Shown here: piece by piece, positions 1 through 64,000 of the stretch
How the letters are laid out: every line of letters starts with the position of its first letter
Numbering within the stretch: the stretch's first letter is position 1
From: Vicinamibacterales bacterium
Lineage (GTDB): Bacteria; Acidobacteriota; Vicinamibacteria; Vicinamibacterales; UBA2999
DNA: 64,000 bases
NCBI GenBank assembly: GCA_050247255.1
Contig: JBFWUM010000001.1
Coordinates: 30,653-94,652 of the forward strand
Reading direction: 5' to 3'
Notes under the pieces: generated by a model
The model's input: the letters and a program-made list of their open reading frames with translations, nothing else
Database searches by the model: none
What the model was told of the DNA's origin: nothing
Program-made: the position numbers and the translations under genes

Positions 1-1593
1 GAGGCCGCGCTTCGCGAACGGGCGGCGGCGAGCGGAGCCCGCGTCAGCTGGCCGGGTTTTCTCAACCAGGCCGCCATGCGTGACGCACTCTGTGCCGCCG
101 ATTGCCTGGTGCTGCCAAGCGGATGGGGCGAGACGTGGGGACTGGTCGTCAACGAATCGCTCGCCTCGGGCACGCCGGCGGTCGTCAGCGATCACGTCGG
201 CTGCGCGCCGGACCTCATCGTTCCCGGGTCGACCGGCGAGACGGCGCCGGTCGGTAACAGCCACGCGCTTGCCGCCGCCCTCGATCGCGTTCGGACGGCG
301 CTCGATCAGGGGGGGATCTCCACGGAGCTGTGCATCACGCGCGCGCGGACCCACTCGTACGCGGCCGCCACGGCCGGTCTGGTCCGGGGGGTGCGGCGCG
401 TGCAGGCGCACCGCGCGACGTCGGTTCGGCGCAACCCGGGGCACCCGCGCGTGCTCGCCCTCTGTGGCGGCATGGTCTACGTGTCCGGCGTCGAGCGGAT
501 GTCGTTCGAGGCGCTGCGCGTCATGCGCGAGCGTGGCGCCGCCGTCCACTGCATCGTGAACACGTGGGAGAGCGATGCCATCGTCGCGCGCGCGGAGGCG
601 ATTGGCGCCAGTTGGAGCACCGGCTATTACTGGTACGCGCTCCGGGCGACGCGCAGCCCGCGGCAGGCGGCGCTGATGGTCTGGGATGTCATGCGCACGA
701 GCCTCGGCCTGCTGCGCGACGCGGCGCACTTCCGGCCGACTCACGTGCTGGTCACCGACTACCACACCGGCGTGCGCAATGCCCCGGCGCTGGCCCTGTT
801 GCGCCTGTTCCGCGCGGTGGTCGTCCACCGGGTTGCCAACGCACCGGAGGCGAGCCGCGGCAAGGGGCTCGTCTGGCGGCTGCTGCTCAATCCCGCCGTC
901 TCCCGGTTCGTCGCCATCTCGTACTTCATCCAGGACGAGTTGCTCGCGGCCGGCCTTCCGGCCGCGAAAGTGCGCGTCATCCGCAACATGGTGCCGTCGC
1001 GGGACGAGCCATGGCCCGCGGCTCCCGCCCCGGTGCCCGGCCGCGTGATCTACGTCGGCCAGGTGATTCCGCCCAAGGGGCTCGACGTGCTGCTCGAGGC
1101 GATTGCGCTGCTTGCGGCCCGCGGTCACAACGTGACCCTCGACGTGGTTGGCAGCCTGGAGCTGTGGGAAGGCCCGGAGTTCCTCGGCTACCGCCAGCGC
1201 ATCCGCGAGCGGGCCGGCCAACCGGACCTCCGCGACCGCGTCAGGCTGCTCGGGGTCCGCGAGGACGTTCCGCGCCTGCTGGCCGCGGCCGCCGTGCACT
1301 GCATGCCGACACGCCCTGAGACGCGCGAGGCGCTGGGCAACGCCGTCCTCGAGGCCAAGCGCGGAGGGGTGCCCTCGGTCGTCACGCGGAGCGGGGCGCT
1401 GCCGGAGACGGTTACCCACCGCGTCGACGGTTGGGTATGCGATGACTTTTCCGCGCAGGCCATCGCTGAAGGGCTCGAGTACTTCCTGACCGACGAGCGC
1501 GTGCGCGCGGCCGCCGGCATGGCGGCGCGGGCATCCGCCGAGGATTTCGCGGAGGCGCGGTTCGCCGAGGCATGGAGGGCCGCGTTCGCGTGA
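1..1593 (+). CDS. Two-domain GT4 glycosyltransferase, 5' part outside window (full copy at 44104-46473)
   Basis: ETWGLVVNESLASG and EALGNAVLEAKRGG EX7E motifs. Confidence 0.88.
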   Translation, partial: EAALRERAAASGARVSWPGFLNQAAMRDALCAADCLVLPSGWGETWGLVVNESLASGTPAVVSDHVGCAPDLIVPGSTGETAPVGNSHALAAALDRVRTALDQGGISTELCITRARTHSYAAATAGLVRGVRRVQAHRATSVRRNPGHPRVLALCGGMVYVSGVERMSFEALRVMRERGAAVHCIVNTWESDAIVARAEAIGASWSTGYYWYALRATRSPRQAALMVWDVMRTSLGLLRDAAHFRPTHVLVTDYHTGVRNAPALALLRLFRAVVVHRVANAPEASRGKGLVWRLLLNPAVSRFVAISYFIQDELLAAGLPAAKVRVIRNMVPSRDEPWPAAPAPVPGRVIYVGQVIPPKGLDVLLEAIALLAARGHNVTLDVVGSLELWEGPEFLGYRQRIRERAGQPDLRDRVRLLGVREDVPRLLAAAAVHCMPTRPETREALGNAVLEAKRGGVPSVVTRSGALPETVTHRVDGWVCDDFSAQAIAEGLEYFLTDERVRAAAGMAARASAEDFAEARFAEAWRAAFA

Positions 1594-3402
1594 TCTTCGG
1601 CTGGTGTGGCGCAGCGCCGGCGGCAGGCGCACAGGCGGCGACTCTGGCGGCGATGGCCGCCGCGCTGCAGGTCCACCCCGGGCAGCGCGTCCGGACATGC
1701 CTGCTACCAGGCCTCGCGCTCGGCGTGTTCGACATGCCACTGATGAGCGACGTCCTCGACGCCGCGGCCCCGGCGCAGAGCGCCGATGGCCGCCGCTACC
1801 TCTGGATGGCGGGCGAAGCGTTCGCGTGGCCCTCGCGCAGCCTGTCGGGGCCCATCGAAAGCCGCACGCCCGCGTTCCGCCGCCGCCTGCTCGCGGCGCT
1901 CGCCGAGGACGAGGGCGCCGTCCGCGATCTCGATGGCGAATACCAGGTGGCGGTGTGGGACGCCGCGTCTTCGACGCTGCGGCTCTGGGTCGATCGCTTC
2001 GCCTCACTGCCGCTGTACCTCGCGTCGACGGCGGCCGGCACGGCGTTCGCCGGGGGAGTGCGCGGCGTGCTCGCGGCACCTGGCGTGCCGCTCGAGCCTG
2101 ATCCCCGGGCGCTCCGTGAGGCGGTGACCTTCGGCGGCTTCCGGCTCGGCAGCCGCACCAACGTCCGCGGCGTCCGCATGGCGGCGCCGGCCGCGCGCGT
2201 CACGATTCGCGACGGTGCGTGTGAGGAGTCGCGGTACTGGACGTGGCGCGAGCTCGACGCGCCGGCGGCGGGACGGCCGGTGACGATGGACGCGATGCGC
2301 GAGGGATGGTCCGCCGCCGTCAGCCGCCGGTTGGAGGGCAGCGCGCGTCCCGGCCTGGCGCTCAGCGGCGGGCTCGACAGCCGGGCCATTCTCGCGGAGG
2401 CGGTGCGCCAGGGACAGCGCCCCCCCAGCGCTGACCTACGGCGTCGCCGAGTGTGACGACGCGCGGTTCGCGTCCCGGGCCGCCGCGGCCGCCGGCGTGC
2501 GATGGGAGTTGTTCCCGCTCTTCGCGCCCGGGTGGTTCGAGCGGCGCCTCGCACACATCCTCCCCACCGATGGATTGATCGAGCTGGTCGACCTGATGCA
2601 CCTGGAACCGGTACCGCAGATGCCGGATCTGTTCGACGTCTACCTGAGCGGATTTCTCGGCGACGCGGTCAGCGGCAGCAGCCAGGATTACCTCCAGACG
2701 GCTGACGACGTCCTGCGGGCGCTGCCGTATTACGGGGCGCCCGTCAGCCTGCCGATCGACGAGGCGCGCGCATGCGCCGAGGAGTGCCTGGCGCGCGTCG
2801 CCGGGGCGCCGCGCTTCCTGCTCTACGACCACAAGTTTCCGCAGGCCATCAGCCGGACGACGGCGGGGGCGCGTCCGTTCGTGCGCGTCCGCCGGCCGTT
2901 CACCGACTATCAGTTCTTCTCGCTGGCCCAGCAGGTCGCTCCCGCGGAACGGGCGGCAAGCCGCTGGCACGAGCGGTGGCTCGTCTCGACCTATCCGTCG
3001 CTCTTCAGGCGGATCCCGAATCAGCGGACCGGGGTCCCGGCGGGGTCGTCGCACCTGCGGTGGCGGACCGTGCGGATCGGCCGGTATGCCTGGCGGCGGC
3101 TGCTGGCGGGGGCGCGCGGCGCCGGCCTGCCGATCACCGTGCCGGTGCGTTCCTACCATCCCGACGAGACCTACTGGACGGGGGACGTCCGGTCCCGAAT
3201 CGAAGCCGCGCTCCTCGCCCGAGGGTCGCTGTGCGGCGAGATCCTCGGGCGCGAGCGGGTGACACAGACCCTTCGCGCCTTCTTCGACAGGGGCGCCGCG
3301 CCGGTGCAGGTCATCGGCGCCATGTTCGTCTACGAGTACTATCACCGGCACATGCCGTCCGCCGTGGCTGACGCCAGGCGGGCCGCGGAGCTTGCATGCT
3401 GA
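1590..3402 (+). pseudogene. Asparagine synthetase-like (AsnB family) gene split by one extra base in a C7 run
   Basis: LSGGLDSR PP-loop; removing one C at 2420-2426 gives ...QRPPALTYGVAECDDARFA... continuous with ORF 2497-3402; GTG start overlaps upstream TGA. Confidence 0.8.
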
Positions 3403-4802
3403 TTGTCGCCGCCGCCGCGTCGGTCGCCGCGCTCTACGGGGTCGGCCACTGGATCGCCGGCCTGTCGGTAGTCGTCCTGTTCCTGGTCTGGGTGCTGGTA
3501 AAGCCGCCGGAAGGGCCCCCCATCCTCGGCCTGGCCCTGACCTTCCAGTGGACGCAGGTGACCTGCGGCATGTTCTACACCGCGCTCACCGGCGACGAAC
3601 TCCGCGCATTCAGCACCCGCTGGGACGACATGATGCTGATCGGCCTTGGCTGTGTGCTCGTGATTGCGCTTGGCGCGCGGCTGGGCATGGGGATCGGCGC
3701 GCGGTGGGTGACCCCGGAGCCGGCCGCGCCCCCAGCGATGTTCTCCGACCGGACGCTCTACGCCGCCTACGCCGGTTCGATCGCCGCGACCGGCGTGATG
3801 CAGGAGATCGCCTGGCAGTATCCAATCTTCACGCAGGCGATCCTGGCGCTGAACTATTCGCACCTGGCGCTCACCTACCTGATGCTGCGCAGCGTCGCGA
3901 TCCCCCAGTTCAAGGCGCCGCTGTTCGCCGCGGTGATCTCCTTCGAGGTCGCGCTCGGCTTTACCGGCTACTTCGCCGGTTTCCGGGAGCCGCTGATCAT
4001 GGGGGCGATCATCATCGTCGAGATCTTCAACACCCGGGACGTCCGACACTGGCTGCTGATGACCGGACTGTTCGTCGTGCTCACGCTGTCGAGCGTCATG
4101 TGGATCTCGGTGCGTGACCAGTACCGATCGGATTTCGACGACGAGCTGGTCGAGTCGTCGCGTCTGGAGCGCCTGGAGCGCATGCAGACGCTGGCGGAGG
4201 GCTCGGCGCTGACCGACACGTTCCGCTTCCGCCAATCGGTGGCGGAGCTCGCCGATCGCATGTGGACGATCTACTACCCGGCGCTGGCGCTCGACCGCGT
4301 CCCTGCCGCGCTGCCGCATACCGACGGCACGATCATCGGCTCGGCCCTGCGGCACCTGGTGACCCCGCGGTTCCTGTTCCCCAACAAGGGCGAGCTGCCA
4401 TCCGACAGCGAGATGGTGCGCCGGTATTCAGGCGTCCAGGTGGCCGGCGCCGACGAAGGCACGAGCATCGCCTTCGGCTATGCCGCGGAAGCCTACGTCG
4501 ATTTCGGCGTGCCGCTGATGTTCGTGCCGGTACTGCTCTACGGCATCTTCATCGGCATCGCCTATTGGAGCTGCCTGTTCGTCCTCAAGCACCGCGACAT
4601 TGCCGTCGCCGTGACGTGCGTCATCTTCTGGCTCACGGTCTACCTGTTCGAGCGCTCGTGGGTGAAGACCCTCGGGCTCAACCTGACGCTGCTCGTCTAC
4701 CTCGGAGGCCTGACCTTCCTCGTCGATCGGTTCATGCTGGCGCCGCCCGCCGAGGACGTCGGCGATGTCCCGGCTGGCGCCAGCGGCGCCCACGGACACT
4801 GA
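3396..4802 (+). CDS. Polytopic membrane protein, Wzy-like polysaccharide polymerase
   Basis: Many hydrophobic segments, large periplasmic loop, PRFLFPNK and AEAYVDFG motifs, EPS context. Confidence 0.6.
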   Translation: MLIVAAAASVAALYGVGHWIAGLSVVVLFLVWVLVKPPEGPPILGLALTFQWTQVTCGMFYTALTGDELRAFSTRWDDMMLIGLGCVLVIALGARLGMGIGARWVTPEPAAPPAMFSDRTLYAAYAGSIAATGVMQEIAWQYPIFTQAILALNYSHLALTYLMLRSVAIPQFKAPLFAAVISFEVALGFTGYFAGFREPLIMGAIIIVEIFNTRDVRHWLLMTGLFVVLTLSSVMWISVRDQYRSDFDDELVESSRLERLERMQTLAEGSALTDTFRFRQSVAELADRMWTIYYPALALDRVPAALPHTDGTIIGSALRHLVTPRFLFPNKGELPSDSEMVRRYSGVQVAGADEGTSIAFGYAAEAYVDFGVPLMFVPVLLYGIFIGIAYWSCLFVLKHRDIAVAVTCVIFWLTVYLFERSWVKTLGLNLTLLVYLGGLTFLVDRFMLAPPAEDVGDVPAGASGAHGH

Positions 4803-5963
4803 GTGCGCGTCGTCCACGTGTGCGCGTACTTCGCCCCGGCGTTCGCCTATGGCGGCCCGCCCCGCTCGCTGCTGCGGCTGGCGCAGGCGCAACAGCAGCA
4901 GGGGCTGGCGGTACAGGTCGTCACGACCACGGCGAACGGCCGCGTCAACCTCGACGCGGCGGCTGCAGCCGCCGATCGCTTCGAAGGGGTGCCGGTGACC
5001 TACTGCCACCGCGCCCGGCCCCGGTGGCTGTTCCATTCGCCTGCGCTGCGTGGAGCGCTGTCCCGGGCCTTGAACGGCGCCGACATCCTGCACATCCACG
5101 GACTCTGGAACGCCGCGGTGTGGGGCGCGCATGCGGTCGCGTCCGCGCGGCGAGCACGCTACGTCCTGTCACCTCGCGGCATGCTCGCGCCGCAGGCGCT
5201 GGCGCACGATCGGTGGCGGAAGGCGGCCGCCTACCAGTTGTTCGATCGGCGCGTGCTTCGTGATGCGACGGTGCTTCACGCGACCTCCGAGCAGGAAGGC
5301 GACACGCTGGCCCGGCGCTGCGGGCGCGAACGCGTGGTGATGGTACCCAATGGCGTCGACCTGCCAACCGCCGTCGGCGGGGCGCCGGAGGTGCGTGCCC
5401 GCTTCGGCCTGCCGCCGGACGCTCCCCTCATCCTCTTCCTGGGCCGGATTCACCCGTTGAAGCGCCTCGACCTCCTGGCCGGCGCGTTCCTGGCGCTGCG
5501 CGCGGCGCATCAGCGGGCCCATCTCGTCGTCGCCGGGCCCGATGAAACGGGCCTGCGCGCCGGCCTGGAGCAGCAGCTCGCCCCGGTCGCCGGCGCCGTC
5601 ACCTGGACGGGGCGGGTGGACGAGGCCGAGAAGTGGGACCTGCTGTCGGAAGCGGCCGTGCTCGTGCTCTGTTCGGACTCCGAGAGTTTCGGCCTGAGCG
5701 TTGCCGAAGCGCTGGCGGCGGCGCGGCCGGTCGTCGTCACCCGGACCTGCCCGTGGTCGAGCGTGGAGGCGTCCGGCGCGGGCTTCTGGGTCGAGCAGCG
5801 CGCGGAGGCGATTGCCGCGGCCCTCGGCCGCGTGCTCGCCGACCCGGCCGCTGCGAAGGAGATGGGGGAGCGTGGACGGAGGCTCATCGCCGCCGACTAC
5901 TCGTGGGACAGCGCCGCCCGCCGGCTGACCGCCGTCTACGAGACGGCGCTCGCGGCGGCATGA
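4803..5963 (+). CDS. GT4 glycosyltransferase
   Basis: LFLGRIHPLKRLD, SESFGLSVAEALA. Confidence 0.9.
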   Translation: MRVVHVCAYFAPAFAYGGPPRSLLRLAQAQQQQGLAVQVVTTTANGRVNLDAAAAAADRFEGVPVTYCHRARPRWLFHSPALRGALSRALNGADILHIHGLWNAAVWGAHAVASARRARYVLSPRGMLAPQALAHDRWRKAAAYQLFDRRVLRDATVLHATSEQEGDTLARRCGRERVVMVPNGVDLPTAVGGAPEVRARFGLPPDAPLILFLGRIHPLKRLDLLAGAFLALRAAHQRAHLVVAGPDETGLRAGLEQQLAPVAGAVTWTGRVDEAEKWDLLSEAAVLVLCSDSESFGLSVAEALAAARPVVVTRTCPWSSVEASGAGFWVEQRAEAIAAALGRVLADPAAAKEMGERGRRLIAADYSWDSAARRLTAVYETALAAA

Positions 5964-7039
5964 CGACACCGTCGCGCGTGGTCGTTCTGACGCCCGTCGT
6001 CGGTGGCCGTGACGGTCTGTCCGAACTTAGCCGCCAGGTGATCACGGCGAGCGCCGGGGAGGGCGTCCCGGTGACCGTGCTGGCACTCGCCGGGGCTGCG
6101 CACTTTTCGCATCCGGCCGCGTCGATCGAGCTCGTGTCGGCGCGCGGGCATCGCGCCCGGCTCGTCCGCCATGTCGCCGTCGACAGCTTGCACTGGGGAC
6201 GGGGCACCCGGGTGATCGTCATGCATGCCAACCTGCTGCCGCTCGTCCTGCCCGCGACGCTCGGCCGGAGCGAGATCGTCGCCGTACTGGTCGGCATCGA
6301 AGCGTGGCGCCCTCTGTCGGTCCTCGAGCGCTCGGCGCTGCGACGCGTTCAGACGGTAGTGGCGATCTCGGCGCATACAGCGTCAGGGTTCGCGGCCGCC
6401 AATCCTGCATTCGCGACGTCGACCGTGCGGATCTGCCATCCGGCGGTACCTGAACTGGTGCCGCCGCTCCCTGCTGACCGCGCGCCCGGCTACGCGCTGA
6501 TGGTCGGGCGGATGTGGTCGGCGGAGCGCTACAAGGGCCACGACCGCGTGCTGGAGGCGTGGCCGGCGGTGCTGGCATCGCACCCGGGCGCTCGCCTGGT
6601 GGTCGCGGGCGATGGCGACGATCGGCCGCGGCTGATGGCAAGAGCCGCGGCGCTGGGGGTGGCGCCGGCGGTCGATTTCGTCGGTGCCGTCGATGATGCC
6701 CGGCTGGCGGCGCTCTATCGCGACTGTGCCTTCTTCGTGATGCCGAGCCGCGACGAGGGATTCGGGCTGGTCTATCTCGAGGCCATGCGCACCGGTCACG
6801 CATGTATCGCCAGCCCGGGAGCGGCGGCCGAGTTCATCACCCACGGCGTCAATGGCTGGCTCGTCGACCCCGGCGATGTCGCCGCCATAGCCGGCGCCTG
6901 CGTGCGGTTCCTGCAGGATCCGACGCTCACGGCCAGACTCGGACCGGCCGCCGCCGCCACGGTGTGTCGCGACTATCAGTTCGAGCAGTTTGCGGCGCGG
7001 TGGCGCCAGGCACTGGCAGGGTTGCCGGCACCATGCTGA
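5960..7039 (+). CDS. GT4 glycosyltransferase
   Basis: ATG overlaps upstream TGA; VGRMWSAERYKGHD, EGFGLVYLEAM. Confidence 0.9.
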   Translation: MTTPSRVVVLTPVVGGRDGLSELSRQVITASAGEGVPVTVLALAGAAHFSHPAASIELVSARGHRARLVRHVAVDSLHWGRGTRVIVMHANLLPLVLPATLGRSEIVAVLVGIEAWRPLSVLERSALRRVQTVVAISAHTASGFAAANPAFATSTVRICHPAVPELVPPLPADRAPGYALMVGRMWSAERYKGHDRVLEAWPAVLASHPGARLVVAGDGDDRPRLMARAAALGVAPAVDFVGAVDDARLAALYRDCAFFVMPSRDEGFGLVYLEAMRTGHACIASPGAAAEFITHGVNGWLVDPGDVAAIAGACVRFLQDPTLTARLGPAAAATVCRDYQFEQFAARWRQALAGLPAPC

Positions 7040-8787
7040 TCCTCGGCCTGAACGCCTATCACGGTGACGTGTCGGCCGTCTTGTTACGCGATGGCCAGCT
7101 GATCGCCGCCCTCGAAGAAGAGCGGTTCGTCCGCGTCAAGCACGTCTCCGGCGTCCCGGCCGCGGCGATGCGCGCCTGTCTGGAGATGGGGGGAGTCGCC
7201 GCCGGCCGGATCGATGCCTTCGCGGTGTCACGCGACCCGCGGGCGCATCTCTGGCGGAAGGCGCTGTTTGCGGCGACCCGTGCGCCGCGCCTGTCCATGA
7301 TCCGCGACCGCGCGGCGAACGCCCTGTCGGTGTCCCGCCTCCCGGGCGACATCGGCGCGGCGCTCGGCCTCGACGATCGTGACGTCGCCAGGCGGCTCCA
7401 TCATGTCGAACACCACCGGGCCCACCTGGCGAGCACGTTCTTCGCCAGTCCGTTCGACGAGGCGGCCGTGTGCGCCGTCGACGGATTCGGCGACTTCGTC
7501 AGCACGTCGAGCGGCCACGGCGAGGGGACCCGGCTGACAATCGACAACCGGGTGTTCTTCCCGCATTCGCTCGGCATGCTGTACCTCGCCGTCACCCAGT
7601 TCCTCGGCTTTCCCAACTACGGGGATGAGTTCAAGGTCATGGGGCTGGCGCCGTACGGCTCGCCCGATTACGTCCGCGAGCTGCGACAACTGGTCAACGT
7701 TGACGCCAGTGGCCAGGTCCGGCTCGACCTGCGCTACTTCAGCCACTGGAACGGCGGCGTGACGATGACGTGGGCGGGCGGCGCGCCGGCGATGGGCCCG
7801 GTCTTCACGCCCGCGCTTGGTGCGCTGCTCGGGGCGCCGAGACAGCCTGGTGAGCCGCTCGAGCCGCGCCACGAGGCCATCGCGGCGTCGCTGCAGGTCG
7901 TGCACGAGGAGGCGGTGTTCGCGATCCTTCGCGCGCTGCATCGGCGGCGGCCGACACCGCGCCTCTGTCTGGCCGGCGGGTGCGCGATGAACAGCGTCGC
8001 CAACGGCAAGATCCGGGCGCAAACCCCGTTCGAGGAGCTGTACATCCAGCCGGCATCTGGCGATAACGGCACCGCACTGGGGGCGGCCCTTCACGTCTGG
8101 CATGAGCGCGGCGGCCGCAAGCGGCTGCGGATGGAGCACGGCTACTGGGGCCCGGAATTCGCCGACGCCGATGTCGACGCCGCGCTCGACGGCCGCAACG
8201 CAGAGATCGCCGCTCGGAGCATCCGGCGCGCTTCGACGACGGATGTCGACGCGCTCTGCGACTGGGCCGCCGGCCGCATCGCCGGGGGGCTGGTCGTCGG
8301 CTGGTTCCAGGGACGCATGGAGTGGGGCGCGCGCGCCCTCGGCAACCGCAGCATCGTCGCCGATCCGCGGCGGCGGGACATGCGCGACATCATCAACGCC
8401 CGGATCAAGTTCCGCGAGAAGTTTCGGCCGTTCGCGCCGTCGGTGCTCGAAGAGGCGGTGCACGACTACTTCGTCGACGCCTGCCTCGATCCCTTCATGA
8501 TCCAGGTGTACCCGGTGCGTCCCGACAAACGGGACGTCATTCCCGCGGTCACCCATGTCGACGGTTCGGGACGGCTGCAGACCGTCTCACGGGCGCACAA
8601 TCCCCGCTACTGGGGGCTCATCGATGCGTTTCGCCGCATCACCGGCGTTCCGGTCCTGCTGAATACCTCCTTCAACGAGAACGAGCCGATCGTGCTGACG
8701 CCGGCGGAGGCGCTCGACTGCTTCCTGCGCACCGACATGGACGTGCTGGTGATGGGAACCCGGACCCTCGAGAAGGCGCCGCGCTGA
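7033..8787 (+). CDS. Carbamoyltransferase (NodU/CmcH family)
   Basis: LILGLNAYHGD, EEERF, EHHRAH, LAGGCAMNS, GARALGNRSI, THVDGSGRLQTV, LLNTSFN. Confidence 0.95.
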   Translation: MLILGLNAYHGDVSAVLLRDGQLIAALEEERFVRVKHVSGVPAAAMRACLEMGGVAAGRIDAFAVSRDPRAHLWRKALFAATRAPRLSMIRDRAANALSVSRLPGDIGAALGLDDRDVARRLHHVEHHRAHLASTFFASPFDEAAVCAVDGFGDFVSTSSGHGEGTRLTIDNRVFFPHSLGMLYLAVTQFLGFPNYGDEFKVMGLAPYGSPDYVRELRQLVNVDASGQVRLDLRYFSHWNGGVTMTWAGGAPAMGPVFTPALGALLGAPRQPGEPLEPRHEAIAASLQVVHEEAVFAILRALHRRRPTPRLCLAGGCAMNSVANGKIRAQTPFEELYIQPASGDNGTALGAALHVWHERGGRKRLRMEHGYWGPEFADADVDAALDGRNAEIAARSIRRASTTDVDALCDWAAGRIAGGLVVGWFQGRMEWGARALGNRSIVADPRRRDMRDIINARIKFREKFRPFAPSVLEEAVHDYFVDACLDPFMIQVYPVRPDKRDVIPAVTHVDGSGRLQTVSRAHNPRYWGLIDAFRRITGVPVLLNTSFNENEPIVLTPAEALDCFLRTDMDVLVMGTRTLEKAPR

Positions 8788-8790
8788 GCC

Positions 8791-9996
8791 GTGCACGTCT
8801 GCTTCTTCAACCGCGCCTACTGGCCGGACCTCTCGGCCACCGGGCAGCTGCTCACCGAGATGGCCGAAGGGCTGGCCGCCCGCCACGGCTGGACGGTCAC
8901 GGTCGTCACCGGTTATCCCCTGCGCACCGACGTCAGACCGTCTTCGCGCGAAGCGCGCAACGGCGTGACGATCGTGCGCGCCGCGGGCACGACGTTCTCG
9001 CCGCGCCGCTTTGCCGGCCGCGCGTCGAACTATGTCTCGTACTTCGGCTCGGCGGCGCTGCGTGGACTGACGGTACGCCGCCCCGACGTCGTCGTGGCGA
9101 TGACCGACCCGCCGATCATCGGCCTTGCGGCGCTGGCGCTGGCGCGACGCGCCGGGGCGCCGTTCGTGTCCTGGTGCCAGGACATCTTTCCCGAGGTCGC
9201 CGTCCTGCTCGAGGACTTCCAGAGCAGCGCGGTGAACCGCGCCCTCAGCGCCGTCAATCGCTTTCAGTTGTCGCAGGCGGCCGCGATCGTGGCGCTCGGC
9301 GAGACGATGAAGCACCGGCTGGTTACCGGCAAGGGCGCCGATCCGCAGCGCATCCACATCGTCGACAACTGGGCCGACTGCTCACAGATCACGCCGGGTG
9401 ATCGCGTGACGTCCTGGGCCGAGGCGCAGGGGCTGGCCGACCGGTTCGTCGTGCTGCACGCGGGCAACCTGGGGCTGTCGCAGGACCTCGACAACCTGAT
9501 GCATGCCGCGGCCCGGCTGCGCCGCCGGCCCGACATCCTGTTTCTATTCGTCGGTGGCGGCGTTCGCGAATCGGCGTTGCGAGCGCAGGCCGAGTCGCTG
9601 GGCCTCGACAACGTGCGCTTCGTGCCGCACCAGCCGAAGGACGCCATGCCGCCGTGGTATGCCGCATCGGACGTGTCGCTGATTTCGCTGCGGCGCGGCC
9701 TGGCCGGCGTCATCGTCCCGAGCAAGACCTACAGCGCGCTGGCCGCCGGCCGGGCCTGCATCGCCGCGGTCGAGCCGGAGTGTGAAGTGGCGGGGCTCGT
9801 GACCGCGGCGGCGTGCGGCCTCGTGGTGGCGCCGGGCGATCCGGACGCGCTGGCCAGGGCCATCGAGTCGCTGGCCGACGATCGTCCGCGCGCGGCGGCG
9901 ATGGGGCGTCGGGCCCGCGCCGCCGCGCTGCAGTTCGACCTGCCGCGGCAGGTCGCCCGGTTCGACGCCGTGCTGCGGAGTGTCGCCAGACGGTGA
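8791..9996 (+). CDS. GT4 glycosyltransferase (WbuB/WcaI-like)
   Basis: YWPDLSATGQLLTE, QDIFPE, AGNLGLSQDLD, VPSKTYSALAAG. Confidence 0.88.
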   Translation: MHVCFFNRAYWPDLSATGQLLTEMAEGLAARHGWTVTVVTGYPLRTDVRPSSREARNGVTIVRAAGTTFSPRRFAGRASNYVSYFGSAALRGLTVRRPDVVVAMTDPPIIGLAALALARRAGAPFVSWCQDIFPEVAVLLEDFQSSAVNRALSAVNRFQLSQAAAIVALGETMKHRLVTGKGADPQRIHIVDNWADCSQITPGDRVTSWAEAQGLADRFVVLHAGNLGLSQDLDNLMHAAARLRRRPDILFLFVGGGVRESALRAQAESLGLDNVRFVPHQPKDAMPPWYAASDVSLISLRRGLAGVIVPSKTYSALAAGRACIAAVEPECEVAGLVTAAACGLVVAPGDPDALARAIESLADDRPRAAAMGRRARAAALQFDLPRQVARFDAVLRSVARR

Positions 9997-10595
9997 GCAA
10001 GCGGCTGCTCGACATCGTGCTCTCGGCCGCGGGTCTGATCCTGCTGTCGCCGCTCTGGCTGGCCATTGCCGCCGCGATCAAGGCCGGCGATGGCGGCCCG
10101 GTGCTCTTCCGGCAGCCGCGCGTCGGGCGCGACGGACGCCCGTTTGTCGCCTACAAGTTCCGGTCGATGGTGCCCGATGCGGCGCGGCTGCCGCCGCGCC
10201 AGGCCACCGCGGACGATCCGCGAGTGACGCCGGTCGGCCGCCTGCTCCGGGCGACGGCGCTCGACGAGCTGCCGCAGTTGGTGAACATCCTCCGCGGCGA
10301 CATGAGCGTTGTCGGGCCCCGCCCCTTGATGCCGGGCGAGATCGAGGTCCGCGGCACCGGGGAGGTCACCGCGCTGGCGGAGGTGCCGGGCTACGCCGCG
10401 CGCCATCAGGTCCGCCCCGGACTGACCGGCCTGTCGCAGGTCTATGCGCCACGGGACGCGCTGCGCGCCCGCAAGTTCCGACTCGATGCGCTCTACGTTC
10501 GACGACAGACGCTCTGTTTCGACCTGTATTTGATCCTCATGTCTTTCTGGATTACCGCGCGCGGTCGATGGGAAACGCGCGAACGCAAGTTCTGA
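9993..10595 (+). CDS. Priming polyprenyl-phosphate sugar transferase (Bac_transf)
   Basis: KRLLDI, YKFRSM, DDPRVTPVGRLLR, LDELPQL, GDMSVVGPRP, PGLTGLSQV; GTG overlaps upstream stop. Confidence 0.93.
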   Translation: MSKRLLDIVLSAAGLILLSPLWLAIAAAIKAGDGGPVLFRQPRVGRDGRPFVAYKFRSMVPDAARLPPRQATADDPRVTPVGRLLRATALDELPQLVNILRGDMSVVGPRPLMPGEIEVRGTGEVTALAEVPGYAARHQVRPGLTGLSQVYAPRDALRARKFRLDALYVRRQTLCFDLYLILMSFWITARGRWETRERKF

Positions 10596-10607
10596 TCGGC
10601 CGGCCGT

Positions 10608-10613
10608 TATAAT
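10608..10613 (+). promoter_or_regulatory. Putative -10 box (TATAAT) upstream of reductase/RiPP genes
   Basis: Perfect TATAAT in a GC-rich intergenic gap; no convincing -35. Confidence 0.4.
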
Positions 10614-10641
10614 GTCCGGGCCGGCCCGGCTGGCAGCGTCG

Positions 10642-11802
10642 ATGCTGGATGTCGCAATCATTGGAGGCGGGCCCGGAGGCCTGTACACCGGCCTGCAGCT
10701 TGCCGAGGCCGGGTACCGCGTTGCCGTGTTCGAAGAACACGACGGCATTGGACAGCCCGTCCATTGTACCGGGGTGCTCGCCGGCGAGGCGTTCGCCGAG
10801 TTCGGCCTGCCTCAATCGTGCGTGCTCAACGAGCTGGCGACAGCACGCTTCTTTGGTCCCGGCGGCGCCGAGTTGTCGTACACCACGCCGCGTACGGAAG
10901 CGATCGTCGTCGATCGAGCGGCGCTCGACCGCTCGCTGGCGGAACGTGCCACCGCGGCGGGCGTCGAACTGCACCTCGGCGCGCGCGTCATCGGCGTCGA
11001 GCGCGAATCGCGGTGCATGGTGGTCCAGCGCGCCAGCGAGCGTGTCCAGGCGCGGGCCGTCGTCCTGGCGTGCGGCGCCAGCTACGGGCTGCAGCGCCGG
11101 CTCGGGCTCGGCATGCCGCCGGTCTCGCTGAACTCTGCGCAGCTCGAACTCCCGGCCTCCCGCAGCGGCGACGTCGAGGTCTACTTCGGCGCCGACGTCG
11201 CGCCGCGCGGTTTCGCCTGGACGGTGCCCGTGATGCGCCCTGCCGGCCACTTCGTGCGGGTCGGGTTGATGGGGCATGGGGACCCGTCGGCCAGCTTCAG
11301 GCGCTTCTTCGAGCGGATGGCCCCGTCGTGGGGCATTCCGCTGGCGGACCCGCCGGAGCCCCGGAAGCGTTTCCTCCCGCTGGCGTCGTTGCCGCGCACG
11401 TTCGGCGATCGGCTCCTGGCCGTCGGCGATGCCGCTGGCCTGGTGAAGCCGACGACCGGGGGCGGCATCTATTACAGCCTGGTGAGCGCGCGGCTGGCCG
11501 CCGAGACGCTGGCGCCGGCGCTGGCAGCCGATCGCCTCGATGCGCGGACGCTGTCGACGTTCCAGGATCGGTGGCGGCAGCGGCTCGGGCCTGAGCTGCG
11601 CGCCCAGCTGGCCCTTCGCATGCTGGCGCAGCGCCTGTCAGACGATGAAATCGATAGCCTGTTCGAGCTGGCGCGGACCAATGGCGTCATGCCGCTCATC
11701 CACCGGGCCGCCCAGTTCAACCAGCACCGCCACCTGATCGCCGAGCTGTTCCGGCACATCCCGGCGCGCCGGCTCCTGTTCCGCAGGCTGCTGCCGGTAT
11801 GA
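10642..11802 (+). CDS. FAD-dependent oxidoreductase, geranylgeranyl reductase family (alternative start 10612)
   Basis: DVAIIGGGPGG Rossmann motif, VDRAALD, VGDAAGLVKPTTGGGI. Confidence 0.88.
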   Translation: MLDVAIIGGGPGGLYTGLQLAEAGYRVAVFEEHDGIGQPVHCTGVLAGEAFAEFGLPQSCVLNELATARFFGPGGAELSYTTPRTEAIVVDRAALDRSLAERATAAGVELHLGARVIGVERESRCMVVQRASERVQARAVVLACGASYGLQRRLGLGMPPVSLNSAQLELPASRSGDVEVYFGADVAPRGFAWTVPVMRPAGHFVRVGLMGHGDPSASFRRFFERMAPSWGIPLADPPEPRKRFLPLASLPRTFGDRLLAVGDAAGLVKPTTGGGIYYSLVSARLAAETLAPALAADRLDARTLSTFQDRWRQRLGPELRAQLALRMLAQRLSDDEIDSLFELARTNGVMPLIHRAAQFNQHRHLIAELFRHIPARRLLFRRLLPV

Positions 11803-12089
11803 GCCCGGTTCACCGCGACGCGCGGCTCCGGGTCCCCGATGACGTCGTCTTCCGCGAGATCGCGGGCGAGTCGATGATCCTCCACCTCGGGTCCGGCATC
11901 TATTTCGGCCTCGATGGCGTCGGCACGCGCGCCTGGCAATTGCTGGCCGAGCACGGATCGATCGAGGGGGTCGTCTCGGCGATGGCCACCGAGTTCGATG
12001 CCGACGCCTCGACCATTTCCGCGGACGTGACCGCCCTGGTCAACGAACTCCTCCGCAAGCACCTCCTCGAGATCACACCCGACCCGTGA
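11799..12089 (+). CDS. PqqD-family RiPP recognition element (lasso B1)
   Basis: 96 aa; VVFREIAGESMILHL..GIYFGLDGVGTRAWQLL...ISADVTALVNEL; ATGA overlap with reductase. Confidence 0.93.
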   Translation: MSPVHRDARLRVPDDVVFREIAGESMILHLGSGIYFGLDGVGTRAWQLLAEHGSIEGVVSAMATEFDADASTISADVTALVNELLRKHLLEITPDP

Positions 12090-13822
12090 GCGGTCTCGGC
12101 GGCGTGCTCTACCTGGACGCCGGGCCTGCCACCGCAGGCGACGTGTCTCCGCTGCTGGCGGCGCAGGCGCATCGCGGCCCGGACGGTACGGCACTCGCCG
12201 TTGCCGGCAGCGTGGCCCTTGGTGTTGCGCGGCTGCGCACGATGCCGGACCACCTCGACATCGTCGAAACTGCCGATGGCCTGGTCGCGGCGATGGATGG
12301 TTGCGTTGACGATCGGCGCGCGTTGGCGGAAACGCTGAACGTCGGCGGTGCACCCTCAGGACTGGAGCTGATCCTCGAGGGGTACCGGCGCTGGGGCATC
12401 GGCGTCGTTGACAGGCTCGTCGGCGAGTGTGCCGTCGTCCTCTGGGATGCGCGTCTCCGGCGTCTCGTGTTGTTCAGAGACGTGATTGGCATGCGGCCGC
12501 TCTGTTACCGCGTTGCCGGTTCGCGGCTGCTCATCGCTTCGGAGCCGCAGGCGCTGGCGCGGACCCTGCCCACCAGCGTGAATGAGGGTTACCTCGCCGA
12601 GCATCTGGCGGACGATGTGGCGAGCCGAGACGAGACTCTCTTCAGGGATGTCTACCGCGTGCCGCCCGGCGATGTCGTTCTCCACGAGCGCGGGCGCCTG
12701 CGGCGCTCGCGCTACTGGCACCCGGCAGCAAAGACGATCCGCTATCGCCGGCCGGACGACTACCTCGAACACTTCCGGGAGTTGTTCGGCCACGCCGTCG
12801 AGGATCGATTGCCGGCCACTGGCGCGGCGCTGACGCTCAGCGGCGGCATCGATTCGTCAATCGTCGCCGCCGAGGTCGCGGCGATGCGCGCGGACGGACA
12901 CGCGGGCGCGGCCGCGACAGCGGCGCTGACGCTGTCGCACCCGGGGCGGCCTGAAGACGAAACCGGCCGTGCCGCCGAGACGGCAGCTCGACTCGAGATG
13001 CCCTGGAGGTCGGCGGCGGCGCTGGTTCCCGGGGAAGAGTATTTCGCGGAGGCTGCCCGCCGCGCGGCGGATCTGCCGGAACCACCCACCGCGGCGAGCG
13101 CGCGTCCCCTGCGCGACGCCGTGCGCGCTTCCGGTCACCGGGTGGTGTTGACCGGGTACGGCGGCGACGAATGGTTCTCGGCACATCAGGAGCCGCGGCA
13201 TCTGCGGGCCTGGCACCGCGCGCCCGCATGGAGCCGCCGAGCGATCCGCCGCCTGCTCGGTCGTTCGAAGGTCCCGGCGTGGATTGATCGGGGCTTTGCC
13301 GCCAGGGTGGACCTGGCCCGCCGGCTCGGGCACTGGGAGCCAGAGGTGCGGCTGCCGACTGGGGCAGCGACGCGGCTGTTCCATGGCGCGATGCACGGGG
13401 AACTGCTCTGGCGGCGCGAATTGGCCGAACGGCTTGCCGCCTGGGCAGGCTTTGAAGAGCGGTCACCGCTCTTCGATCGCCGCGTGGTCGAGTTCGCGTG
13501 CGCCCTGCCAAACGACGTGCGCGCGCGTGACGGGGTCAACAAGTGGATCCTGCGACGCGCCTACCGGGCCGTGTTGCCGCCGTGGGCGGCGAATCCGCCC
13601 GCCGCAGCAGGTTTCAACTGGATTGTCGCTGATTGCCTGCAGCGGTTCGGTGGGATTGACCGGGTGGAACGGTCCGCGGCGGCGCGCAATGGCTGGCTGG
13701 ACAGCGCGGCCCTGCGGCAGTTGCATCACGATCTCGAAGCCGGGAACCCGGGGAGCGTCCTGCCGCTCTGGAACGCGCTTGCCGTCTCATACTTTCTCGA
13801 CAGCGTCTCCCTCCCGCGTTGA
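12086..13822 (+). CDS. Asparagine synthetase-like lasso peptide cyclase (C protein)
   Basis: MSG start (no Cys1), HRGPDG, LSGGIDSS, LTGYGGDE, RSPLFDRRVVEFACALP; flanked by RRE and precursor. Confidence 0.88.
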   Translation: MSGLGGVLYLDAGPATAGDVSPLLAAQAHRGPDGTALAVAGSVALGVARLRTMPDHLDIVETADGLVAAMDGCVDDRRALAETLNVGGAPSGLELILEGYRRWGIGVVDRLVGECAVVLWDARLRRLVLFRDVIGMRPLCYRVAGSRLLIASEPQALARTLPTSVNEGYLAEHLADDVASRDETLFRDVYRVPPGDVVLHERGRLRRSRYWHPAAKTIRYRRPDDYLEHFRELFGHAVEDRLPATGAALTLSGGIDSSIVAAEVAAMRADGHAGAAATAALTLSHPGRPEDETGRAAETAARLEMPWRSAAALVPGEEYFAEAARRAADLPEPPTAASARPLRDAVRASGHRVVLTGYGGDEWFSAHQEPRHLRAWHRAPAWSRRAIRRLLGRSKVPAWIDRGFAARVDLARRLGHWEPEVRLPTGAATRLFHGAMHGELLWRRELAERLAAWAGFEERSPLFDRRVVEFACALPNDVRARDGVNKWILRRAYRAVLPPWAANPPAAAGFNWIVADCLQRFGGIDRVERSAAARNGWLDSAALRQLHHDLEAGNPGSVLPLWNALAVSYFLDSVSLPR

Positions 13823-13847
13823 AATGCCCCCATCGGGCGGGTACCAT
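13819..13847 (+). promoter_or_regulatory. Putative sigma70 promoter of precursor gene (TTGAAA-N17-TACCAT)
   Basis: TTGAAA 13819-13824, 17-bp spacer, TACCAT 13842-13847, GAGG 13854-13857, ATG 13862. Confidence 0.6.
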
Positions 13848-13861
13848 AGCGCCGAGGCCAT

Positions 13862-14014
13862 ATGACCACACCCCATGAACCCAAGCGCACCGGCCAGGAG
13901 AAGCGCCCTTACCATCGGCCGAAGCTGACCGAGTACGGGTCGGTCGCCAAGCTGACCAGGACCGGGGCCGGCACCATCCTCGAAGGGTCGTCGCCGAACA
14001 AGATGATGATGTAG
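13862..14014 (+). CDS. Lasso peptide precursor, 50 aa: MTTPHEPKRTGQEKRPYHRPKLTEYGSVAKLTR-TGAGTILEGSSPNKMMM
   Basis: Translated by hand (below the ORF-track cutoff); exact YxxPxLxxxGxxxxxT leader motif; Glu at core position 8; directly after cyclase. Confidence 0.92.
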   Translation: MTTPHEPKRTGQEKRPYHRPKLTEYGSVAKLTRTGAGTILEGSSPNKMMM

Positions 14015-14022
14015 CCTGCGCC

Positions 14023-15156
14023 GTGTCGTTGGTACTCGAAGAGCATCGGCGCTACCTCGCCGATTCGGTCCGGCTCGACGCGTTCAGCCGGGCGATCAGC
14101 GCCGTCGTTCGACCCGGCGATCGAGTCCTCGACCTGGCCAGCGGCAGCGGCATTCTCGGCTTCCTCGCCTGCCGCGCCGGCGCGGCCCGTGTGTACGCCA
14201 TCGACAACAGTCCGGCCATCCAGCTTGGCCGCGACCTGGCCAGCGCCAACGGCCTCGGCGATCGCATCACCTTCCTCCGCGAGTTTTCCACGCGCGCGAT
14301 CCTTCCCGAGCCTGCCGACGTGCTCGTGTTCGACCAGCTCGGCCCCATGGGGTACGAGGCCGGCGTGTTCGAGTTCGGACGTGATGCGAGGCAGCGGCTC
14401 CTGGCACCAGGCGCACGCATCATTCCCTCCGCCGTCGATCTCTCGTTCGCCGCGGTCGAGAGCTCGGTCCTCCGACAGCAGGTCGCCTTCTGGAGTGAAC
14501 CGGGCCGGGATTTCGACCTGTCCAGCATCGGGCCCCTGGCCGCGAACACGGTGTACACGTCGGAGGGCGGGGATCTGCGCCGGTTGAGCGACGCCGGCGT
14601 GGCAGCCTCGCTCGACATCGGCGGCGATGCCACGCACATCCAGGCGGCCTTGACACTGTCGCTTCGTGAACCCGGGCGGCTCGACGCCCTCTGTGGATGG
14701 TTCACCGCCCACCTCGCCCCGGGTGTCACCATGACCAACGCTCCCGACGCGGCGGCGCGCATCGATCGTCGCGTGGGGCTGCTGCCGATCGAGCCCGCCG
14801 TGCCGGTGCGGCCTGGAGACCAACTCACGATCACGCTGTTGATCAGGCCCGCCGACGAGCAGATTGCGTGGAGTGGTGAGGTTCGCCGCGATGGACAGGC
14901 GGTCGCGACGTTCCGTCACAGTTCCTTCCAGGGCGAGATCATTCCTGACGAGGCGCGGCAGGCGGCGGATCCGGCCACGCGGCCGCGGCTGTCGGCCCTC
15001 GGCGAAGCGCACCGCACCGTCCTGCAGATGTGCGACGGCACCGTGCCGGTTGCCGACATCGAGCGCGCCATTCTCGAGCGGCACGCGTCGGCACTGGGGA
15101 GTCCTGCCGCCGCCGCGGCGTTCGTCCACGAGGCGATCAACGCCAACTGCCGCTAA
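14023..15156 (+). CDS. Class I SAM methyltransferase, PRMT-like, with C-terminal PqqD-like helical segment
   Basis: EHRRYLADSVR, VLDLASGSGILG, RAGAARVYAID, LAPGARIIP, CGWF; tail VLQMCDGTVPVADIERAI. Confidence 0.85.
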   Translation: MSLVLEEHRRYLADSVRLDAFSRAISAVVRPGDRVLDLASGSGILGFLACRAGAARVYAIDNSPAIQLGRDLASANGLGDRITFLREFSTRAILPEPADVLVFDQLGPMGYEAGVFEFGRDARQRLLAPGARIIPSAVDLSFAAVESSVLRQQVAFWSEPGRDFDLSSIGPLAANTVYTSEGGDLRRLSDAGVAASLDIGGDATHIQAALTLSLREPGRLDALCGWFTAHLAPGVTMTNAPDAAARIDRRVGLLPIEPAVPVRPGDQLTITLLIRPADEQIAWSGEVRRDGQAVATFRHSSFQGEIIPDEARQAADPATRPRLSALGEAHRTVLQMCDGTVPVADIERAILERHASALGSPAAAAAFVHEAINANCR

Positions 15157-15160
15157 CGAG

Positions 15161-16087
15161 ATGCACTGTTACCGCGTCGGTGACCTGACGGTCGCGTCAG
15201 CGTCCGCCGTGGCCGGATTGCACGAGATCGAGACGGCTTCCACCCTGTGGCGCTTCGTCATCCGGCGCGGCGACCCGCCGCGGGTGCGCCGTGCGTATCA
15301 CCGCGCCGACAGCCCCGGGTATACGCACCGGTGGCGCACGCTGGGCCGCCTCGGCTTCGGGCACATCATCCACTTTCACCGCGCCGCCACCTTCGTGCTC
15401 GACGTGGCCGGTCAGCAGATCACGGCCTTCCAACGCCGCGGCCAGTCGCGCGAGGAGATCCAGCAGTTGCTGGTGGCGCAAGTGCTGCCGCTCGTCCTCG
15501 GCCTGGGAGGACGCGTGGTGTTGCATGCCAGCGCGGCGGTGTCGGCGCGCGGGGCGCTCGCGTTTGTCGGCGCGCCGCGTCAGGGAAAGTCGTCGATTGC
15601 GCTGGCGCTCGCCGCGCGCGGCTATGCCGTGGCGGCGGATGATTGCCTGGTGATCGATCCGCGCCGCGGCTGCCGCATCGTGCCAGTGGATGTGGGCGTC
15701 CGCTTGTGGCCGGACGCCGCGCTCCGACACGGGGCGACATCGTCCGGACAGCGTGCCGGGTTTGCAGCGCATGCCCGTGGTAAGCGGCGTGTGCCGCTGG
15801 CCGACCTTGGCATACGCGGCGTCGCGCGCCGGCCTGTCCTGCGTCGGCTGTACCTGCTCAATCCCGGCGGCCGCCGGGTCTCGTCGGCGCCCGTGGCGCC
15901 GAGGGAAGCGGTCATTCGATTGCTCGAGGCGAGCTTCCAGCTGGATCATGACGCCGCAGACGCCATGCGGCAGGCCTTCGAGAACCTGACACGGGTCGTT
16001 GAGGCCGTCGAGGTGCGGCGGCTCTCGTATCCGCGATCACCAACCTGCCTGCCCGAGATCGTGCGCACGCTCGAAGCCGACGGATAG
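15161..16087 (+). CDS. HPr kinase-like P-loop kinase (paeninodin PadeK-like)
   Basis: VLHASAA, GAPRQGKSS Walker A, ADD; ATG 4 nt after methyltransferase stop. Confidence 0.82.
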   Translation: MHCYRVGDLTVASASAVAGLHEIETASTLWRFVIRRGDPPRVRRAYHRADSPGYTHRWRTLGRLGFGHIIHFHRAATFVLDVAGQQITAFQRRGQSREEIQQLLVAQVLPLVLGLGGRVVLHASAAVSARGALAFVGAPRQGKSSIALALAARGYAVAADDCLVIDPRRGCRIVPVDVGVRLWPDAALRHGATSSGQRAGFAAHARGKRRVPLADLGIRGVARRPVLRRLYLLNPGGRRVSSAPVAPREAVIRLLEASFQLDHDAADAMRQAFENLTRVVEAVEVRRLSYPRSPTCLPEIVRTLEADG

Positions 16088-16110
16088 AAGACAGGCGCCT
16101 CGTACGCAAT

Positions 16111-16139
16111 AAAGGGCTCCGGAACCTCCGGAGCCCTTT
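16111..16139. terminator. Bidirectional intrinsic terminator
   Basis: AAAGGGCTCCGGA-ACC-TCCGGAGCCCTTT hairpin between convergent genes. Confidence 0.85.
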
Positions 16140-16161
16140 GTGTGTACGAACCGCCTGGCGG

Positions 16162-19100
16162 CTACGGAATGAGCGTCAGTCGGCCGCTGCTGTTCATCGT
16201 TAAGCGGTCAGCGAGCACCGTGCCCAGGAGCTGCGCGCCGCCGTTGATCGTCACGGTCCTCGTCGGCACGAACACCGATCCATACAGGCTCATGCTGTTG
16301 TTGAGCTTGAGGTTGCCGTTCGTGACGCGCAGCGTCACCCAGTCGGGCCGTGCCGCCGCGCCGATGTTCCCGGTCGGAGCCATCTGGTTGCGCACGGTGA
16401 TGATGACCGGCCCGACGACCTGGATCTGGCTGCCGGCGTTGAGCGTCAGCGTCTGGAAGTTGTAGACCGCCGGCTCGGTCGCGCCGGCGACACCGAGGAT
16501 GAAGACGCTCCCGGAGTTGGCGATGAACGTCCGGTAGGTCCCCGGGGGTACCGCCACCTGGCGTCCGCTCTGGTTGATGGTCAGGTCACGCAGCGTCGCG
16601 AAATTACCCGGCGTCTGGCTGTTGTTGTTCAGCTGTACGTTCCGGGTGCCGCCATAGTTGGTCGGCGGGTTCGCAATCGTCGGCCAGGTTTCCGGATCCG
16701 TCCGGCGGACGACGTGGCCGACCGTGGCGCCGCTGTTGATCGTCACGCGGTGGTTGGTCGGCGTGGCCGCGCCGCTGCCGTTGATCGTCCCCTGGTAGTT
16801 CGGCGTGCCGTTGATGGTAATCGCCGGCATGCCGCGCATCAGCAGGTCGCCGGTCAGCGTCGCGTTGCCGTTGAACTGGATGTTCACGGCATTCATGATG
16901 TGGACCGTCCCGTCGACGATGCTGCTGGAGTTGAAATAGGTCTCGCGGCGAATCTTCGCGCCGGCCGCAGGTGTCGCCGTCACCTCGATCGTCACCGTCG
17001 CCGCGGCGCTTGCCGCGGTGCCCCGCAGCGCCCGGTAGGTGAACGTGTCCGTTCCGGTGAAGCCGTCTTCAGGCGTGTAGGTGAACGCGCCGTTGGCCTG
17101 CAGCGTGAGCGTCCCGTTCGCGGGTGTCGTGACGACCTCGGCCGTCAACGAGCCCTCGCCGGGGTTCTCGTCGTTGCTGAGCACGCCTGGCGCCGGCGTG
17201 GTGAGCGCCGTGTTGATCCGCGTTTCGTAGGCATCAGCCACCGCGGTCGGCGCCCCGGCCGTGACCGTGATCGTGACGGTCGTGCTGGCGCTCTCGGCCT
17301 CATCCTCGTCGACTGCGCGGTAGGCGAAGGTCGCCGTTCCCACGAAGCCATTGGCCGGCGTGTAGGTAAACGAGCCGTCCGGGTTGAGCGACACCGTCCC
17401 GCTCGAGGCAGGCTGCGCCAGTTCGGCCGTCAGCATGCCGCCATCGGGATCGGAATCGTTGTCGAGCACCCCTTCGCCGCTGACGGTGAGGGTCGTGTTG
17501 CCCTCGACCGTGTAGGTGTCGGCGGTGGCCGTCGGCGCGCGATTGACCCGGATGCTGACGGTGGCCGTGTTGCTGGTCTGCGAGCCACGGGTGATGCGAT
17601 AGGTGAACGTCGTCGTCCCGCCGAAGTTCGCGGGCGGCGTGTAGGCAAACGCCCCGTTGGTCTGGAGGACCACGCTGCCGTTGCCCGGGTTCGAGACAAT
17701 GGCGACCGTCACCTGCCCCTGGCCTTCCGGCACCTCGTCATTGCCCAGGACGCCAGGCGTCTGCACGTTGAGCACGGTCCCGGCGCTGGCGACGTACTGG
17801 TCGTCGACGGCGGTCAGCGGCGCCGCCACCGTGATCGTCACCGTCACCGGCTCGCTCTCGCCCTCGTTCTCGTCGCGGGCGCGGTAGGTAAAGGTCACCG
17901 AGCCGCTGAAGCCGGTGGCCGCGACGTAGCTGAAGGAGCCGTCCGGGTTCAACGTCAGCGTCCCGTTGGCCGGGCCGCTGACCAGGACCGCCGTCAGGTC
18001 GTCGTCGTCGCCGTCAGAATCGTTGTCGAGCACGCCCGGCGCCGGCACCTCCAGCGTGTCGCCGGCGGTGGCTTCGTACGAGTCAGGCGCGCCGGTTGGA
18101 ACCTGGTTCGGCGCGGTGATGGTCCAGGTGAAGCTCGCGGACCCCGATGCGCCCATCGTGTCGTTCACGGTCACCGTCACCGAGTGCGTCCCGACGCCGC
18201 TCGCCGCCGGCGTGCCGCTGATGATGCCGGTGCTGCCGGCGATGGCGAGCCCGGGGGGGAGGCCGGTGGCACTGAACGTGAGCGCCTGCTCGTCGGGATC
18301 GCTGGCGGCGATCTGGAGCTGGACCTCGGTGCCGGCGACCGTCGTCTGGTTCGTCGCCGAGACCGACGGCGGCTGGTTGGTCGGTCCGCCGTTGCACGCG
18401 TTCAGCAGCGGACCGTTGGCCACCGTCGAGTCCCACCGGCAGACGCTGTCAACCGCGCCGCCGTTTCCCTGGTCGTGCGGCACCCCGACGAACACGCGTC
18501 CGGTGCAGCTGCCGCCGTTCTCGTCCGTGGCTTCGAAGCCGATCTCGTAAACGCGGCCGTTCTGGCCCCCCTGGCGCTCGCGGCGCACTCTCGCCTCGTC
18601 GTCGCCGACGCCCCAGCCGTCGATGGCGAACGCGCCGTCACCCAGGGTGTCGGTCGGCTCGTCCTGCCAGATGTACTTCACCACCACGTCGAGGTCATCG
18701 CCATCGCCGTCGGGATCGGTGATCCCTTCGATCTCGATTTCGTCGGTGCGGCGATGGTTCGGCGGCCAGAGCGTCGACGGCGAGGCCGTTGCCGCGGAGC
18801 AAATCGGCGGGGCGTTCTGCGACAGGACCGTGATCGTGACCGTCGCCGTGGCGGCGAGCCCGTCGCCGTCGATCGCATCGTAGGTGAAGGTGACCGGGCC
18901 GGTGTAGCCGAGCGTGCTCTCGTAGGTGAAGCCGCCGTCGGCCAGCAGCATCAGCGTTCCGCGTGACGGGCTGGTCACGCGCGCAGCGGTCAGCACGGCG
19001 TCGTCGACATCCGTGTCATTGGTCAGCACGCCGGGAGCGGGGACGACGAGCGTCTGTCCTTCCACCACCGTGTAGCTGTCGTTGACCGCCGTCGGCGCGT

Positions 19101-22100
19101 CGTTGACCGACGTCACCGTGACCGTCACCGTCGCCGTGCGGCTCTCCGTGCCGTCGCTGATGGTGTAGGTGAACGTGACGGTGCCGCTGAAGTTGGCGGC
19201 CGGCTCCAGGCGCACGGTGCCGTTGGTGTTGATGGTCACGGCGCCGCCGCTTGCCGGCTGCGTCACCGCGGTGACCGAGAGGCTGTCATCGTCCGGGTCG
19301 CTGTCGTTGGCCCTGACGTCGATGTCGAGCGGCGTGTCCTCCGGCGTCGTCGCGGTGTCGTCCACCGCCACGGGCGGGTCGTTGACCGGCGTCACTGTGA
19401 CGGTGACCGTCGCCGTGGCGCGGTCATCGTCCGGATCGGCGAGGGTGTAGGTGAACGACGCGGTGCCGCTGTAGTTGGCAGCCGGCGTGAAGGTAATCGT
19501 GTTGTCCGAGACCGAGATGCTGCCTGCGGCCGTCGGCGGCGGCGTCGTGGCCACGATCGTGGCCGTCCCATCCGGGCTGCCGTCGTTGTCGAGCACGTCG
19601 ATCGTAACCGCGGTGTCCTCAGCGGTTGTCGCGCTGTCGTTGACGGCCGTCGGCAGGTCGTCGATCGGCCGCACCGTGACCGTGACGGTGGCGGTGTCCG
19701 TGTCGCCGTCCGCGTCGGTGATCGTGTAGCTGAAGGTCGCCGTGCCGAAGAAGTTGGCGGCGGGGGTGAACAGGATCGCCCCGCCCTGGATGGCCGCGGT
19801 GCCGTGTGCAGCCGGCGGCGCAGTGATGCCGGTCAGCGTGAAGTCGTCGCCGTCCGGGTGCGTGTCGTTCGCCGTCACCGCGATGGTGGCCGCGGTCTCT
19901 TCGTCAGTCGCCGCGCTGTCGTCCACCGCGTTCGGCGGGTCGTCGACGGGCGTGACGGTGACGAAGACGGTGGCGCCGTCGGTCAGGTTGGAGCCGTTAC
20001 GGATGTCGTAGGTGAACGTATCCTCGCCGAAGAAGTTCGTGGCCGGCGTGTAGCGCAAGGTGCCGTCCGGATTCTGGGTGACGGTGCCGCGGCCCTGCGT
20101 GAAGGAGACGACGCTCAGCGCATCACCGTCAGGGTTGGCGTCGTTCAGCAGGACGGCGACGTCGATCGGCGTTTCTTCCGGCGTCGTGACGAAATCGTGG
20201 CTGGCGTTCGGCGGGTCGACGGCGCCGGTCACCGTGATCGTCACGGTGCCGATGGCCGTCAGCCCGCCGCTGTCGCGCACCCGGTAGGTCAGGGAATCGG
20301 CGCCGGTGTAGTCGGCTGCTGGCGTATAGAGAATCGTGTTGCCGCTGATCTCGGCCCGGCCGTGCTGCGGCGCCTGCACGATCGCCACCAGTTCGAGCGT
20401 GTCGCCGTCATCCGGGTCGGAATCGTTGCCGAGCACCAGCACGCTGCCCGGCGTGTCCTCCGCGACGGTCAGGGTGTCGCTGGCACCGACCGGCGGCCGG
20501 TTCAGCACATAGGTTGCCGTGCGGACGGTCTCGGCGTTGGTGGCCCAGTCTGTCCCGAAGAAGGTGACGGTCGTCGAGCCGCCGGCCGTCAGCACCAGCG
20601 TGGTGCTGCTCCCGGACACGACCACCTGGCTGCTGCACGCGGCAGGGGCATCCGGCGCGTCGCACGCGGCGCCCGACAGCTGATAGCGCACGTTGCGGAC
20701 GCCCGACATCGGGTCGGCGCCGCCCAGCGTCACCGTGAGTGGGCCGACATAGGTGCCGCTCGCCGGCGAAGCCGTCGTTTGCGGCGCCGTCTTGTCGATG
20801 GCGACGACCGGCGAGAAGACGGTGGCCGTGTTGCCGACCAGGTCGGTCAGCGTCACCTGCACGCGCTGGTCCATGCCTTCAGCGGTGAACGTCGCGCTCG
20901 ACGCGAGCACCGACGCGCCGGCCGGCGGTGTGCTGGCCTCGACCATCGTGACGCTCGTCGGTGTCTGGGTGTCGGTCTTCACCGCCGTCAGCGTGACGTC
21001 GGTCTTCCACCAGCGGCGGTCGTTCGGGTCCGTGCCGACGTGGGCTGGTGCCTCGAACGTGACCGTCGGCGGCTCCAGGTCGAGCCAGAAGGCGAGCTGC
21101 TGCTCGCCGCTGGGATTGCCGTAGCCGTCCCACGCCTGGAAGACGATCGTGTGCCGGCCCGATTCCGTCAGGCTGATCAGTGCGCTGCCGCCGCCGACTT
21201 TCGTTTCACCGTCGATGTCGACCGGCGCCGTCGGATTGGCTTCGTTCGGCGTGAACACCACGGTGTGCGTCCCGGGCTGACGCGCCTCTTCTGGCCCAAT
21301 GAAGCGATAGGTGATGCGGCTGATACCCGACGATTCCGCGCTGCCGCCCCCGGGCGAGGGGTCAGACGCGATCAGGTTGATGCGGCCGTCCCCGTAGATC
21401 GGCTCGCTGTTGTACGAGTATTCGGTGCCCAGCGGGTCGGCGGTCACAACCGGCGGATTCTGCTCGCACGACTGGCAGACGATCGGGACCGTGACCGTCT
21501 TCGTCGCCGCCGCCGTCGCGTTCACGCCGTTGACCGGGTTCCCCTCCGCGCCGATGGTGAACACCATGTCGGCGGCCGAGGAGTCGAGCGCCTTGAACCG
21601 GAACTTGTAGGTGAGCACCTGCCCCTGCTGCAGATCGGCTTCGGGCAGCGGCCCGGTCACCGCCTCGGCGATCGGCACGCTGATCGGCAGCGAGTTGGCG
21701 TCCACCGGCTGGGCAGGCCCCGTCCACGACAACGTCGGCTCGACATCCAGAACAGTCGCCTTCAGCGGCGGCACGACGATGCTGTAGGTGACGTAGAAGT
21801 CCTCGTTCGGGCGGACGCTGGTCGTCGATCCGCCCGAGTCGGCCGGTGCCCACGTCTGGTCGAACACCGCCAGCGCCGGGATATCGAACATCTGCACTTT
21901 GTCGAGGCCGGGGACGACGACGAAGTATCGGCCGACCTGGTCCTGCGCCACTGCGCGCGGGAAGCCGGCGAGCCCCCCCTCGGACCGCAGCCGGAACGCG
22001 AACTCCGCTTCCGGTTCCGCCGCTTCGAGGTTGACCTCGAAGACCGAGATCTCCTGGTCGCGGTGGTTGGCGATGACCAGCCGCTGCCAATCGGGCATTG

Positions 22101-23322
22101 CCGCGCGGGTCACCGGATCCACGACCGGCCGCCGATCGATCACGATCCCGTACGAACCGGTCAGCTCGGTCGTCGCGATGACCCCCGGCTGTCCTTCGGC
22201 ACAGTCCGCATGGGGACCGTTGGCCGGATCGGGATTGCAGATCATCAGCAGCGGCTCGAGCTGCGCGTCGAAGATCTCGATCTTGTAGTTCGCCGAGTCG
22301 GCCACGAACAGCCGGCCGCTGTCGTCGAACGCCACCTGGTTCGGCATCCAGAAGGAGCCGCGCGGCGACGGCCACTCGGCGTCGACGCCCCACGACGGGT
22401 CGATCAGGTTGGCCGGGTTGCCGAGCGCCTCGACCAGGCAGAACTGCGCGTCATAGACGAGCACCTGGCTCATGCCGTCGCCATCCGTCGCCGGGTGGGA
22501 GGCGTCGAACCAGGGGGTCCAGGTCGTCACCGCGACAGCAGGGGCGCCCGGCACGGTGCACGATGCAGCCGGCTCCTGGATCGTCACGCCGGGAACGACG
22601 GCAATCTGCGACGGCATCGCGCGGTGGCCCCGCACCGCGCCATTGGGCGGAAGGTTCTTGACGAACCAGAAGTCCTCGGCGGCGGTGAACACCGAGAGGC
22701 GGCCGCCGTACTGATCGGCGACGAGCACGTTGCCGGAGGCATCGACGGCGACGCCTTCCGGGAAGAGCAGTTGTCCCTCGGCAATGGGATCCGAGGGCGC
22801 AATGGTCAGCATCCCGTCCGCCGCGATGGCGTTGATGCCGCCGCCGAAGGTCCGCGCGTCCTCGCCGAAGTAATCCCACGAAACGATGCGATGATTCAGT
22901 GTGTCGGCCGCATAGACGCGGTAGGCGCTGAGGCGCGCGGTGTCGGTCTCCGGGCTGTTCTCGAACCCGGCGGTCGGACCCGGATCGAACACGGCCACGC
23001 CGCGGGGGTCGAACAACTGATCGACGCCGATCGGGGCGCCGCCGGGGCACTGCAACGGCGCGCCCAGCCAGCGCAGGGACTCGAGGTGATCGGGGTAGAG
23101 ATCGTCCGGGTCGAACACGTCGTGCCCGAGGCCCGTGTCGCCGGTCACATCCGCCCACTCGCAGTCGCCCGCCGGTTGGCCGAAGGACGGCAGCGTCTGC
23201 CAGATCTGCCCTTCGTCGTCGCGTTCGAATATGCCGGGCGCCTGTTGAGCGGTGACGCCGCCGGCAAAGGCTGCAACGGCGAGCCCGACGAGGACGATGC
23301 GTGAGGTTCGTTTGAATGTCAT
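16162..23322 (-). CDS. Giant secreted adhesin-like protein (2386 aa): NHL propeller, tandem Ig/cadherin-like repeats, He_PIG-like domain
   Basis: Sec signal peptide; NHL motifs (PEGVAVDASGNVLVAD); >10 NxPPxAxDD..VLxND.DPD..FTY repeats; LWPPNH module; TGLPPGLAI; Asn/Gly-rich C-terminus. Confidence 0.9.
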   Translation of the reverse strand: MTFKRTSRIVLVGLAVAAFAGGVTAQQAPGIFERDDEGQIWQTLPSFGQPAGDCEWADVTGDTGLGHDVFDPDDLYPDHLESLRWLGAPLQCPGGAPIGVDQLFDPRGVAVFDPGPTAGFENSPETDTARLSAYRVYAADTLNHRIVSWDYFGEDARTFGGGINAIAADGMLTIAPSDPIAEGQLLFPEGVAVDASGNVLVADQYGGRLSVFTAAEDFWFVKNLPPNGAVRGHRAMPSQIAVVPGVTIQEPAASCTVPGAPAVAVTTWTPWFDASHPATDGDGMSQVLVYDAQFCLVEALGNPANLIDPSWGVDAEWPSPRGSFWMPNQVAFDDSGRLFVADSANYKIEIFDAQLEPLLMICNPDPANGPHADCAEGQPGVIATTELTGSYGIVIDRRPVVDPVTRAAMPDWQRLVIANHRDQEISVFEVNLEAAEPEAEFAFRLRSEGGLAGFPRAVAQDQVGRYFVVVPGLDKVQMFDIPALAVFDQTWAPADSGGSTTSVRPNEDFYVTYSIVVPPLKATVLDVEPTLSWTGPAQPVDANSLPISVPIAEAVTGPLPEADLQQGQVLTYKFRFKALDSSAADMVFTIGAEGNPVNGVNATAAATKTVTVPIVCQSCEQNPPVVTADPLGTEYSYNSEPIYGDGRINLIASDPSPGGGSAESSGISRITYRFIGPEEARQPGTHTVVFTPNEANPTAPVDIDGETKVGGGSALISLTESGRHTIVFQAWDGYGNPSGEQQLAFWLDLEPPTVTFEAPAHVGTDPNDRRWWKTDVTLTAVKTDTQTPTSVTMVEASTPPAGASVLASSATFTAEGMDQRVQVTLTDLVGNTATVFSPVVAIDKTAPQTTASPASGTYVGPLTVTLGGADPMSGVRNVRYQLSGAACDAPDAPAACSSQVVVSGSSTTLVLTAGGSTTVTFFGTDWATNAETVRTATYVLNRPPVGASDTLTVAEDTPGSVLVLGNDSDPDDGDTLELVAIVQAPQHGRAEISGNTILYTPAADYTGADSLTYRVRDSGGLTAIGTVTITVTGAVDPPNASHDFVTTPEETPIDVAVLLNDANPDGDALSVVSFTQGRGTVTQNPDGTLRYTPATNFFGEDTFTYDIRNGSNLTDGATVFVTVTPVDDPPNAVDDSAATDEETAATIAVTANDTHPDGDDFTLTGITAPPAAHGTAAIQGGAILFTPAANFFGTATFSYTITDADGDTDTATVTVTVRPIDDLPTAVNDSATTAEDTAVTIDVLDNDGSPDGTATIVATTPPPTAAGSISVSDNTITFTPAANYSGTASFTYTLADPDDDRATATVTVTVTPVNDPPVAVDDTATTPEDTPLDIDVRANDSDPDDDSLSVTAVTQPASGGAVTINTNGTVRLEPAANFSGTVTFTYTISDGTESRTATVTVTVTSVNDAPTAVNDSYTVVEGQTLVVPAPGVLTNDTDVDDAVLTAARVTSPSRGTLMLLADGGFTYESTLGYTGPVTFTYDAIDGDGLAATATVTITVLSQNAPPICSAATASPSTLWPPNHRRTDEIEIEGITDPDGDGDDLDVVVKYIWQDEPTDTLGDGAFAIDGWGVGDDEARVRRERQGGQNGRVYEIGFEATDENGGSCTGRVFVGVPHDQGNGGAVDSVCRWDSTVANGPLLNACNGGPTNQPPSVSATNQTTVAGTEVQLQIAASDPDEQALTFSATGLPPGLAIAGSTGIISGTPAASGVGTHSVTVTVNDTMGASGSASFTWTITAPNQVPTGAPDSYEATAGDTLEVPAPGVLDNDSDGDDDDLTAVLVSGPANGTLTLNPDGSFSYVAATGFSGSVTFTYRARDENEGESEPVTVTITVAAPLTAVDDQYVASAGTVLNVQTPGVLGNDEVPEGQGQVTVAIVSNPGNGSVVLQTNGAFAYTPPANFGGTTTFTYRITRGSQTSNTATVSIRVNRAPTATADTYTVEGNTTLTVSGEGVLDNDSDPDGGMLTAELAQPASSGTVSLNPDGSFTYTPANGFVGTATFAYRAVDEDEAESASTTVTITVTAGAPTAVADAYETRINTALTTPAPGVLSNDENPGEGSLTAEVVTTPANGTLTLQANGAFTYTPEDGFTGTDTFTYRALRGTAASAAATVTIEVTATPAAGAKIRRETYFNSSSIVDGTVHIMNAVNIQFNGNATLTGDLLMRGMPAITINGTPNYQGTINGSGAATPTNHRVTINSGATVGHVVRRTDPETWPTIANPPTNYGGTRNVQLNNNSQTPGNFATLRDLTINQSGRQVAVPPGTYRTFIANSGSVFILGVAGATEPAVYNFQTLTLNAGSQIQVVGPVIITVRNQMAPTGNIGAAARPDWVTLRVTNGNLKLNNSMSLYGSVFVPTRTVTINGGAQLLGTVLADRLTMNSSGRLTLIP

Positions 23323-23477
23323 CGGCTGTATGTGTTCCCCGCGCGGCGGTGACCGAAGTGAGATCTGGAGTCACTTCCTGTCATGTCGTGGCGGTGATAT
23401 TAAACATCTATATTGTCGGACGGAATGGCTGTGTAGGCCAATCGAATTCAAGAGTATTTAAATCGACTGTCTTGAAA
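23323..23477. promoter_or_regulatory. AT-rich divergent promoter region with TTCAAGA-N16-TCTTGAA inverted repeat
   Basis: Low-GC gap between divergent genes; arms at 23447-23453 and 23470-23476. Confidence 0.4.
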
Positions 23478-24569
23478 ATGAACACACGGCAAGGAACGGC
23501 GTCCACTGACTTTCTCGCCGTGTTAGGAATGGCCGAGTATTCAGCGGCTGGCGAGGCGCTGCTTGCTCGGGCCACGGAAGAGGGCGTCGAGGCTCTCCTG
23601 TCAGCCCAACTATCAGATACGGAAGGGATTACTGGACATCAGCAGAACTGGTGGCGGCTGCAGCGCGCCGCCCTGGTCGCCGCGGATGCGCTCCGCCACG
23701 TCGAACTTCAGCGCCTTGTCACGTCGTGGGGCGCCGCCCCGATCGACACCCTGCTCCTCAAAGGCAGCGGACTGGCCTACACGCTCTACCCGGCACCGTG
23801 GCTGCGGCCGCAATCCGACGTCGACGTGTGGTGCGCGGCGTCGGCCGTGCCGGCCATGCGGGCGTCGCTCGAAGCGCTCGGGTACGCGGACGTGCGCGGC
23901 TGGAACAACGAGGGCAAGCACCAGTTTCACTACCGGCGCACCGACGCGCACGGCATCGCGCGGCTCGTCGAAGTACACCTGCAGATTGCCAATCCCGAAG
24001 TGTTCGCCGGCGTGCTGTCGTTTCCCGCGGCGGCAGCGGCCGCCACGCCGACACCGGGGCTGCCCGGGGGACGCACCCTCGCAGCCTCCCACGCGCTGCT
24101 GCATGCCTGCGTGCATCGCGCCGCGCACCACTTCGGCAGCCGCCGCCTGATCTGGCTGTATGACATCCACCTGCTCGCGGCCCGCCTCTCGGCAGCGGAG
24201 TGGTCGGCGTTCGTCGACGGTGCACGCGCCGGGCGCGTGGCCGCGGTGTGCCGGGATGGACTGGCCGCGGCGGCGTCGGTATACGCGACGTCGATTCCCG
24301 CCGCCGTCGACGCCGCCCTTGGTGCGGCGCGAGACGAACCGACGCGCCGGTTCCTGGCGGCGCCGCGTGAAGTCGACGTTCGGATGTCGACGCTCGGCGC
24401 GCTGCCGACATGGCGCGCGCGGGCCCGCCACGTGCGCGGCTGGCTCGTCCCCCCGGTGGCGTACATGCGGGCTCGCTACGCGATCCGCTATCGAGCACTG
24501 CTGCCGTTCTGGTACGTGTATCGCGTGATCACCCGGCTGCCGTTCTGGTGGCGCCGTTATCGGCCGTGA
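23478..24569 (+). CDS. Nucleotidyltransferase family protein (NTP_transf_5-like); start uncertain (23478 or 23529)
   Basis: LLLKGSGLAYTLYPAPWLRPQSDVD, VEVH, LLHACVH, RLIWLYDI. Confidence 0.85.
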   Translation: MNTRQGTASTDFLAVLGMAEYSAAGEALLARATEEGVEALLSAQLSDTEGITGHQQNWWRLQRAALVAADALRHVELQRLVTSWGAAPIDTLLLKGSGLAYTLYPAPWLRPQSDVDVWCAASAVPAMRASLEALGYADVRGWNNEGKHQFHYRRTDAHGIARLVEVHLQIANPEVFAGVLSFPAAAAAATPTPGLPGGRTLAASHALLHACVHRAAHHFGSRRLIWLYDIHLLAARLSAAEWSAFVDGARAGRVAAVCRDGLAAAASVYATSIPAAVDAALGAARDEPTRRFLAAPREVDVRMSTLGALPTWRARARHVRGWLVPPVAYMRARYAIRYRALLPFWYVYRVITRLPFWWRRYRP

Positions 24570-25126
24570 TGAAGCGCGGGCGCGGCAGCTGCATCGTCCT
24601 CTGCCGTCACTTTGCCAGCAGCGCCGCCTGCGAGCGCATCGCCGCGGCGATGACACTCGGCAGCGCCACCCCCTCGGAAATCGTCGCCGATGGCATGCGG
24701 GTCGACGTCGGTGTCCGCCGTTCGTTCGACATCGAGGTGGATGCCGGGACCCTGCAGTACCTCGCCGACCTGCTGGCGCCGGCCTCGGCCATGGTGGAGC
24801 GCGAACTGGGACTCGCCGGGCTGACATTCGAAGGGCCCGGCTGCCTGCAGTACCCGCCGGGCGCGTTTTACCGGCCGCATCGCGACGTGATGCCGGCGGC
24901 AGCCGGGGCGGAGTGGCCGCGGCGGATCTCGCTGGTCCTGTTCGTCACCGGCGGTCCCGCGGATGGCGTCGAGGGCGGCGAATTGCGGCTCCACCACGCG
25001 GCCGGCGGATGGCGTGACGTCGTGCCCGAGCGCGGCACGCTGGTTGCGTTCCCCGCCGGGATGATCCACGAAGTGCGCCCGGTGCGCGCCGGGCTGCGTC
25101 AGACCGTCGTCGACTGGCTGTCGTGA
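24569..25126 (+). CDS. 2OG-Fe(II) oxygenase (prolyl-4-hydroxylase-like)
   Basis: YPPGAFYRPHRD, EGGEL, HEVRPV, RQTVVDW; start overlaps upstream stop. Confidence 0.85.
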   Translation: MKRGRGSCIVLCRHFASSAACERIAAAMTLGSATPSEIVADGMRVDVGVRRSFDIEVDAGTLQYLADLLAPASAMVERELGLAGLTFEGPGCLQYPPGAFYRPHRDVMPAAAGAEWPRRISLVLFVTGGPADGVEGGELRLHHAAGGWRDVVPERGTLVAFPAGMIHEVRPVRAGLRQTVVDWLS

Positions 25127-26448
25127 GGCCGGTGGCCACGCTCGTAGATCGCGAGCGCGGCGAGGACGGCGGCGAGGAGCAGGTTCGCGGGCGTGTGGAG
25201 GCCGGTGTCCCAGATGCTCTGCATGGCGCCCGCCGCCAGCCCGAGGATCGCGCCGGCCCGCAGCGCGCGCTCGGCACCGCTGGAGGCCCGCAGCGCGCGA
25301 CGTGCCGCGAGGCCGAAGGCCGCGCCGGCCCCGAGGGCGATAGCCAGGAGGACGCCGCCACCTTCGGCGAGCAGCTGCAGCGCTTCGTTGTGCGCATGGT
25401 TGAACAGCACCGTCGTCCCGCGCTGCTGGTACTGGAGCATGGCGTCGGCGAAGGTGCCCGCCCCCGTACCGACAACGGGAAACGCCGCAGCCAGTCGCAG
25501 CGACTCACTCCAGATCACCATCCGGGAGGTCTCGCCTCCCTGGCTCAGCGTGGCCGCAAGCCGCTCGCCAATGCCGGCGCTGTTCAGCCACAACGCGGCG
25601 GCAGCGAGGACCGAGACACCGACCGCCGCGGCGGCCGCGCGCTGGAGCGGGTGGCCGCGGCGCAGCGCGCTGGCGAGCACGACGGCGGCGGCGCCGGCGA
25701 CCAGCCCCGACCGTGACAGCGTGGCCACCAGCGTCAGCCCCAGCAGCGCCACGCTGACCAGCGGCAGTGTCACACCCGGTGCCGAGAAGATGCGCGCCGC
25801 GCGCACACGCCAGGGGAGGTGGTCAAGTCCCGCGGCAATCGTTCGCGCCGTCGCCAGTCCGGCGATGGCCGGCACCGCCAGCACGATCCACGTGGCGAGA
25901 TGGTTGCGATCGACGAACGGTCCGTACGGGCGGGCGCCCTCGGCGTACGGCCGCCACAGCCAGAGCAGCGTCTCCGGAGCTGTCGCGCGCTGCGCGTGCG
26001 TGAGCAGTGCCAGCGCGATACCGGTGACCCCGACCACGCCCACCAGCGAACGACTGCCGCCGTCGCGCAGGGCGTGCCGCGCGGCCCAGAAGGTCAATGC
26101 GCCGGCGATAGCGGCCAGCAGCGCCTGGCGGGTCGCCGCCGGCCGGATCGTCAGCGGCCGCCACTCACCGAGCGGCGCCAACGAGATCGCATCCTGCAGC
26201 GGGATTGCGGCCGGAGAGATGCCGGCGATGACCGTCGCGGGGAGCGGCACCAGCTGCAGCGCGACGACCGCGAGCGCGGCCAGCAGCCAGGCGTCGACGG
26301 CACGGTGCGACCGGTCGCGAAGCGGGGCCGCGCCGGTCAGGAAGAACAGGATGGCGGCGAGGAGGGCAATGGGCAGCTGCGCCCACGCGTAGACGCCGGC
26401 CGCGGCGGCCAGCACCGCGGCAAGGAACAGGCCGATGAGGTGCGGCAT
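25099..26448 (-). CDS. O-antigen ligase (Wzy_C) family membrane protein
   Basis: GPFVDRNH, TLSRSG, GTGAGTF, HAHNEALQLLAEGG. Confidence 0.88.
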   Translation of the reverse strand: MPHLIGLFLAAVLAAAAGVYAWAQLPIALLAAILFFLTGAAPLRDRSHRAVDAWLLAALAVVALQLVPLPATVIAGISPAAIPLQDAISLAPLGEWRPLTIRPAATRQALLAAIAGALTFWAARHALRDGGSRSLVGVVGVTGIALALLTHAQRATAPETLLWLWRPYAEGARPYGPFVDRNHLATWIVLAVPAIAGLATARTIAAGLDHLPWRVRAARIFSAPGVTLPLVSVALLGLTLVATLSRSGLVAGAAAVVLASALRRGHPLQRAAAAAVGVSVLAAAALWLNSAGIGERLAATLSQGGETSRMVIWSESLRLAAAFPVVGTGAGTFADAMLQYQQRGTTVLFNHAHNEALQLLAEGGGVLLAIALGAGAAFGLAARRALRASSGAERALRAGAILGLAAGAMQSIWDTGLHTPANLLLAAVLAALAIYERGHRPHDSQSTTV

Positions 26449-26467
26449 CACCCGGCGCCAGCCGGGG

Positions 26468-28690
26468 TCAGCTGGCGACCGGCGCTTCCGCGTAGTAGCT
26501 CTTGTACTGATGCCCGTAGTAGCGCGAGTAGTAGTAGCGGTTCCGCTCGAAATCGACGCGATTGAGGATCGCCCGCACCGCGCGCGGATGCCCCGCCTGC
26601 AGCGTCTCGAGCGCACGCTCGGCCAGGCGCCACCGCGTCATCTCGGCGCCGATGACGAAGGTCACGGCGTCGACCAGCGGCGCCAGGATGACGGCGTCGG
26701 TGACGGCGAGCACCGGCGGCGTGTCGATGATCACCCAGTCGAAGGGGCCGGTCGACAGCTGCTGCAGGAACGCGCGCATGCGGTCGGTCGCCAGCAGTTC
26801 TGACGGGTTCGGGGGCGTCTGGCCGGCGGAGATGACCAGCAGGTTCGGGTCGCCGCACCGCTGCACGACCTCGCGCATGCGGCACTTGCCGGCCAGCAGC
26901 TCGGCCAGCCCCTTGTCGTTGGGCAGGCGGAGCGCGCGGTGCAGGCTCGGGCGCCGCATGTCGGCGTCGATGAGCAGCACGCGGGCGCCGCCAATCGCCA
27001 ATGCCAGGGCAATGTTCGCGGCGGTGGTCGTCTTGCCCTCGAGCGGCTGCGAGCTGGTCATGGCGATGATGCGCGTCTTCTCGCCCTGGGAGGCGGCGAC
27101 CAGCGCCGTGCGCAGCGCGCGGAAGGCCTCGCCGAAGTCGTGCGGGACCGGCCCGGACAGCAGCGGATGCCGATCGCCCTGGACCTTCGGCACCAGGCCG
27201 AGGAACGGCAGCCGCAGCCGCCACGTGACGTCCTCCGGCGTCTTGACCGTGTCGTCGAGGTAGTCGAGCGCGAACGCCGCGCCGATGCCGAGGACGGCCC
27301 CGAACAGCAGCGCCATCATCCACGCCCGGCGCGTGTTCGGCGTGAACGGGAGCCCGGGCACCTCGGCGCGATCGAGCAGGCGGACGTTGTTCGCGCGGCT
27401 GTTGCTGACGACGCGCAGCTCCTTCTCCCGCTGCAGCAGCGACTCGTAGACCTGACGATTGCTCTCGGCCTCGCGCTCGAGCACCGAGTAGTCGATGCTC
27501 TTGCGATTGAGGTCGGTGGCCTGAACCTTCTGCGCTTCCAGATCGGCCGCCAGCTGCCGCTCTTCCTCGAGCGCCTGCTGGTAGTCGGTCTTGATGCCGT
27601 CGACGATGCGGGCGATCTCGGCCTGCAGCTGCCGCTGCGCGTCGGTGAGCTGCAGGTTGATCTTCTGCATCTCGGGATGCTGCGGCAGGTAGCGGTCGGC
27701 CAGCCGCACGCGATCCCGCTCGAGTTCGACGATCCGCGCCTTCAGCTGCTGCACGAAGCCGCTGGCGGCGACCGCGCTCACGTTACCCGGGTCGGTGGCG
27801 TTGATGACCTGGTTGTAGATGGCTTCGCGCTGGATGCGCGCCGTCCGGGCCCGCGCCGCCGCGTCGTTCACCTGGTTCAGCCGGGCAACGATGATGTTCT
27901 GGCGATCCTCGAGCGAGAGCGCGTTCTGGTTCTCCCGGTATTCGGCCAGCATCCGCTCGCTGGCCTGGACGACCTGCTGCTGCTTGGCGACCTCCTGGGT
28001 CAGCCACTCGAGCGTCTTGTCCGAGTTCTGCAGCCGGAACTCGAGGTTCTGCTGCACGTACTCCTCGGCCAGCACGTTGATGGCGCGCGCCGCGAAGTCG
28101 GGATCGGCCGAAACGAACGAGACGTCGACCAGCCGGCTGCCGCGGACCGGTTCCACGGTGACGCGGCCGATGAACGCATCGACGAACGCGTTGTCGTCGG
28201 CCGGCCCGGCCACGGCCGCCGCGGCCGGGGACGCCTCGCCGCGGAACGGCGCGAGGATGCGGCGCTTGACGCCCTCGACGAACCGCGTCACCGCCGGCGG
28301 CTGGACGCCCGTACCGTTGAATTCGGGGACGGTCTCGAGGTTCAGGCGACGCACCACGCGCCGCGCGAGATCGCGGCCGCGCAGGATGCGGTACTGCGTC
28401 TGGTAGTACGGCTCCGGGTCGCTGTAGGCGAGGTACGGATCCTTGAAGTCGGTCTGCGCGGTGTGCTCTTCCTCGATCTGGATGCGCGCCTGCGCCCGGT
28501 ACATCGGGATGGTCGTGTAGGTCTGGTACATCATCCCGGCGATGACGACGACGGCGACGGCGACCGATGCCCTCGAGTGCTTGAGGACAACCGCCAGGCG
28601 ATCGTACAGATGCACGGTCGCGGACGACGCCGCGGCCGCAGGCTTGGCGGCTGGCGGCGGCACGGTGGCGGGCAGCGATGGGTTGGCCAC
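26468..28690 (-). CDS. wzc: Polysaccharide co-polymerase / BY-kinase
   Basis: Two TM helices flanking coiled coil; SSQPLEGKTT, LLIDADMRRP, IIDTPP, C-terminal Tyr cluster; GTG start estimated. Confidence 0.93.
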   Translation of the reverse strand: MANPSLPATVPPPAAKPAAAASSATVHLYDRLAVVLKHSRASVAVAVVVIAGMMYQTYTTIPMYRAQARIQIEEEHTAQTDFKDPYLAYSDPEPYYQTQYRILRGRDLARRVVRRLNLETVPEFNGTGVQPPAVTRFVEGVKRRILAPFRGEASPAAAAVAGPADDNAFVDAFIGRVTVEPVRGSRLVDVSFVSADPDFAARAINVLAEEYVQQNLEFRLQNSDKTLEWLTQEVAKQQQVVQASERMLAEYRENQNALSLEDRQNIIVARLNQVNDAAARARTARIQREAIYNQVINATDPGNVSAVAASGFVQQLKARIVELERDRVRLADRYLPQHPEMQKINLQLTDAQRQLQAEIARIVDGIKTDYQQALEEERQLAADLEAQKVQATDLNRKSIDYSVLEREAESNRQVYESLLQREKELRVVSNSRANNVRLLDRAEVPGLPFTPNTRRAWMMALLFGAVLGIGAAFALDYLDDTVKTPEDVTWRLRLPFLGLVPKVQGDRHPLLSGPVPHDFGEAFRALRTALVAASQGEKTRIIAMTSSQPLEGKTTTAANIALALAIGGARVLLIDADMRRPSLHRALRLPNDKGLAELLAGKCRMREVVQRCGDPNLLVISAGQTPPNPSELLATDRMRAFLQQLSTGPFDWVIIDTPPVLAVTDAVILAPLVDAVTFVIGAEMTRWRLAERALETLQAGHPRAVRAILNRVDFERNRYYYSRYYGHQYKSYYAEAPVAS

Positions 28691-28697
28691 TGTCCGA

Positions 28698-29435
28698 CTA
28701 CCGCTGGGGGCTGACGTTGGCGAGTTGCCGCAGCGTGTCAGCCGTCCGGGTGATGCCATCTTGCGACAGCGGGTTGTTGCCGGCCGTGGGCGATTCTGCC
28801 AGGATGCCGGTGAGCCGTCCGCCGAACGCGGCAGCAGTCGCCAGCGCGTTGGCCGACACGCGCACCGTCGTCTCGCGGACGTCGCCGGCCGCCAGCGCCA
28901 CCATCTCGCTCGCCGCGATGACGCTGCCGTCCGAGCCGATCAATTCCACGACGTAGGCGCTGGCGTCGACATCGATGAAGGTATAGCGCCCTTCCTCGTT
29001 GGCCGTGGCGCGGGCCTCGATGGCGCCCGTGCGGATGTTGCGCAGCAGGACCCGCGCGTACGGAATCGGCGTGTTCAGCGACGTGCGCGCGCGCCCCATC
29101 ACCGCGTTGATCGTGCCGCCAGCCTCGAGCACTTCGAGCGGCAGGAACACCGGCCGCGTCGTGTTGCCCTCGGTGCGGCCGCCGGCGCCGCCCACCACCG
29201 TGCCGTCGGGGCTGCCCGCGAAGCGCGCGCGCCCGGTACCGACGCGCCCGGCGCGGGTGTCGTCGGCGTACTGGTACTGGGTGAACTCGTCGGCTTCCAT
29301 GGCGTACAGCGCTTCAGGCGTGTAGCGCCACACGGATGCTGGCCGGGCGCTCCGGAATTCGGGCCAGCTGACCAGGGCAATAGCCGTCAGCACCAGCGTG
29401 GTCTGAAGGCCAAGACGGGCTCGAGACATCCCCAT
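28698..29435 (-). CDS. Secreted protein with carboxypeptidase-regulatory-like (Ig-like) domain
   Basis: N-terminal hydrophobic segment; PIPYARVLLRN..ANEEGRYTF..YVVEL. Confidence 0.65.
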   Translation of the reverse strand: MGMSRARLGLQTTLVLTAIALVSWPEFRSARPASVWRYTPEALYAMEADEFTQYQYADDTRAGRVGTGRARFAGSPDGTVVGGAGGRTEGNTTRPVFLPLEVLEAGGTINAVMGRARTSLNTPIPYARVLLRNIRTGAIEARATANEEGRYTFIDVDASAYVVELIGSDGSVIAASEMVALAAGDVRETTVRVSANALATAAAFGGRLTGILAESPTAGNNPLSQDGITRTADTLRQLANVSPQR

Positions 29436-29523
29436 TCTCAGTTCTGCAGATCGTATCGGACGACCCGCGGTCGAGCAATATCTTTATTAAGACTCAACAT
29501 GACAGTAACGTTATGTATAAGAC

Positions 29524-29562
29524 ATTGTGATCGAGTCCTGGGACTTTGTCAAGGACTCGATC
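29524..29562 (-). promoter_or_regulatory. Putative sigma70 promoter (TTGACA-N17-CACAAT) overlapped by 11-bp inverted repeat
   Basis: Minus-strand TTGACA 29552-29547, CACAAT 29529-29524; GATCGAGTCCT 29529-29539 / AGGACTCGATC 29552-29562. Confidence 0.6.
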
Positions 29563-29592
29563 TTCTCAATGGATTCAAGCGTTTGGCGCGAC

Positions 29593-31287
29593 CTACCGGC
29601 CGGTGGCGAGCGTCGCCCAGTCGACGATCGAGGCGGCGGCCTGGTCAGCACGAAGCAGGCCAGCGAGAATCGCCATGTCCTCTGTGGTCTGACGCACGGA
29701 GAAATCGATCAGCCGGTCGACGCGGATTACAGTTTGCGGTGTCGTGAAGCTGAATCCGTCATCACGCCGCTCGGCGCGGACGATTTCGTCCTGGCGCATG
29801 AACAGCAGTGACCGGCCGTTGTCCCGCCACTGCGGGCGCTGTCCGCCGGCGAACGAGACGCGCACGCGCGCGCCGGTCGGCGGGAACGGCTCGACATACA
29901 CGTTGGCCGCGCCTCCTTCGTCGGATACATAGGCGAACGCGTCGCCGCGCGGCGCCCAGGCGGCATCCCATTCATTGAAGCCGCCGCTCGTGAGCTGGCG
30001 GGGCTCGCCGGTGGCGAGGTCCAGCATCCAGATGTCGCGGCGGCCGTTCGCGCCGCGCGCGCTGAGCAGCACCTGGTCCGCCCGCCAGTCTGTCGGCGTT
30101 GCTCCTACAAGCGGCGTATCCACCAGCCGCTCCTGCGCCTCGGTCGGCGACACGCGGCGCGACAGCAGCCTCGCGTTCCCGGCGCTGTCCGAACGGAACA
30201 GCAGTTCGCCGCCGCGCGGCGCCCACACCGGGTCGCTGTCGGCGCCGAGGGACAGGCTGACCCGCCGCGCGTCGGCGGGTGAGGAAAGCGGCACCGCGAA
30301 TACATCCAGGGTGCGCAGCAGCGGATCGAACGCGGTGAGCGCGGCGTAGTCGCCCTGCGGGGAAACCCGGACCTGCCAGAGATCGCCGGGCTCGACGATG
30401 GTCCCGCGCCGGACGCCGGCCGTATCAACCCAGTAGAGCTCCTGGTTCCCCGCGTGGGGCAGGCCGGCCAGGATGACGCGGGCACTGGCGGCGAACGCCG
30501 TGCGCCCTTGACTCTCGCCGACGCCGGGCAGGAGCGGCACGGCACGTCCTGCCGGCGCGCCGCGTTCGCGGTCGATGCGCTGCGCCAGCAGCACGCCGTC
30601 GCGCGAGAAGACCAGCGAGTCGCCGACGAGTTGGCCGTGGCCCGAGGCGCGGCCCAGTTCGACGTCCATGTCGTGGCGACGCCAGCGGATGACATGTCGG
30701 CCGTCTTCGCGCAGCGCCAGGTACGTGAACCCGTCATCGGCGACGGCGGGCCAGACGTGGGCGCGATCCCCGTCGCGCAAGCGGGTCGCATCGCTGCGCG
30801 CCCCGTTCTGCAGGCGGACAAGCGGGCCGTTGCCTGTCGGCGCGAAGACGAGGGACCCGTCAGTGAGCCAGGCAAGGCCCGCCGGTGTCGGCGCCGCCAC
30901 GAGGTCGCGCCGCTCGAAATTGGACAGGGCCACCTGCCGGATGACGCCGCCTGCGGCGAACGCGATCACGCCTCCGCTCGCCTTCCACGCAGGATGCGCG
31001 GCGCCTTCGGTGCCGGGAATGCGCTCGGCGCGGCCATCGAGGGGCTGTTGCCAGAGCGTGACCCGGCCATCGCTGACGGCGGCGAACACCACGGTACGCC
31101 CATCCGGTGACAAGGCGGCATCGAGCGTCGCGGCGCCGATCGTCAGGCTGGCGCCTGGCGGCGCGAGGAACGAGGCGCGAACCGCGGGCGGTGCCGGCGG
31201 CGGCTGTTCGCGCAGGTGCCGCACGGCCGGGACTGCGGCGAGCACGAACAGCGCGACGAGCAGTGCGGTGGCGGCGCGCCAGATCAT
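29593..31287 (-). CDS. Membrane-anchored TolB/PD40-type beta-propeller protein
   Basis: N-terminal TM; ALSPDGRTVVF, SDPVWAPRG, AAWAPRGDAFAYVSDE, PQWRDNGRSLLF repeats. Confidence 0.8.
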   Translation of the reverse strand: MIWRAATALLVALFVLAAVPAVRHLREQPPPAPPAVRASFLAPPGASLTIGAATLDAALSPDGRTVVFAAVSDGRVTLWQQPLDGRAERIPGTEGAAHPAWKASGGVIAFAAGGVIRQVALSNFERRDLVAAPTPAGLAWLTDGSLVFAPTGNGPLVRLQNGARSDATRLRDGDRAHVWPAVADDGFTYLALREDGRHVIRWRRHDMDVELGRASGHGQLVGDSLVFSRDGVLLAQRIDRERGAPAGRAVPLLPGVGESQGRTAFAASARVILAGLPHAGNQELYWVDTAGVRRGTIVEPGDLWQVRVSPQGDYAALTAFDPLLRTLDVFAVPLSSPADARRVSLSLGADSDPVWAPRGGELLFRSDSAGNARLLSRRVSPTEAQERLVDTPLVGATPTDWRADQVLLSARGANGRRDIWMLDLATGEPRQLTSGGFNEWDAAWAPRGDAFAYVSDEGGAANVYVEPFPPTGARVRVSFAGGQRPQWRDNGRSLLFMRQDEIVRAERRDDGFSFTTPQTVIRVDRLIDFSVRQTTEDMAILAGLLRADQAAASIVDWATLATGR

Positions 31288-32633
31288 CGGGACACCACGG
31301 CAACTGTCTCGATGTGGGCGGTGTGCGGAAACATGTCCACCGGCTGCAGCGACCGGATGCGATAGCCGCGCGCGACGATGCGAGCCAGGTCGGTGGCCAG
31401 CGCCTCCGGATTGCAGGACACGTAGGCCGCGACGCGCGGACGGAGGCCGCCGAAGACCGCGTCGATCACCGTCGTCGTGCAGCCGTCGCGCGGCGGGTCG
31501 AGGACCACCGCGTCGGCAACGGTCCCGGTTGCGATGGCGTCTTCCGCGCGCCGGGCGACAAATCGGCAGGCCTGCGCGTCGATGCCATTGAGGCGCGCGG
31601 CGGCGATGCCCGCAGCCACGGCGTCGCGGTTCTCCTCGACCGCCGTCACCGTGCAGCCCTGGCGCGCCAGCGGCAGGGCGAAGAGGCCGGCTCCCGCATA
31701 CAGATCGAGAACGCGGGCGCCGCGCGGGATCGACTCCAGGACGAGCGCCACCAGGCGCTCCGCCGCCGCCACGTTGGTCTGGAAGAACGCGGTCGGCGCG
31801 ATCAGGAACGAGGTGCCGTCGATCGCTTCGCGCAGCCGTTCCGTCCCCTGCAGCCGCCGTGTGTCGCGCCCGAAGATGTAGGGGCTGGCGGTCGGCTGCA
31901 CGTTGAGGTGGAATGCGACATCCTGGCGATCGGCCATCGTCGCCCGCGTGGCGGCGCGCAGCCTGGCGTCCCCGGTGTGCGCCGCGACGATGGTGGCGAG
32001 CATCTCGTCGCTGCGCAGGGCGACGCGGACGGCGACAGCGCGAAGGGTGCCGCCCCTGCGGTTGTCCGCCGCGGCGACGCGCCGGCGCTCGAGTGCCGCC
32101 TGCAGCTGGAACGCGAGCGCGTTGCCCCGCTCATCGTGCACCGGGCACTCGTCGACGGGCACGATCCGGCGCGAGCCGCGGACGTAGTGTCCCATCACCA
32201 GGGCGCCGTCACCGCCGGTACCGAACACGAAGTGCACCTTCTGCCGGTATCCCCACGGGTCGTCGATCGGCGTCGCCGGCAACGTCGGACGCGCCGCCGG
32301 GGCGCCTCGCACCGCCTCCCGGACGAGGCGGTCGACGATCCCGGTCTTCAGCCGCAGCTGCTCCGCGTAGGCGATGTGCTGCCACGCGCAGCCGCCGCAG
32401 GGACCAACGCCCGGCACCGCCGCGGGCCCGAAATGGCGGCACTTCGGCGTGACACGGTGAGGAGATGGACGCAGGACCGCCAGCAGCCGGGCCGTCCGGC
32501 CGTGCGGCGCCGGTCGCACCCGGACGCGTTCGCCTGGAATCGTGAACGGTACGAGCCACGTGCGGCCACCATCAACGCCCAGTCCGTCCCCGGCCGGTGA
32601 GAGCGCCTCGATGTCGAGGTCGACGTCGGCCAC
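31284..32633 (-). CDS. rlmD: 23S rRNA m5U methyltransferase (RlmD/TrmA family)
   Basis: TRAM-like N-terminus, CGGCAWQH Fe-S motif, FFQTN, LDLYAGAG, LDPPR, YVSCNP, DMFPHTAHIE. Confidence 0.9.
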   Translation of the reverse strand: MADVDLDIEALSPAGDGLGVDGGRTWLVPFTIPGERVRVRPAPHGRTARLLAVLRPSPHRVTPKCRHFGPAAVPGVGPCGGCAWQHIAYAEQLRLKTGIVDRLVREAVRGAPAARPTLPATPIDDPWGYRQKVHFVFGTGGDGALVMGHYVRGSRRIVPVDECPVHDERGNALAFQLQAALERRRVAAADNRRGGTLRAVAVRVALRSDEMLATIVAAHTGDARLRAATRATMADRQDVAFHLNVQPTASPYIFGRDTRRLQGTERLREAIDGTSFLIAPTAFFQTNVAAAERLVALVLESIPRGARVLDLYAGAGLFALPLARQGCTVTAVEENRDAVAAGIAAARLNGIDAQACRFVARRAEDAIATGTVADAVVLDPPRDGCTTTVIDAVFGGLRPRVAAYVSCNPEALATDLARIVARGYRIRSLQPVDMFPHTAHIETVAVVSR

Positions 32634-32639
32634 GCGCCG

Positions 32640-32996
32640 CTACTTGGTATCGAGCAACTCGACGTCGAAGACGAGCACGGCATTGGGCGGAATGACACCG
32701 CCTGCACCACGCTGCCCGTAGGCCATCGCCGCCGGAATGGTCAGGGTGCGCTGTCCGCCGACGCGCATGCCCGCGACCCCTTCATCCCAGCCGCGGATGA
32801 CCTCGCCGGCGCCGAGCCGGAATGTGAACGGTTCGTTGCGATCGCGCGAGCTGTCGAACTTGCGTCCCTTGCGATCCTCCCGCGTCTCGTCGAACAGCCA
32901 GCCGGTGTAGTGCACGGTGACGCGCTGCCCGGCCTTGGCTTCGGCGCCGGTCCCGGCCGTGTCGTCGTGGGTGAGTAGCTGCGTGATGTTCGACAT
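32640..32996 (-). CDS. FKBP-type peptidyl-prolyl isomerase
   Basis: [43 protein letters not shown]; ATG at 32996. Confidence 0.95.
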
Positions 32997-33002
32997 CTGC
33001 GG

Positions 33003-33043
33003 ATTATACGCGCGCCCAGGCGGCTCGACCCGCACAGTACAAT
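33003..33043. promoter_or_regulatory. Back-to-back -10 boxes for FKBP (minus, TATAAT) and sppA (plus, TACAAT)
   Basis: attata 33003-33008; tacaat 33038-33043; GGAGG 33056-33060 before GTG 33067. Confidence 0.5.
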
Positions 33044-33066
33044 CGCAGGCGGACGGGAGGCAGGCA

Positions 33067-34833
33067 GTGGCTCGCACGGGTGTTCGGTTCGTCTTCGTCA
33101 TCGTCGGCCTGGCCGCGTTCATGGCGGTCTGCGGCGCGATCCTGCTGGCCGTGCTGTTCGCGCGCGGCCCCTCAGTCCCCGACGGCTCGATGCTCGTACT
33201 CGAGGTTGGCGGCGAGGTCGAGGAAGTGCCGCCGGACGACGTGGTCGAGCAGTTCCTCAACCGCGACGCCGCGACGGTGCGCGGCCTCGTCGAGACGCTG
33301 CGCAAGGCGCAGCGGGACCCGCGCATCGCCGGCGTGCTGCTGCGCCCCACGCCGCTGGCCTCGCCTTACTGGGGGAAGGTGCAGGAACTGCGCGACGCGG
33401 TGCTGGCGTTCCGGCGATCCGGGAAGCCGGTGGTCGCGTTCCTCGAGTACGGCAGCGATCGCGAGTATTACCTGGCCAGCGCCGCCGACCGCATCGTCCT
33501 CGTGCCGACCAGTCCGCTGGACGTCACCGGCGTCGCCTCCTACGAGGTGTTCCTGCGCGGCGCGCTCGACAAGGTTGGCGCGTACCCCGACTTCCTTCAC
33601 GTCGGCGAGTACAAGACAGCCGTCAACCAGTTCACCGAGACCGGCTTCACCCCCGAGCACCGGGAAATGACCGAATCGCTCAACCGCGACATGTATGCGC
33701 AGCTGGTGCGCGGCATTGCGGAGGGGAGGGGCAAGGACGCCGCGGAGGTGCAGGCGCTGATCGATCAGGGGCCGTTCACGCCGCAGGAGGCGCTCGAACA
33801 CGGGTTCGTCGACGCCCTGGCCTACGACGATCAGGTCGACGACCGCATGCGCGAGTGGCGGATCGGCGGCGCCGGCGAGTTGCCGCGCCTCGACGGCCGC
33901 GACTACCGGCGCGTCGGCCCGCGGTCGGTCGGCATCGAGCCGCGCTCGCGGATCGCGGTGCTCTACGCCGTCGGCACGATCGTCTCGGGCCGCAGCGCCT
34001 TCGACCCGGTCAACGGCCCGCTCGTCGGGTCCGATACCCTCGTCGAGCAGATCCGGCGCGTGCGCGAGGACGACGCGGTGCGGGCGATCGTGCTGCGGGT
34101 CGACAGCCCGGGCGGCTCGTCGGTCGCCTCCGACGTGATCTGGCGCGAGCTGGCGATTACGCGCGCTGATTCGGGGCGGCCGCTGGTGGCCTCGATGGGC
34201 GACCTTGCCGCGTCCGGCGGCTACTACATCAGCATGGCCGCGCAGGAGATCGTCGCGCAGCCGGCGACGCTCACCGGATCGATTGGCGTCTTCATGGGCA
34301 AGATCGTCCTCGGCGGCACGGCCGGCAAGCTGGGGGTCGCGACCGGCACGGTGACCGCCGGCGCCAACGCCGATATCTACTCGCCGTTCACGCCGTTCAC
34401 CGATGCCCAGCGCGCGCAGCTCGGCGAATACATGCAGGGGTTCTACGACACGTTCGTCGCCAAGGCGGCGGAGGCGCGCGGGACCACCCCGGCAGCGATT
34501 CACGAGGTGGCGCAGGGCCGGGTGTGGACGGGTATCCAGGGGAAGGACCACGGCCTGGTGGATGCGCTCGGCGGGCTCGATACCGCTGTGGCGCGCGCCA
34601 AGGCGCTGGCCGGCATTCCCGCCGATGAGGAAGTGGAGCTGGTTGCCTACCCGCCGCGGCGCAGCTTCTACGAGGCGCTCACTGCGTCGCTCGGCGGTGC
34701 GACCGTGTCCGCGCGGATGTGGCGCGGCCTGCTCGGCGCGGACGGGCAGGCGCTGGCCGCAGCCTCGCTGCCGGCGCGTCTGTTCCGCCGCGGTGAGCCG
34801 CTGGCGCTGATGCCGTTCGCCCTGGTCCGATAG
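33067..34833 (+). CDS. sppA: Signal peptide peptidase A, 67K type
   Basis: [47 protein letters not shown]. Confidence 0.95.
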
Positions 34834-34845
34834 TTGGACAGCGCG

Positions 34846-35496
34846 TCACCGCCCGCGGTGGTCCAACCGCCTCGCCAGCCGCTCGTGCAGTGTCGGCCCC
34901 GAGTAGAACCAGCCGGCGTACGCCACCCGCTGAACCGTCCCGGTCACCGGCAGCACCCGGTGCTGGATATCGTCGCCAAGCCGGAAGATGACGCAATCGC
35001 CGCGACCGGTGTTCGTGACCGCGGCCAGAGCCGCCCGGCTCGCCGTATCGCGCAGTTCGAGCGTGCCGCCGCTGAATGGCTCCGGGGTGAGGTTGATGCT
35101 CACGCCGAGCTGACGTCCCAGCTCGTAGTCCTTGTGCCAGGCATGTCCCTCGTCGGTCCCCGGGGTCAGGCGATAGACGCGGCCATGAAACCAGCTCACC
35201 GTCCGGCCGGTGAGCGCTGACACCTTCTCGAGCAGCACGGGGCTGTTCATCAGGAAGTCGAGCAGCCAGACGGCGGCGTTGTCCTCCATCTTCGCTTCGT
35301 GCCCCGACTGCTCGTGCACGAAGTCGGCGAACACCCCGCGCTCGACGTCGCCGGCGATGTCCGCATACAAATCAGGGTGGAGAAACCGGGGCAGGAGGAG
35401 GCAGTGGCGCTGCTGCCACTCGCGCAGCAGCGCGGCGTGCTCCGCCGCGCTGGCGCTGAGAACGGGTCCCGACCGCGTCAGGACGATCGGTGACAC
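34846..35496 (-). CDS. 2OG-Fe(II) oxygenase
   Basis: HAWHKD, FSGGTL, HRVLPV, RVAYAGW. Confidence 0.8.
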   Translation of the reverse strand: MSPIVLTRSGPVLSASAAEHAALLREWQQRHCLLLPRFLHPDLYADIAGDVERGVFADFVHEQSGHEAKMEDNAAVWLLDFLMNSPVLLEKVSALTGRTVSWFHGRVYRLTPGTDEGHAWHKDYELGRQLGVSINLTPEPFSGGTLELRDTASRAALAAVTNTGRGDCVIFRLGDDIQHRVLPVTGTVQRVAYAGWFYSGPTLHERLARRLDHRGR

Positions 35497-36822
35497 TTAT
35501 GCGCCGATGGCGCGGCGGACGACCTCGTCGTTGATTTCGATCCGCATGTTCGCCTTCGCCTTGGTCATGTAGGCGCTGAAGAAACGGTTCTTGCGCTCGG
35601 CCAGCAGTTCCTCGCGGAACTGGTCGCGCGCCTGACGGAATTCCTCCGGCGTCACGTCGTCGCGCTCGGTGACGCGGACGATATAGGTGCCGTCCGAGGT
35701 GGTGATCGGGTCGCTGACGCCGCCAACCGGCAGCGCGAACGCGGCGCGATCGATTTCCTGGCTGACGCCGACGTCCGGCAGCGCCGATTCACGCGGCACC
35801 AGCTCGGTGGTCTTCGCCTCGAACCCCTGCGCCTTGGCGGCTGCGGCGAAGTCGCGCGCGCTGCGCAGCCCGGCGGCGATCTCGCCGCCGCGCGTCCGGC
35901 TCATCTCGGTGGCCTTGGTGCGCAGCACGTCCTCGCGCACCCGGTCGCGCACTTCGTCGAGCTCCGGCACGTACGGATCGCGCTTGGCGGTCACGGTGAA
36001 GTAGACCGGTCCGCGCGGGGTGGTCACCGCGTCGGTGACGGTGTTGTCGGCCAGGGTGAATGCTGCGCTCGCCACCTGCGGCGCCGGGCCGAGCCCGGGC
36101 ACCGGGTCCTCGCGGGCGAAGAAGCCCGACTCGGTCACCGTCAGCCCGCGCTCGCGCGCGACGGCGTCGAGGTCCGACGGATCGTCGATGCGCGTGTTGA
36201 GCTGCGTCGTCTGGTCGGCGATCTGCTGGTCGACACGCTGCCAGGCGAGCTGGTCTTCGATCTGCGCCCGCACCTCGTCCAGCGTCCGCGTCACCGCCGG
36301 CCGCTTGTCGGCGACCTTGATGATGTGGAAGCCGAACTGCGACTGCACGAGGTCGCTCACCTGGCCGGGCTCCATCGCGAACGCGGCGTTCTCGAACTCG
36401 GCGACCATCTGGCCGCGGCCGAAGTAATCGAGGTCGCCGCCGTTGACCTTCGACGCCTCGTCCTCGGAGTACTGGCGGGCGAGCGCGGCGAAGTCGGCGT
36501 TCGGCGCCTTCGCCTGCGCCAGGATCCCTTCGGCCCGGGCGCGGACCTCCGCCTCGTTCTTGCCGGCGGTCGACAGCAGGATGTGGCTGGCGCGCACCTG
36601 TTCTGGCGTCTGGTACTGCTGGATGTTCTGGTTGTAGTAGGCCTGCACGTCGGCCGGCGTCACCTGGGTGCGCTGGCGCAGCGCGTCGCGGTCGAGCAGG
36701 AGGTACTTGATCCGGCGCTGCTCGCCGCGGCGGTATTCGGCCTTGTGCGCGTCGTAGTACGTCGCGATGTCCTGATCGCTGGCGGTGACCTTGTCGCGGA
36801 ACTGTGCGGCGGTCAGCGCCAC
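35497..36822 (-). pseudogene. 5'-truncated PpiD/SurA-like parvulin chaperone
   Basis: VRASHIL, FAALARQYSED, GGDLDYF, FGFHIIKV; recognisable sequence starts abruptly at VALTAAQFRDK with no membrane anchor or SurA_N region. Confidence 0.8.
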
Positions 36823-36830
36823 CGGCCGGT
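36815..36830. other. Junction between repeat units
   Basis: Two divergent genes, both lacking 5' ends, abut with no intergenic DNA; palindrome ACCGGCCGGT at 36821-36830. Confidence 0.75.
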
Positions 36831-37936
36831 TTTTCCTCGGGCCGTTCCGCTGGTCGCCGACCCTGCTGCTGCGCGAGGCGGGGGTCGATGGCAACGTGTT
36901 CAACGTGCCGAAGACCGAGACGCCCAGCGAGGACCGGTATGCCGTGTTCCAGCCGCAGGTCGACGGCACGCTGTCGCTGGGGATCGCCGAAATCAGCACG
37001 CAGGCGGCGGCGACGCTCACGTATTTCGAGCGGTATCGCAACCAGCGCAGCACCGGCTACCGGGGGCTGGTTCGCGCGGAGTTCCCCGTGCGGCTGCGCC
37101 CGGCGGTGGGAGCCACGTGGCTCAGATCCCGCGAGCGCTCGAACAACGAAATCGACCTGCGCGCGCCGTTCTCGCAGTCGTCGGTGACGCTGGGCATCAC
37201 CAGCCGGGTCACCAATCGCGCGGCGCTGCAACTCAACGGGTCGCGATCGCTGATCGAGTACGACAAGGGCGTCGTCGTCGCCGGCGAGCAGTTGTCCGAG
37301 CAGCTCAATCGCGAGACCACGGCGGTCCAGGGCACGCTGCGCATCGACATCAGCGGGCTGACGTTCCTGCTGCTCGACGTCACCGGTTCCCGCGACAGCT
37401 TCGTGGAGACGCCGGACCGGCAGACGGACAACTTCCGGACGTCGGTCGGGCTCGAGTTCGCGCCCGATGCCGTCATCCGCGGACGGGCGTCGCTGGGTTA
37501 CCAGAAGCAGGTGTCGCGCGGGCAGGGCGGGTTCCCGTTCGACGGGCTGATCGCCTCGGTCGACCTCAGCTACGCGCTGCTCGACCGGACGCGGGTGGAC
37601 GGGCGCTTGGCCCGCGGCACGAACTATTCGGTGCTCACCGGCGAGGAGTATTACCTGTCGACGGCCGGTGGCGTCGAGATCACCCACAACCTCCTCGGGC
37701 CGCTCGACCTCATCGTCCGTGGCAACCGCGAGCGCCTGGACTACTCGTTCACCCCCGGCGGCGTCGGCGGCCGGGTCGACTGGTCGGATACCTACGGGGG
37801 CGGCATCGCCGTGCGGGTGACGCAGCAGGTGCGTACCTCGCTCAACTACGAAGTGACGCAGCGCGAATCGAGCGCGGGCGTCGAAAACGGGTTCCTTCGG
37901 CGGCGGGTCTTTGCTACCTTCAGCGTCGGGTTATGA
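36821..37936 (+). pseudogene. 5'-truncated outer-membrane beta-barrel of polysaccharide export locus
   Basis: Amphipathic beta-strands ending VFATFSVGL; upstream of wza; no signal peptide. Confidence 0.65.
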
Positions 37937-37937
37937 G

Positions 37938-38786
37938 ATGGTGAAACAGCTACTGCTCTCGTGCGCATGTGCCGTGCTGCTGGCGGTGCCGATCGTCGGC
38001 CAGACCTCCGGCGTCACGCCCGACTACGTCATCGGACCGCAGGACCTGCTGCGGATCATCGTCTTCGACGAGCCGACGCTCTCGAACAGCTATCGCGTCG
38101 ACTCCGACGGCAGCTTCCAGTATCCGTTCCTGGGCCGCGTCGAGGCCGGCGGCAAGACGTTGCGCGAGCTCGAGCAGCTGCTCTCGACCCGCCTCGAGGG
38201 CGGCTTCGTGCGCCGGGCGCAGGTCACCGTCGAAGTGGAGCAGGCGCGCCAGCGCAGCGTCTTCGTCATCGGTGAAGTGCGGAGCCCTGGCAAGTACCAG
38301 ATGACCGGGCAGATGACGATGCTCGAGGCGCTCGCCGCCGCCGGCTCGGTGACCGCGAACGCCGGCAGTGAAGTGATCGTGCTGCGCAGCGGCGGCGGCG
38401 CACTGCCGAACGTCAGCGCCAGTGCACCGGCGGGAACCAACGCCTCCGGGGACGGCGCGAACGTGCGCCGCGCCAACCTGGCCGACCTGCAGCTCGGCCG
38501 GCTGTCCGAGAACCTGATCCTGGAGGAAGGCGATACCGTCTTCGTGCCGAAGGCGGAGAAGTTCTATATGACCGGGCAGATCAAGAGCCCGGGCGCCTAC
38601 ACCTGGGAGCGCGGCCTCACCGTGCTCCAGGCGATCTCGCTGGCCGGCGGGCTCACCGACAAGGGATCGAACCGGCGGATGAAGGTCGTCCGGATCGTCG
38701 ATGGCAAGCAGGTCGAGGAAGGGATTTCGCTGACCGACCAGATTCAGCCCGGCGACACGATCGTCATCGCGCAGCGCCTGCTGTAG
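37938..38786 (+). CDS. wza: Polysaccharide export protein (Poly_export + SLBB)
   Basis: DYVIGPQDLL, YPFLGRV, GEVRSPG, AISLAGG, PGDTIVI. Confidence 0.88.
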   Translation: MVKQLLLSCACAVLLAVPIVGQTSGVTPDYVIGPQDLLRIIVFDEPTLSNSYRVDSDGSFQYPFLGRVEAGGKTLRELEQLLSTRLEGGFVRRAQVTVEVEQARQRSVFVIGEVRSPGKYQMTGQMTMLEALAAAGSVTANAGSEVIVLRSGGGALPNVSASAPAGTNASGDGANVRRANLADLQLGRLSENLILEEGDTVFVPKAEKFYMTGQIKSPGAYTWERGLTVLQAISLAGGLTDKGSNRRMKVVRIVDGKQVEEGISLTDQIQPGDTIVIAQRLL

Positions 38787-38789
38787 CGT

Positions 38790-39617
38790 TTGGCCATTCC
38801 GCTTCCCGTCACGCACATCCGCCCCGGCAGCCGCGGGGTGCGCTTCACGCTGCGCGAAGCGTGGCTGGCGCGCGAGCTGCTGTTCTTCCTCGTGTGGCGT
38901 GACGTCAAGGTCCGCTACAAGCAGACGGTGCTGGGCGTGGCCTGGGCGGTGGTGCAGCCGCTGCTCGGCATGGTCGTGTTCACGCTGTTCTTCGGCCGCC
39001 TCGCGGACATGCCGTCGGACGGCGTGCCCTACCCGTTGTTCTCCTTCGCCGCGCTGGTGCCGTGGACCTACTTTGCCAGCGCCGTGACGGCCGGCGCCGC
39101 GTCGCTGGCGGCGAGCCGATACCTCATCGCCAAGGTGTTCTTCCCGCGGTTGTTCGTGCCGCTGGCGGCGGTGACGATGCCGGCGGTGGACATGGCCATC
39201 GCGCTCGGCATGATGTTCGTGCTGCTGGCGGTGTACGGACACATGCCGCCGCCGGCGGTCCTGCTCCTGCCGTTGCTCATCGCCTACCTGATGCTGCTGG
39301 CCTTCAGCCTGACGCTGTGGATGTCGGCGCTCTCGGTCCAGTACCGCGACATGCGGTACCTGCTGCCGTTCGCGGTGCAGATCCTGCTGTTCCTGACGCC
39401 GGTGGCCTATCCCGCCTCGCTCATCCCGGACCGCTGGCGGCTGCTCTATTTCCTCAACCCGATGTCGGCGGTGGTCGAGGGCTTTCGCGCCGTGTTGCTC
39501 GGCACGCCCGGGCCGGGGCCGCTCCTGTTCGCGTCGGTGGCGGTGACGCTGGTGCTGCTGGTCGGCGGGCTGTTCTATTTCCGCTCGGTCGAGAGCACGC
39601 TGGTGGACCTGCTGTAA
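38790..39617 (+). CDS. wzm: ABC-2 polysaccharide exporter permease
   Basis: RDVKVRYKQTVLGVAWAVVQP, FLTPVAYP, LNPM. Confidence 0.92.
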   Translation: MAIPLPVTHIRPGSRGVRFTLREAWLARELLFFLVWRDVKVRYKQTVLGVAWAVVQPLLGMVVFTLFFGRLADMPSDGVPYPLFSFAALVPWTYFASAVTAGAASLAASRYLIAKVFFPRLFVPLAAVTMPAVDMAIALGMMFVLLAVYGHMPPPAVLLLPLLIAYLMLLAFSLTLWMSALSVQYRDMRYLLPFAVQILLFLTPVAYPASLIPDRWRLLYFLNPMSAVVEGFRAVLLGTPGPGPLLFASVAVTLVLLVGGLFYFRSVESTLVDLL

Positions 39618-39619
39618 GC

Positions 39620-40849
39620 ATGGCGACGGCGATCCGGATGTCGGGGCTCGGCAAGCGCTTCACGATCGGCGCGCGCGAAGCCCAGCACGATACGCTGCGC
39701 GACCGCATCGCGGCCGCCGTGCGGCGTCCCTTCCGCCGCCTCTCCTCCGGCGGTTTCGCCGCCTCGACCACCTTCTGGGCCCTGCAGGACATCACCTACG
39801 AAGTGCCACAGGGCGAGATCGTCGGCATCATCGGCGGCAACGGCGCCGGCAAGTCGACGCTGCTGAAGATTCTGTCGCGCATCACCGACCCGACGACCGG
39901 CGAGGCGGTCATTCACGGCCGCGTCGGGTCGCTGCTCGAGGTCGGCACCGGCTTCCACCCGGACCTGACAGGGCGCGAGAACGTCTACCTGAACGGCGCC
40001 ATCCTCGGGATGCGGAAGCGCGACATCGATCGCAAGTTCGACGACATCGTCGGCTTCTCGGAGCTGGGGGCGTTCATCGACACGCCGGTGAAGCACTACT
40101 CGAGCGGCATGTTCGTCCGCCTCGGCTTCGCCGTGGCGGCGCAGATGGACTCGGAGATCCTGATCGTCGACGAGGTGCTGGCGGTCGGCGACGTCCAGTT
40201 CCAGCGCAAGTGCCTGGGCACCCTGGACAACGTGGCCCGCGGCGGCCGGACGGTGCTCTTCGTCTCGCACAACATGGCGGCCATCCAGCGCTTGTGCACG
40301 TCGGCGGTGCTGCTCGAACGCGGCAAGGTCCGCTTCGCCGGCGACGTGCGGGCGGCGGTCGCGAACTACCTCGGCGGCGAAACGCGCGGTGGCTTCCTGG
40401 CCGAGGCGCGGACCGGTCGCCCGCAAATCCTCTCCGCCGACATCGAGGATGCGGCCGGCGCGATTGCCGGGGTCGCGCTCTGCACCGAGGCCGTCGCCTG
40501 TCGTATCCGGTTCGTCCTGCCGCAGCCGTACCCCGGCGTCCGCGTCGGCATCAACGTCCTCTCCTCCGACGGCGTCGTGCTGTTCTCGAGCCATACCGGC
40601 GACGCCGGCTTGCCGATGCCGGGCGGCGCGGGCGACTACGAAGCCCGGGTCCTCATCCCCGCCAACGCGCTGTTGGCCGGCCAGTTCCACGTCTCGCCCT
40701 TCCTCGAGGCCGGCGGCGAGATGCTCGACATCCAGGAGCCCGGGCTGGCGCTCTCGGTCGACACCGGCCCCTCGCCGTTGTACGCCGAGACGACGCAGCG
40801 CCGCGGATTCGTGCACGTGCCGTGCGCGTGGACGATCGCGCCACACTGA
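39620..40849 (+). CDS. wzt: ABC polysaccharide exporter ATPase with Wzt_C domain
   Basis: GGNGAGKST, YSSGMFVRLGF, VDEVLAVGD. Confidence 0.93.
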   Translation: MATAIRMSGLGKRFTIGAREAQHDTLRDRIAAAVRRPFRRLSSGGFAASTTFWALQDITYEVPQGEIVGIIGGNGAGKSTLLKILSRITDPTTGEAVIHGRVGSLLEVGTGFHPDLTGRENVYLNGAILGMRKRDIDRKFDDIVGFSELGAFIDTPVKHYSSGMFVRLGFAVAAQMDSEILIVDEVLAVGDVQFQRKCLGTLDNVARGGRTVLFVSHNMAAIQRLCTSAVLLERGKVRFAGDVRAAVANYLGGETRGGFLAEARTGRPQILSADIEDAAGAIAGVALCTEAVACRIRFVLPQPYPGVRVGINVLSSDGVVLFSSHTGDAGLPMPGGAGDYEARVLIPANALLAGQFHVSPFLEAGGEMLDIQEPGLALSVDTGPSPLYAETTQRRGFVHVPCAWTIAPH

Positions 40850-40851
40850 CC

Positions 40852-42174
40852 GTGCGCATCGTCCAGGCGGTCGGGTGGTATTTCCCCAGTCACGCGGGCG
40901 GGACCGAGGTCTACGTCGACGAGCTGTCGCGACGGCTGCAGGTCGCCGGCCACGAGGTGCTCGTGGCTGCCCCGGAGCCCGGCGGCACCGGGCCGCGGAC
41001 GTACTCCCACAACGGCGTGCCGGTCTTTCGCTACCCGATTCCGCTCCGGCCGACCCGCGATGAGGCGCAGGGGAGGGTGGTCGCCCGCGGCGCCGCGCAT
41101 TTCCACCAGTGGCTGGAGGCGATGCGTCCCGACATCCTCCACGTGCACACGTTCGTCACCGGGCTCGCGCTCGAAGAGCTGCGGGCGGCGGCGCGGCTCG
41201 GGATCCGCACGACGGTCACGACGCATTCCGCCAGGCTCGGCTTCATCTGCCAGCGTGGCACGCTGATGCGGTTCGGCCGCCGTCTCTGCGATGGCCACAT
41301 CCGGACGGTCACCTGCAGCCGCTGCGCGCTGCAGCACGGAGGGGCGCCGCGGGGCGCCGCGGACGCGCTGGCCCTGGTGCCGCCGCCGCTGGCGGCCGCG
41401 GCGGCGCGGCTGCCGGGGAAGGTGGGCACTGCTCTCGGCATGCCGGCGCTGATTCGCCACAACCGCCGTTCGCAGCACGCGATGTTCGACGTCATCGAGC
41501 GGTTCGTCGTGCTGACGGAACACGCGCGCCGCGCGGTCATCGCCAACGGCGCGCCTGCCGAGCGGACGGTCCTCAACCGGCTGGGCGTGCGGTTCGTCCC
41601 GGCGCCGCACCTGCCGCGCGATCCGAACCGGCCGCTGACCATCGGCTACATCGGCCGGTTCGATCCGGTGAAGGGTGTCGAGGACCTGGCGCGGGCGATC
41701 GCCGGTCGCGCGACGCGTCTGCCGATCCGGTTCGAGTTCCACGGGCCGGTGCGCAACAAGGCGGACCTCGCGGTGCAGACCCGGCTGAAGCGGATCGTCG
41801 GCCCTGACGCATGGGTCGTGTTCGGCGGTGAACTGGATGCCGCCGGCGTGCGGGCGGCGTTGCAGCGGCTCGATGTCGTGTGTTGCCCATCCCGCGTGAT
41901 CGAAGGCGGCCCCACGGTCGCGCTCGAAGCACGCGCCGCCGGCGTCCCGGTCATCGGCAGCGACCTTCCGGGCCTGTCGGAGATCGTGCGCGACGGTGTC
42001 GACGGGCGGCTGGTGCCGGCGGGCGACTGGCGAGCGCTCGCCGCGCTGTTTTCCGAGCTCGCGGCCGAGCCGTCGCTGGTGACCGCGTGGCAGGCGGCGC
42101 TCGGCCCCGTGCGCACGATGGATGATGTGGCGCAGGAGTACATGCTGATGTACGCCGGCCGGGTGTCGTCGTGA
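40852..42174 (+). CDS. GT4 glycosyltransferase
   Basis: GGTEVY, GYIGRFDPVKG, EGGPTVALEARAAG. Confidence 0.88.
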   Translation: MRIVQAVGWYFPSHAGGTEVYVDELSRRLQVAGHEVLVAAPEPGGTGPRTYSHNGVPVFRYPIPLRPTRDEAQGRVVARGAAHFHQWLEAMRPDILHVHTFVTGLALEELRAAARLGIRTTVTTHSARLGFICQRGTLMRFGRRLCDGHIRTVTCSRCALQHGGAPRGAADALALVPPPLAAAAARLPGKVGTALGMPALIRHNRRSQHAMFDVIERFVVLTEHARRAVIANGAPAERTVLNRLGVRFVPAPHLPRDPNRPLTIGYIGRFDPVKGVEDLARAIAGRATRLPIRFEFHGPVRNKADLAVQTRLKRIVGPDAWVVFGGELDAAGVRAALQRLDVVCCPSRVIEGGPTVALEARAAGVPVIGSDLPGLSEIVRDGVDGRLVPAGDWRALAALFSELAAEPSLVTAWQAALGPVRTMDDVAQEYMLMYAGRVSS

Positions 42175-43082
42175 TCGCGATCCGGCACGCCGTCAAGACG
42201 CTCGTGTTCCGGTCCGGAGGCCATGCCGCCCGGCTGCGGGCGGCGCCGCCGCCCGGCCTCGCGGTCCTCTGCTATCACAGCGTGCGTGCGCCCGGCGATT
42301 CCGGGGTTCCGTTCGCCGAGCTGCACGTCCGCGCGGATCGCCTGGCTGCGCATTGCCGCTTTCTCGCCGAGGCGTGCGCGCCGGTCTCGCTCGCCGACGT
42401 GGAGGCTTCCCTCGCGGGTGGGACGGCGCTGCCGCCGGCGGCGGTGCTGGTCACCTTCGACGATGGCTGCCGGAGCGTGCTGACGCGGGCGCTGCCGATT
42501 CTGGAACGCTACCGCGTCCCGGCGCTTGTTTTCGCCTGCAGCGGCACCATCGAACGGCAGGAACTCGCGTGGTACGACGCGCTGGCACGGCGCTCCGGCG
42601 AAGCAGGCGTGGCGGCCACGAAGTACCTCCCGTATGACCAGTGGATCGCGGCCGTGGCGGAGGTGACCGCACCGGCGTCGCCGGACGATCCGCATGGGCC
42701 GCTGACCGTCGCGGAACTGCAGCAGCTCGCCGCGCACCCACTCGTGACGATCGGCGCGCACACGGTGAACCATCCCATCCTGGCGTCGGCGCCGCGGCAG
42801 GTGCAGCGCGAGGAGATCGCCGCCAGCCGACGGGCGCTCGCCGCCTGGACGGGCCAGCCGATTGACGCGTTCGCGTACCCGAACGGGATTCCAGGCGTCG
42901 ACTACACGCCGCAGGCGGTGGACCTGGTGCGCGAGGCTGGGTTCCGGGTGGCGTTCAGCACGCGTCCCGCCTTCGCGACGCCCGGGGTGGAGCGCTTCGA
43001 GCAGCCGCGGTTCGTGATGCTCGACATGCCGGCGGCGGAGCTGGCGCATCGGCTGGCGTTCTCGTGGCCCCGCCCCGCATGA
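42171..43082 (+). CDS. Polysaccharide deacetylase (CE4)
   Basis: CYHSV, TFDDG, GAHTVNHP, FAYPNG. Confidence 0.92.
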   Translation: MIAIRHAVKTLVFRSGGHAARLRAAPPPGLAVLCYHSVRAPGDSGVPFAELHVRADRLAAHCRFLAEACAPVSLADVEASLAGGTALPPAAVLVTFDDGCRSVLTRALPILERYRVPALVFACSGTIERQELAWYDALARRSGEAGVAATKYLPYDQWIAAVAEVTAPASPDDPHGPLTVAELQQLAAHPLVTIGAHTVNHPILASAPRQVQREEIAASRRALAAWTGQPIDAFAYPNGIPGVDYTPQAVDLVREAGFRVAFSTRPAFATPGVERFEQPRFVMLDMPAAELAHRLAFSWPRPA

Positions 43083-44107
43083 GCCTGCGGGTCGCGATCA
43101 CCGTCGACCCGTACTTCCCGGTGCCGCCACGGGGGTACGGCGGGTTCGAGCGCGTCGTCGATGTCCTCGTGCGCGGCCTGGTCGAGCGCGGCCACGACGT
43201 GACGCTGATCGGGCATCGCGATTCGCAGGTGCCGGCGCGCCTCATTCCCTATGGCGCGCCGCCGCACTGGGGCGTCGGACCGCGGTCGAAGGAGCTCTGG
43301 CAGGTCGCGTCGGCGCTGGTCGGGCTGCGGAGGGATATCGACCTGGTGCACAGCTTCGGGCGCCTCGCGGCGCTGCTGCCGCTGCTGCCGCTGCGCACGC
43401 TGCCGAAGATCCAGAGCTACGGCCGCGAGATCGCGTGGCGCGGCGTCCGCCGGGCGTCGCGGCTGGCGGGGCGATCGTTAACGTTCACCGGGTGCTCGAC
43501 CAGTCTCTACGCCTCCGGGCTCCGGCCGGGCGACAACCGCTGGGTGACGATTTACAACCCGGTCGAACTGTCGCTCTACCAGCCGACCGACACGGTGCCG
43601 GCCGATTCGCCACTCGTCTTCCTCGGCCGCGTCGAGCGCATCAAGGGAACGCATTCAGCCATCGCCATCGCGCGGCGCGCCGGACGCCGGCTGGTGATTG
43701 CGGGCAACGCGCCCGACCCCGCGTACTTCGCCGCCGAGGTGGCGCCCCACCTCGGCGCCGACATCCGCTATGTCGGCGAGGTCGACGACGCGGCCAAGAA
43801 CCTCGTCCTGCGGAGCGCGGCCGGGCTCCTCATGCCGATCGAGTGGGAAGAGCCGTTCGGCATCGTGATGATCGAAGCGATGGCCTGCGGCACCCCGGTC
43901 ATCGCCTTCCGGCGTGGCAGCGTGCCGGAAGTCGTCGAAGACGGGGTGAGCGGGTTCATCGCCGACGACGTCGGCGGCGCGGCCACGGCGGTGCGGCGCC
44001 TCGGCGAGATCGACCGCCGGCGCGTGCGCGAGCGGGCGGCGCGCTTTCGCAGCGACGTCATCGTCGACGACTACGAGCGCCTCTACTACGAGGTGTCCGG
44101 GGCATGA
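43079..44107 (+). CDS. GT4 glycosyltransferase
   Basis: VPPRGYGG, FLGRVERIKG, WEEPFGIVMIEAMACG. Confidence 0.92.
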   Translation: MSLRVAITVDPYFPVPPRGYGGFERVVDVLVRGLVERGHDVTLIGHRDSQVPARLIPYGAPPHWGVGPRSKELWQVASALVGLRRDIDLVHSFGRLAALLPLLPLRTLPKIQSYGREIAWRGVRRASRLAGRSLTFTGCSTSLYASGLRPGDNRWVTIYNPVELSLYQPTDTVPADSPLVFLGRVERIKGTHSAIAIARRAGRRLVIAGNAPDPAYFAAEVAPHLGADIRYVGEVDDAAKNLVLRSAAGLLMPIEWEEPFGIVMIEAMACGTPVIAFRRGSVPEVVEDGVSGFIADDVGGAATAVRRLGEIDRRRVRERAARFRSDVIVDDYERLYYEVSGA

Positions 44108-46473
44108 GCGCGCCGATCCGGCTGACGGTCGTCCTCACCCATCCCATCCAGTACATGTCGCCCTGGTTCCGGTGGATCGCCGAGCACTGCCCGGAGCTCC
44201 AGGTCACGGTGGTGTACGGCGCCACGCCGACACCAGAACAACAGGGCGTCGAGTTCGGCTCGGCGATTTCGTGGGACGTCGATCTGCTGGGTGGCCACGC
44301 GCACCGCGTCCTGCTGCCGGCGGCGCCGGGGAGGTCATTCGGCAGCGAGACATTCGCCGGCGTCGACAGCCGCGAGGTGGACGACGCCATCGGCGCGACC
44401 AACCCTGACGCGGTGCTGGTGCCCGGGTGGCACTCGCGACTCTACCTCCGCGCCGTCGCCGCCGCCCGCCGGCGCTGCATCCCGGTGCTCTATCGCGGCG
44501 ATACCAACCTCGAGACGGCGCCCCGTGGCCTGCGGCGCGTCGTCTGGGCGGTGCGGACCCGCGCCCTGCTGCGGCTGTTCGACGGGTACCTGAGCGTCGG
44601 CACGCGGGCGTACGAATACCTGCGCCACCATGGTGTCGTCGACCCGTTGATCGCCCGGTCGCCGGCCGCCGTCGACGTGGATTTCTTCGAAGCCGGCCGG
44701 CGCGGGATGGATGCGGCCGCGCGGACAGCGCTGCGCGCCGCGTGGGGGGCGACGCCGGCGGACTTCGTCGTGTTGTTCGCCGGGAAGTTCGTGCCGCGCA
44801 AGCGGCCGGCCGATGTCATCGACGCGGTGGCGCGCCTGGAGGCACCGGCGGTGGCGGTGATGGCCGGCGCCGGGCCGCTCGAGGCCGCGCTTCGCGAACG
44901 GGCGGCGGCGAGCGGAGCCCGCGTCAGCTGGCCGGGTTTTCTCAACCAGGCCGCCATGCGTGACGCACTCTGTGCCGCCGATTGCCTGGTGCTGCCAAGC
45001 GGATGGGGCGAGACGTGGGGACTGGTCGTCAACGAATCGCTCGCCTCGGGCACGCCGGCGGTCGTCAGCGATCACGTCGGCTGCGCGCCGGACCTCATCG
45101 TTCCCGGGTCGACCGGCGAGACGGCGCCGGTCGGTAACAGCCACGCGCTTGCCGCCGCCCTCGATCGCGTTCGGACGGCGCTCGATCAGGGGGGGATCTC
45201 CACGGAGCTGTGCATCACGCGCGCGCGGACCCACTCGTACGCGGCCGCCACGGCCGGTCTGGTCCGGGGGGTGCGGCGCGTGCAGGCGCACCGCGCGACG
45301 TCGGTTCGGCGCAACCCGGGGCACCCGCGCGTGCTCGCCCTCTGTGGCGGCATGGTCTACGTGTCCGGCGTCGAGCGGATGTCGTTCGAGGCGCTGCGCG
45401 TCATGCGCGAGCGTGGCGCCGCCGTCCACTGCATCGTGAACACGTGGGAGAGCGATGCCATCGTCGCGCGCGCGGAGGCGATTGGCGCCAGTTGGAGCAC
45501 CGGCTATTACTGGTACGCGCTCCGGGCGACGCGCAGCCCGCGGCAGGCGGCGCTGATGGTCTGGGATGTCATGCGCACGAGCCTCGGCCTGCTGCGCGAC
45601 GCGGCGCACTTCCGGCCGACTCACGTGCTGGTCACCGACTACCACACCGGCGTGCGCAATGCCCCGGCGCTGGCCCTGTTGCGCCTGTTCCGCGCGGTGG
45701 TCGTCCACCGGGTTGCCAACGCACCGGAGGCGAGCCGCGGCAAGGGGCTCGTCTGGCGGCTGCTGCTCAATCCCGCCGTCTCCCGGTTCGTCGCCATCTC
45801 GTACTTCATCCAGGACGAGTTGCTCGCGGCCGGCCTTCCGGCCGCGAAAGTGCGCGTCATCCGCAACATGGTGCCGTCGCGGGACGAGCCATGGCCCGCG
45901 GCTCCCGCCCCGGTGCCCGGCCGCGTGATCTACGTCGGCCAGGTGATTCCGCCCAAGGGGCTCGACGTGCTGCTCGAGGCGATTGCGCTGCTTGCGGCCC
46001 GCGGTCACAACGTGACCCTCGACGTGGTTGGCAGCCTGGAGCTGTGGGAAGGCCCGGAGTTCCTCGGCTACCGCCAGCGCATCCGCGAGCGGGCCGGCCA
46101 ACCGGACCTCCGCGACCGCGTCAGGCTGCTCGGGGTCCGCGAGGACGTTCCGCGCCTGCTGGCCGCGGCCGCCGTGCACTGCATGCCGACACGCCCTGAG
46201 ACGCGCGAGGCGCTGGGCAACGCCGTCCTCGAGGCCAAGCGCGGAGGGGTGCCCTCGGTCGTCACGCGGAGCGGGGCGCTGCCGGAGACGGTTACCCACC
46301 GCGTCGACGGTTGGGTATGCGATGACTTTTCCGCGCAGGCCATCGCTGAAGGGCTCGAGTACTTCCTGACCGACGAGCGCGTGCGCGCGGCCGCCGGCAT
46401 GGCGGCGCGGGCATCCGCCGAGGATTTCGCGGAGGCGCGGTTCGCCGAGGCATGGAGGGCCGCGTTCGCGTGA
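44104..46473 (+). CDS. Two-domain (fused) GT4 glycosyltransferase, 789 aa
   Basis: THPIQY N-terminus, FAGKFVPRK, two EX7E motifs. Confidence 0.9.
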   Translation: MSAPIRLTVVLTHPIQYMSPWFRWIAEHCPELQVTVVYGATPTPEQQGVEFGSAISWDVDLLGGHAHRVLLPAAPGRSFGSETFAGVDSREVDDAIGATNPDAVLVPGWHSRLYLRAVAAARRRCIPVLYRGDTNLETAPRGLRRVVWAVRTRALLRLFDGYLSVGTRAYEYLRHHGVVDPLIARSPAAVDVDFFEAGRRGMDAAARTALRAAWGATPADFVVLFAGKFVPRKRPADVIDAVARLEAPAVAVMAGAGPLEAALRERAAASGARVSWPGFLNQAAMRDALCAADCLVLPSGWGETWGLVVNESLASGTPAVVSDHVGCAPDLIVPGSTGETAPVGNSHALAAALDRVRTALDQGGISTELCITRARTHSYAAATAGLVRGVRRVQAHRATSVRRNPGHPRVLALCGGMVYVSGVERMSFEALRVMRERGAAVHCIVNTWESDAIVARAEAIGASWSTGYYWYALRATRSPRQAALMVWDVMRTSLGLLRDAAHFRPTHVLVTDYHTGVRNAPALALLRLFRAVVVHRVANAPEASRGKGLVWRLLLNPAVSRFVAISYFIQDELLAAGLPAAKVRVIRNMVPSRDEPWPAAPAPVPGRVIYVGQVIPPKGLDVLLEAIALLAARGHNVTLDVVGSLELWEGPEFLGYRQRIRERAGQPDLRDRVRLLGVREDVPRLLAAAAVHCMPTRPETREALGNAVLEAKRGGVPSVVTRSGALPETVTHRVDGWVCDDFSAQAIAEGLEYFLTDERVRAAAGMAARASAEDFAEARFAEAWRAAFA

Positions 46474-48282
46474 TCTTCGGCTGGTGTGGCGCAGCGCCGG
46501 CGGCAGGCGCACAGGCGGCGACTCTGGCGGCGATGGCCGCCGCGCTGCAGGTCCACCCCGGGCAGCGCGTCCGGACATGCCTGCTACCAGGCCTCGCGCT
46601 CGGCGTGTTCGACATGCCACTGATGAGCGACGTCCTCGACGCCGCGGCCCCGGCGCAGAGCGCCGATGGCCGCCGCTACCTCTGGATGGCGGGCGAAGCG
46701 TTCGCGTGGCCCTCGCGCAGCCTGTCGGGGCCCATCGAAAGCCGCACGCCCGCGTTCCGCCGCCGCCTGCTCGCGGCGCTCGCCGAGGACGAGGGCGCCG
46801 TCCGCGATCTCGATGGCGAATACCAGGTGGCGGTGTGGGACGCCGCGTCTTCGACGCTGCGGCTCTGGGTCGATCGCTTCGCCTCACTGCCGCTGTACCT
46901 CGCGTCGACGGCGGCCGGCACGGCGTTCGCCGGGGGAGTGCGCGGCGTGCTCGCGGCACCTGGCGTGCCGCTCGAGCCTGATCCCCGGGCGCTCCGTGAG
47001 GCGGTGACCTTCGGCGGCTTCCGGCTCGGCAGCCGCACCAACGTCCGCGGCGTCCGCATGGCGGCGCCGGCCGCGCGCGTCACGATTCGCGACGGTGCGT
47101 GTGAGGAGTCGCGGTACTGGACGTGGCGCGAGCTCGACGCGCCGGCGGCGGGACGGCCGGTGACGATGGACGCGATGCGCGAGGGATGGTCCGCCGCCGT
47201 CAGCCGCCGGTTGGAGGGCAGCGCGCGTCCCGGCCTGGCGCTCAGCGGCGGGCTCGACAGCCGGGCCATTCTCGCGGAGGCGGTGCGCCAGGGACAGCGC
47301 CCCCCCAGCGCTGACCTACGGCGTCGCCGAGTGTGACGACGCGCGGTTCGCGTCCCGGGCCGCCGCGGCCGCCGGCGTGCGATGGGAGTTGTTCCCGCTC
47401 TTCGCGCCCGGGTGGTTCGAGCGGCGCCTCGCACACATCCTCCCCACCGATGGATTGATCGAGCTGGTCGACCTGATGCACCTGGAACCGGTACCGCAGA
47501 TGCCGGATCTGTTCGACGTCTACCTGAGCGGATTTCTCGGCGACGCGGTCAGCGGCAGCAGCCAGGATTACCTCCAGACGGCTGACGACGTCCTGCGGGC
47601 GCTGCCGTATTACGGGGCGCCCGTCAGCCTGCCGATCGACGAGGCGCGCGCATGCGCCGAGGAGTGCCTGGCGCGCGTCGCCGGGGCGCCGCGCTTCCTG
47701 CTCTACGACCACAAGTTTCCGCAGGCCATCAGCCGGACGACGGCGGGGGCGCGTCCGTTCGTGCGCGTCCGCCGGCCGTTCACCGACTATCAGTTCTTCT
47801 CGCTGGCCCAGCAGGTCGCTCCCGCGGAACGGGCGGCAAGCCGCTGGCACGAGCGGTGGCTCGTCTCGACCTATCCGTCGCTCTTCAGGCGGATCCCGAA
47901 TCAGCGGACCGGGGTCCCGGCGGGGTCGTCGCACCTGCGGTGGCGGACCGTGCGGATCGGCCGGTATGCCTGGCGGCGGCTGCTGGCGGGGGCGCGCGGC
48001 GCCGGCCTGCCGATCACCGTGCCGGTGCGTTCCTACCATCCCGACGAGACCTACTGGACGGGGGACGTCCGGTCCCGAATCGAAGCCGCGCTCCTCGCCC
48101 GAGGGTCGCTGTGCGGCGAGATCCTCGGGCGCGAGCGGGTGACACAGACCCTTCGCGCCTTCTTCGACAGGGGCGCCGCGCCGGTGCAGGTCATCGGCGC
48201 CATGTTCGTCTACGAGTACTATCACCGGCACATGCCGTCCGCCGTGGCTGACGCCAGGCGGGCCGCGGAGCTTGCATGCTGA
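46470..48282 (+). pseudogene. AsnB-like gene with the same C7 frameshift (copy 2)
   Basis: Same as 1590-3402; C7 at 47300-47306. Confidence 0.8.
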
Positions 48283-49682
48283 TTGTCGCCGCCGCCGCGT
48301 CGGTCGCCGCGCTCTACGGGGTCGGCCACTGGATCGCCGGCCTGTCGGTAGTCGTCCTGTTCCTGGTCTGGGTGCTGGTAAAGCCGCCGGAAGGGCCCCC
48401 CATCCTCGGCCTGGCCCTGACCTTCCAGTGGACGCAGGTGACCTGCGGCATGTTCTACACCGCGCTCACCGGCGACGAACTCCGCGCATTCAGCACCCGC
48501 TGGGACGACATGATGCTGATCGGCCTTGGCTGTGTGCTCGTGATTGCGCTTGGCGCGCGGCTGGGCATGGGGATCGGCGCGCGGTGGGTGACCCCGGAGC
48601 CGGCCGCGCCCCCAGCGATGTTCTCCGACCGGACGCTCTACGCCGCCTACGCCGGTTCGATCGCCGCGACCGGCGTGATGCAGGAGATCGCCTGGCAGTA
48701 TCCAATCTTCACGCAGGCGATCCTGGCGCTGAACTATTCGCACCTGGCGCTCACCTACCTGATGCTGCGCAGCGTCGCGATCCCCCAGTTCAAGGCGCCG
48801 CTGTTCGCCGCGGTGATCTCCTTCGAGGTCGCGCTCGGCTTTACCGGCTACTTCGCCGGTTTCCGGGAGCCGCTGATCATGGGGGCGATCATCATCGTCG
48901 AGATCTTCAACACCCGGGACGTCCGACACTGGCTGCTGATGACCGGACTGTTCGTCGTGCTCACGCTGTCGAGCGTCATGTGGATCTCGGTGCGTGACCA
49001 GTACCGATCGGATTTCGACGACGAGCTGGTCGAGTCGTCGCGTCTGGAGCGCCTGGAGCGCATGCAGACGCTGGCGGAGGGCTCGGCGCTGACCGACACG
49101 TTCCGCTTCCGCCAATCGGTGGCGGAGCTCGCCGATCGCATGTGGACGATCTACTACCCGGCGCTGGCGCTCGACCGCGTCCCTGCCGCGCTGCCGCATA
49201 CCGACGGCACGATCATCGGCTCGGCCCTGCGGCACCTGGTGACCCCGCGGTTCCTGTTCCCCAACAAGGGCGAGCTGCCATCCGACAGCGAGATGGTGCG
49301 CCGGTATTCAGGCGTCCAGGTGGCCGGCGCCGACGAAGGCACGAGCATCGCCTTCGGCTATGCCGCGGAAGCCTACGTCGATTTCGGCGTGCCGCTGATG
49401 TTCGTGCCGGTACTGCTCTACGGCATCTTCATCGGCATCGCCTATTGGAGCTGCCTGTTCGTCCTCAAGCACCGCGACATTGCCGTCGCCGTGACGTGCG
49501 TCATCTTCTGGCTCACGGTCTACCTGTTCGAGCGCTCGTGGGTGAAGACCCTCGGGCTCAACCTGACGCTGCTCGTCTACCTCGGAGGCCTGACCTTCCT
49601 CGTCGATCGGTTCATGCTGGCGCCGCCCGCCGAGGACGTCGGCGATGTCCCGGCTGGCGCCAGCGGCGCCCACGGACACTGA
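48276..49682 (+). CDS. Wzy-like membrane protein (copy 2)
   Basis: Same as 3396-4802. Confidence 0.6.
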   Translation: MLIVAAAASVAALYGVGHWIAGLSVVVLFLVWVLVKPPEGPPILGLALTFQWTQVTCGMFYTALTGDELRAFSTRWDDMMLIGLGCVLVIALGARLGMGIGARWVTPEPAAPPAMFSDRTLYAAYAGSIAATGVMQEIAWQYPIFTQAILALNYSHLALTYLMLRSVAIPQFKAPLFAAVISFEVALGFTGYFAGFREPLIMGAIIIVEIFNTRDVRHWLLMTGLFVVLTLSSVMWISVRDQYRSDFDDELVESSRLERLERMQTLAEGSALTDTFRFRQSVAELADRMWTIYYPALALDRVPAALPHTDGTIIGSALRHLVTPRFLFPNKGELPSDSEMVRRYSGVQVAGADEGTSIAFGYAAEAYVDFGVPLMFVPVLLYGIFIGIAYWSCLFVLKHRDIAVAVTCVIFWLTVYLFERSWVKTLGLNLTLLVYLGGLTFLVDRFMLAPPAEDVGDVPAGASGAHGH

Positions 49683-50843
49683 GTGCGCGTCGTCCACGTG
49701 TGCGCGTACTTCGCCCCGGCGTTCGCCTATGGCGGCCCGCCCCGCTCGCTGCTGCGGCTGGCGCAGGCGCAACAGCAGCAGGGGCTGGCGGTACAGGTCG
49801 TCACGACCACGGCGAACGGCCGCGTCAACCTCGACGCGGCGGCTGCAGCCGCCGATCGCTTCGAAGGGGTGCCGGTGACCTACTGCCACCGCGCCCGGCC
49901 CCGGTGGCTGTTCCATTCGCCTGCGCTGCGTGGAGCGCTGTCCCGGGCCTTGAACGGCGCCGACATCCTGCACATCCACGGACTCTGGAACGCCGCGGTG
50001 TGGGGCGCGCATGCGGTCGCGTCCGCGCGGCGAGCACGCTACGTCCTGTCACCTCGCGGCATGCTCGCGCCGCAGGCGCTGGCGCACGATCGGTGGCGGA
50101 AGGCGGCCGCCTACCAGTTGTTCGATCGGCGCGTGCTTCGTGATGCGACGGTGCTTCACGCGACCTCCGAGCAGGAAGGCGACACGCTGGCCCGGCGCTG
50201 CGGGCGCGAACGCGTGGTGATGGTACCCAATGGCGTCGACCTGCCAACCGCCGTCGGCGGGGCGCCGGAGGTGCGTGCCCGCTTCGGCCTGCCGCCGGAC
50301 GCTCCCCTCATCCTCTTCCTGGGCCGGATTCACCCGTTGAAGCGCCTCGACCTCCTGGCCGGCGCGTTCCTGGCGCTGCGCGCGGCGCATCAGCGGGCCC
50401 ATCTCGTCGTCGCCGGGCCCGATGAAACGGGCCTGCGCGCCGGCCTGGAGCAGCAGCTCGCCCCGGTCGCCGGCGCCGTCACCTGGACGGGGCGGGTGGA
50501 CGAGGCCGAGAAGTGGGACCTGCTGTCGGAAGCGGCCGTGCTCGTGCTCTGTTCGGACTCCGAGAGTTTCGGCCTGAGCGTTGCCGAAGCGCTGGCGGCG
50601 GCGCGGCCGGTCGTCGTCACCCGGACCTGCCCGTGGTCGAGCGTGGAGGCGTCCGGCGCGGGCTTCTGGGTCGAGCAGCGCGCGGAGGCGATTGCCGCGG
50701 CCCTCGGCCGCGTGCTCGCCGACCCGGCCGCTGCGAAGGAGATGGGGGAGCGTGGACGGAGGCTCATCGCCGCCGACTACTCGTGGGACAGCGCCGCCCG
50801 CCGGCTGACCGCCGTCTACGAGACGGCGCTCGCGGCGGCATGA
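49683..50843 (+). CDS. GT4 glycosyltransferase (copy 2)
   Basis: Same as 4803-5963. Confidence 0.9.
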   Translation: MRVVHVCAYFAPAFAYGGPPRSLLRLAQAQQQQGLAVQVVTTTANGRVNLDAAAAAADRFEGVPVTYCHRARPRWLFHSPALRGALSRALNGADILHIHGLWNAAVWGAHAVASARRARYVLSPRGMLAPQALAHDRWRKAAAYQLFDRRVLRDATVLHATSEQEGDTLARRCGRERVVMVPNGVDLPTAVGGAPEVRARFGLPPDAPLILFLGRIHPLKRLDLLAGAFLALRAAHQRAHLVVAGPDETGLRAGLEQQLAPVAGAVTWTGRVDEAEKWDLLSEAAVLVLCSDSESFGLSVAEALAAARPVVVTRTCPWSSVEASGAGFWVEQRAEAIAAALGRVLADPAAAKEMGERGRRLIAADYSWDSAARRLTAVYETALAAA

Positions 50844-51919
50844 CGACACCGTCGCGCGTGGTCGTTCTGACGCCCGTCGTCGGTGGCCGTGACGGTCTGT
50901 CCGAACTTAGCCGCCAGGTGATCACGGCGAGCGCCGGGGAGGGCGTCCCGGTGACCGTGCTGGCACTCGCCGGGGCTGCGCACTTTTCGCATCCGGCCGC
51001 GTCGATCGAGCTCGTGTCGGCGCGCGGGCATCGCGCCCGGCTCGTCCGCCATGTCGCCGTCGACAGCTTGCACTGGGGACGGGGCACCCGGGTGATCGTC
51101 ATGCATGCCAACCTGCTGCCGCTCGTCCTGCCCGCGACGCTCGGCCGGAGCGAGATCGTCGCCGTACTGGTCGGCATCGAAGCGTGGCGCCCTCTGTCGG
51201 TCCTCGAGCGCTCGGCGCTGCGACGCGTTCAGACGGTAGTGGCGATCTCGGCGCATACAGCGTCAGGGTTCGCGGCCGCCAATCCTGCATTCGCGACGTC
51301 GACCGTGCGGATCTGCCATCCGGCGGTACCTGAACTGGTGCCGCCGCTCCCTGCTGACCGCGCGCCCGGCTACGCGCTGATGGTCGGGCGGATGTGGTCG
51401 GCGGAGCGCTACAAGGGCCACGACCGCGTGCTGGAGGCGTGGCCGGCGGTGCTGGCATCGCACCCGGGCGCTCGCCTGGTGGTCGCGGGCGATGGCGACG
51501 ATCGGCCGCGGCTGATGGCAAGAGCCGCGGCGCTGGGGGTGGCGCCGGCGGTCGATTTCGTCGGTGCCGTCGATGATGCCCGGCTGGCGGCGCTCTATCG
51601 CGACTGTGCCTTCTTCGTGATGCCGAGCCGCGACGAGGGATTCGGGCTGGTCTATCTCGAGGCCATGCGCACCGGTCACGCATGTATCGCCAGCCCGGGA
51701 GCGGCGGCCGAGTTCATCACCCACGGCGTCAATGGCTGGCTCGTCGACCCCGGCGATGTCGCCGCCATAGCCGGCGCCTGCGTGCGGTTCCTGCAGGATC
51801 CGACGCTCACGGCCAGACTCGGACCGGCCGCCGCCGCCACGGTGTGTCGCGACTATCAGTTCGAGCAGTTTGCGGCGCGGTGGCGCCAGGCACTGGCAGG
51901 GTTGCCGGCACCATGCTGA
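50840..51919 (+). CDS. GT4 glycosyltransferase (copy 2)
   Basis: Same as 5960-7039. Confidence 0.9.
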   Translation: MTTPSRVVVLTPVVGGRDGLSELSRQVITASAGEGVPVTVLALAGAAHFSHPAASIELVSARGHRARLVRHVAVDSLHWGRGTRVIVMHANLLPLVLPATLGRSEIVAVLVGIEAWRPLSVLERSALRRVQTVVAISAHTASGFAAANPAFATSTVRICHPAVPELVPPLPADRAPGYALMVGRMWSAERYKGHDRVLEAWPAVLASHPGARLVVAGDGDDRPRLMARAAALGVAPAVDFVGAVDDARLAALYRDCAFFVMPSRDEGFGLVYLEAMRTGHACIASPGAAAEFITHGVNGWLVDPGDVAAIAGACVRFLQDPTLTARLGPAAAATVCRDYQFEQFAARWRQALAGLPAPC

Positions 51920-53667
51920 TCCTCGGCCTGAACGCCTATCACGGTGACGTGTCGGCCGTCTTGTTACGCGATGGCCAGCTGATCGCCGCCCTCGAAGAAG
52001 AGCGGTTCGTCCGCGTCAAGCACGTCTCCGGCGTCCCGGCCGCGGCGATGCGCGCCTGTCTGGAGATGGGGGGAGTCGCCGCCGGCCGGATCGATGCCTT
52101 CGCGGTGTCACGCGACCCGCGGGCGCATCTCTGGCGGAAGGCGCTGTTTGCGGCGACCCGTGCGCCGCGCCTGTCCATGATCCGCGACCGCGCGGCGAAC
52201 GCCCTGTCGGTGTCCCGCCTCCCGGGCGACATCGGCGCGGCGCTCGGCCTCGACGATCGTGACGTCGCCAGGCGGCTCCATCATGTCGAACACCACCGGG
52301 CCCACCTGGCGAGCACGTTCTTCGCCAGTCCGTTCGACGAGGCGGCCGTGTGCGCCGTCGACGGATTCGGCGACTTCGTCAGCACGTCGAGCGGCCACGG
52401 CGAGGGGACCCGGCTGACAATCGACAACCGGGTGTTCTTCCCGCATTCGCTCGGCATGCTGTACCTCGCCGTCACCCAGTTCCTCGGCTTTCCCAACTAC
52501 GGGGATGAGTTCAAGGTCATGGGGCTGGCGCCGTACGGCTCGCCCGATTACGTCCGCGAGCTGCGACAACTGGTCAACGTTGACGCCAGTGGCCAGGTCC
52601 GGCTCGACCTGCGCTACTTCAGCCACTGGAACGGCGGCGTGACGATGACGTGGGCGGGCGGCGCGCCGGCGATGGGCCCGGTCTTCACGCCCGCGCTTGG
52701 TGCGCTGCTCGGGGCGCCGAGACAGCCTGGTGAGCCGCTCGAGCCGCGCCACGAGGCCATCGCGGCGTCGCTGCAGGTCGTGCACGAGGAGGCGGTGTTC
52801 GCGATCCTTCGCGCGCTGCATCGGCGGCGGCCGACACCGCGCCTCTGTCTGGCCGGCGGGTGCGCGATGAACAGCGTCGCCAACGGCAAGATCCGGGCGC
52901 AAACCCCGTTCGAGGAGCTGTACATCCAGCCGGCATCTGGCGATAACGGCACCGCACTGGGGGCGGCCCTTCACGTCTGGCATGAGCGCGGCGGCCGCAA
53001 GCGGCTGCGGATGGAGCACGGCTACTGGGGCCCGGAATTCGCCGACGCCGATGTCGACGCCGCGCTCGACGGCCGCAACGCAGAGATCGCCGCTCGGAGC
53101 ATCCGGCGCGCTTCGACGACGGATGTCGACGCGCTCTGCGACTGGGCCGCCGGCCGCATCGCCGGGGGGCTGGTCGTCGGCTGGTTCCAGGGACGCATGG
53201 AGTGGGGCGCGCGCGCCCTCGGCAACCGCAGCATCGTCGCCGATCCGCGGCGGCGGGACATGCGCGACATCATCAACGCCCGGATCAAGTTCCGCGAGAA
53301 GTTTCGGCCGTTCGCGCCGTCGGTGCTCGAAGAGGCGGTGCACGACTACTTCGTCGACGCCTGCCTCGATCCCTTCATGATCCAGGTGTACCCGGTGCGT
53401 CCCGACAAACGGGACGTCATTCCCGCGGTCACCCATGTCGACGGTTCGGGACGGCTGCAGACCGTCTCACGGGCGCACAATCCCCGCTACTGGGGGCTCA
53501 TCGATGCGTTTCGCCGCATCACCGGCGTTCCGGTCCTGCTGAATACCTCCTTCAACGAGAACGAGCCGATCGTGCTGACGCCGGCGGAGGCGCTCGACTG
53601 CTTCCTGCGCACCGACATGGACGTGCTGGTGATGGGAACCCGGACCCTCGAGAAGGCGCCGCGCTGA
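51913..53667 (+). CDS. Carbamoyltransferase (copy 2)
   Basis: Same as 7033-8787. Confidence 0.95.
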   Translation: MLILGLNAYHGDVSAVLLRDGQLIAALEEERFVRVKHVSGVPAAAMRACLEMGGVAAGRIDAFAVSRDPRAHLWRKALFAATRAPRLSMIRDRAANALSVSRLPGDIGAALGLDDRDVARRLHHVEHHRAHLASTFFASPFDEAAVCAVDGFGDFVSTSSGHGEGTRLTIDNRVFFPHSLGMLYLAVTQFLGFPNYGDEFKVMGLAPYGSPDYVRELRQLVNVDASGQVRLDLRYFSHWNGGVTMTWAGGAPAMGPVFTPALGALLGAPRQPGEPLEPRHEAIAASLQVVHEEAVFAILRALHRRRPTPRLCLAGGCAMNSVANGKIRAQTPFEELYIQPASGDNGTALGAALHVWHERGGRKRLRMEHGYWGPEFADADVDAALDGRNAEIAARSIRRASTTDVDALCDWAAGRIAGGLVVGWFQGRMEWGARALGNRSIVADPRRRDMRDIINARIKFREKFRPFAPSVLEEAVHDYFVDACLDPFMIQVYPVRPDKRDVIPAVTHVDGSGRLQTVSRAHNPRYWGLIDAFRRITGVPVLLNTSFNENEPIVLTPAEALDCFLRTDMDVLVMGTRTLEKAPR

Positions 53668-53670
53668 GCC

Positions 53671-54876
53671 GTGCACGTCTGCTTCTTCAACCGCGCCTAC
53701 TGGCCGGACCTCTCGGCCACCGGGCAGCTGCTCACCGAGATGGCCGAAGGGCTGGCCGCCCGCCACGGCTGGACGGTCACGGTCGTCACCGGTTATCCCC
53801 TGCGCACCGACGTCAGACCGTCTTCGCGCGAAGCGCGCAACGGCGTGACGATCGTGCGCGCCGCGGGCACGACGTTCTCGCCGCGCCGCTTTGCCGGCCG
53901 CGCGTCGAACTATGTCTCGTACTTCGGCTCGGCGGCGCTGCGTGGACTGACGGTACGCCGCCCCGACGTCGTCGTGGCGATGACCGACCCGCCGATCATC
54001 GGCCTTGCGGCGCTGGCGCTGGCGCGACGCGCCGGGGCGCCGTTCGTGTCCTGGTGCCAGGACATCTTTCCCGAGGTCGCCGTCCTGCTCGAGGACTTCC
54101 AGAGCAGCGCGGTGAACCGCGCCCTCAGCGCCGTCAATCGCTTTCAGTTGTCGCAGGCGGCCGCGATCGTGGCGCTCGGCGAGACGATGAAGCACCGGCT
54201 GGTTACCGGCAAGGGCGCCGATCCGCAGCGCATCCACATCGTCGACAACTGGGCCGACTGCTCACAGATCACGCCGGGTGATCGCGTGACGTCCTGGGCC
54301 GAGGCGCAGGGGCTGGCCGACCGGTTCGTCGTGCTGCACGCGGGCAACCTGGGGCTGTCGCAGGACCTCGACAACCTGATGCATGCCGCGGCCCGGCTGC
54401 GCCGCCGGCCCGACATCCTGTTTCTATTCGTCGGTGGCGGCGTTCGCGAATCGGCGTTGCGAGCGCAGGCCGAGTCGCTGGGCCTCGACAACGTGCGCTT
54501 CGTGCCGCACCAGCCGAAGGACGCCATGCCGCCGTGGTATGCCGCATCGGACGTGTCGCTGATTTCGCTGCGGCGCGGCCTGGCCGGCGTCATCGTCCCG
54601 AGCAAGACCTACAGCGCGCTGGCCGCCGGCCGGGCCTGCATCGCCGCGGTCGAGCCGGAGTGTGAAGTGGCGGGGCTCGTGACCGCGGCGGCGTGCGGCC
54701 TCGTGGTGGCGCCGGGCGATCCGGACGCGCTGGCCAGGGCCATCGAGTCGCTGGCCGACGATCGTCCGCGCGCGGCGGCGATGGGGCGTCGGGCCCGCGC
54801 CGCCGCGCTGCAGTTCGACCTGCCGCGGCAGGTCGCCCGGTTCGACGCCGTGCTGCGGAGTGTCGCCAGACGGTGA
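53671..54876 (+). CDS. GT4 glycosyltransferase, WbuB-like (copy 2)
   Basis: Same as 8791-9996. Confidence 0.88.
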   Translation: MHVCFFNRAYWPDLSATGQLLTEMAEGLAARHGWTVTVVTGYPLRTDVRPSSREARNGVTIVRAAGTTFSPRRFAGRASNYVSYFGSAALRGLTVRRPDVVVAMTDPPIIGLAALALARRAGAPFVSWCQDIFPEVAVLLEDFQSSAVNRALSAVNRFQLSQAAAIVALGETMKHRLVTGKGADPQRIHIVDNWADCSQITPGDRVTSWAEAQGLADRFVVLHAGNLGLSQDLDNLMHAAARLRRRPDILFLFVGGGVRESALRAQAESLGLDNVRFVPHQPKDAMPPWYAASDVSLISLRRGLAGVIVPSKTYSALAAGRACIAAVEPECEVAGLVTAAACGLVVAPGDPDALARAIESLADDRPRAAAMGRRARAAALQFDLPRQVARFDAVLRSVARR

Positions 54877-55475
54877 GCAAGCGGCTGCTCGACATCGTGC
54901 TCTCGGCCGCGGGTCTGATCCTGCTGTCGCCGCTCTGGCTGGCCATTGCCGCCGCGATCAAGGCCGGCGATGGCGGCCCGGTGCTCTTCCGGCAGCCGCG
55001 CGTCGGGCGCGACGGACGCCCGTTTGTCGCCTACAAGTTCCGGTCGATGGTGCCCGATGCGGCGCGGCTGCCGCCGCGCCAGGCCACCGCGGACGATCCG
55101 CGAGTGACGCCGGTCGGCCGCCTGCTCCGGGCGACGGCGCTCGACGAGCTGCCGCAGTTGGTGAACATCCTCCGCGGCGACATGAGCGTTGTCGGGCCCC
55201 GCCCCTTGATGCCGGGCGAGATCGAGGTCCGCGGCACCGGGGAGGTCACCGCGCTGGCGGAGGTGCCGGGCTACGCCGCGCGCCATCAGGTCCGCCCCGG
55301 ACTGACCGGCCTGTCGCAGGTCTATGCGCCACGGGACGCGCTGCGCGCCCGCAAGTTCCGACTCGATGCGCTCTACGTTCGACGACAGACGCTCTGTTTC
55401 GACCTGTATTTGATCCTCATGTCTTTCTGGATTACCGCGCGCGGTCGATGGGAAACGCGCGAACGCAAGTTCTGA
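54873..55475 (+). CDS. Priming sugar transferase (copy 2)
   Basis: Same as 9993-10595. Confidence 0.93.
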   Translation: MSKRLLDIVLSAAGLILLSPLWLAIAAAIKAGDGGPVLFRQPRVGRDGRPFVAYKFRSMVPDAARLPPRQATADDPRVTPVGRLLRATALDELPQLVNILRGDMSVVGPRPLMPGEIEVRGTGEVTALAEVPGYAARHQVRPGLTGLSQVYAPRDALRARKFRLDALYVRRQTLCFDLYLILMSFWITARGRWETRERKF

Positions 55476-55521
55476 TCGGCCGGCCGTTATAATGTCCGGG
55501 CCGGCCCGGCTGGCAGCGTCG

Positions 55522-56682
55522 ATGCTGGATGTCGCAATCATTGGAGGCGGGCCCGGAGGCCTGTACACCGGCCTGCAGCTTGCCGAGGCCGGGTACCGCG
55601 TTGCCGTGTTCGAAGAACACGACGGCATTGGACAGCCCGTCCATTGTACCGGGGTGCTCGCCGGCGAGGCGTTCGCCGAGTTCGGCCTGCCTCAATCGTG
55701 CGTGCTCAACGAGCTGGCGACAGCACGCTTCTTTGGTCCCGGCGGCGCCGAGTTGTCGTACACCACGCCGCGTACGGAAGCGATCGTCGTCGATCGAGCG
55801 GCGCTCGACCGCTCGCTGGCGGAACGTGCCACCGCGGCGGGCGTCGAACTGCACCTCGGCGCGCGCGTCATCGGCGTCGAGCGCGAATCGCGGTGCATGG
55901 TGGTCCAGCGCGCCAGCGAGCGTGTCCAGGCGCGGGCCGTCGTCCTGGCGTGCGGCGCCAGCTACGGGCTGCAGCGCCGGCTCGGGCTCGGCATGCCGCC
56001 GGTCTCGCTGAACTCTGCGCAGCTCGAACTCCCGGCCTCCCGCAGCGGCGACGTCGAGGTCTACTTCGGCGCCGACGTCGCGCCGCGCGGTTTCGCCTGG
56101 ACGGTGCCCGTGATGCGCCCTGCCGGCCACTTCGTGCGGGTCGGGTTGATGGGGCATGGGGACCCGTCGGCCAGCTTCAGGCGCTTCTTCGAGCGGATGG
56201 CCCCGTCGTGGGGCATTCCGCTGGCGGACCCGCCGGAGCCCCGGAAGCGTTTCCTCCCGCTGGCGTCGTTGCCGCGCACGTTCGGCGATCGGCTCCTGGC
56301 CGTCGGCGATGCCGCTGGCCTGGTGAAGCCGACGACCGGGGGCGGCATCTATTACAGCCTGGTGAGCGCGCGGCTGGCCGCCGAGACGCTGGCGCCGGCG
56401 CTGGCAGCCGATCGCCTCGATGCGCGGACGCTGTCGACGTTCCAGGATCGGTGGCGGCAGCGGCTCGGGCCTGAGCTGCGCGCCCAGCTGGCCCTTCGCA
56501 TGCTGGCGCAGCGCCTGTCAGACGATGAAATCGATAGCCTGTTCGAGCTGGCGCGGACCAATGGCGTCATGCCGCTCATCCACCGGGCCGCCCAGTTCAA
56601 CCAGCACCGCCACCTGATCGCCGAGCTGTTCCGGCACATCCCGGCGCGCCGGCTCCTGTTCCGCAGGCTGCTGCCGGTATGA
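55522..56682 (+). CDS. Geranylgeranyl reductase-family oxidoreductase (copy 2)
   Basis: Same as 10642-11802. Confidence 0.88.
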   Translation: MLDVAIIGGGPGGLYTGLQLAEAGYRVAVFEEHDGIGQPVHCTGVLAGEAFAEFGLPQSCVLNELATARFFGPGGAELSYTTPRTEAIVVDRAALDRSLAERATAAGVELHLGARVIGVERESRCMVVQRASERVQARAVVLACGASYGLQRRLGLGMPPVSLNSAQLELPASRSGDVEVYFGADVAPRGFAWTVPVMRPAGHFVRVGLMGHGDPSASFRRFFERMAPSWGIPLADPPEPRKRFLPLASLPRTFGDRLLAVGDAAGLVKPTTGGGIYYSLVSARLAAETLAPALAADRLDARTLSTFQDRWRQRLGPELRAQLALRMLAQRLSDDEIDSLFELARTNGVMPLIHRAAQFNQHRHLIAELFRHIPARRLLFRRLLPV

Positions 56683-56969
56683 GCCCGGTTCACCGCGACG
56701 CGCGGCTCCGGGTCCCCGATGACGTCGTCTTCCGCGAGATCGCGGGCGAGTCGATGATCCTCCACCTCGGGTCCGGCATCTATTTCGGCCTCGATGGCGT
56801 CGGCACGCGCGCCTGGCAATTGCTGGCCGAGCACGGATCGATCGAGGGGGTCGTCTCGGCGATGGCCACCGAGTTCGATGCCGACGCCTCGACCATTTCC
56901 GCGGACGTGACCGCCCTGGTCAACGAACTCCTCCGCAAGCACCTCCTCGAGATCACACCCGACCCGTGA
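56679..56969 (+). CDS. PqqD/RRE protein (copy 2)
   Basis: Same as 11799-12089. Confidence 0.93.
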   Translation: MSPVHRDARLRVPDDVVFREIAGESMILHLGSGIYFGLDGVGTRAWQLLAEHGSIEGVVSAMATEFDADASTISADVTALVNELLRKHLLEITPDP

Positions 56970-58702
56970 GCGGTCTCGGCGGCGTGCTCTACCTGGACGC
57001 CGGGCCTGCCACCGCAGGCGACGTGTCTCCGCTGCTGGCGGCGCAGGCGCATCGCGGCCCGGACGGTACGGCACTCGCCGTTGCCGGCAGCGTGGCCCTT
57101 GGTGTTGCGCGGCTGCGCACGATGCCGGACCACCTCGACATCGTCGAAACTGCCGATGGCCTGGTCGCGGCGATGGATGGTTGCGTTGACGATCGGCGCG
57201 CGTTGGCGGAAACGCTGAACGTCGGCGGTGCACCCTCAGGACTGGAGCTGATCCTCGAGGGGTACCGGCGCTGGGGCATCGGCGTCGTTGACAGGCTCGT
57301 CGGCGAGTGTGCCGTCGTCCTCTGGGATGCGCGTCTCCGGCGTCTCGTGTTGTTCAGAGACGTGATTGGCATGCGGCCGCTCTGTTACCGCGTTGCCGGT
57401 TCGCGGCTGCTCATCGCTTCGGAGCCGCAGGCGCTGGCGCGGACCCTGCCCACCAGCGTGAATGAGGGTTACCTCGCCGAGCATCTGGCGGACGATGTGG
57501 CGAGCCGAGACGAGACTCTCTTCAGGGATGTCTACCGCGTGCCGCCCGGCGATGTCGTTCTCCACGAGCGCGGGCGCCTGCGGCGCTCGCGCTACTGGCA
57601 CCCGGCAGCAAAGACGATCCGCTATCGCCGGCCGGACGACTACCTCGAACACTTCCGGGAGTTGTTCGGCCACGCCGTCGAGGATCGATTGCCGGCCACT
57701 GGCGCGGCGCTGACGCTCAGCGGCGGCATCGATTCGTCAATCGTCGCCGCCGAGGTCGCGGCGATGCGCGCGGACGGACACGCGGGCGCGGCCGCGACAG
57801 CGGCGCTGACGCTGTCGCACCCGGGGCGGCCTGAAGACGAAACCGGCCGTGCCGCCGAGACGGCAGCTCGACTCGAGATGCCCTGGAGGTCGGCGGCGGC
57901 GCTGGTTCCCGGGGAAGAGTATTTCGCGGAGGCTGCCCGCCGCGCGGCGGATCTGCCGGAACCACCCACCGCGGCGAGCGCGCGTCCCCTGCGCGACGCC
58001 GTGCGCGCTTCCGGTCACCGGGTGGTGTTGACCGGGTACGGCGGCGACGAATGGTTCTCGGCACATCAGGAGCCGCGGCATCTGCGGGCCTGGCACCGCG
58101 CGCCCGCATGGAGCCGCCGAGCGATCCGCCGCCTGCTCGGTCGTTCGAAGGTCCCGGCGTGGATTGATCGGGGCTTTGCCGCCAGGGTGGACCTGGCCCG
58201 CCGGCTCGGGCACTGGGAGCCAGAGGTGCGGCTGCCGACTGGGGCAGCGACGCGGCTGTTCCATGGCGCGATGCACGGGGAACTGCTCTGGCGGCGCGAA
58301 TTGGCCGAACGGCTTGCCGCCTGGGCAGGCTTTGAAGAGCGGTCACCGCTCTTCGATCGCCGCGTGGTCGAGTTCGCGTGCGCCCTGCCAAACGACGTGC
58401 GCGCGCGTGACGGGGTCAACAAGTGGATCCTGCGACGCGCCTACCGGGCCGTGTTGCCGCCGTGGGCGGCGAATCCGCCCGCCGCAGCAGGTTTCAACTG
58501 GATTGTCGCTGATTGCCTGCAGCGGTTCGGTGGGATTGACCGGGTGGAACGGTCCGCGGCGGCGCGCAATGGCTGGCTGGACAGCGCGGCCCTGCGGCAG
58601 TTGCATCACGATCTCGAAGCCGGGAACCCGGGGAGCGTCCTGCCGCTCTGGAACGCGCTTGCCGTCTCATACTTTCTCGACAGCGTCTCCCTCCCGCGTT
58701 GA
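56966..58702 (+). CDS. Lasso cyclase, AsnB-like (copy 2)
   Basis: Same as 12086-13822. Confidence 0.88.
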   Translation: MSGLGGVLYLDAGPATAGDVSPLLAAQAHRGPDGTALAVAGSVALGVARLRTMPDHLDIVETADGLVAAMDGCVDDRRALAETLNVGGAPSGLELILEGYRRWGIGVVDRLVGECAVVLWDARLRRLVLFRDVIGMRPLCYRVAGSRLLIASEPQALARTLPTSVNEGYLAEHLADDVASRDETLFRDVYRVPPGDVVLHERGRLRRSRYWHPAAKTIRYRRPDDYLEHFRELFGHAVEDRLPATGAALTLSGGIDSSIVAAEVAAMRADGHAGAAATAALTLSHPGRPEDETGRAAETAARLEMPWRSAAALVPGEEYFAEAARRAADLPEPPTAASARPLRDAVRASGHRVVLTGYGGDEWFSAHQEPRHLRAWHRAPAWSRRAIRRLLGRSKVPAWIDRGFAARVDLARRLGHWEPEVRLPTGAATRLFHGAMHGELLWRRELAERLAAWAGFEERSPLFDRRVVEFACALPNDVRARDGVNKWILRRAYRAVLPPWAANPPAAAGFNWIVADCLQRFGGIDRVERSAAARNGWLDSAALRQLHHDLEAGNPGSVLPLWNALAVSYFLDSVSLPR

Positions 58703-58741
58703 AATGCCCCCATCGGGCGGGTACCATAGCGCCGAGGCCAT

Positions 58742-58894
58742 ATGACCACACCCCATGAACCCAAGCGCACCGGCCAGGAGAAGCGCCCTTACCATCGGCC
58801 GAAGCTGACCGAGTACGGGTCGGTCGCCAAGCTGACCAGGACCGGGGCCGGCACCATCCTCGAAGGGTCGTCGCCGAACAAGATGATGATGTAG
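58742..58894 (+). CDS. Lasso peptide precursor (copy 2)
   Basis: Same as 13862-14014. Confidence 0.92.
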   Translation: MTTPHEPKRTGQEKRPYHRPKLTEYGSVAKLTRTGAGTILEGSSPNKMMM

Positions 58895-58902
58895 CCTGCG
58901 CC

Positions 58903-60036
58903 GTGTCGTTGGTACTCGAAGAGCATCGGCGCTACCTCGCCGATTCGGTCCGGCTCGACGCGTTCAGCCGGGCGATCAGCGCCGTCGTTCGACCCGGCGA
59001 TCGAGTCCTCGACCTGGCCAGCGGCAGCGGCATTCTCGGCTTCCTCGCCTGCCGCGCCGGCGCGGCCCGTGTGTACGCCATCGACAACAGTCCGGCCATC
59101 CAGCTTGGCCGCGACCTGGCCAGCGCCAACGGCCTCGGCGATCGCATCACCTTCCTCCGCGAGTTTTCCACGCGCGCGATCCTTCCCGAGCCTGCCGACG
59201 TGCTCGTGTTCGACCAGCTCGGCCCCATGGGGTACGAGGCCGGCGTGTTCGAGTTCGGACGTGATGCGAGGCAGCGGCTCCTGGCACCAGGCGCACGCAT
59301 CATTCCCTCCGCCGTCGATCTCTCGTTCGCCGCGGTCGAGAGCTCGGTCCTCCGACAGCAGGTCGCCTTCTGGAGTGAACCGGGCCGGGATTTCGACCTG
59401 TCCAGCATCGGGCCCCTGGCCGCGAACACGGTGTACACGTCGGAGGGCGGGGATCTGCGCCGGTTGAGCGACGCCGGCGTGGCAGCCTCGCTCGACATCG
59501 GCGGCGATGCCACGCACATCCAGGCGGCCTTGACACTGTCGCTTCGTGAACCCGGGCGGCTCGACGCCCTCTGTGGATGGTTCACCGCCCACCTCGCCCC
59601 GGGTGTCACCATGACCAACGCTCCCGACGCGGCGGCGCGCATCGATCGTCGCGTGGGGCTGCTGCCGATCGAGCCCGCCGTGCCGGTGCGGCCTGGAGAC
59701 CAACTCACGATCACGCTGTTGATCAGGCCCGCCGACGAGCAGATTGCGTGGAGTGGTGAGGTTCGCCGCGATGGACAGGCGGTCGCGACGTTCCGTCACA
59801 GTTCCTTCCAGGGCGAGATCATTCCTGACGAGGCGCGGCAGGCGGCGGATCCGGCCACGCGGCCGCGGCTGTCGGCCCTCGGCGAAGCGCACCGCACCGT
59901 CCTGCAGATGTGCGACGGCACCGTGCCGGTTGCCGACATCGAGCGCGCCATTCTCGAGCGGCACGCGTCGGCACTGGGGAGTCCTGCCGCCGCCGCGGCG
60001 TTCGTCCACGAGGCGATCAACGCCAACTGCCGCTAA
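58903..60036 (+). CDS. PRMT-like methyltransferase (copy 2)
   Basis: Same as 14023-15156. Confidence 0.85.
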   Translation: MSLVLEEHRRYLADSVRLDAFSRAISAVVRPGDRVLDLASGSGILGFLACRAGAARVYAIDNSPAIQLGRDLASANGLGDRITFLREFSTRAILPEPADVLVFDQLGPMGYEAGVFEFGRDARQRLLAPGARIIPSAVDLSFAAVESSVLRQQVAFWSEPGRDFDLSSIGPLAANTVYTSEGGDLRRLSDAGVAASLDIGGDATHIQAALTLSLREPGRLDALCGWFTAHLAPGVTMTNAPDAAARIDRRVGLLPIEPAVPVRPGDQLTITLLIRPADEQIAWSGEVRRDGQAVATFRHSSFQGEIIPDEARQAADPATRPRLSALGEAHRTVLQMCDGTVPVADIERAILERHASALGSPAAAAAFVHEAINANCR

Positions 60037-60040
60037 CGAG

Positions 60041-60967
60041 ATGCACTGTTACCGCGTCGGTGACCTGACGGTCGCGTCAGCGTCCGCCGTGGCCGGATTG
60101 CACGAGATCGAGACGGCTTCCACCCTGTGGCGCTTCGTCATCCGGCGCGGCGACCCGCCGCGGGTGCGCCGTGCGTATCACCGCGCCGACAGCCCCGGGT
60201 ATACGCACCGGTGGCGCACGCTGGGCCGCCTCGGCTTCGGGCACATCATCCACTTTCACCGCGCCGCCACCTTCGTGCTCGACGTGGCCGGTCAGCAGAT
60301 CACGGCCTTCCAACGCCGCGGCCAGTCGCGCGAGGAGATCCAGCAGTTGCTGGTGGCGCAAGTGCTGCCGCTCGTCCTCGGCCTGGGAGGACGCGTGGTG
60401 TTGCATGCCAGCGCGGCGGTGTCGGCGCGCGGGGCGCTCGCGTTTGTCGGCGCGCCGCGTCAGGGAAAGTCGTCGATTGCGCTGGCGCTCGCCGCGCGCG
60501 GCTATGCCGTGGCGGCGGATGATTGCCTGGTGATCGATCCGCGCCGCGGCTGCCGCATCGTGCCAGTGGATGTGGGCGTCCGCTTGTGGCCGGACGCCGC
60601 GCTCCGACACGGGGCGACATCGTCCGGACAGCGTGCCGGGTTTGCAGCGCATGCCCGTGGTAAGCGGCGTGTGCCGCTGGCCGACCTTGGCATACGCGGC
60701 GTCGCGCGCCGGCCTGTCCTGCGTCGGCTGTACCTGCTCAATCCCGGCGGCCGCCGGGTCTCGTCGGCGCCCGTGGCGCCGAGGGAAGCGGTCATTCGAT
60801 TGCTCGAGGCGAGCTTCCAGCTGGATCATGACGCCGCAGACGCCATGCGGCAGGCCTTCGAGAACCTGACACGGGTCGTTGAGGCCGTCGAGGTGCGGCG
60901 GCTCTCGTATCCGCGATCACCAACCTGCCTGCCCGAGATCGTGCGCACGCTCGAAGCCGACGGATAG
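60041..60967 (+). CDS. HPr kinase-like protein (copy 2)
   Basis: Same as 15161-16087. Confidence 0.82.
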   Translation: MHCYRVGDLTVASASAVAGLHEIETASTLWRFVIRRGDPPRVRRAYHRADSPGYTHRWRTLGRLGFGHIIHFHRAATFVLDVAGQQITAFQRRGQSREEIQQLLVAQVLPLVLGLGGRVVLHASAAVSARGALAFVGAPRQGKSSIALALAARGYAVAADDCLVIDPRRGCRIVPVDVGVRLWPDAALRHGATSSGQRAGFAAHARGKRRVPLADLGIRGVARRPVLRRLYLLNPGGRRVSSAPVAPREAVIRLLEASFQLDHDAADAMRQAFENLTRVVEAVEVRRLSYPRSPTCLPEIVRTLEADG

Positions 60968-60990
60968 AAGACAGGCGCCTCGTACGCAAT

Positions 60991-61019
60991 AAAGGGCTCC
61001 GGAACCTCCGGAGCCCTTT
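60991..61019. terminator. Bidirectional intrinsic terminator (copy 2)
   Basis: Same as 16111-16139. Confidence 0.85.
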
Positions 61020-61041
61020 GTGTGTACGAACCGCCTGGCGG

Positions 61042-64000
61042 CTACGGAATGAGCGTCAGTCGGCCGCTGCTGTTCATCGTTAAGCGGTCAGCGAGCACCG
61101 TGCCCAGGAGCTGCGCGCCGCCGTTGATCGTCACGGTCCTCGTCGGCACGAACACCGATCCATACAGGCTCATGCTGTTGTTGAGCTTGAGGTTGCCGTT
61201 CGTGACGCGCAGCGTCACCCAGTCGGGCCGTGCCGCCGCGCCGATGTTCCCGGTCGGAGCCATCTGGTTGCGCACGGTGATGATGACCGGCCCGACGACC
61301 TGGATCTGGCTGCCGGCGTTGAGCGTCAGCGTCTGGAAGTTGTAGACCGCCGGCTCGGTCGCGCCGGCGACACCGAGGATGAAGACGCTCCCGGAGTTGG
61401 CGATGAACGTCCGGTAGGTCCCCGGGGGTACCGCCACCTGGCGTCCGCTCTGGTTGATGGTCAGGTCACGCAGCGTCGCGAAATTACCCGGCGTCTGGCT
61501 GTTGTTGTTCAGCTGTACGTTCCGGGTGCCGCCATAGTTGGTCGGCGGGTTCGCAATCGTCGGCCAGGTTTCCGGATCCGTCCGGCGGACGACGTGGCCG
61601 ACCGTGGCGCCGCTGTTGATCGTCACGCGGTGGTTGGTCGGCGTGGCCGCGCCGCTGCCGTTGATCGTCCCCTGGTAGTTCGGCGTGCCGTTGATGGTAA
61701 TCGCCGGCATGCCGCGCATCAGCAGGTCGCCGGTCAGCGTCGCGTTGCCGTTGAACTGGATGTTCACGGCATTCATGATGTGGACCGTCCCGTCGACGAT
61801 GCTGCTGGAGTTGAAATAGGTCTCGCGGCGAATCTTCGCGCCGGCCGCAGGTGTCGCCGTCACCTCGATCGTCACCGTCGCCGCGGCGCTTGCCGCGGTG
61901 CCCCGCAGCGCCCGGTAGGTGAACGTGTCCGTTCCGGTGAAGCCGTCTTCAGGCGTGTAGGTGAACGCGCCGTTGGCCTGCAGCGTGAGCGTCCCGTTCG
62001 CGGGTGTCGTGACGACCTCGGCCGTCAACGAGCCCTCGCCGGGGTTCTCGTCGTTGCTGAGCACGCCTGGCGCCGGCGTGGTGAGCGCCGTGTTGATCCG
62101 CGTTTCGTAGGCATCAGCCACCGCGGTCGGCGCCCCGGCCGTGACCGTGATCGTGACGGTCGTGCTGGCGCTCTCGGCCTCATCCTCGTCGACTGCGCGG
62201 TAGGCGAAGGTCGCCGTTCCCACGAAGCCATTGGCCGGCGTGTAGGTAAACGAGCCGTCCGGGTTGAGCGACACCGTCCCGCTCGAGGCAGGCTGCGCCA
62301 GTTCGGCCGTCAGCATGCCGCCATCGGGATCGGAATCGTTGTCGAGCACCCCTTCGCCGCTGACGGTGAGGGTCGTGTTGCCCTCGACCGTGTAGGTGTC
62401 GGCGGTGGCCGTCGGCGCGCGATTGACCCGGATGCTGACGGTGGCCGTGTTGCTGGTCTGCGAGCCACGGGTGATGCGATAGGTGAACGTCGTCGTCCCG
62501 CCGAAGTTCGCGGGCGGCGTGTAGGCAAACGCCCCGTTGGTCTGGAGGACCACGCTGCCGTTGCCCGGGTTCGAGACAATGGCGACCGTCACCTGCCCCT
62601 GGCCTTCCGGCACCTCGTCATTGCCCAGGACGCCAGGCGTCTGCACGTTGAGCACGGTCCCGGCGCTGGCGACGTACTGGTCGTCGACGGCGGTCAGCGG
62701 CGCCGCCACCGTGATCGTCACCGTCACCGGCTCGCTCTCGCCCTCGTTCTCGTCGCGGGCGCGGTAGGTAAAGGTCACCGAGCCGCTGAAGCCGGTGGCC
62801 GCGACGTAGCTGAAGGAGCCGTCCGGGTTCAACGTCAGCGTCCCGTTGGCCGGGCCGCTGACCAGGACCGCCGTCAGGTCGTCGTCGTCGCCGTCAGAAT
62901 CGTTGTCGAGCACGCCCGGCGCCGGCACCTCCAGCGTGTCGCCGGCGGTGGCTTCGTACGAGTCAGGCGCGCCGGTTGGAACCTGGTTCGGCGCGGTGAT
63001 GGTCCAGGTGAAGCTCGCGGACCCCGATGCGCCCATCGTGTCGTTCACGGTCACCGTCACCGAGTGCGTCCCGACGCCGCTCGCCGCCGGCGTGCCGCTG
63101 ATGATGCCGGTGCTGCCGGCGATGGCGAGCCCGGGGGGGAGGCCGGTGGCACTGAACGTGAGCGCCTGCTCGTCGGGATCGCTGGCGGCGATCTGGAGCT
63201 GGACCTCGGTGCCGGCGACCGTCGTCTGGTTCGTCGCCGAGACCGACGGCGGCTGGTTGGTCGGTCCGCCGTTGCACGCGTTCAGCAGCGGACCGTTGGC
63301 CACCGTCGAGTCCCACCGGCAGACGCTGTCAACCGCGCCGCCGTTTCCCTGGTCGTGCGGCACCCCGACGAACACGCGTCCGGTGCAGCTGCCGCCGTTC
63401 TCGTCCGTGGCTTCGAAGCCGATCTCGTAAACGCGGCCGTTCTGGCCCCCCTGGCGCTCGCGGCGCACTCTCGCCTCGTCGTCGCCGACGCCCCAGCCGT
63501 CGATGGCGAACGCGCCGTCACCCAGGGTGTCGGTCGGCTCGTCCTGCCAGATGTACTTCACCACCACGTCGAGGTCATCGCCATCGCCGTCGGGATCGGT
63601 GATCCCTTCGATCTCGATTTCGTCGGTGCGGCGATGGTTCGGCGGCCAGAGCGTCGACGGCGAGGCCGTTGCCGCGGAGCAAATCGGCGGGGCGTTCTGC
63701 GACAGGACCGTGATCGTGACCGTCGCCGTGGCGGCGAGCCCGTCGCCGTCGATCGCATCGTAGGTGAAGGTGACCGGGCCGGTGTAGCCGAGCGTGCTCT
63801 CGTAGGTGAAGCCGCCGTCGGCCAGCAGCATCAGCGTTCCGCGTGACGGGCTGGTCACGCGCGCAGCGGTCAGCACGGCGTCGTCGACATCCGTGTCATT
63901 GGTCAGCACGCCGGGAGCGGGGACGACGAGCGTCTGTCCTTCCACCACCGTGTAGCTGTCGTTGACCGCCGTCGGCGCGTCGTTGACCGACGTCACCGTG
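61042..64000 (-). CDS. Giant adhesin, C-terminal part (copy 2, runs off window)
   Basis: Same as 16162-19120. Confidence 0.9.
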   Translation of the reverse strand, partial: TVTSVNDAPTAVNDSYTVVEGQTLVVPAPGVLTNDTDVDDAVLTAARVTSPSRGTLMLLADGGFTYESTLGYTGPVTFTYDAIDGDGLAATATVTITVLSQNAPPICSAATASPSTLWPPNHRRTDEIEIEGITDPDGDGDDLDVVVKYIWQDEPTDTLGDGAFAIDGWGVGDDEARVRRERQGGQNGRVYEIGFEATDENGGSCTGRVFVGVPHDQGNGGAVDSVCRWDSTVANGPLLNACNGGPTNQPPSVSATNQTTVAGTEVQLQIAASDPDEQALTFSATGLPPGLAIAGSTGIISGTPAASGVGTHSVTVTVNDTMGASGSASFTWTITAPNQVPTGAPDSYEATAGDTLEVPAPGVLDNDSDGDDDDLTAVLVSGPANGTLTLNPDGSFSYVAATGFSGSVTFTYRARDENEGESEPVTVTITVAAPLTAVDDQYVASAGTVLNVQTPGVLGNDEVPEGQGQVTVAIVSNPGNGSVVLQTNGAFAYTPPANFGGTTTFTYRITRGSQTSNTATVSIRVNRAPTATADTYTVEGNTTLTVSGEGVLDNDSDPDGGMLTAELAQPASSGTVSLNPDGSFTYTPANGFVGTATFAYRAVDEDEAESASTTVTITVTAGAPTAVADAYETRINTALTTPAPGVLSNDENPGEGSLTAEVVTTPANGTLTLQANGAFTYTPEDGFTGTDTFTYRALRGTAASAAATVTIEVTATPAAGAKIRRETYFNSSSIVDGTVHIMNAVNIQFNGNATLTGDLLMRGMPAITINGTPNYQGTINGSGAATPTNHRVTINSGATVGHVVRRTDPETWPTIANPPTNYGGTRNVQLNNNSQTPGNFATLRDLTINQSGRQVAVPPGTYRTFIANSGSVFILGVAGATEPAVYNFQTLTLNAGSQIQVVGPVIITVRNQMAPTGNIGAAARPDWVTLRVTNGNLKLNNSMSLYGSVFVPTRTVTINGGAQLLGTVLADRLTMNSSGRLTLIP

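What the first reader, a model, noticed from the sequence alone, without database searches (positions are those of the whole stretch)
10642..16139. Lasso-peptide RiPP cluster with an unusual tailoring set at the end of a surface-polysaccharide operon
Seen: tightly spaced or overlapping genes in the order FAD reductase, PqqD/RRE, AsnB-like protein, small ORF with lasso leader, PRMT-like methyltransferase, HPr-kinase-like protein, terminator. They follow the priming glycosyltransferase on the same strand. Known: RRE + AsnB-like cyclase + YxxPxL leader defines lasso clusters, and HPr-like kinases with nucleotidyltransferases occur in paeninodin/pseudomycoidin clusters. Inference: the product is a methylated and phosphorylated (possibly further decorated) lasso-type peptide. 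I know of no characterised example with this enzyme combination, but could not search.
Basis: partly seen in the sequence, partly recalled or inferred. Interest (0 to 1): 0.92.

Follow-up and report, generated by a model that had tools for sequence, protein, structure and literature searches.

The report
Lasso-peptide cluster missing its protease
This is a gene cluster for a knotted ("lasso") ribosomal peptide with an unusual methyltransferase and a kinase; it belongs to a large, apparently unstudied family in soil and nitrifying bacteria, and here it lacks its own leader-cutting protease.

Summary
On the + strand, tightly packed, lie a geranylgeranyl-reductase-family flavoprotein, a PqqD/RRE, a Cys-less AsnB-like enzyme, a 50-aa ORF with a lasso leader, a PRMT-fold methyltransferase, an HprK-like P-loop kinase and a hairpin terminator.

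The lasso reading is largely supported. The methyltransferase marks a family with relatives at 315 of 598 pattern-matched places in species-representative genomes. In the 80 loci fetched the order is PqqD-(B2)-cyclase-precursor-methyltransferase-kinase. Of 77 precursors, 75 have Thr at -2 and 76 have Asp/Glu at core positions 7-9.

Three corrections:
- The window has no B2 leader peptidase. The only convincing B2 in the genome sits in a second lasso cluster on another contig.
- The flavoprotein travels with the priming sugar transferase, not with the lasso genes.
- The methyltransferase has a PRMT fold but has lost the double-E and THW residues, and most cores have no Arg, so it is not an arginine methyltransferase.

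The predicted core is TGAGTILEGSSPNKMMM with a Thr1-Glu8 ring. The modification sites are unknown. I found no paper on this enzyme combination. I rate it a new variant of a known kind, interest about 0.6.

The parts
9813..10595 (+). Context: priming polyprenyl-phosphate sugar transferase, the last glycosyltransferase of the polysaccharide operon. The true start is probably later than the ORF start.
   Evidence: PF02397 Bac_transf 202.9 bits, residues 63-247. TIGR03025 243 bits, below its cut-off of 295.55.
10612..11802 (+). Geranylgeranyl-reductase-family flavoprotein. I assign it to the polysaccharide module, not to the RiPP set.
   Evidence: TIGR02032 176.3 bits against a cut-off of 158.8. 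A homologue above 100 bits is found in 12 of 80 related loci. It is downstream of Bac_transf in all 11 where the locus reaches that far. It is directly upstream of B2/PqqD in 7, separated from them by a nucleotidyltransferase in 1, and 6-7 kb away in 4.
11799..12089 (+). B1: PqqD-type RiPP recognition element (leader-binding chaperone).
   Evidence: PF05402 61.4 bits against a cut-off of 23.4. The best NCBIfam hit is lasso_PqqD_Bac at 43.5 bits, below its cut-off of 80. Homologues are found by tblastn in 66 of 80 loci.
12086..13822 (+). C: AsnB-like ATP-dependent lactam synthetase (lasso cyclase candidate), starting MSGLGG with no Cys2 nucleophile.
   Evidence: Asn_synthase 123.8 bits. The best NCBIfam hit is the lasso cyclase model NF033535 at 209.3 bits, below its cut-off of 525. 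N-termini in relatives read MSG/MSA/VSG, against MCG in 7 of 12 own-genome Asn_synthase paralogues.
13819..13847 (+). Promoter-like site (TTGAAA-17-TACCAT) just upstream of the precursor gene. This is a consensus match only.
   Evidence: 1 site found in 8 kb against 0.5 expected from shuffles.
13862..14014 (+). A: precursor peptide of 50 aa. The leader ends ...YHRPKLTEYGSVAKLTR. The predicted core is TGAGTILEGSSPNKMMM.
   Evidence: NF033521 24.2 bits against a cut-off of 19. Aligned with 76 precursors from 71 loci. Two close relatives, P0122 and P0123 (84% and 67% identity), share almost the same core.
14023..15156 (+). SAM methyltransferase with a type I PRMT fold and a changed substrate pocket, plus a conserved helical C-terminal domain of about 55 residues and unknown role.
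   Evidence: AlphaFold model with pLDDT 90.8. Foldseek: PRMT6 E 2e-27, PRMT1 TM 0.83. Profile against PDB: PRMT6 E 1.1e-42, with D104, A113 and R249 at the double-E and THW positions.
15161..16087 (+). HprK-like P-loop kinase.
   Evidence: TIGR04352 26.4 bits, E 3.3e-6, far below its cut-off of 200. Invariant H122, G142-K143-S144 and D160-D161 in 29 sequences. Model pLDDT 89.7. Foldseek hits are PEP carboxykinases and HprK/P C-domains with TM 0.48-0.53.
16114..16145 (.). Hairpin GGGCTCCGGA-ACC-TCCGGAGCCC followed by TTTGTGTGT. It looks like an intrinsic terminator shared with the convergent gene.
   Evidence: Read directly in the sequence printed. Not listed by the scan.
23316..24569 (+). NTP_transf_5 nucleotidyltransferase, a possible distal member or part of the polysaccharide locus, followed by a 2OG-Fe(II) oxygenase gene (24410-25126).
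   Evidence: PF14907 116.4 bits. PF13640 51.8 bits. The same type follows the kinase in L030 and follows the FAD gene in L023, L077, L079, L082 and L086.
55492..61025 (+). Second, identical copy of the whole locus (offset +44,880).
   Evidence: 0 mismatches in 19,120 compared bases; exact tandem duplication in contig C1.

Best explanation
The locus encodes the precursor and four enzymes of a lasso-type RiPP pathway. It belongs to a widespread family whose hallmark is a PRMT-fold methyltransferase directly followed by an HprK-like kinase.

Proposed course; every step is inferred:
1. The PqqD protein (B1) binds the YHRPKL leader.
2. The kinase phosphorylates a Ser or Thr of the core. Candidates are Thr5, which aligns with the conserved Ser/Thr at positions 4-5 of the family, and Ser10/11. 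The methyltransferase adds one or more methyl groups to a non-arginine acceptor. Its pocket has lost both acidic residues and gained an invariant Arg, which suggests a carboxylate, phosphate or thiol acceptor. By analogy with the known lasso kinases and StspM, both probably act on the linear precursor.
3. The leader is cut after Thr-Arg by a B2 protease encoded elsewhere. The only convincing candidate in this genome is the B2 of the second lasso cluster on contig C11.
4. The Cys-less AsnB-like enzyme joins the new Thr1 amine to Glu8. This gives an 8-residue ring and the 9-residue tail GSSPNKMMM.

The FAD reductase upstream belongs to the polysaccharide operon and is not a tailoring enzyme.
For: **Family assignments of the five genes** come. 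The leader model NF033521 scores above its cut-off (24.2 against 19).

**Conserved neighbourhood**
- The methyltransferase has at least 358 relatives in the protein collection.
- It has relatives at 315 of 598 pattern-matched places in species-representative genomes.
- In the 80 loci fetched, tblastn or HMMs find the kinase in 77 (within 600 nt after the methyltransferase in 64), the cyclase in 74, PqqD in 66 and B2 in 60.

**Precursors**, 77 ORFs including the window's
- Thr at -2 in 75.
- Asp/Glu at core position 8 in 56, at position 9 in 18 and at position 7 only in 2, so 76 of 77 have one at positions 7-9.
- Thr is the first core residue in 12, so the window's Thr1 is not odd.
- The two closest precursors keep the core TG[AS]GT[IK]LEGS[ST]PNK while their leader N-termini differ. 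This argues for selection on the core.

**Cyclase**
- Ser replaces the Cys nucleophile.
- The window's enzyme falls inside an Acidobacteriota subset of the methyltransferase-linked cyclases (SH-like support 94), away from the genome's MCG paralogues.

**Methyltransferase and kinase**: fold and motifs as.

**B2 in trans**
- The window has no B2. The genome has one B2, NF033537 at 85.7 bits against a cut-off of 33, on C11.
- Six fully covered related loci also lack B2.
- Four of the five of their genomes that I searched hold one strong B2 elsewhere.

**Precedents in print**
- HprK-type lasso kinases acting on linear precursors (passages of PMC8498205).
- A lasso kinase that acts on Ser3 (passages of PMC10368454).
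- Lasso formation without the leader peptidase (abstract of PMC6993621; abstract of PMC12070363 in the listing).
Against: - No B2 lies in cis, and I could not test whether the C11 protease accepts this leader.
- The C11 cluster has no B1 of its own. A third, orphan lasso-type PqqD lies on C75, so who works with whom is open.
- The window's methyltransferase and cyclase sit on long branches: 0.81 and 1.15 changes per column, with at most 46% and 37% identity to any fetched relative.
- Unlike 62 of 77 family precursors, the core does not end in Cys-Leu.
- No exporter gene and no adjacent nucleotidyltransferase were seen.
- The NCBIfam scores of B1, cyclase and kinase are all below the curated cut-offs.
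- There are no expression or product data.
- The tree supports are FastTree SH-like values only.
Confidence: 0.7

Rival explanations
1. The locus is a decaying remnant of a lasso cluster. Having lost B2, the adjacent nucleotidyltransferase and the Cys-Leu end of the precursor, it no longer makes a product.
For: - No B2 in the window.
- No NTP_transf_5 after the kinase.
- The precursor lacks the CL end that 62 of 77 family precursors have.
- Long terminal branches for the methyltransferase and the cyclase.
Against: - All five frames are open and tightly coupled.
- The window keeps every invariant residue of the methyltransferase and kinase alignments.
- The CL-less core is conserved in two relatives whose methyltransferases are only 62% identical.
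- Loss of B2 from the cluster recurs in 6 fully covered loci, and a detached B2 is present in 4 of the 5 genomes searched.
Confidence: 0.12
2. The genes make a modified peptide that is not a threaded lasso. Without a dedicated leader peptidase, the AsnB-like enzyme would form another amide (for example a side-chain link) or a branched-cyclic, unthreaded product.
For: - No B2 in cis.
- Scores against the curated lasso cyclase and lasso PqqD models are below their cut-offs.
- Pseudomycoidin made without its kinase and nucleotidyltransferase is reported as not threaded (section heading seen in the outline of PMC6993621).
Against: - The precursor has every sequence mark of a lasso substrate, shared with relatives that do have B2 (60 of 80 loci).
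- Thr at -2 is the known peptidase determinant (abstract of PMC10368454, in the listings), and it would serve no purpose without cleavage.
Confidence: 0.1
3. One reading: the FAD reductase, and the link to the polysaccharide operon, are part of the peptide's tailoring. The product would be a reduced or lipid- or sugar-decorated lasso peptide.
For: - The FAD gene overlaps PqqD by 4 nt.
- In 7 of the 12 loci that have it, it lies directly before B2/PqqD. In L027 it stays with B2 and PqqD on the strand opposite to the cyclase, precursor, methyltransferase and kinase.
- Prenylation of lasso peptides is mentioned in a 2026 review (passage of PMC13352647).
Against: - It is not found within 10 kb of the methyltransferase gene in 68 of 80 loci, including all the Nitrospira, Rokuibacteriota and Binataceae loci.
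- It follows the Bac_transf gene in the 11 loci that reach that far. In 4 loci it is 6-7 kb from the lasso genes.
- No prenyltransferase was seen.
- The 12 loci are all from Acidobacteriota by record title, so shared ancestry can explain the adjacency.
Confidence: 0.08

Closest known systems
Phosphorylated lasso clusters of the paeninodin / pseudomycoidin type (HPr-kinase homologue K, with or without nucleotidyltransferase N and sulfotransferase)
   Same: - Split B1 (PqqD), an AsnB-like cyclase and a YxxPxL leader with Thr at -2.
- An HprK-like P-loop kinase in the operon.
- The same genome carries a textbook example on contig C11.
   Different: - The acceptor in those systems is the C-terminal Ser (passages of PMC8498205). 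Here the core ends in Met, and in 62 of 77 relatives it ends in Cys-Leu.
- No B2 and no adjacent nucleotidyltransferase here.
- A PRMT-fold methyltransferase precedes the kinase.
- The window kinase is only 25% identical to the C11 kinase.
Bsf lasso cluster of Bradymonadales (kinase BsfK, phosphorylation of Ser3)
   Same: An HprK-like kinase that acts inside the ring region rather than at the C-terminus (passages of PMC10368454). This fits the conserved Ser/Thr at core positions 4-5 of this family.
   Different: - Bsf precursors have Ile at -2. Here Thr is at -2 in 75 of 77 precursors.
- Bsf has its own B2.
- The passages I read mention no methyltransferase for it.
Methylated lasso peptides: lassomycin/StspM-type C-terminal O-methyltransferases, and PIMT-type enzymes that give aspartimide (cellulonodin-2, lihuanodin)
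   Same: A SAM-dependent methyltransferase encoded inside a lasso cluster.
   Different: - Those enzymes were homology-modelled on mitomycin 7-O-methyltransferase, or are PIMT homologues (passages of PMC9266682).
- This one has a type I PRMT fold. Its Pfam hits are only PrmA, Methyltransf_31, Methyltransf_25, Cons_hypoth95 and PRMT_C.
Lasso pathways that work without a cluster-encoded leader peptidase (triculamin; leaderless pseudomycoidin)
   Same: No B2 in the cluster.
   Different: - By its abstract, triculamin needs a precursor, a cyclase and a third enzyme whose name is cut off in the listing.
- This locus keeps a B1 and a full leader with Thr at -2, which implies a B2-type cleavage, probably in trans.
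Type I protein arginine methyltransferases (PRMT1, PRMT6)
   Same: Rossmann domain plus beta-barrel. Foldseek E 2e-27, TM up to 0.83. Profile E 1.1e-42.
   Different: - The two Glu of the double-E loop align with an invariant Asp104 and a nearly invariant Ala113. The Trp of the THW loop aligns with an invariant Arg249 (the motif names are recalled).
- There is an extra helical C-terminal domain.
- The substrates mostly lack Arg.

Membership tests
Lasso peptide biosynthetic gene cluster (A, B1, B2, C) | Precursor with a YxxPxL leader, Thr at -2, and Asp/Glu at core positions 7-9 | tested here: met
   NF033521 24.2 bits against a cut-off of 19. The sequence reads YHRPKL...LTR|TGAGTILE, with Glu at core position 8. 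The register is fixed by alignment with 76 relatives.
Lasso peptide biosynthetic gene cluster (A, B1, B2, C) | PqqD-type RRE (B1, or the N-terminal part of B) | tested here: met
   PF05402 61.4 bits against a cut-off of 23.4. The curated lasso PqqD model scores 43.5 bits, below its cut-off of 80.
Lasso peptide biosynthetic gene cluster (A, B1, B2, C) | Transglutaminase-like Cys protease (B2) in the cluster | tested here: not met
   PF13471 has no match in the window. A B2 HMM built from 60 related loci finds nothing in window bases 1-44880. There is also no room for one: the FAD gene, PqqD and the cyclase overlap one another. The one true B2 of the genome is on contig C11. The C34 hit is a 526-aa general transglutaminase-core protein.
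Lasso peptide biosynthetic gene cluster (A, B1, B2, C) | AsnB-like ATP-dependent lactam synthetase without a glutaminase nucleophile | tested here: met
   It starts MSGLGG. The best NCBIfam hit is the lasso cyclase model at 209.3 bits, below its cut-off of 525. It groups with the methyltransferase-linked cyclases, not with the genome's MCG paralogues (the bipartition has only weak support, 58).
Lasso peptide biosynthetic gene cluster (A, B1, B2, C) | Threaded lariat product | not testable with these tools
   Needs isolation of the product and MS/MS, NMR or ion mobility.
Paeninodin-type phosphorylated lasso cluster | HPr-kinase homologue in the operon | tested here: met
   Weak TIGR04352 hit (E 3.3e-6; 26.4 bits against a cut-off of 200). 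Invariant P-loop GKS, DD and His. The fold matches PEPCK and the HprK/P C-domains, E 5e-5 to 7e-4.
Paeninodin-type phosphorylated lasso cluster | C-terminal Ser as phosphate acceptor | tested here: not met
   The core ends ...NKMMM. None of the 77 family precursors ends in Ser; 62 end in Cys-Leu.
Type I protein arginine methyltransferase | PRMT fold (SAM domain plus beta-barrel) | tested here: met
Type I protein arginine methyltransferase | Double-E loop and THW loop; arginine substrate | tested here: not met
   The alignment to PRMT6 puts D104 and A113 at the two Glu positions and R249 at the Trp position. These are invariant or nearly invariant in 21 sequences. Arg is present in 32 of 77 cores and absent from the window's core. 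The motif definitions are recalled.
HPr-rel-A system (NCBIfam TIGR04352 kinase with its PqqD partner) | Scores above the curated cut-offs of the system's models | tested here: not met
   The kinase scores 26.4 bits against a cut-off of 200. The system's PqqD model is not among the five NCBIfam hits of the window PqqD. The accession of that PqqD model is recalled.

The most novel reading that the evidence does not exclude
The kinase and the PRMT-fold enzyme act as a pair. The kinase puts a phosphate on a ring Ser/Thr. The methyltransferase has a pocket with reversed charge: both Glu are lost and an invariant Arg is gained. It would methylate that phosphate, or else a carboxylate or the near-terminal Cys of the wider family. 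Phosphate methylation would be a modification not described for RiPPs in the papers I could search. The result would be a large family of Met/Cys-rich lasso peptides in Nitrospira, Acidobacteriota, Rokuibacteriota and Binataceae, possibly binding metals. In several lineages, this one included, the leader peptidase is detached and serves the cluster in trans, here shared with a second lasso cluster.
Probability: 0.15. Interest if true: 0.8.

Novelty: new variant of a known kind. Interest (0 to 1): 0.6.

Why it matters
Lasso peptides are sought as stable scaffolds and antibiotics, and each new tailoring enzyme widens what can be built.

This locus points to a family with these features:
- It is very common in uncultured soil and nitrifying bacteria: 315 of 598 pattern-matched places in species-representative genomes encode a relative.
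- It carries a PRMT-fold methyltransferase that cannot be an arginine methyltransferase.
- It carries a kinase whose target is not the C-terminal Ser.
- Its precursors mostly end in Cys-Leu after a Met-rich tail.

I found none of this described in the library I could search.

The window's own version adds a natural experiment: a cluster that keeps B1 and a full leader but has no B2. This makes testable whether one leader peptidase can serve two lasso clusters.

It is not a new kind of system. Standard lasso-mining tools would probably flag the wider family.

Tried and rejected
1. I guessed by eye that the methyltransferase's C-terminal ~55 residues (motif LCDG) form a PqqD-like RRE. A profile-profile comparison with the cluster's PqqD family gave probability 0.3%, E 0.2. 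The model shows only helices there. The idea is not supported, and the role of the domain stays open.

2. Complex prediction of methyltransferase + precursor + SAM returned no verdict: score 0.02 against a mark of 0.32, and the controls were not run. It counts neither way.

3. A scan of metagenome contigs with the window's methyltransferase found no relative.

4. The second PF13471 hit of the genome, on C34, is a 526-aa Transglut_core protein next to an ABC ATPase. I rejected it as a B2.

5. I rejected the FAD reductase as a tailoring enzyme on distribution. It is kept as a low-probability rival.

6. I looked by eye for a link between missing B2 and a Lys in the tail of the core. Lys is also common in B2-containing Acidobacteriota loci, so I dropped this without a count.

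7. The consensus scan did not list the terminator hairpin. I read it from the sequence itself.

8. Reads over the duplication junction are Logan contigs of three runs of one study, which may be the source sample. Only short, low-depth pieces cross the junction: in X1 a 50-base piece at depth 13, beside pieces at 35-38. In X3 the crossing piece has 30 letters on one side, under the tool's 31-letter rule. The main X1 contig runs on into the left flank of unit 1. The two-copy state is therefore neither confirmed nor excluded.

9. Papers. Searches found no paper with a PRMT-like methyltransferase in a lasso cluster, or with lasso clusters of Nitrospira, Vicinamibacterales, Rokuibacteriota or Binataceae. 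PMC11537843 and PMC5391289 are not held. Supplements are closed. Figure S14 of PMC10368454, which lists Acidobacteriaceae precursors, and the RODEO co-occurrence tables could bear on the novelty claim, and I could not see them.

Full report
**What is there**

The window is 70% G+C. On the + strand, after several GT4 glycosyltransferases and a carbamoyltransferase, come nine features:
- a Bac_transf priming sugar transferase (ORF 9813-10595);
- a geranylgeranyl-reductase-family flavoprotein (10612-11802);
- a PqqD protein (11799-12089);
- an AsnB-like protein (12086-13822);
- a 50-aa ORF (13862-14014);
- a methyltransferase (14023-15156);
- an HprK-like protein (15161-16087);
- a hairpin with a T-rich tail (16114-16145);
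- a convergent 2386-aa gene.

Gaps are 16, -4, -4, 39, 8 and 4 nt. The locus occurs twice in the window, because bases 1-19120 equal 44881-64000 exactly.

**Is it a lasso cluster?**

The small ORF passes NCBI's lasso leader model (24.2 bits against a cut-off of 19).

I used the methyltransferase as bait because it is the least usual gene. It has at least 358 relatives in the protein collection, nearly all about 378 aa long. It has relatives at 315 of 598 pattern-matched places in species-representative genomes. By record title the 80 loci fetched include Nitrospira, Acidobacteriota, Rokuibacteriota, Binataceae, Methylomirabilota, some Actinomycetota and one Burkholderiales.

In the 80 loci fetched, tblastn or HMMs find:
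- the kinase in 77, within 600 nt after the methyltransferase in 64;
- the cyclase in 74;
- PqqD in 66;
- a B2 protease in 60.

A strict leader pattern finds 76 precursor ORFs in 71 of the loci. Counting the window's as well gives 77:
- Thr is at -2 in 75.
- Asp/Glu is at core position 8 in 56, at position 9 in 18 and at position 7 only in 2.
- The first core residue is Gly in 42, Thr in 12 and Ser in 11.
- Ser/Thr is common at positions 4-5.
- Met makes up 12% of core residues.
- 62 precursors end in Cys-Leu.

This fixes the window's cleavage site after ...KLTR and gives the core TGAGTILEGSSPNKMMM with a Thr1-Glu8 ring.

- Homologous loci do have a conserved precursor.
- The cyclase does not group with Gln-dependent AsnB. 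It and its relatives start MSG/MSA, while 7 of 12 Asn_synthase paralogues of the same genome start MCG. In a FastTree the methyltransferase-linked cyclases form one side of a branch (weak support, 58). The window's enzyme lies inside an Acidobacteriota subset (support 94).

**What is missing**

The window has no B2. PF13471 has two hits in the genome, neither of them in the window. An HMM built from the family's own B2 proteins finds nothing in window bases 1-44880. The overlapping stop and start codons leave no room.

The genome is 98.9% complete. It holds one convincing B2 (NF033537 85.7 bits against a cut-off of 33) on contig C11, inside a second, paeninodin-like cluster. That cluster has a precursor ending in Ser, a cyclase, a sulfotransferase, an HprK homologue, B2 and NTP_transf_5. 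It has no PqqD. A third, orphan lasso-type PqqD lies on C75. The C34 hit is a general transglutaminase-core protein.

The lack of B2 is not peculiar to this window. Of the 20 loci without B2:
- 6 (L023, L041, L068, L077, L082, L086) have a cyclase and at least 5 kb of flank on both sides;
- 2 (L008, L010) have no cyclase at all in 10 kb upstream;
- the other 12 have less than 5 kb of flank on at least one side, most of them cut at a contig end.

On the methyltransferase tree, five of the six form one group next to the window's branch (support 91 and 90, SH-like). In the genomes of five of the six, PF13471 finds one strong B2 elsewhere in four and none in the fifth, whose completeness is not given. 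Around those four B2 genes, about 8 kb to each side where the contig allows, there is no PqqD, cyclase, kinase or methyltransferase of this family. A detached B2 that works in trans is therefore the simplest reading. It is an inference.

Print precedents exist for lasso formation without the peptidase: the abstract of PMC6993621 and the abstract of PMC12070363 (listing).

**The tailoring enzymes**

*Methyltransferase.* The model has pLDDT 90.8. It matches type I PRMTs over about 320 residues: PRMT6 at E 2e-27 and PRMT1 at TM 0.83. The family profile hits PRMT6 at E 1.1e-42. In that alignment:
- the Glu of 'SEW' aligns with an invariant Asp104;
- the Glu of 'HES' aligns with a nearly invariant Ala113;
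- the Trp of 'THW' aligns with an invariant Arg249 (the meaning of these motifs is recalled).

Only 32 of 77 cores contain Arg, and the window's does not. So the enzyme has a PRMT fold but is not an arginine methyltransferase. A pocket that loses two acids and gains an Arg suggests an anionic or neutral acceptor. This is inference.

*Kinase.* It has no Pfam hit and only a weak TIGR04352 hit. Its family keeps His122, the GKS P-loop and a DD pair invariant. Its model (pLDDT 89.7) matches PEP carboxykinases and the C-domain of HprK/P. From recall, these two folds are known to be related.

Its target cannot be a C-terminal Ser. A lasso kinase that acts on Ser3 has been described (passages of PMC10368454).

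*Flavoprotein.* A homologue above 100 bits occurs in 12 of 80 loci, all Acidobacteriota by title.
- It is downstream of Bac_transf in the 11 loci that reach that far, directly so in 10.
- It is directly before B2/PqqD in 7, separated from them by a nucleotidyltransferase in 1, and 6-7 kb away in 4.

I assign it to the polysaccharide module.

An NTP_transf_5 gene and a 2OG oxygenase gene lie beyond the convergent adhesin gene (23316-25126). The same nucleotidyltransferase type follows the kinase in L030 and follows the FAD gene in five loci. Whether it belongs to the lasso cluster is open.

**Is this copy alive?**

Against:
- long branches;
- no Cys-Leu end on the precursor;
- no B2.

For:
- All frames are intact, and every family-invariant residue is kept.
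- Two precursors come from the same contigs as the 62%-identical methyltransferases. They have nearly the same core, TGSGTILEGSTPNKRMP and TGSGTKLEGSSPNKRMA, while their leader N-termini differ.

This looks like a distinct, conserved CL-less subfamily.

Among the 40 relatives searched, a methyltransferase orthologue (E below 1e-40) occurs in 6 of 24 same-family genomes and 2 of 16 same-order genomes, at 32-47% identity. The distribution is therefore patchy.

**Comparison with what is known**

Two reviews list these modifications of lasso peptides: C-terminal methyl ester, aspartimide via PIMT homologues, phosphorylation, glycosylation, acetylation, citrullination, hydroxylation, epimerisation, prenylation and a second isopeptide bond (passages of PMC13352647, PMC9266682 and PMC8498205). 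None involves a PRMT-fold enzyme.

My searches found no paper on this family. PMC11537843 and the RODEO paper are not held, and supplements are closed. The claim 'not in print' therefore rests only on the searches named in Tried and rejected.

**Verdict**

This is a real lasso-type cluster of a widespread but apparently uncharacterised family, in a reduced form without B2. It is a new variant of a known kind.

Noticed in passing
window 1-19120 = 44881-64000; junction at window 36814 (G000:C1 22586-112355): An exact 44,880-bp tandem duplication with a 10-bp microhomology (CAGCGCCACC) at the junctions. In Logan contigs of three runs of one study, only short low-depth pieces cross the junction. 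The main contig runs on into the left flank. This could be a subpopulation variant or an assembly artefact.
   Followed up: partly
L003 (G000:C11) 5305-10556; L100 (G000:C75) 5501-5920: A second, paeninodin-like lasso cluster: a precursor ending in Ser, a cyclase, a sulfotransferase, an HprK homologue, B2 and NTP_transf_5. It has no PqqD. An orphan lasso-type PqqD (NF033536 71.7 bits, below its cut-off of 80) lies next to a gmhA-like gene on another contig.
   Followed up: partly
L008-L087, precursor ORFs: 62 of 77 family precursors end in Cys-Leu after a Met-rich tail. The window and its two closest relatives do not. The role of this conserved end is unexplained.
   Followed up: partly
L008 and L010 (Nitrospira MAGs), 1-10000: The precursor-methyltransferase-kinase-nucleotidyltransferase module stands without any PqqD, B2 or cyclase in the 10 kb upstream. 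In these genomes the tailoring module is separated from the core lasso enzymes.
   Followed up: no
L118-L121 (G043, G042, G045, G041): These are orphan B2 genes in genomes whose methyltransferase-type cluster lacks B2. No lasso gene of this family lies within about 8 kb, where the contig reaches that far. I did not examine their neighbours.
   Followed up: partly
window 16162-23322 (-): A 2386-aa protein with about 10 cadherin-like/Big_9 repeats, a He_PIG domain and an NHL repeat. It is convergent with the cluster and lies between the kinase gene and the NTP_transf_5 gene.
   Followed up: no
window 1572-3402 (+): Two consecutive ORFs (294 and 301 aa). The first has weak GATase_7 and Asn_synthase matches. 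Together they are about the length of one AsnB-like amidotransferase, so this may be a split or very divergent gene in the polysaccharide operon.
   Followed up: no
window 24410-28759: The polysaccharide locus continues beyond the adhesin gene: a 2OG-Fe(II) oxygenase, a Wzy_C-type polymerase/ligase (-) and a Wzc-like GNVR/AAA_31 protein (-).
   Followed up: no
window 13819-13847: A sigma-70-like TTGAAA-17-TACCAT site overlaps the stop codon of the cyclase, just before the precursor gene. It could give the precursor its own promoter.
   Followed up: no

What the first reader, a model, noticed from the sequence alone, without database searches (positions are those of the whole stretch)
13862..14014. 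Unannotated 50-aa precursor with a predicted Thr1-Glu8 ring and a Met-Met-Met tail
Seen: MTTPHEPKRTGQEKRPYHRPKLTEYGSVAKLTRTGAGTILEGSSPNKMMM, absent from the ORF track. Y17-P20-L22-G26-T32 matches the YxxPxLxxxGxxxxxT motif. With Thr at -2, the core is TGAGTILEGSSPNKMMM (17 aa) with Glu8, a canonical ring size. Thr at position 1 is atypical (usually Gly/Cys/Ser/Ala); an alternative is a Gly1-Glu7 ring. The tail has no aromatic plug residue, so Lys/Met would have to lock the thread. A Cu(I)/Ag(I)-binding or redox role for MMM is speculation.
Basis: partly seen in the sequence, partly recalled or inferred. Interest (0 to 1): 0.85.

Follow-up and report, generated by a model that had tools for sequence, protein, structure and literature searches.

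The report
Lasso peptide precursor in Acidobacteria
This small gene is a genuine precursor of a lasso peptide (a knotted, ribosomally made natural product) from a soil-type Acidobacterium; it is an ordinary member of a large, still uncharacterised branch of that well-known class, although its gene cluster lacks its own leader-cutting protease.

Summary
The 50-aa ORF at 13862-14014(+) is exactly as described and is not a chance ORF. It scores above the curated cut-off of NCBIfam NF033521 (lasso leader). It sits 39 nt after an Asn-synthase-type cyclase that follows a PqqD/RRE gene, and 8 nt before a PRMT-like methyltransferase and an HprK-like kinase.

Two 50-aa orthologues (84% and 67% identity) and about 70 family members from Vicinamibacterales genomes and soil metagenomes share the leader. 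In 63 unique cores the acidic residue is at position 8 in 58 and at position 9 only in 5. Position 1 is Thr in 9. The Thr1-Glu8 register is therefore well supported, and Thr1 is not unusual in this family.

The MMM end is not conserved in the closest orthologues, but Met/Lys-rich tails are a family trait.

- The cluster has no B2 leader peptidase. The only good B2 lies on another contig, in a second lasso cluster that lacks an RRE.
- The cluster is embedded in an exopolysaccharide locus.
- It lies in a perfect 44,880-bp tandem duplication, which gives a second copy at 58742-58894.

Verdict: a real lasso precursor and a new member of a known kind, of moderate interest. Maturation and threading are untested.

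The parts
13862..14014 (+). Lasso precursor gene (A), copy 1. Leader is residues 1-33 (nt 13862-13960), core is residues 34-50 (nt 13961-14011), stop is 14012-14014.
   Evidence: Translation. NF033521 24.2 bits against cut-off 19. GC3 0.88. Orthologues P0002 and P0003. Family alignment statistics.
58742..58894 (+). Identical second copy of the precursor gene, inside the tandem duplication
   Evidence: Window 1-19120 equals 44881-64000 with 0 mismatches. NF033521 hits at C1:44562-44618 and C1:89442-89498.
11799..12089 (+). B1: PqqD-type RiPP recognition element (96 aa). Second copy at 56679-56969.
   Evidence: PF05402 E 1e-16. NF033536 lasso PqqD chaperone 43.5 bits, below its cut-off of 80. 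Syntenic in relatives.
12086..13822 (+). C: Asn-synthase-type lasso cyclase (578 aa). Overlaps the B1 stop by 4 nt. Second copy at 56966-58702.
   Evidence: PF00733 E 1.6e-35. Best NCBIfam model is the lasso isopeptide cyclase NF033535, 209 bits, below its cut-off of 525. The PP-loop S252 G253 G254 D256 S257 is invariant in 6 relatives. The protein begins VSG, so there is no Cys2. It is one of the two weakest-scoring Asn-synthase loci in the genome, the other being the second cyclase on C11.
14023..15156 (+). PRMT-like SAM methyltransferase (377 aa), starting 8 nt after the precursor stop. Probable tailoring enzyme. Second copy at 58903-60036.
   Evidence: PDB PRMT6 E 8e-18, CARM1 E 4e-15. Pfam PrmA and PRMT_C are weak. 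An MT-like gene is present in 19 of 24 metagenomic family loci of >=4 kb, directly after A in 14 of them, and in 6 of 9 relatives' loci.
15161..16087 (+). HprK-related kinase (308 aa from ATG 15161; the mechanical ORF begins at 14864). Second copy at 60041-60967.
   Evidence: TIGR04352 HprK_rel_A E 3.3e-6, 26.4 bits, far below its cut-off of 200. A GKS P-loop is in the translation and the start choice is shown there. Syntenic in relatives.
23316..24569 (+). NTP_transf_5 nucleotidyltransferase. Possibly associated with the lasso genes.
   Evidence: PF14907 E 2.1e-33. Found near lasso genes in many relatives. This family glycosylates phospho-lasso peptides in pseudomycoidin (PMC8498205, passages).
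10612..11802 (+). FAD oxidoreductase of the geranylgeranyl-reductase type, directly upstream of B1. Probably belongs to the polysaccharide locus rather than the lasso pathway.
   Evidence: Pfam. 366 relatives found; among the 80 loci kept, many show no lasso gene within the flank held.
36813..36814 (.). Junction of the perfect 44,880-bp tandem duplication that doubles the whole cluster
   Evidence: C1 22586-67465 equals 67466-112345. A 10-bp microhomology sits at the junction. Public contigs do not bridge it by the tool's 31-letter rule.

Best explanation
The ORF is the precursor (A) gene of a class II lasso peptide in a Vicinamibacterales (Acidobacteriota) genome.

Inferred pathway:
1. The PqqD-type B1 protein binds the leader motif (Y17, P20, L22).
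2. A B2 cysteine protease cuts after Arg33, using Thr32 as the -2 residue.
3. The Asn-synthase-type cyclase adenylates Glu8 and joins it to the new Thr1 amine. This gives an 8-residue ring with a 9-residue loop and tail (GSSPNKMMM). The predicted neutral monoisotopic mass is 1705.78 Da before tailoring.

No B2 gene is in the cluster. The protease is most likely supplied in trans by the only good B2 in the genome, on contig C11. That B2 sits in a second, paeninodin-like lasso cluster that in turn has no RRE.

The PRMT-like methyltransferase and the HprK-like kinase that follow the precursor gene most likely tailor the peptide. The kinase probably acts on the conserved ring Thr5. The methyltransferase probably acts on Lys14, or on Arg in relatives. 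The conserved Lys14 and Met16, possibly after modification, would be the steric lock.

Shown: the gene, its family, the conserved register, the neighbouring enzymes and the absence of B2 in cis.
Inferred: cleavage site, ring, trans-acting B2, targets of the tailoring enzymes and threading.
For: Family membership and context:
- NF033521 scores above its cut-off and is unique in the genome.
- The operon is tight: B1 and C overlap by 4 nt, C to A is 39 nt, A to MT is 8 nt, MT to kinase is 4 nt.
- The cyclase PP-loop is intact.

Conservation:
- The orthologues P0002 (84%) and P0003 (67%) keep T1, G2, G4, T5, L7, E8, G9, S10, P12, N13, K14 and M16, while the leader N-terminus drifts.
- 9 of 11 translated hits in relatives are motif-bearing small ORFs, and they sit in the same B1-(B2)-C-A-MT-K synteny.
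- In metagenomes, 71 of 81 pattern matches are complete precursors, giving 63 unique cores. D/E is at position 8 in 58 and at position 9 only in 5. Thr1 occurs in 9. Ser/Thr is at position 5 in 45 of the 58 cores with D/E at position 8. Lys/Arg is in the tail in 56 of 63.

B2 supplied in trans:
- B1 and C also abut without room for B2 in G027 (L034) and in metagenomic loci L134, L157 and L166, so the arrangement recurs.
- The genome encodes a B2 (82.9 bits) on C11.
- C11 matches the rest of the genome in tetranucleotide use (r 0.995).
- A complex prediction of B1 + precursor + C11 B2 gave weak support: score 0.36, best control 0.02. That mark was reached by 51 of 78 solved complexes and 2 of 108 mismatched pairs, but at 0.60 or under by only 5 of those 78 and by all 4 mismatches that passed (of 180). 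The runs agree in at least 60% of contacts and the partner's pLDDT is at least 75. B1-B2 is a known type of pair, so the pass may reflect likeness only.
Against: - No B2 (PF13471) lies anywhere in the window or on contig C1, whereas 17 of 18 unique relatives' loci with both A and C have B2 in cis.
- There is no expression or peptide evidence.
- The tail has no aromatic, His or Arg residue to act as a plug.
- The lasso-specific NCBIfam models for cyclase (209 against 525 bits), RRE (43.5 against 80) and kinase (26.4 against 200) are all below their curated cut-offs.
- The core contains no Arg for a PRMT-type enzyme.
- The genome is a 167-contig assembly with 6.55% contamination, so it is not proven that C11 and C1 share a cell.
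- No ABC exporter of the lasso type was seen.
Confidence: 0.7

Rival explanations
1. The gene is a true family member, but the pathway is crippled in this organism. With the B2 gene lost from between B1 and C, the leader is not removed and no mature lasso peptide is made, so the cluster is a relic.
For: B2 is in cis in 17 of 18 unique relatives' loci but absent here. No B2 lies on C1. The support for B1 pairing with the C11 B2 is only weak.
Against: All five genes (B1, C, A, MT, K) are intact with coding-type GC3. The orthologues keep the core. The B2-less abutting B1-C layout recurs in at least 4 other loci (L034, L134, L157, L166), which is not what random decay would give. A good B2 exists elsewhere in the genome.
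Confidence: 0.18
2. Cleavage occurs one residue later, giving a Gly1-Glu7 seven-residue ring.
For: Gly is the commonest position-1 residue in the family (23 of 63) and in characterised lasso peptides (PMC13632552, passages). Seven-residue rings are known (PMC12480086, passage).
Against: The spacing from the invariant leader Thr to the acidic residue is fixed in the family. With the canonical cut, the acid is at position 8 in 58 of 63 cores. Members with Ser, Ala or Gly at the position homologous to Thr34 have no alternative register. A later cut would place Arg, not Thr, at -2.
Confidence: 0.07
3. The macrolactam forms, but the peptide is a branched-cyclic, unthreaded or easily unthreading product, because Lys and Met are too small to lock an 8-residue ring.
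For: There is no Phe, Trp, Tyr, His or Arg in the 9-residue tail. 20 of 63 family cores also lack such residues, so the family may rely on something else.
Against: The recurrence of such tails, with conserved Lys/Met at fixed distances from the C-terminus and a conserved methyltransferase and kinase, suggests a lock made by modification. Lasso cyclases fold before ring closure (established knowledge, e.g. PMC12480086 introduction passage).
Confidence: 0.15
4. A chance ORF in a high-GC intergenic stretch that is not translated.
For: High-GC genomes carry many spurious ORFs (109 ORFs of >=40 aa in 14 kb). There is no RNA or peptide evidence.
Against: NF033521 scores above its cut-off and is found only here in the 4.46-Mb genome. 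GC3 is 0.88. There is an SD-like GAGG. Orthologues and synteny are conserved.
Confidence: 0.02

Closest known systems
Phosphorylated lasso peptides of the paeninodin type (HPr-kinase homologues such as ThcoK and SyanK; pseudomycoidin with its nucleotidyltransferase)
   Same: Separate B1 and B2 proteins, an Asn-synthase cyclase, an HprK-like kinase in the operon, and PF14907 nucleotidyltransferase and sulfotransferase genes in the neighbourhood or in the sister cluster on C11 (PMC8498205, passages).
   Different: Those kinases act on a C-terminal Ser. This core ends in Met and its conserved hydroxyl residue is ring Thr5. There is a PRMT-like methyltransferase, no B2 in cis and no ABC exporter, and the cluster is embedded in a polysaccharide locus. 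The kinase match is weak (26.4 bits against a cut-off of 200).
Bsf lasso system of Bradymonadales (BsfK phosphorylates Ser3 together with BsfB1)
   Same: A kinase with low identity to HPr kinases acts on a residue inside the ring region of the precursor. The YxxPxL leader is shared (PMC10368454, passages).
   Different: Bsf has Ile at -2, whereas here it is the canonical Thr. The phylum differs. No methyltransferase was seen in the passages read.
NCBIfam NF033521 'lasso RiPP family leader peptide-containing protein'
   Same: The peptide matches residues 17-35 to model positions 1-18 of 20, above the curated cut-off.
   Different: The model describes only the leader. It says nothing about the core, ring size or tailoring.
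Lassomycin-type methylated lasso peptides (StspM)
   Same: A SAM methyltransferase encoded beside the precursor acts on the linear precursor (PMC8498205, passages).
   Different: That enzyme is an O-methyltransferase that esterifies the C-terminal carboxylate. The enzyme here is a homologue of protein arginine N-methyltransferases.
Lasso peptides with non-small residues at position 1 (palassoptides with Phe1 and Glu1; the tolerant cyclases PalC and FusC)
   Same: An 8-residue class II ring with a first residue other than Gly, Ala, Ser or Cys (PMC13632552, passages).
   Different: Thr1 here is predicted only. I did not find a characterised Thr1 lasso peptide, but my search was limited.

Membership tests
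Lasso peptide (RiPP class) | Precursor with a leader motif YxxPxL...T(-2) recognised by an RRE | tested here: met
   Y17, P20, L22 and T32. NF033521 24.2 bits against cut-off 19.
Lasso peptide (RiPP class) | Asp or Glu at core position 7, 8 or 9 for the isopeptide bond | tested here: met
   Glu at core position 8. The same register holds in 58 of 63 family cores, with position 9 only in 5.
Lasso peptide (RiPP class) | ATP-dependent Asn-synthase-type cyclase encoded beside the precursor | tested here: met
   PF00733. The best NCBIfam model is the lasso cyclase, though below its cut-off. The PP-loop is invariant. There is no Cys2.
Lasso peptide (RiPP class) | PqqD-type RRE (B1) | tested here: met
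   PF05402 E 1e-16.
Lasso peptide (RiPP class) | Transglutaminase-type leader peptidase (B2, PF13471) in the cluster | tested here: not met
   None in the window or on contig C1. The only matches are on C11 (82.9 bits) and C34 (27.6 bits). My own B2 HMM also finds none in the window unit. The feature is met at genome level only.
Lasso peptide (RiPP class) | Bulky plug residues in the tail that trap the thread | tested here: inconclusive
   The tail GSSPNKMMM has no aromatic, His or Arg residue. Lys14 and Met16 are conserved in the orthologues and at equivalent C-terminal distances across the family.
Lasso peptide (RiPP class) | Macrolactam and threaded topology of the mature product | not testable with these tools
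   Needs MS/MS, NMR, and protease and heat assays.
Phosphorylated (paeninodin-type) lasso peptides | HPr-kinase homologue in the cluster | tested here: inconclusive
   TIGR04352 E 3.3e-6 but 26.4 bits against a cut-off of 200. Pfam Hpr_kinase_C E 0.046. A P-loop is present.
Phosphorylated (paeninodin-type) lasso peptides | C-terminal Ser as the phosphorylation site | tested here: not met
   The core ends in Met-Met-Met. By contrast, the candidate precursor of the C11 cluster ends in Ser.

The most novel reading that the evidence does not exclude
The peptide represents a large, uncharacterised lasso subfamily of soil Acidobacteriota in which three things hold.

(i) A protein-arginine-methyltransferase homologue and an HprK-like kinase are standard tailoring enzymes. 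N-methylated Lys/Arg and/or a phospho-Thr5, rather than aromatic side chains, lock the thread. The Met/Lys-rich tails, usually ending in Cys-Leu, would have a function of their own.

(ii) In this genome two lasso pathways share parts reciprocally. The cluster in the window contributes the only lasso-linked RRE, and the C11 cluster contributes the only good B2.

(iii) The constant placement inside exopolysaccharide loci, next to a giant cadherin-like surface protein, reflects a role at the cell surface or in the matrix rather than as an antibiotic.
Probability: 0.25. Interest if true: 0.65.

Novelty: new member of a known kind. Interest (0 to 1): 0.4.

Why it matters
As a single gene it adds one more predicted lasso precursor, which an existing NCBI model would already name.

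The wider picture found while checking it is more useful. A widespread precursor family in soil and groundwater Acidobacteriota shares a nearly invariant leader and a fixed 8-residue ring register. Its tails are Met/Lys-rich and usually end in Cys-Leu. A PRMT-type methyltransferase and an HprK-type kinase usually sit right after the precursor gene. In the open literature I could search, I found no lasso paper that describes a PRMT-type tailoring enzyme, and no listed paper combines lasso peptides with methionine-rich tails.

If the trans-supplied B2 is real, this genome is a natural case of two RiPP pathways sharing a recognition element and a protease.

No product from this bacterial order appeared in my searches: only 3 papers hold both 'lasso peptide' and 'Vicinamibacter', each term once, and by title neither of the 2 listed concerns lasso peptides. 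A first characterised compound would therefore have some value for natural-product discovery.

Tried and rejected
Searches that returned nothing or failed:
- The search for related loci with the cyclase alone found no relative in genome contigs or in metagenome contigs.
- The cyclase alignment A1 was too divergent to seed a scan. I used the neighbouring FAD-oxidoreductase alignment A2 and a degenerate leader DNA pattern instead.
- A strict regular expression for the leader found candidates in only 14 of 80 FAD-oxidoreductase loci. A leader HMM raised this to 18 of 80 at E<0.01. The remaining loci either have no lasso genes in the flank held or were not resolved.
- Expression: no RNA holder listed. 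All three runs listed come from one study and are recorded as probable DNA ('DNA?'), and two may be the source of this DNA.

Results that did not settle a question:
In X1 and X2 one record ends at 36823 and the next begins at 36814. In X3 one record runs 30 letters past the junction.
- I considered that the FAD oxidoreductase is a lasso tailoring enzyme. I rejected this as unsupported, because many of the 80 loci kept show no lasso gene nearby.
- I considered that the MT's presence might correlate with Lys/Arg in the tail. The data do not discriminate: 56 of 63 cores have Lys/Arg anyway, and one MT-bearing locus (L109) has a core without either.
- I looked for a PqqD domain on C11 even at E<=10 and found none. 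The third PqqD gene, on C75, is not next to lasso genes.
- The B2 of relative G027 is a small stand-alone gene on another contig. I did not resolve its neighbours.

Literature:
- The 2017 genome-mining survey of lasso clusters (recalled) was not held under the id I tried, so I could not check what it says about such clusters.
- The review PMC13352647 gave no passage on position 1.
- I did not request any paper supplements. The supplementary alignments of PMC10368454 (Acidobacteriaceae precursors) may show related peptides.

Full report
**1. Observation**

Window 13862-14014(+) translates to the 50-residue peptide quoted in the finding. Several results show it is a coding ORF rather than a chance one:
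- Its codon-position GC is 0.51/0.51/0.88 in a 70% GC genome.
- A GAGG lies 4 nt upstream of the ATG.
- The ORF is packed between real genes. It starts 39 nt after the stop of a 578-aa Asn-synthase homologue and ends 8 nt before a 377-aa methyltransferase.
- NCBIfam NF033521 ('lasso RiPP family leader peptide-containing protein') matches residues 17-35 at 24.2 bits against a curated cut-off of 19.
- A six-frame scan of the whole 4.46-Mb assembly with that model at E<=1 finds only this ORF and an identical second copy. None of 14 control genomes exceeds the cut-off.

The claim that the ORF is unannotated could not be tested. The exact protein is present in the public protein collection.

**2. 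Genomic setting**

The plus-strand operon reads as follows:
- priming sugar transferase (Bac_transf, in the 9813-10595 frame);
- FAD oxidoreductase, 10612-11802;
- PqqD/RRE (B1), 11799-12089;
- cyclase (C), 12086-13822;
- precursor (A);
- PRMT-like methyltransferase, 14023-15156;
- HprK-related kinase, most likely starting at ATG 15161 and ending at 16087.

Downstream lie a 2386-aa cadherin/Big_9 surface protein on the minus strand and an NTP_transf_5 nucleotidyltransferase.

The rest of the window is an exopolysaccharide locus. It carries many GT4 glycosyltransferases, a carbamoyltransferase, a Wzy-type ligase, a GNVR/AAA chain-length kinase, a Poly_export protein, an ABC-2 permease and a deacetylase.

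Record titles of the closest relatives place the organism in Acidobacteriota, order Vicinamibacterales.

**3. A duplication**

Window 1-19120 is identical to 44881-64000. In the assembly the window is C1:30653-94652. C1 carries a perfect 44,880-bp tandem duplication (22586-67465 equals 67466-112345) with a 10-bp microhomology at the junction, which falls at window 36813/36814. The whole cluster, precursor included, is therefore present twice, with the second precursor copy at 58742-58894. Public short-read contigs of three runs from one study break at the junction or pass it by only 30 letters, so it is not independently confirmed.

**4. Is the peptide conserved?**

Yes, at three levels.

*Close orthologues.* Two 50-aa proteins in the 5.8-billion-protein collection are 84% and 67% identical. 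Both keep the leader motif and core residues T1, G2, G4, T5, L7, E8, G9, S10, P12, N13, K14 and M16. They end in KRMP and KRMA instead of KMMM, and the leader N-terminus diverges.

*Related genomes.* I searched the peptide in 40 related genomes and translated 11 of the hits. Nine gave small ORFs with the same leader. In the 9 loci fetched, the synteny FAD-ox / B1 / (B2) / C / A / MT / kinase recurs.

*Metagenomes.*
- 71 of these are complete ORFs with the aromatic residue at -17 and Pro at -14. They give 63 unique cores.
- In those cores D/E is at position 8 in 58, at position 9 only in 5, and absent in none.
- Position 1 is G 23, S 12, A 11, T 9, V 3, N 2, and F, H, K once each.

The selection used only the leader, so the core statistics are unbiased with respect to the ring.

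The Thr1-Glu8 register is thus the family register, and Thr1 is a common variant. A 2026 paper also states that Gly and Ala predominate at position 1, but that in a large survey only Pro was never seen there (PMC13632552, passages).

**5. The tail**

MMM as such is not conserved. Across the family, however:
- Met makes up 10.1% of tail residues against 1.4% of ring residues.
- 19 of 63 cores have at least two Met in the last eight residues.
- 4 cores contain MMM.
- Lys or Met dominate positions -4 to -6 from the C-terminus.
- 44 of 63 cores end in Cys-Leu, which the window's subclade has lost.
- 20 of 63 cores have no Phe, Trp, Tyr, His or Arg in the tail.

A metal-binding or redox role remains pure speculation.

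**6. Tailoring enzymes**

*Methyltransferase.* It is a clear homologue of eukaryotic protein arginine methyltransferases (PRMT6 E 8e-18, CARM1 E 4e-15). In the alignment to PRMT6, the first acidic residue of the substrate-binding loop is Asp rather than Glu, and the second Glu is kept. I identify that loop as the 'double-E loop' from recalled knowledge. An MT-like gene is present in 19 of 24 metagenomic family loci of at least 4 kb, and it directly follows the precursor gene in 14.

*Kinase.* The kinase match is weak, but the gene is syntenic. Ser/Thr occupies core position 5 in 45 of the 58 cores with D/E at position 8, and position 4 or 5 in 56 of 58.

By analogy with kinases that act on lasso precursors (PMC8498205 and PMC10368454, passages), I infer phosphorylation of Thr5 and N-methylation of Lys14. 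Neither is shown. The window's core has no Arg, whereas its two orthologues have Arg15.

**7. The missing protease**

No PF13471 (B2) match exists in the window or on C1. B1 and C overlap by 4 nt, so nothing is hidden between them. Among 18 unique relatives' loci holding both A and C, 17 have B2 in cis. The exception is G027 (L034), whose precursor also starts with Thr and whose B2 lies on another contig. In three metagenomic loci (L134, L157, L166) B1 and C likewise abut. The layout is therefore recurrent and is unlikely to be simple decay.

The own genome has one good B2 (82.9 bits), on C11. It sits inside a second cluster made of NTP_transf_5, B2, an HprK-like kinase, a sulfotransferase, a cyclase and a candidate precursor that ends in Ser, which is the paeninodin-like pattern. 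That cluster has no PqqD match even at E<=10. C11 is compositionally typical of the genome.

A complex prediction of the window's B1, the precursor and the C11 B2 gave weak support:
- The score was 0.36 and the best control 0.02.
- The mark was reached by 51 of 78 solved complexes and 2 of 108 mismatched pairs.
- At 0.60 or under it was reached by only 5 of those 78 solved complexes, and by all 4 mismatches that passed (of 180).
- The runs agree in at least 60% of contacts and the partner's pLDDT is at least 75.

A pass for a known kind of pair shows likeness, not that this copy binds.

I therefore propose, as an inference, that B2 acts in trans and that the two clusters share B1 and B2.

**8. 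Comparison with what is known, and verdict**

The gene is a member of the lasso class by leader, acidic position, RRE and cyclase. It fails the 'B2 in the cluster' feature, and its topology is untestable here.

It resembles the phosphorylated lasso systems (kinase, nucleotidyltransferase, sulfotransferase neighbours). It differs in four ways: there is no C-terminal Ser, it has a PRMT-type methyltransferase, it has no ABC exporter, and it sits in a polysaccharide locus.

Lasso clusters in Acidobacteria are already known from mining (PMC9064862 and PMC10368454, passages). The searches for papers linking lasso peptides to arginine methyltransferases or to methionine-rich sequences, described under Why it matters, found nothing relevant. 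They cover only the held open-access library.

The finding itself is a correct call of a new member of a known kind. The family-level features and the trans-B2 arrangement give it moderate interest (0.4).

I did not request any paper supplements.

Noticed in passing
window 1-19120 = 44881-64000; junction at 36813/36814 (G000:C1 22586-112345): A perfect 44,880-bp tandem duplication with a 10-bp microhomology at the junction doubles the polysaccharide locus and the lasso cluster. It is either a very recent amplification or an assembly artefact. Public contigs do not bridge the junction by the tool's 31-letter rule.
   Followed up: partly
G000:C11 about 4000-10600 (locus L005): A second, paeninodin-like lasso cluster: NTP_transf_5, B2 (8947-9393, minus strand), an HprK-like kinase, a sulfotransferase, a cyclase (5482-7296, minus strand) and a candidate precursor in the ORF 5305-5472 (minus strand) with a WxxPxL leader, Asp at predicted core position 8 and a C-terminal Ser. 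There is no PqqD/RRE on this contig.
   Followed up: partly
loci L126-L203 (metagenomes) and L045-L124 (genomes): The precursor family usually ends in Cys-Leu (44 of 63 unique cores) and has Lys/Met-rich positions -4 to -6. One core carries a long Gly/Met repeat before the Cys-Leu. The window's subclade lacks the Cys-Leu end. The function of this C-terminal signature is unknown.
   Followed up: partly
window 14023-15156 and relatives: A bacterial homologue of eukaryotic protein arginine methyltransferases is conserved directly after the lasso precursor gene. Relative G039 carries two tandem copies.
   Followed up: partly
window 16162-23322 (-): A 2386-aa surface protein with 10-11 Big_9/cadherin-like repeats, an NHL repeat and a He_PIG domain. 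A homologue flanks the lasso genes in several relatives (L034, L035, L041, L127).
   Followed up: no
window 35497-37053 (-): A PPIC-type rotamase ORF spans the duplication junction, so this copy is a chimera of the two ends of the duplicated unit.
   Followed up: no
window 1572-2456 (+) and 2497-3402 (+): A 294-aa ORF has only the glutaminase part and the first about 40 positions of the Asn-synthase domain. It is followed by a 301-aa ORF with no family match. This may be a split or degenerate amidotransferase of the polysaccharide locus.
   Followed up: no
G000:C75 5501-5920 (-) (locus L125): A third PqqD-domain gene stands away from any cyclase or B2, next to PilZ and SIS-domain genes and a 2423-aa ORF. 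It may be an orphan RRE.
   Followed up: partly
record titles: Several close relatives of this Vicinamibacterales locus are deposited under titles such as uncultured Bifidobacterium, Cyanobacteriota, Acidimicrobiia or proteobacterium. At 52-60% identity of the FAD oxidoreductase and the same synteny, these labels look doubtful.
   Followed up: no

Follow-up and report, generated by a model that had tools for sequence, protein, structure and literature searches.

A PRMT-fold methyltransferase with a rebuilt acceptor pocket in a lasso peptide cluster and its possible role in methylating sulfur near the peptide C-terminus

The window analysed here, a stretch of DNA of 64,000 nucleotides, carries a lasso peptide cluster in which the gene for a SAM-dependent methyltransferase of the PRMT fold starts 8 bases past the precursor gene and ends 4 bases ahead of the gene for an HprK-like kinase (Table 1). 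The precursor has the expected leader motif with Thr at -2 and an acceptor within core positions 7-9 (Glu8) and it is accompanied by a B1 protein and an AsnB-like cyclase, the latter scoring under the NF033535 cut-off. The sigma-70-like match ahead of the precursor is a possible internal promoter. Downstream a gene for a 2386 aa surface protein on the opposite strand separates the kinase from the nucleotidyltransferase, which is followed by a 2OG-Fe(II) oxygenase (24410-25126). A reductase-family gene overlapping the B1 start is also seen in L008, L027 and L059, and either the geranylgeranyl-reductase-family oxidoreductase or the oxygenase could have an additional tailoring role. Genes of the surface-polysaccharide type (sugar transferase, O-antigen ligase family) flank the cluster.

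Table 1 Features of the lasso cluster and of the methyltransferase gene in the window
Feature	Position	Strand	Remarks
Geranylgeranyl-reductase-family FAD oxidoreductase	10612..11802	+	Overlaps B1 start; present in 2/54 related loci
B1 (stand-alone PqqD/RRE), 96 aa	11799..12089	+	PF05402 61 bits, cut-off 23.4; abuts cyclase
Lasso cyclase-like AsnB homologue, 578 aa	12086..13822	+	Best NCBIfam NF033535, E 1e-61, under cut-off (209 of 525 bits)
Sigma-70-like consensus match	13819..13847	+	9 of 12; 1 found vs 0.1 expected; at cyclase stop, before precursor
Lasso precursor, 50 aa	13862..14014	+	NF033521 24.2 bits, cut-off 19
Precursor leader	13862-13960	+	Tyr-x-x-Pro-x-Leu motif, Thr at -2, Arg at -1
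Precursor core, 17 aa	13961-14011	+	Thr1, Glu8, Asn13, Lys14, Met15-17; no Arg, no Cys
PRMT-fold SAM-dependent methyltransferase, 377 aa	14023..15156	+	GTG start; ORF without internal stop
Methyltransferase domains			Rossmann 1-135; arm and beta-barrel 136-305; helical tail 321-377 (from predicted model and homology)
SAM-binding motif I, residues 37-43	14131..14151	+	Intact; Asp37 and Gly41 in 117/117 homologues
Rebuilt double-E loop, residues 104-113	14332..14361	+	Asp104 for first Glu, Ala113 for second
Residues 175-179, following arm	14545..14559	+	Gly177/Pro179 accompany Cys-Leu peptides; Val/Thr in window protein
Rebuilt THW loop, residues 246-251	14758..14775	+	Arg249 replaces Trp, Asp248 replaces His
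Three-helix tail, residues 321-377	14983..15153	+	Helix-turn-helix-like, without beta strands
HprK-like kinase	15161..16087	+	Directly after methyltransferase; TIGR04352 E 1.5e-6, under cut-off
Adhesin-like surface protein, 2386 aa	16162-23322	-	NHL, many Big_9/cadherin-like, He_PIG domains
NTP_transf_5 nucleotidyltransferase	23316..24569	+	30/54 related loci; true start probably later than 23316
Second, identical methyltransferase copy	58903..60036	+	In 44.9-kb tandem duplication

A B2 leader protease was found neither in the cluster nor between B1 and the cyclase, and the only clear B2 of this 98.9% complete assembly lies on contig C11; a weak PF13471 match on contig C34 sits inside a 533 aa frame. 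At about 5500-10550 contig C11 carries a satellite lasso-like set composed of a nucleotidyltransferase, the B2, an HprK-like kinase and an AsnB-like gene adjoining a large surface protein, together with a putative sulfotransferase-like frame. This set may supply the protease missing from the window cluster. The leader profile found no second precursor in the assembly, and a lone B1 lies on contig C75 (5504-5923). In its precursor, B1, cyclase, HprK-like kinase and nucleotidyltransferase the window cluster resembles bsf of Bradymonas sediminis and the paeninodin and pseudomycoidin clusters as these are described in PMC10368454 and PMC9266682. In those descriptions, unlike in the window, the clusters carry a B2, bsf has an exporter and the gene lists given include no PRMT-fold enzyme; the window core also differs in having no C-terminal Ser.

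The original prediction that the core lacks Arg while the leader has Arg at -1 is borne out by the sequence. Met is the only sulfur in this core, and contigs from three runs belonging to a single study, two of them perhaps the source of the assembly, show the same stop after the third Met. An assembly error masking a Cys-Leu end was considered and rejected as the contigs give identical letters. The window contains two copies of the methyltransferase gene owing to a tandem duplication of 44.9 kb (99.998% identical) in which positions 1-19120 are repeated at about 44881-64000 and by which gene counts for the window are doubled. The junction near 36806-36823 cuts a peptidyl-prolyl-isomerase-like frame and an outer-membrane-protein-like frame and is bridged by none of the contigs listed; the duplication is probably an assembly artefact.

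Inspection of the methyltransferase by eye had pointed to a PRMT-like pattern and the motifs named (EHRRYLADSVR, VLDLASGSGIL, LAPGARIIP, CGWF and TNAP) are all found in the 377 aa frame. In a predicted model (pLDDT 96, built from 117 homologues) the PRMT fold spans residues 2-305 and has both the Rossmann SAM domain and the beta-barrel with its arm. Among proteins of solved structure PRMT6 and CARM1 match best (phmmer E 8e-18; profile E 5e-45), all top structural matches are PRMTs (Foldseek E 3e-27) and VIA gives Z 32.2 with an rmsd of 2.6 over 296 residues for a PRMT, the first non-PRMT following at Z 13.1. The likeness to PRMT6, CARM1 and PRMT1-3 extends over Rossmann domain, arm and barrel (~300 residues, Z 32, rmsd 2.4-2.6) and includes the SAM motif and the N-terminal His/Asp/Arg residues, with His8, Asp14, Arg17, Asp37 and Gly41 aligned to PRMT6 and present in 117/117 homologues. 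PrmA, the usual automatic name, was rejected: the match to TIGR00406 reaches 31.7 bits against a cut-off of 183 and covers residues 25-102 only, and L11 methylase gives Z 13.0 over 139 residues compared with 32 for PRMTs.

The acceptor pocket has been rebuilt. Both the altered double-E loop and the replacement of the THW loop by IDRR had been proposed from the sequence and both hold, the two loops being rebuilt across the whole family. In the register set by profile alignment to PRMT6 the first and second Glu of the double-E loop become Asp104 and Ala113, and the His and Trp of the THW loop become Asp248 and Arg249. Asp104 and Arg249 are each found in 117/117 homologues, so that the Trp is replaced in all of them; the His is replaced by Asn, Asp or other residues and position 113 holds Ala (105), Gly (10), Ser (1) or Ile (1) and never Glu. 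Glu112, one position before the site of the second Glu, is variable (Glu 80, Asp 25, Asn 10, Gln 2 among the 117) and is Gln in the two proteins closest to the window protein. Pro108-Met109 is a mark of the window protein's sub-clade, and basic residues are fixed near the active site among the homologues. In PRMTs both Glu of the double-E loop bind the guanidinium group, as described in PMC8226133. Judged from the alignments the enzyme looks to have kept its SAM site intact, and its acceptor pocket appears to have turned from an acidic one to one with a fixed Arg. Because two defining PRMT features, the double-E Glu pair and the THW loop, fail, the enzyme is not filed as a PRMT despite its fold. 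Eukaryotic PRMTs, at about 20-24% identity, have Glu/Glu and His-Trp where the window enzyme has Asp/Ala and Asp-Arg, and they have neither its extra helical tail nor its bacterial lasso-cluster context; the partner peptides of its family, unlike PRMT substrates, are often without Arg.

The tail forms helices at 325-336, 343-353 and 361-375 with no strand after residue 300 of the full-length predicted model. The original prediction had likened it to an RRE and to PqqD, and this part was not confirmed. An RRE in the strict definition has three strands followed by three helices (as given in PMC12710340), and the RRE-Finder preprint, where it deals with methyltransferase matches, regards them as likely false positives. 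Profile-profile comparison (hhalign) of the tail with 67 cluster B1 proteins scored 12.2, within the range of 60 column shuffles (mean 10.6, maximum 16.8), and a Pfam scan of 16 tails returned PqqD for 1/16 (E 0.055), which is not significant. When a tail HMM was run against 11,667 ORFs no B1 was among the best 25 other matches, and a single-sequence model of the isolated tail gave no significant match with Foldseek or VIA, a result of little weight because two helices were merged in that model. The C-terminal winged-helix domain of PKMT (PF21782) is a weak lead (Pfam E 0.16, Atlas feature score 0.81, Foldseek rank 3 with E 4.2); all of these matches lie under significance and the PKMT catalytic domain differs from that of the window enzyme. 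With no strands, a separate B1 in the cluster and a divergence that follows the peptide's C-terminus and not the leader, the modelled tail is not an RRE as strictly defined.

Homologues of the methyltransferase are numerous, with 358 at E 0.001 among 7,996 candidates scored and 4,006 representatives, canonical PRMT-like proteins included, in a profile search at E 1e-30. The enzyme is held at E 1e-40 by 25 of 194 genomes of the source's taxonomic family, none of the 194 having a protein closer than 49% to the window protein, and loci come from Acidobacteriota, Nitrospirota, Pseudomonadota, Myxococcota and others. A plasmid search gave just one partial match at 32%. From public genomes 79 loci were retained of 244 confirmed, and gene context was counted on 87 full rows, after 10 that were truncated or split had been dropped. 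The locus includes a lasso cyclase or B1 for 66/71 tailed enzymes compared with 4/16 tail-less ones. The 54 tailed loci of the Asp type hold a cyclase in 50 cases, a kinase in 52 (directly downstream in 47), a nucleotidyltransferase in 30 and the reductase in 2. By homology and gene neighbourhood the window enzyme belongs to a large family associated with lasso clusters of the kinase type.

Some bacterial relatives have retained Glu, Glu and Trp (17/149 representatives), and 11/13 tail-less loci of the Glu type are without lasso genes. A set of tail-less bacterial PRMT-like proteins outside lasso clusters (L041, L043, L044, L054, L057, L065, L072, L073, L231 and L234) retains the first Glu and the THW Trp, and by these residues its members are candidate true bacterial protein arginine methyltransferases.

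In order to characterise the partner peptides we collected 81 distinct cores by means of the leader pattern; a few of them adjoin enzymes with other active-site types and one is a garbled copy. Cys is the penultimate residue in 54 of the 81 and 53 end in Cys-Leu; 76 contain Cys or Met. Arg is absent from 36 cores, Lys from 43, Asn from 36 and both Arg and Lys from 20, while Ser or Thr occurs within core positions 1-6 of 78. Residue -1 of the precursors is Gln in 48 and Arg in 10. The control consisted of 60 regions, each surrounding a B2 gene in a genome of the same order that gave no match to the enzyme. Two of these regions proved to contain a distant homologue and the others gave 26 cores (14 with kinase). 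The precursor finder had been trained on leaders linked to the enzyme, and in many of the control regions it failed to pick up a precursor. None of the 26 control cores has a penultimate Cys, Cys occurring elsewhere in 11, and Met makes up 0.9% of their residues compared with 9.4% in enzyme-linked cores, a figure that includes one core from genome G342. The Cys-Leu end as a by-product of gene overlap was rejected as gaps to the next gene vary and codons differ.

A fresh set of 40 further regions yielded an enzyme together with a new precursor in 21. Loci with Asp104, Arg249, Gly177 and Pro179 had a Cys-Leu peptide in 9/9 cases and loci with other active-site types in 0/12, their tails being mostly rich in Lys/Arg; the peptide end therefore follows the pocket type. 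Met falls within the last 8 residues of 18/23 Cys-less cores beside the Asp/Arg enzyme type compared with 2/26 controls and takes the penultimate place in just 4 of the 23. Met-rich tails are also found among Cys cores (42/54), and for this reason the Met at the end of the window core may be inherited rather than a target.

Our analysis of covariation used a quick tree of 70 enzymes, of which 65 rows were counted and 5 long or odd rows left out, with the Cys-less rows grouped by eye into 12 lineages. Among the 65 rows counted Cys state switches 12 times on this tree. Of 113 columns conserved in Cys-type enzymes those most changed in the 12 Cys-less lineages are 250, 177 and 179 (8 lineages each), followed by 375 (7) and then 312, 305, 144 and 6. 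Another 38 columns never change, among them His8, Asp14, Arg17, Asp37, Gly41, Asp104 and Arg249. Such raw counts overstate covariation because kin share traits, and in independent-pair tests neither Gly177 (about 3 pairs the same way, 0 opposite and 4 tied of 7; p 0.25) nor Pro179 (p 0.6) was significant. The window protein departs from the Cys-type consensus at 21/113 columns (Cys-type median 6, maximum 17), including 177, 179, 305, 312 and 375 with Arg250 kept, and the departure of its linker and tail is 0.39 compared with a Cys-type median of 0.04 and maximum of 0.28. Departures above the 90th percentile were seen for linker and tail in 7/12 lineages, for the kinase in 3/12, for the cyclase in 5/11 and for B1 in 0/7. 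The window locus is also divergent in its kinase, and general distance accounts for part of the covariation signal. Three Cys-less lineages (L002, L024 and L001) keep Gly177 and Pro179 or change little, and the core of L002 has neither Cys nor Met.

Across these sequences the enzyme changes in step with the C-terminus of the peptide. The divergence of linker and tail follows that C-terminus whereas B1 shows no such trend, and the tail would then be part of the site for the peptide's end. The window locus is a Cys-less variant: three Met close its core, and its enzyme retains the SAM and pocket residues. Two proteins at 62% identity carry the window protein's substitutions at 108-109, 177, 179 and 375, and it is therefore a sub-clade and not a single decaying gene. 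Metagenome contigs were also scanned by motif for loci of this closest sub-clade (P0004-P0006), and of the 5 matches that came up none lay in the gene for this enzyme.

The proposal of a peptide-directed methyltransferase with non-Arg chemistry is upheld by the proximity of tailed enzymes to cyclase or B1 and by the covariation with the peptide, both read from sequence. As to the acceptors put forward, Met sulfur and the C-terminal carboxyl survive while Lys14, Asn13 and the Arg at -1 are poorly supported. The explanation that we favour, tentatively and with something less than even confidence, is that the enzyme methylates a sulfur near the C-terminus of the lasso peptide, in most relatives the penultimate Cys and here Met, which would become a sulfonium. 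The Cys is most simply a nucleophile because it is lone, conserved and without a disulfide partner, and because none of the other Cys-using enzymes screened for was common nearby (reductase 2/54). SAM would donate the methyl group to a sulfur in the tail of the neighbouring lasso peptide. The terminal carboxylate of the peptide would be bound by Arg249 together with Arg250 such that the neighbouring side chain faces SAM and its sulfur could attack the SAM methyl, and the terminal residues would fit into a pocket lined by residues 177-179, by the linker at 305-312 and by the last helix of the tail. Tyr11, where PRMT1 has Met48, could stabilise the thiolate or sulfonium. Leader binding would fall to the separate B1 and the protease would come from elsewhere in the genome (the one B2 on contig C11).

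This chemistry has relatives among RiPPs by description. A Met sulfonium is described in the tail of the lasso peptide longipeptin (PMC10664482), for which LopH is the proposed enzyme, and PtyS is described as a proteusin Cys S-methyltransferase (PMC11285071), both having the same chemistry as that proposed for the window enzyme. According to PMC11285071 S-methyltransferases are rare in RiPPs and the single Met enzyme is a proposal. LopH belongs to an actinomycete P450 cluster and its model, as reported in PMC10664482, matched the SAM-binding domain of human MTHFR (6fcx) and not a PRMT; the window model in turn has the PRMT fold and not the MTHFR-like one, a difference that bears on membership and not on chemistry. 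The lasso methyltransferases named in the part of a review consulted are carboxyl enzymes, PIMT homologues and LopH. Our search of the openly accessible literature turned up no report of an enzyme with the PRMT fold in a lasso cluster, though lasso surveys may list such clusters in their supplements, and PMC12637814 concerns a small-molecule Arg methyltransferase.

The same pocket changes also fit a carboxylate or phosphate acceptor. It is possible, though unlikely, that the methyl group would go to the C-terminal carboxylate of the peptide, yielding a methyl ester of the kind found in lassomycin; Arg249 would then bind this carboxylate and Cys-Leu or the terminal Met would serve only for recognition. 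The invariant Arg in the acceptor pocket and the tracking of C-terminal residues by enzyme positions are consistent with this, and a single chemistry would suit Cys and Cys-less peptides alike, L002 included. There is also precedent in LasF and StspM, SAM enzymes of lasso clusters that act at the C-terminal end of the peptide (PMC9266682). A carboxylate acceptor however leaves the retention of a lone penultimate Cys, frequent beside the enzyme and absent from controls, unexplained, and LasF and StspM are set apart by their description there as modelled on mitomycin 7-O-methyltransferase with His/Glu catalysis, broad in specificity and without a kinase.

More improbable still, and not among the acceptors originally put forward, is that the enzyme would cap by O-methylation a phosphate placed by the HprK-like kinase on a ring Ser/Thr, with Arg249 and Arg250 binding the phosphate. 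Such a role would agree with the near-constant presence of the kinase, mostly directly downstream, the Ser/Thr in the first six core positions, the fixed basic residues near the site and the report that a related kinase, BsfK, phosphorylates ring Ser3 (PMC10368454). Kinases are however equally common in clusters without the enzyme, and the linkage therefore reflects cluster type; moreover the enzyme varies with the C-terminal end and not with the ring, and Arg250 is among the most changed positions.

We give similarly little credence to the view that the enzyme of the window locus is relaxed, inactive or without a product, either drifting or acting as a scaffold only like the trypanosome PRMT prozyme. 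Its many departures from the Cys-type consensus, a cluster without B2 and a peptide without Cys-Leu point this way, and TbPRMT3 is described as inactive and without both loops (PMC8226133). Against this the frame is intact, the SAM and pocket residues are all retained, the two 62%-identical proteins share its substitutions and in several relatives too (e.g. G039 and G073) B2 lies on a different contig from the enzyme.

N-methylation of Lys14 or of the Asn13 amide would draw on the one acidic residue that remains (Asp104), on the presence of both residues in the window tail and on a sister clade of another active-site type that adjoins Lys- and Arg-rich tails, but it is very improbable given that about half of the cores have no Lys (43/81) and many no Asn (36/81), and the invariant pocket Arg would repel a Lys side chain. 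Methylation of Arg, at leader -1 or on another protein, is hardly credible: all top structural matches are PRMTs, the window precursor has Arg at -1 and Glu112 could substitute for the second Glu, yet -1 is Arg in few precursors and mostly Gln, the second Glu and THW Trp are gone in 117/117, the two nearest proteins carry Gln and not Glu at 112, bacterial relatives with Glu, Glu and Trp exist, and most tail-less Glu-type loci have no lasso genes.

To our knowledge the PRMT fold is known for one job, the methylation of arginine. If sulfur at the peptide tail is the acceptor, a wider reading which we regard as doubtful in its entirety is that the PRMT scaffold radiated in bacteria into a RiPP tailoring family in which the Asp/Arg clade S-methylates the penultimate Cys, with repeated independent shifts to Met, the window peptide would carry one to three terminal sulfonium ions and sister clades would act on Lys/Arg-rich tails. 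A swap of pocket residues in a widespread bacterial branch would show how the PRMT fold changes its acceptor, and the Cys-less window locus and its Cys-Leu relatives make a ready pair for testing such a change. A peptide-directed Met or Cys methyltransferase would, if true, serve as a tool for labelling at specific sites. These genes are hidden under their automatic name, L11 methyltransferase.

A tailed PRMT-fold sister clade with a different pocket and without Arg249 (L222-L230, L235-L237, L063 and L087-L089) sits in kinase-type lasso clusters, its cores having Lys/Arg-rich tails and no Cys, and from these sequence features it likely has a second, separate chemistry. Four loci (L035, L084, L238 and L252) have two PRMT-fold genes of differing pocket type within a few kb. 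In L047, L112 and L135 two or three precursor genes lie in tandem, every one of them ending in Cys-Leu.
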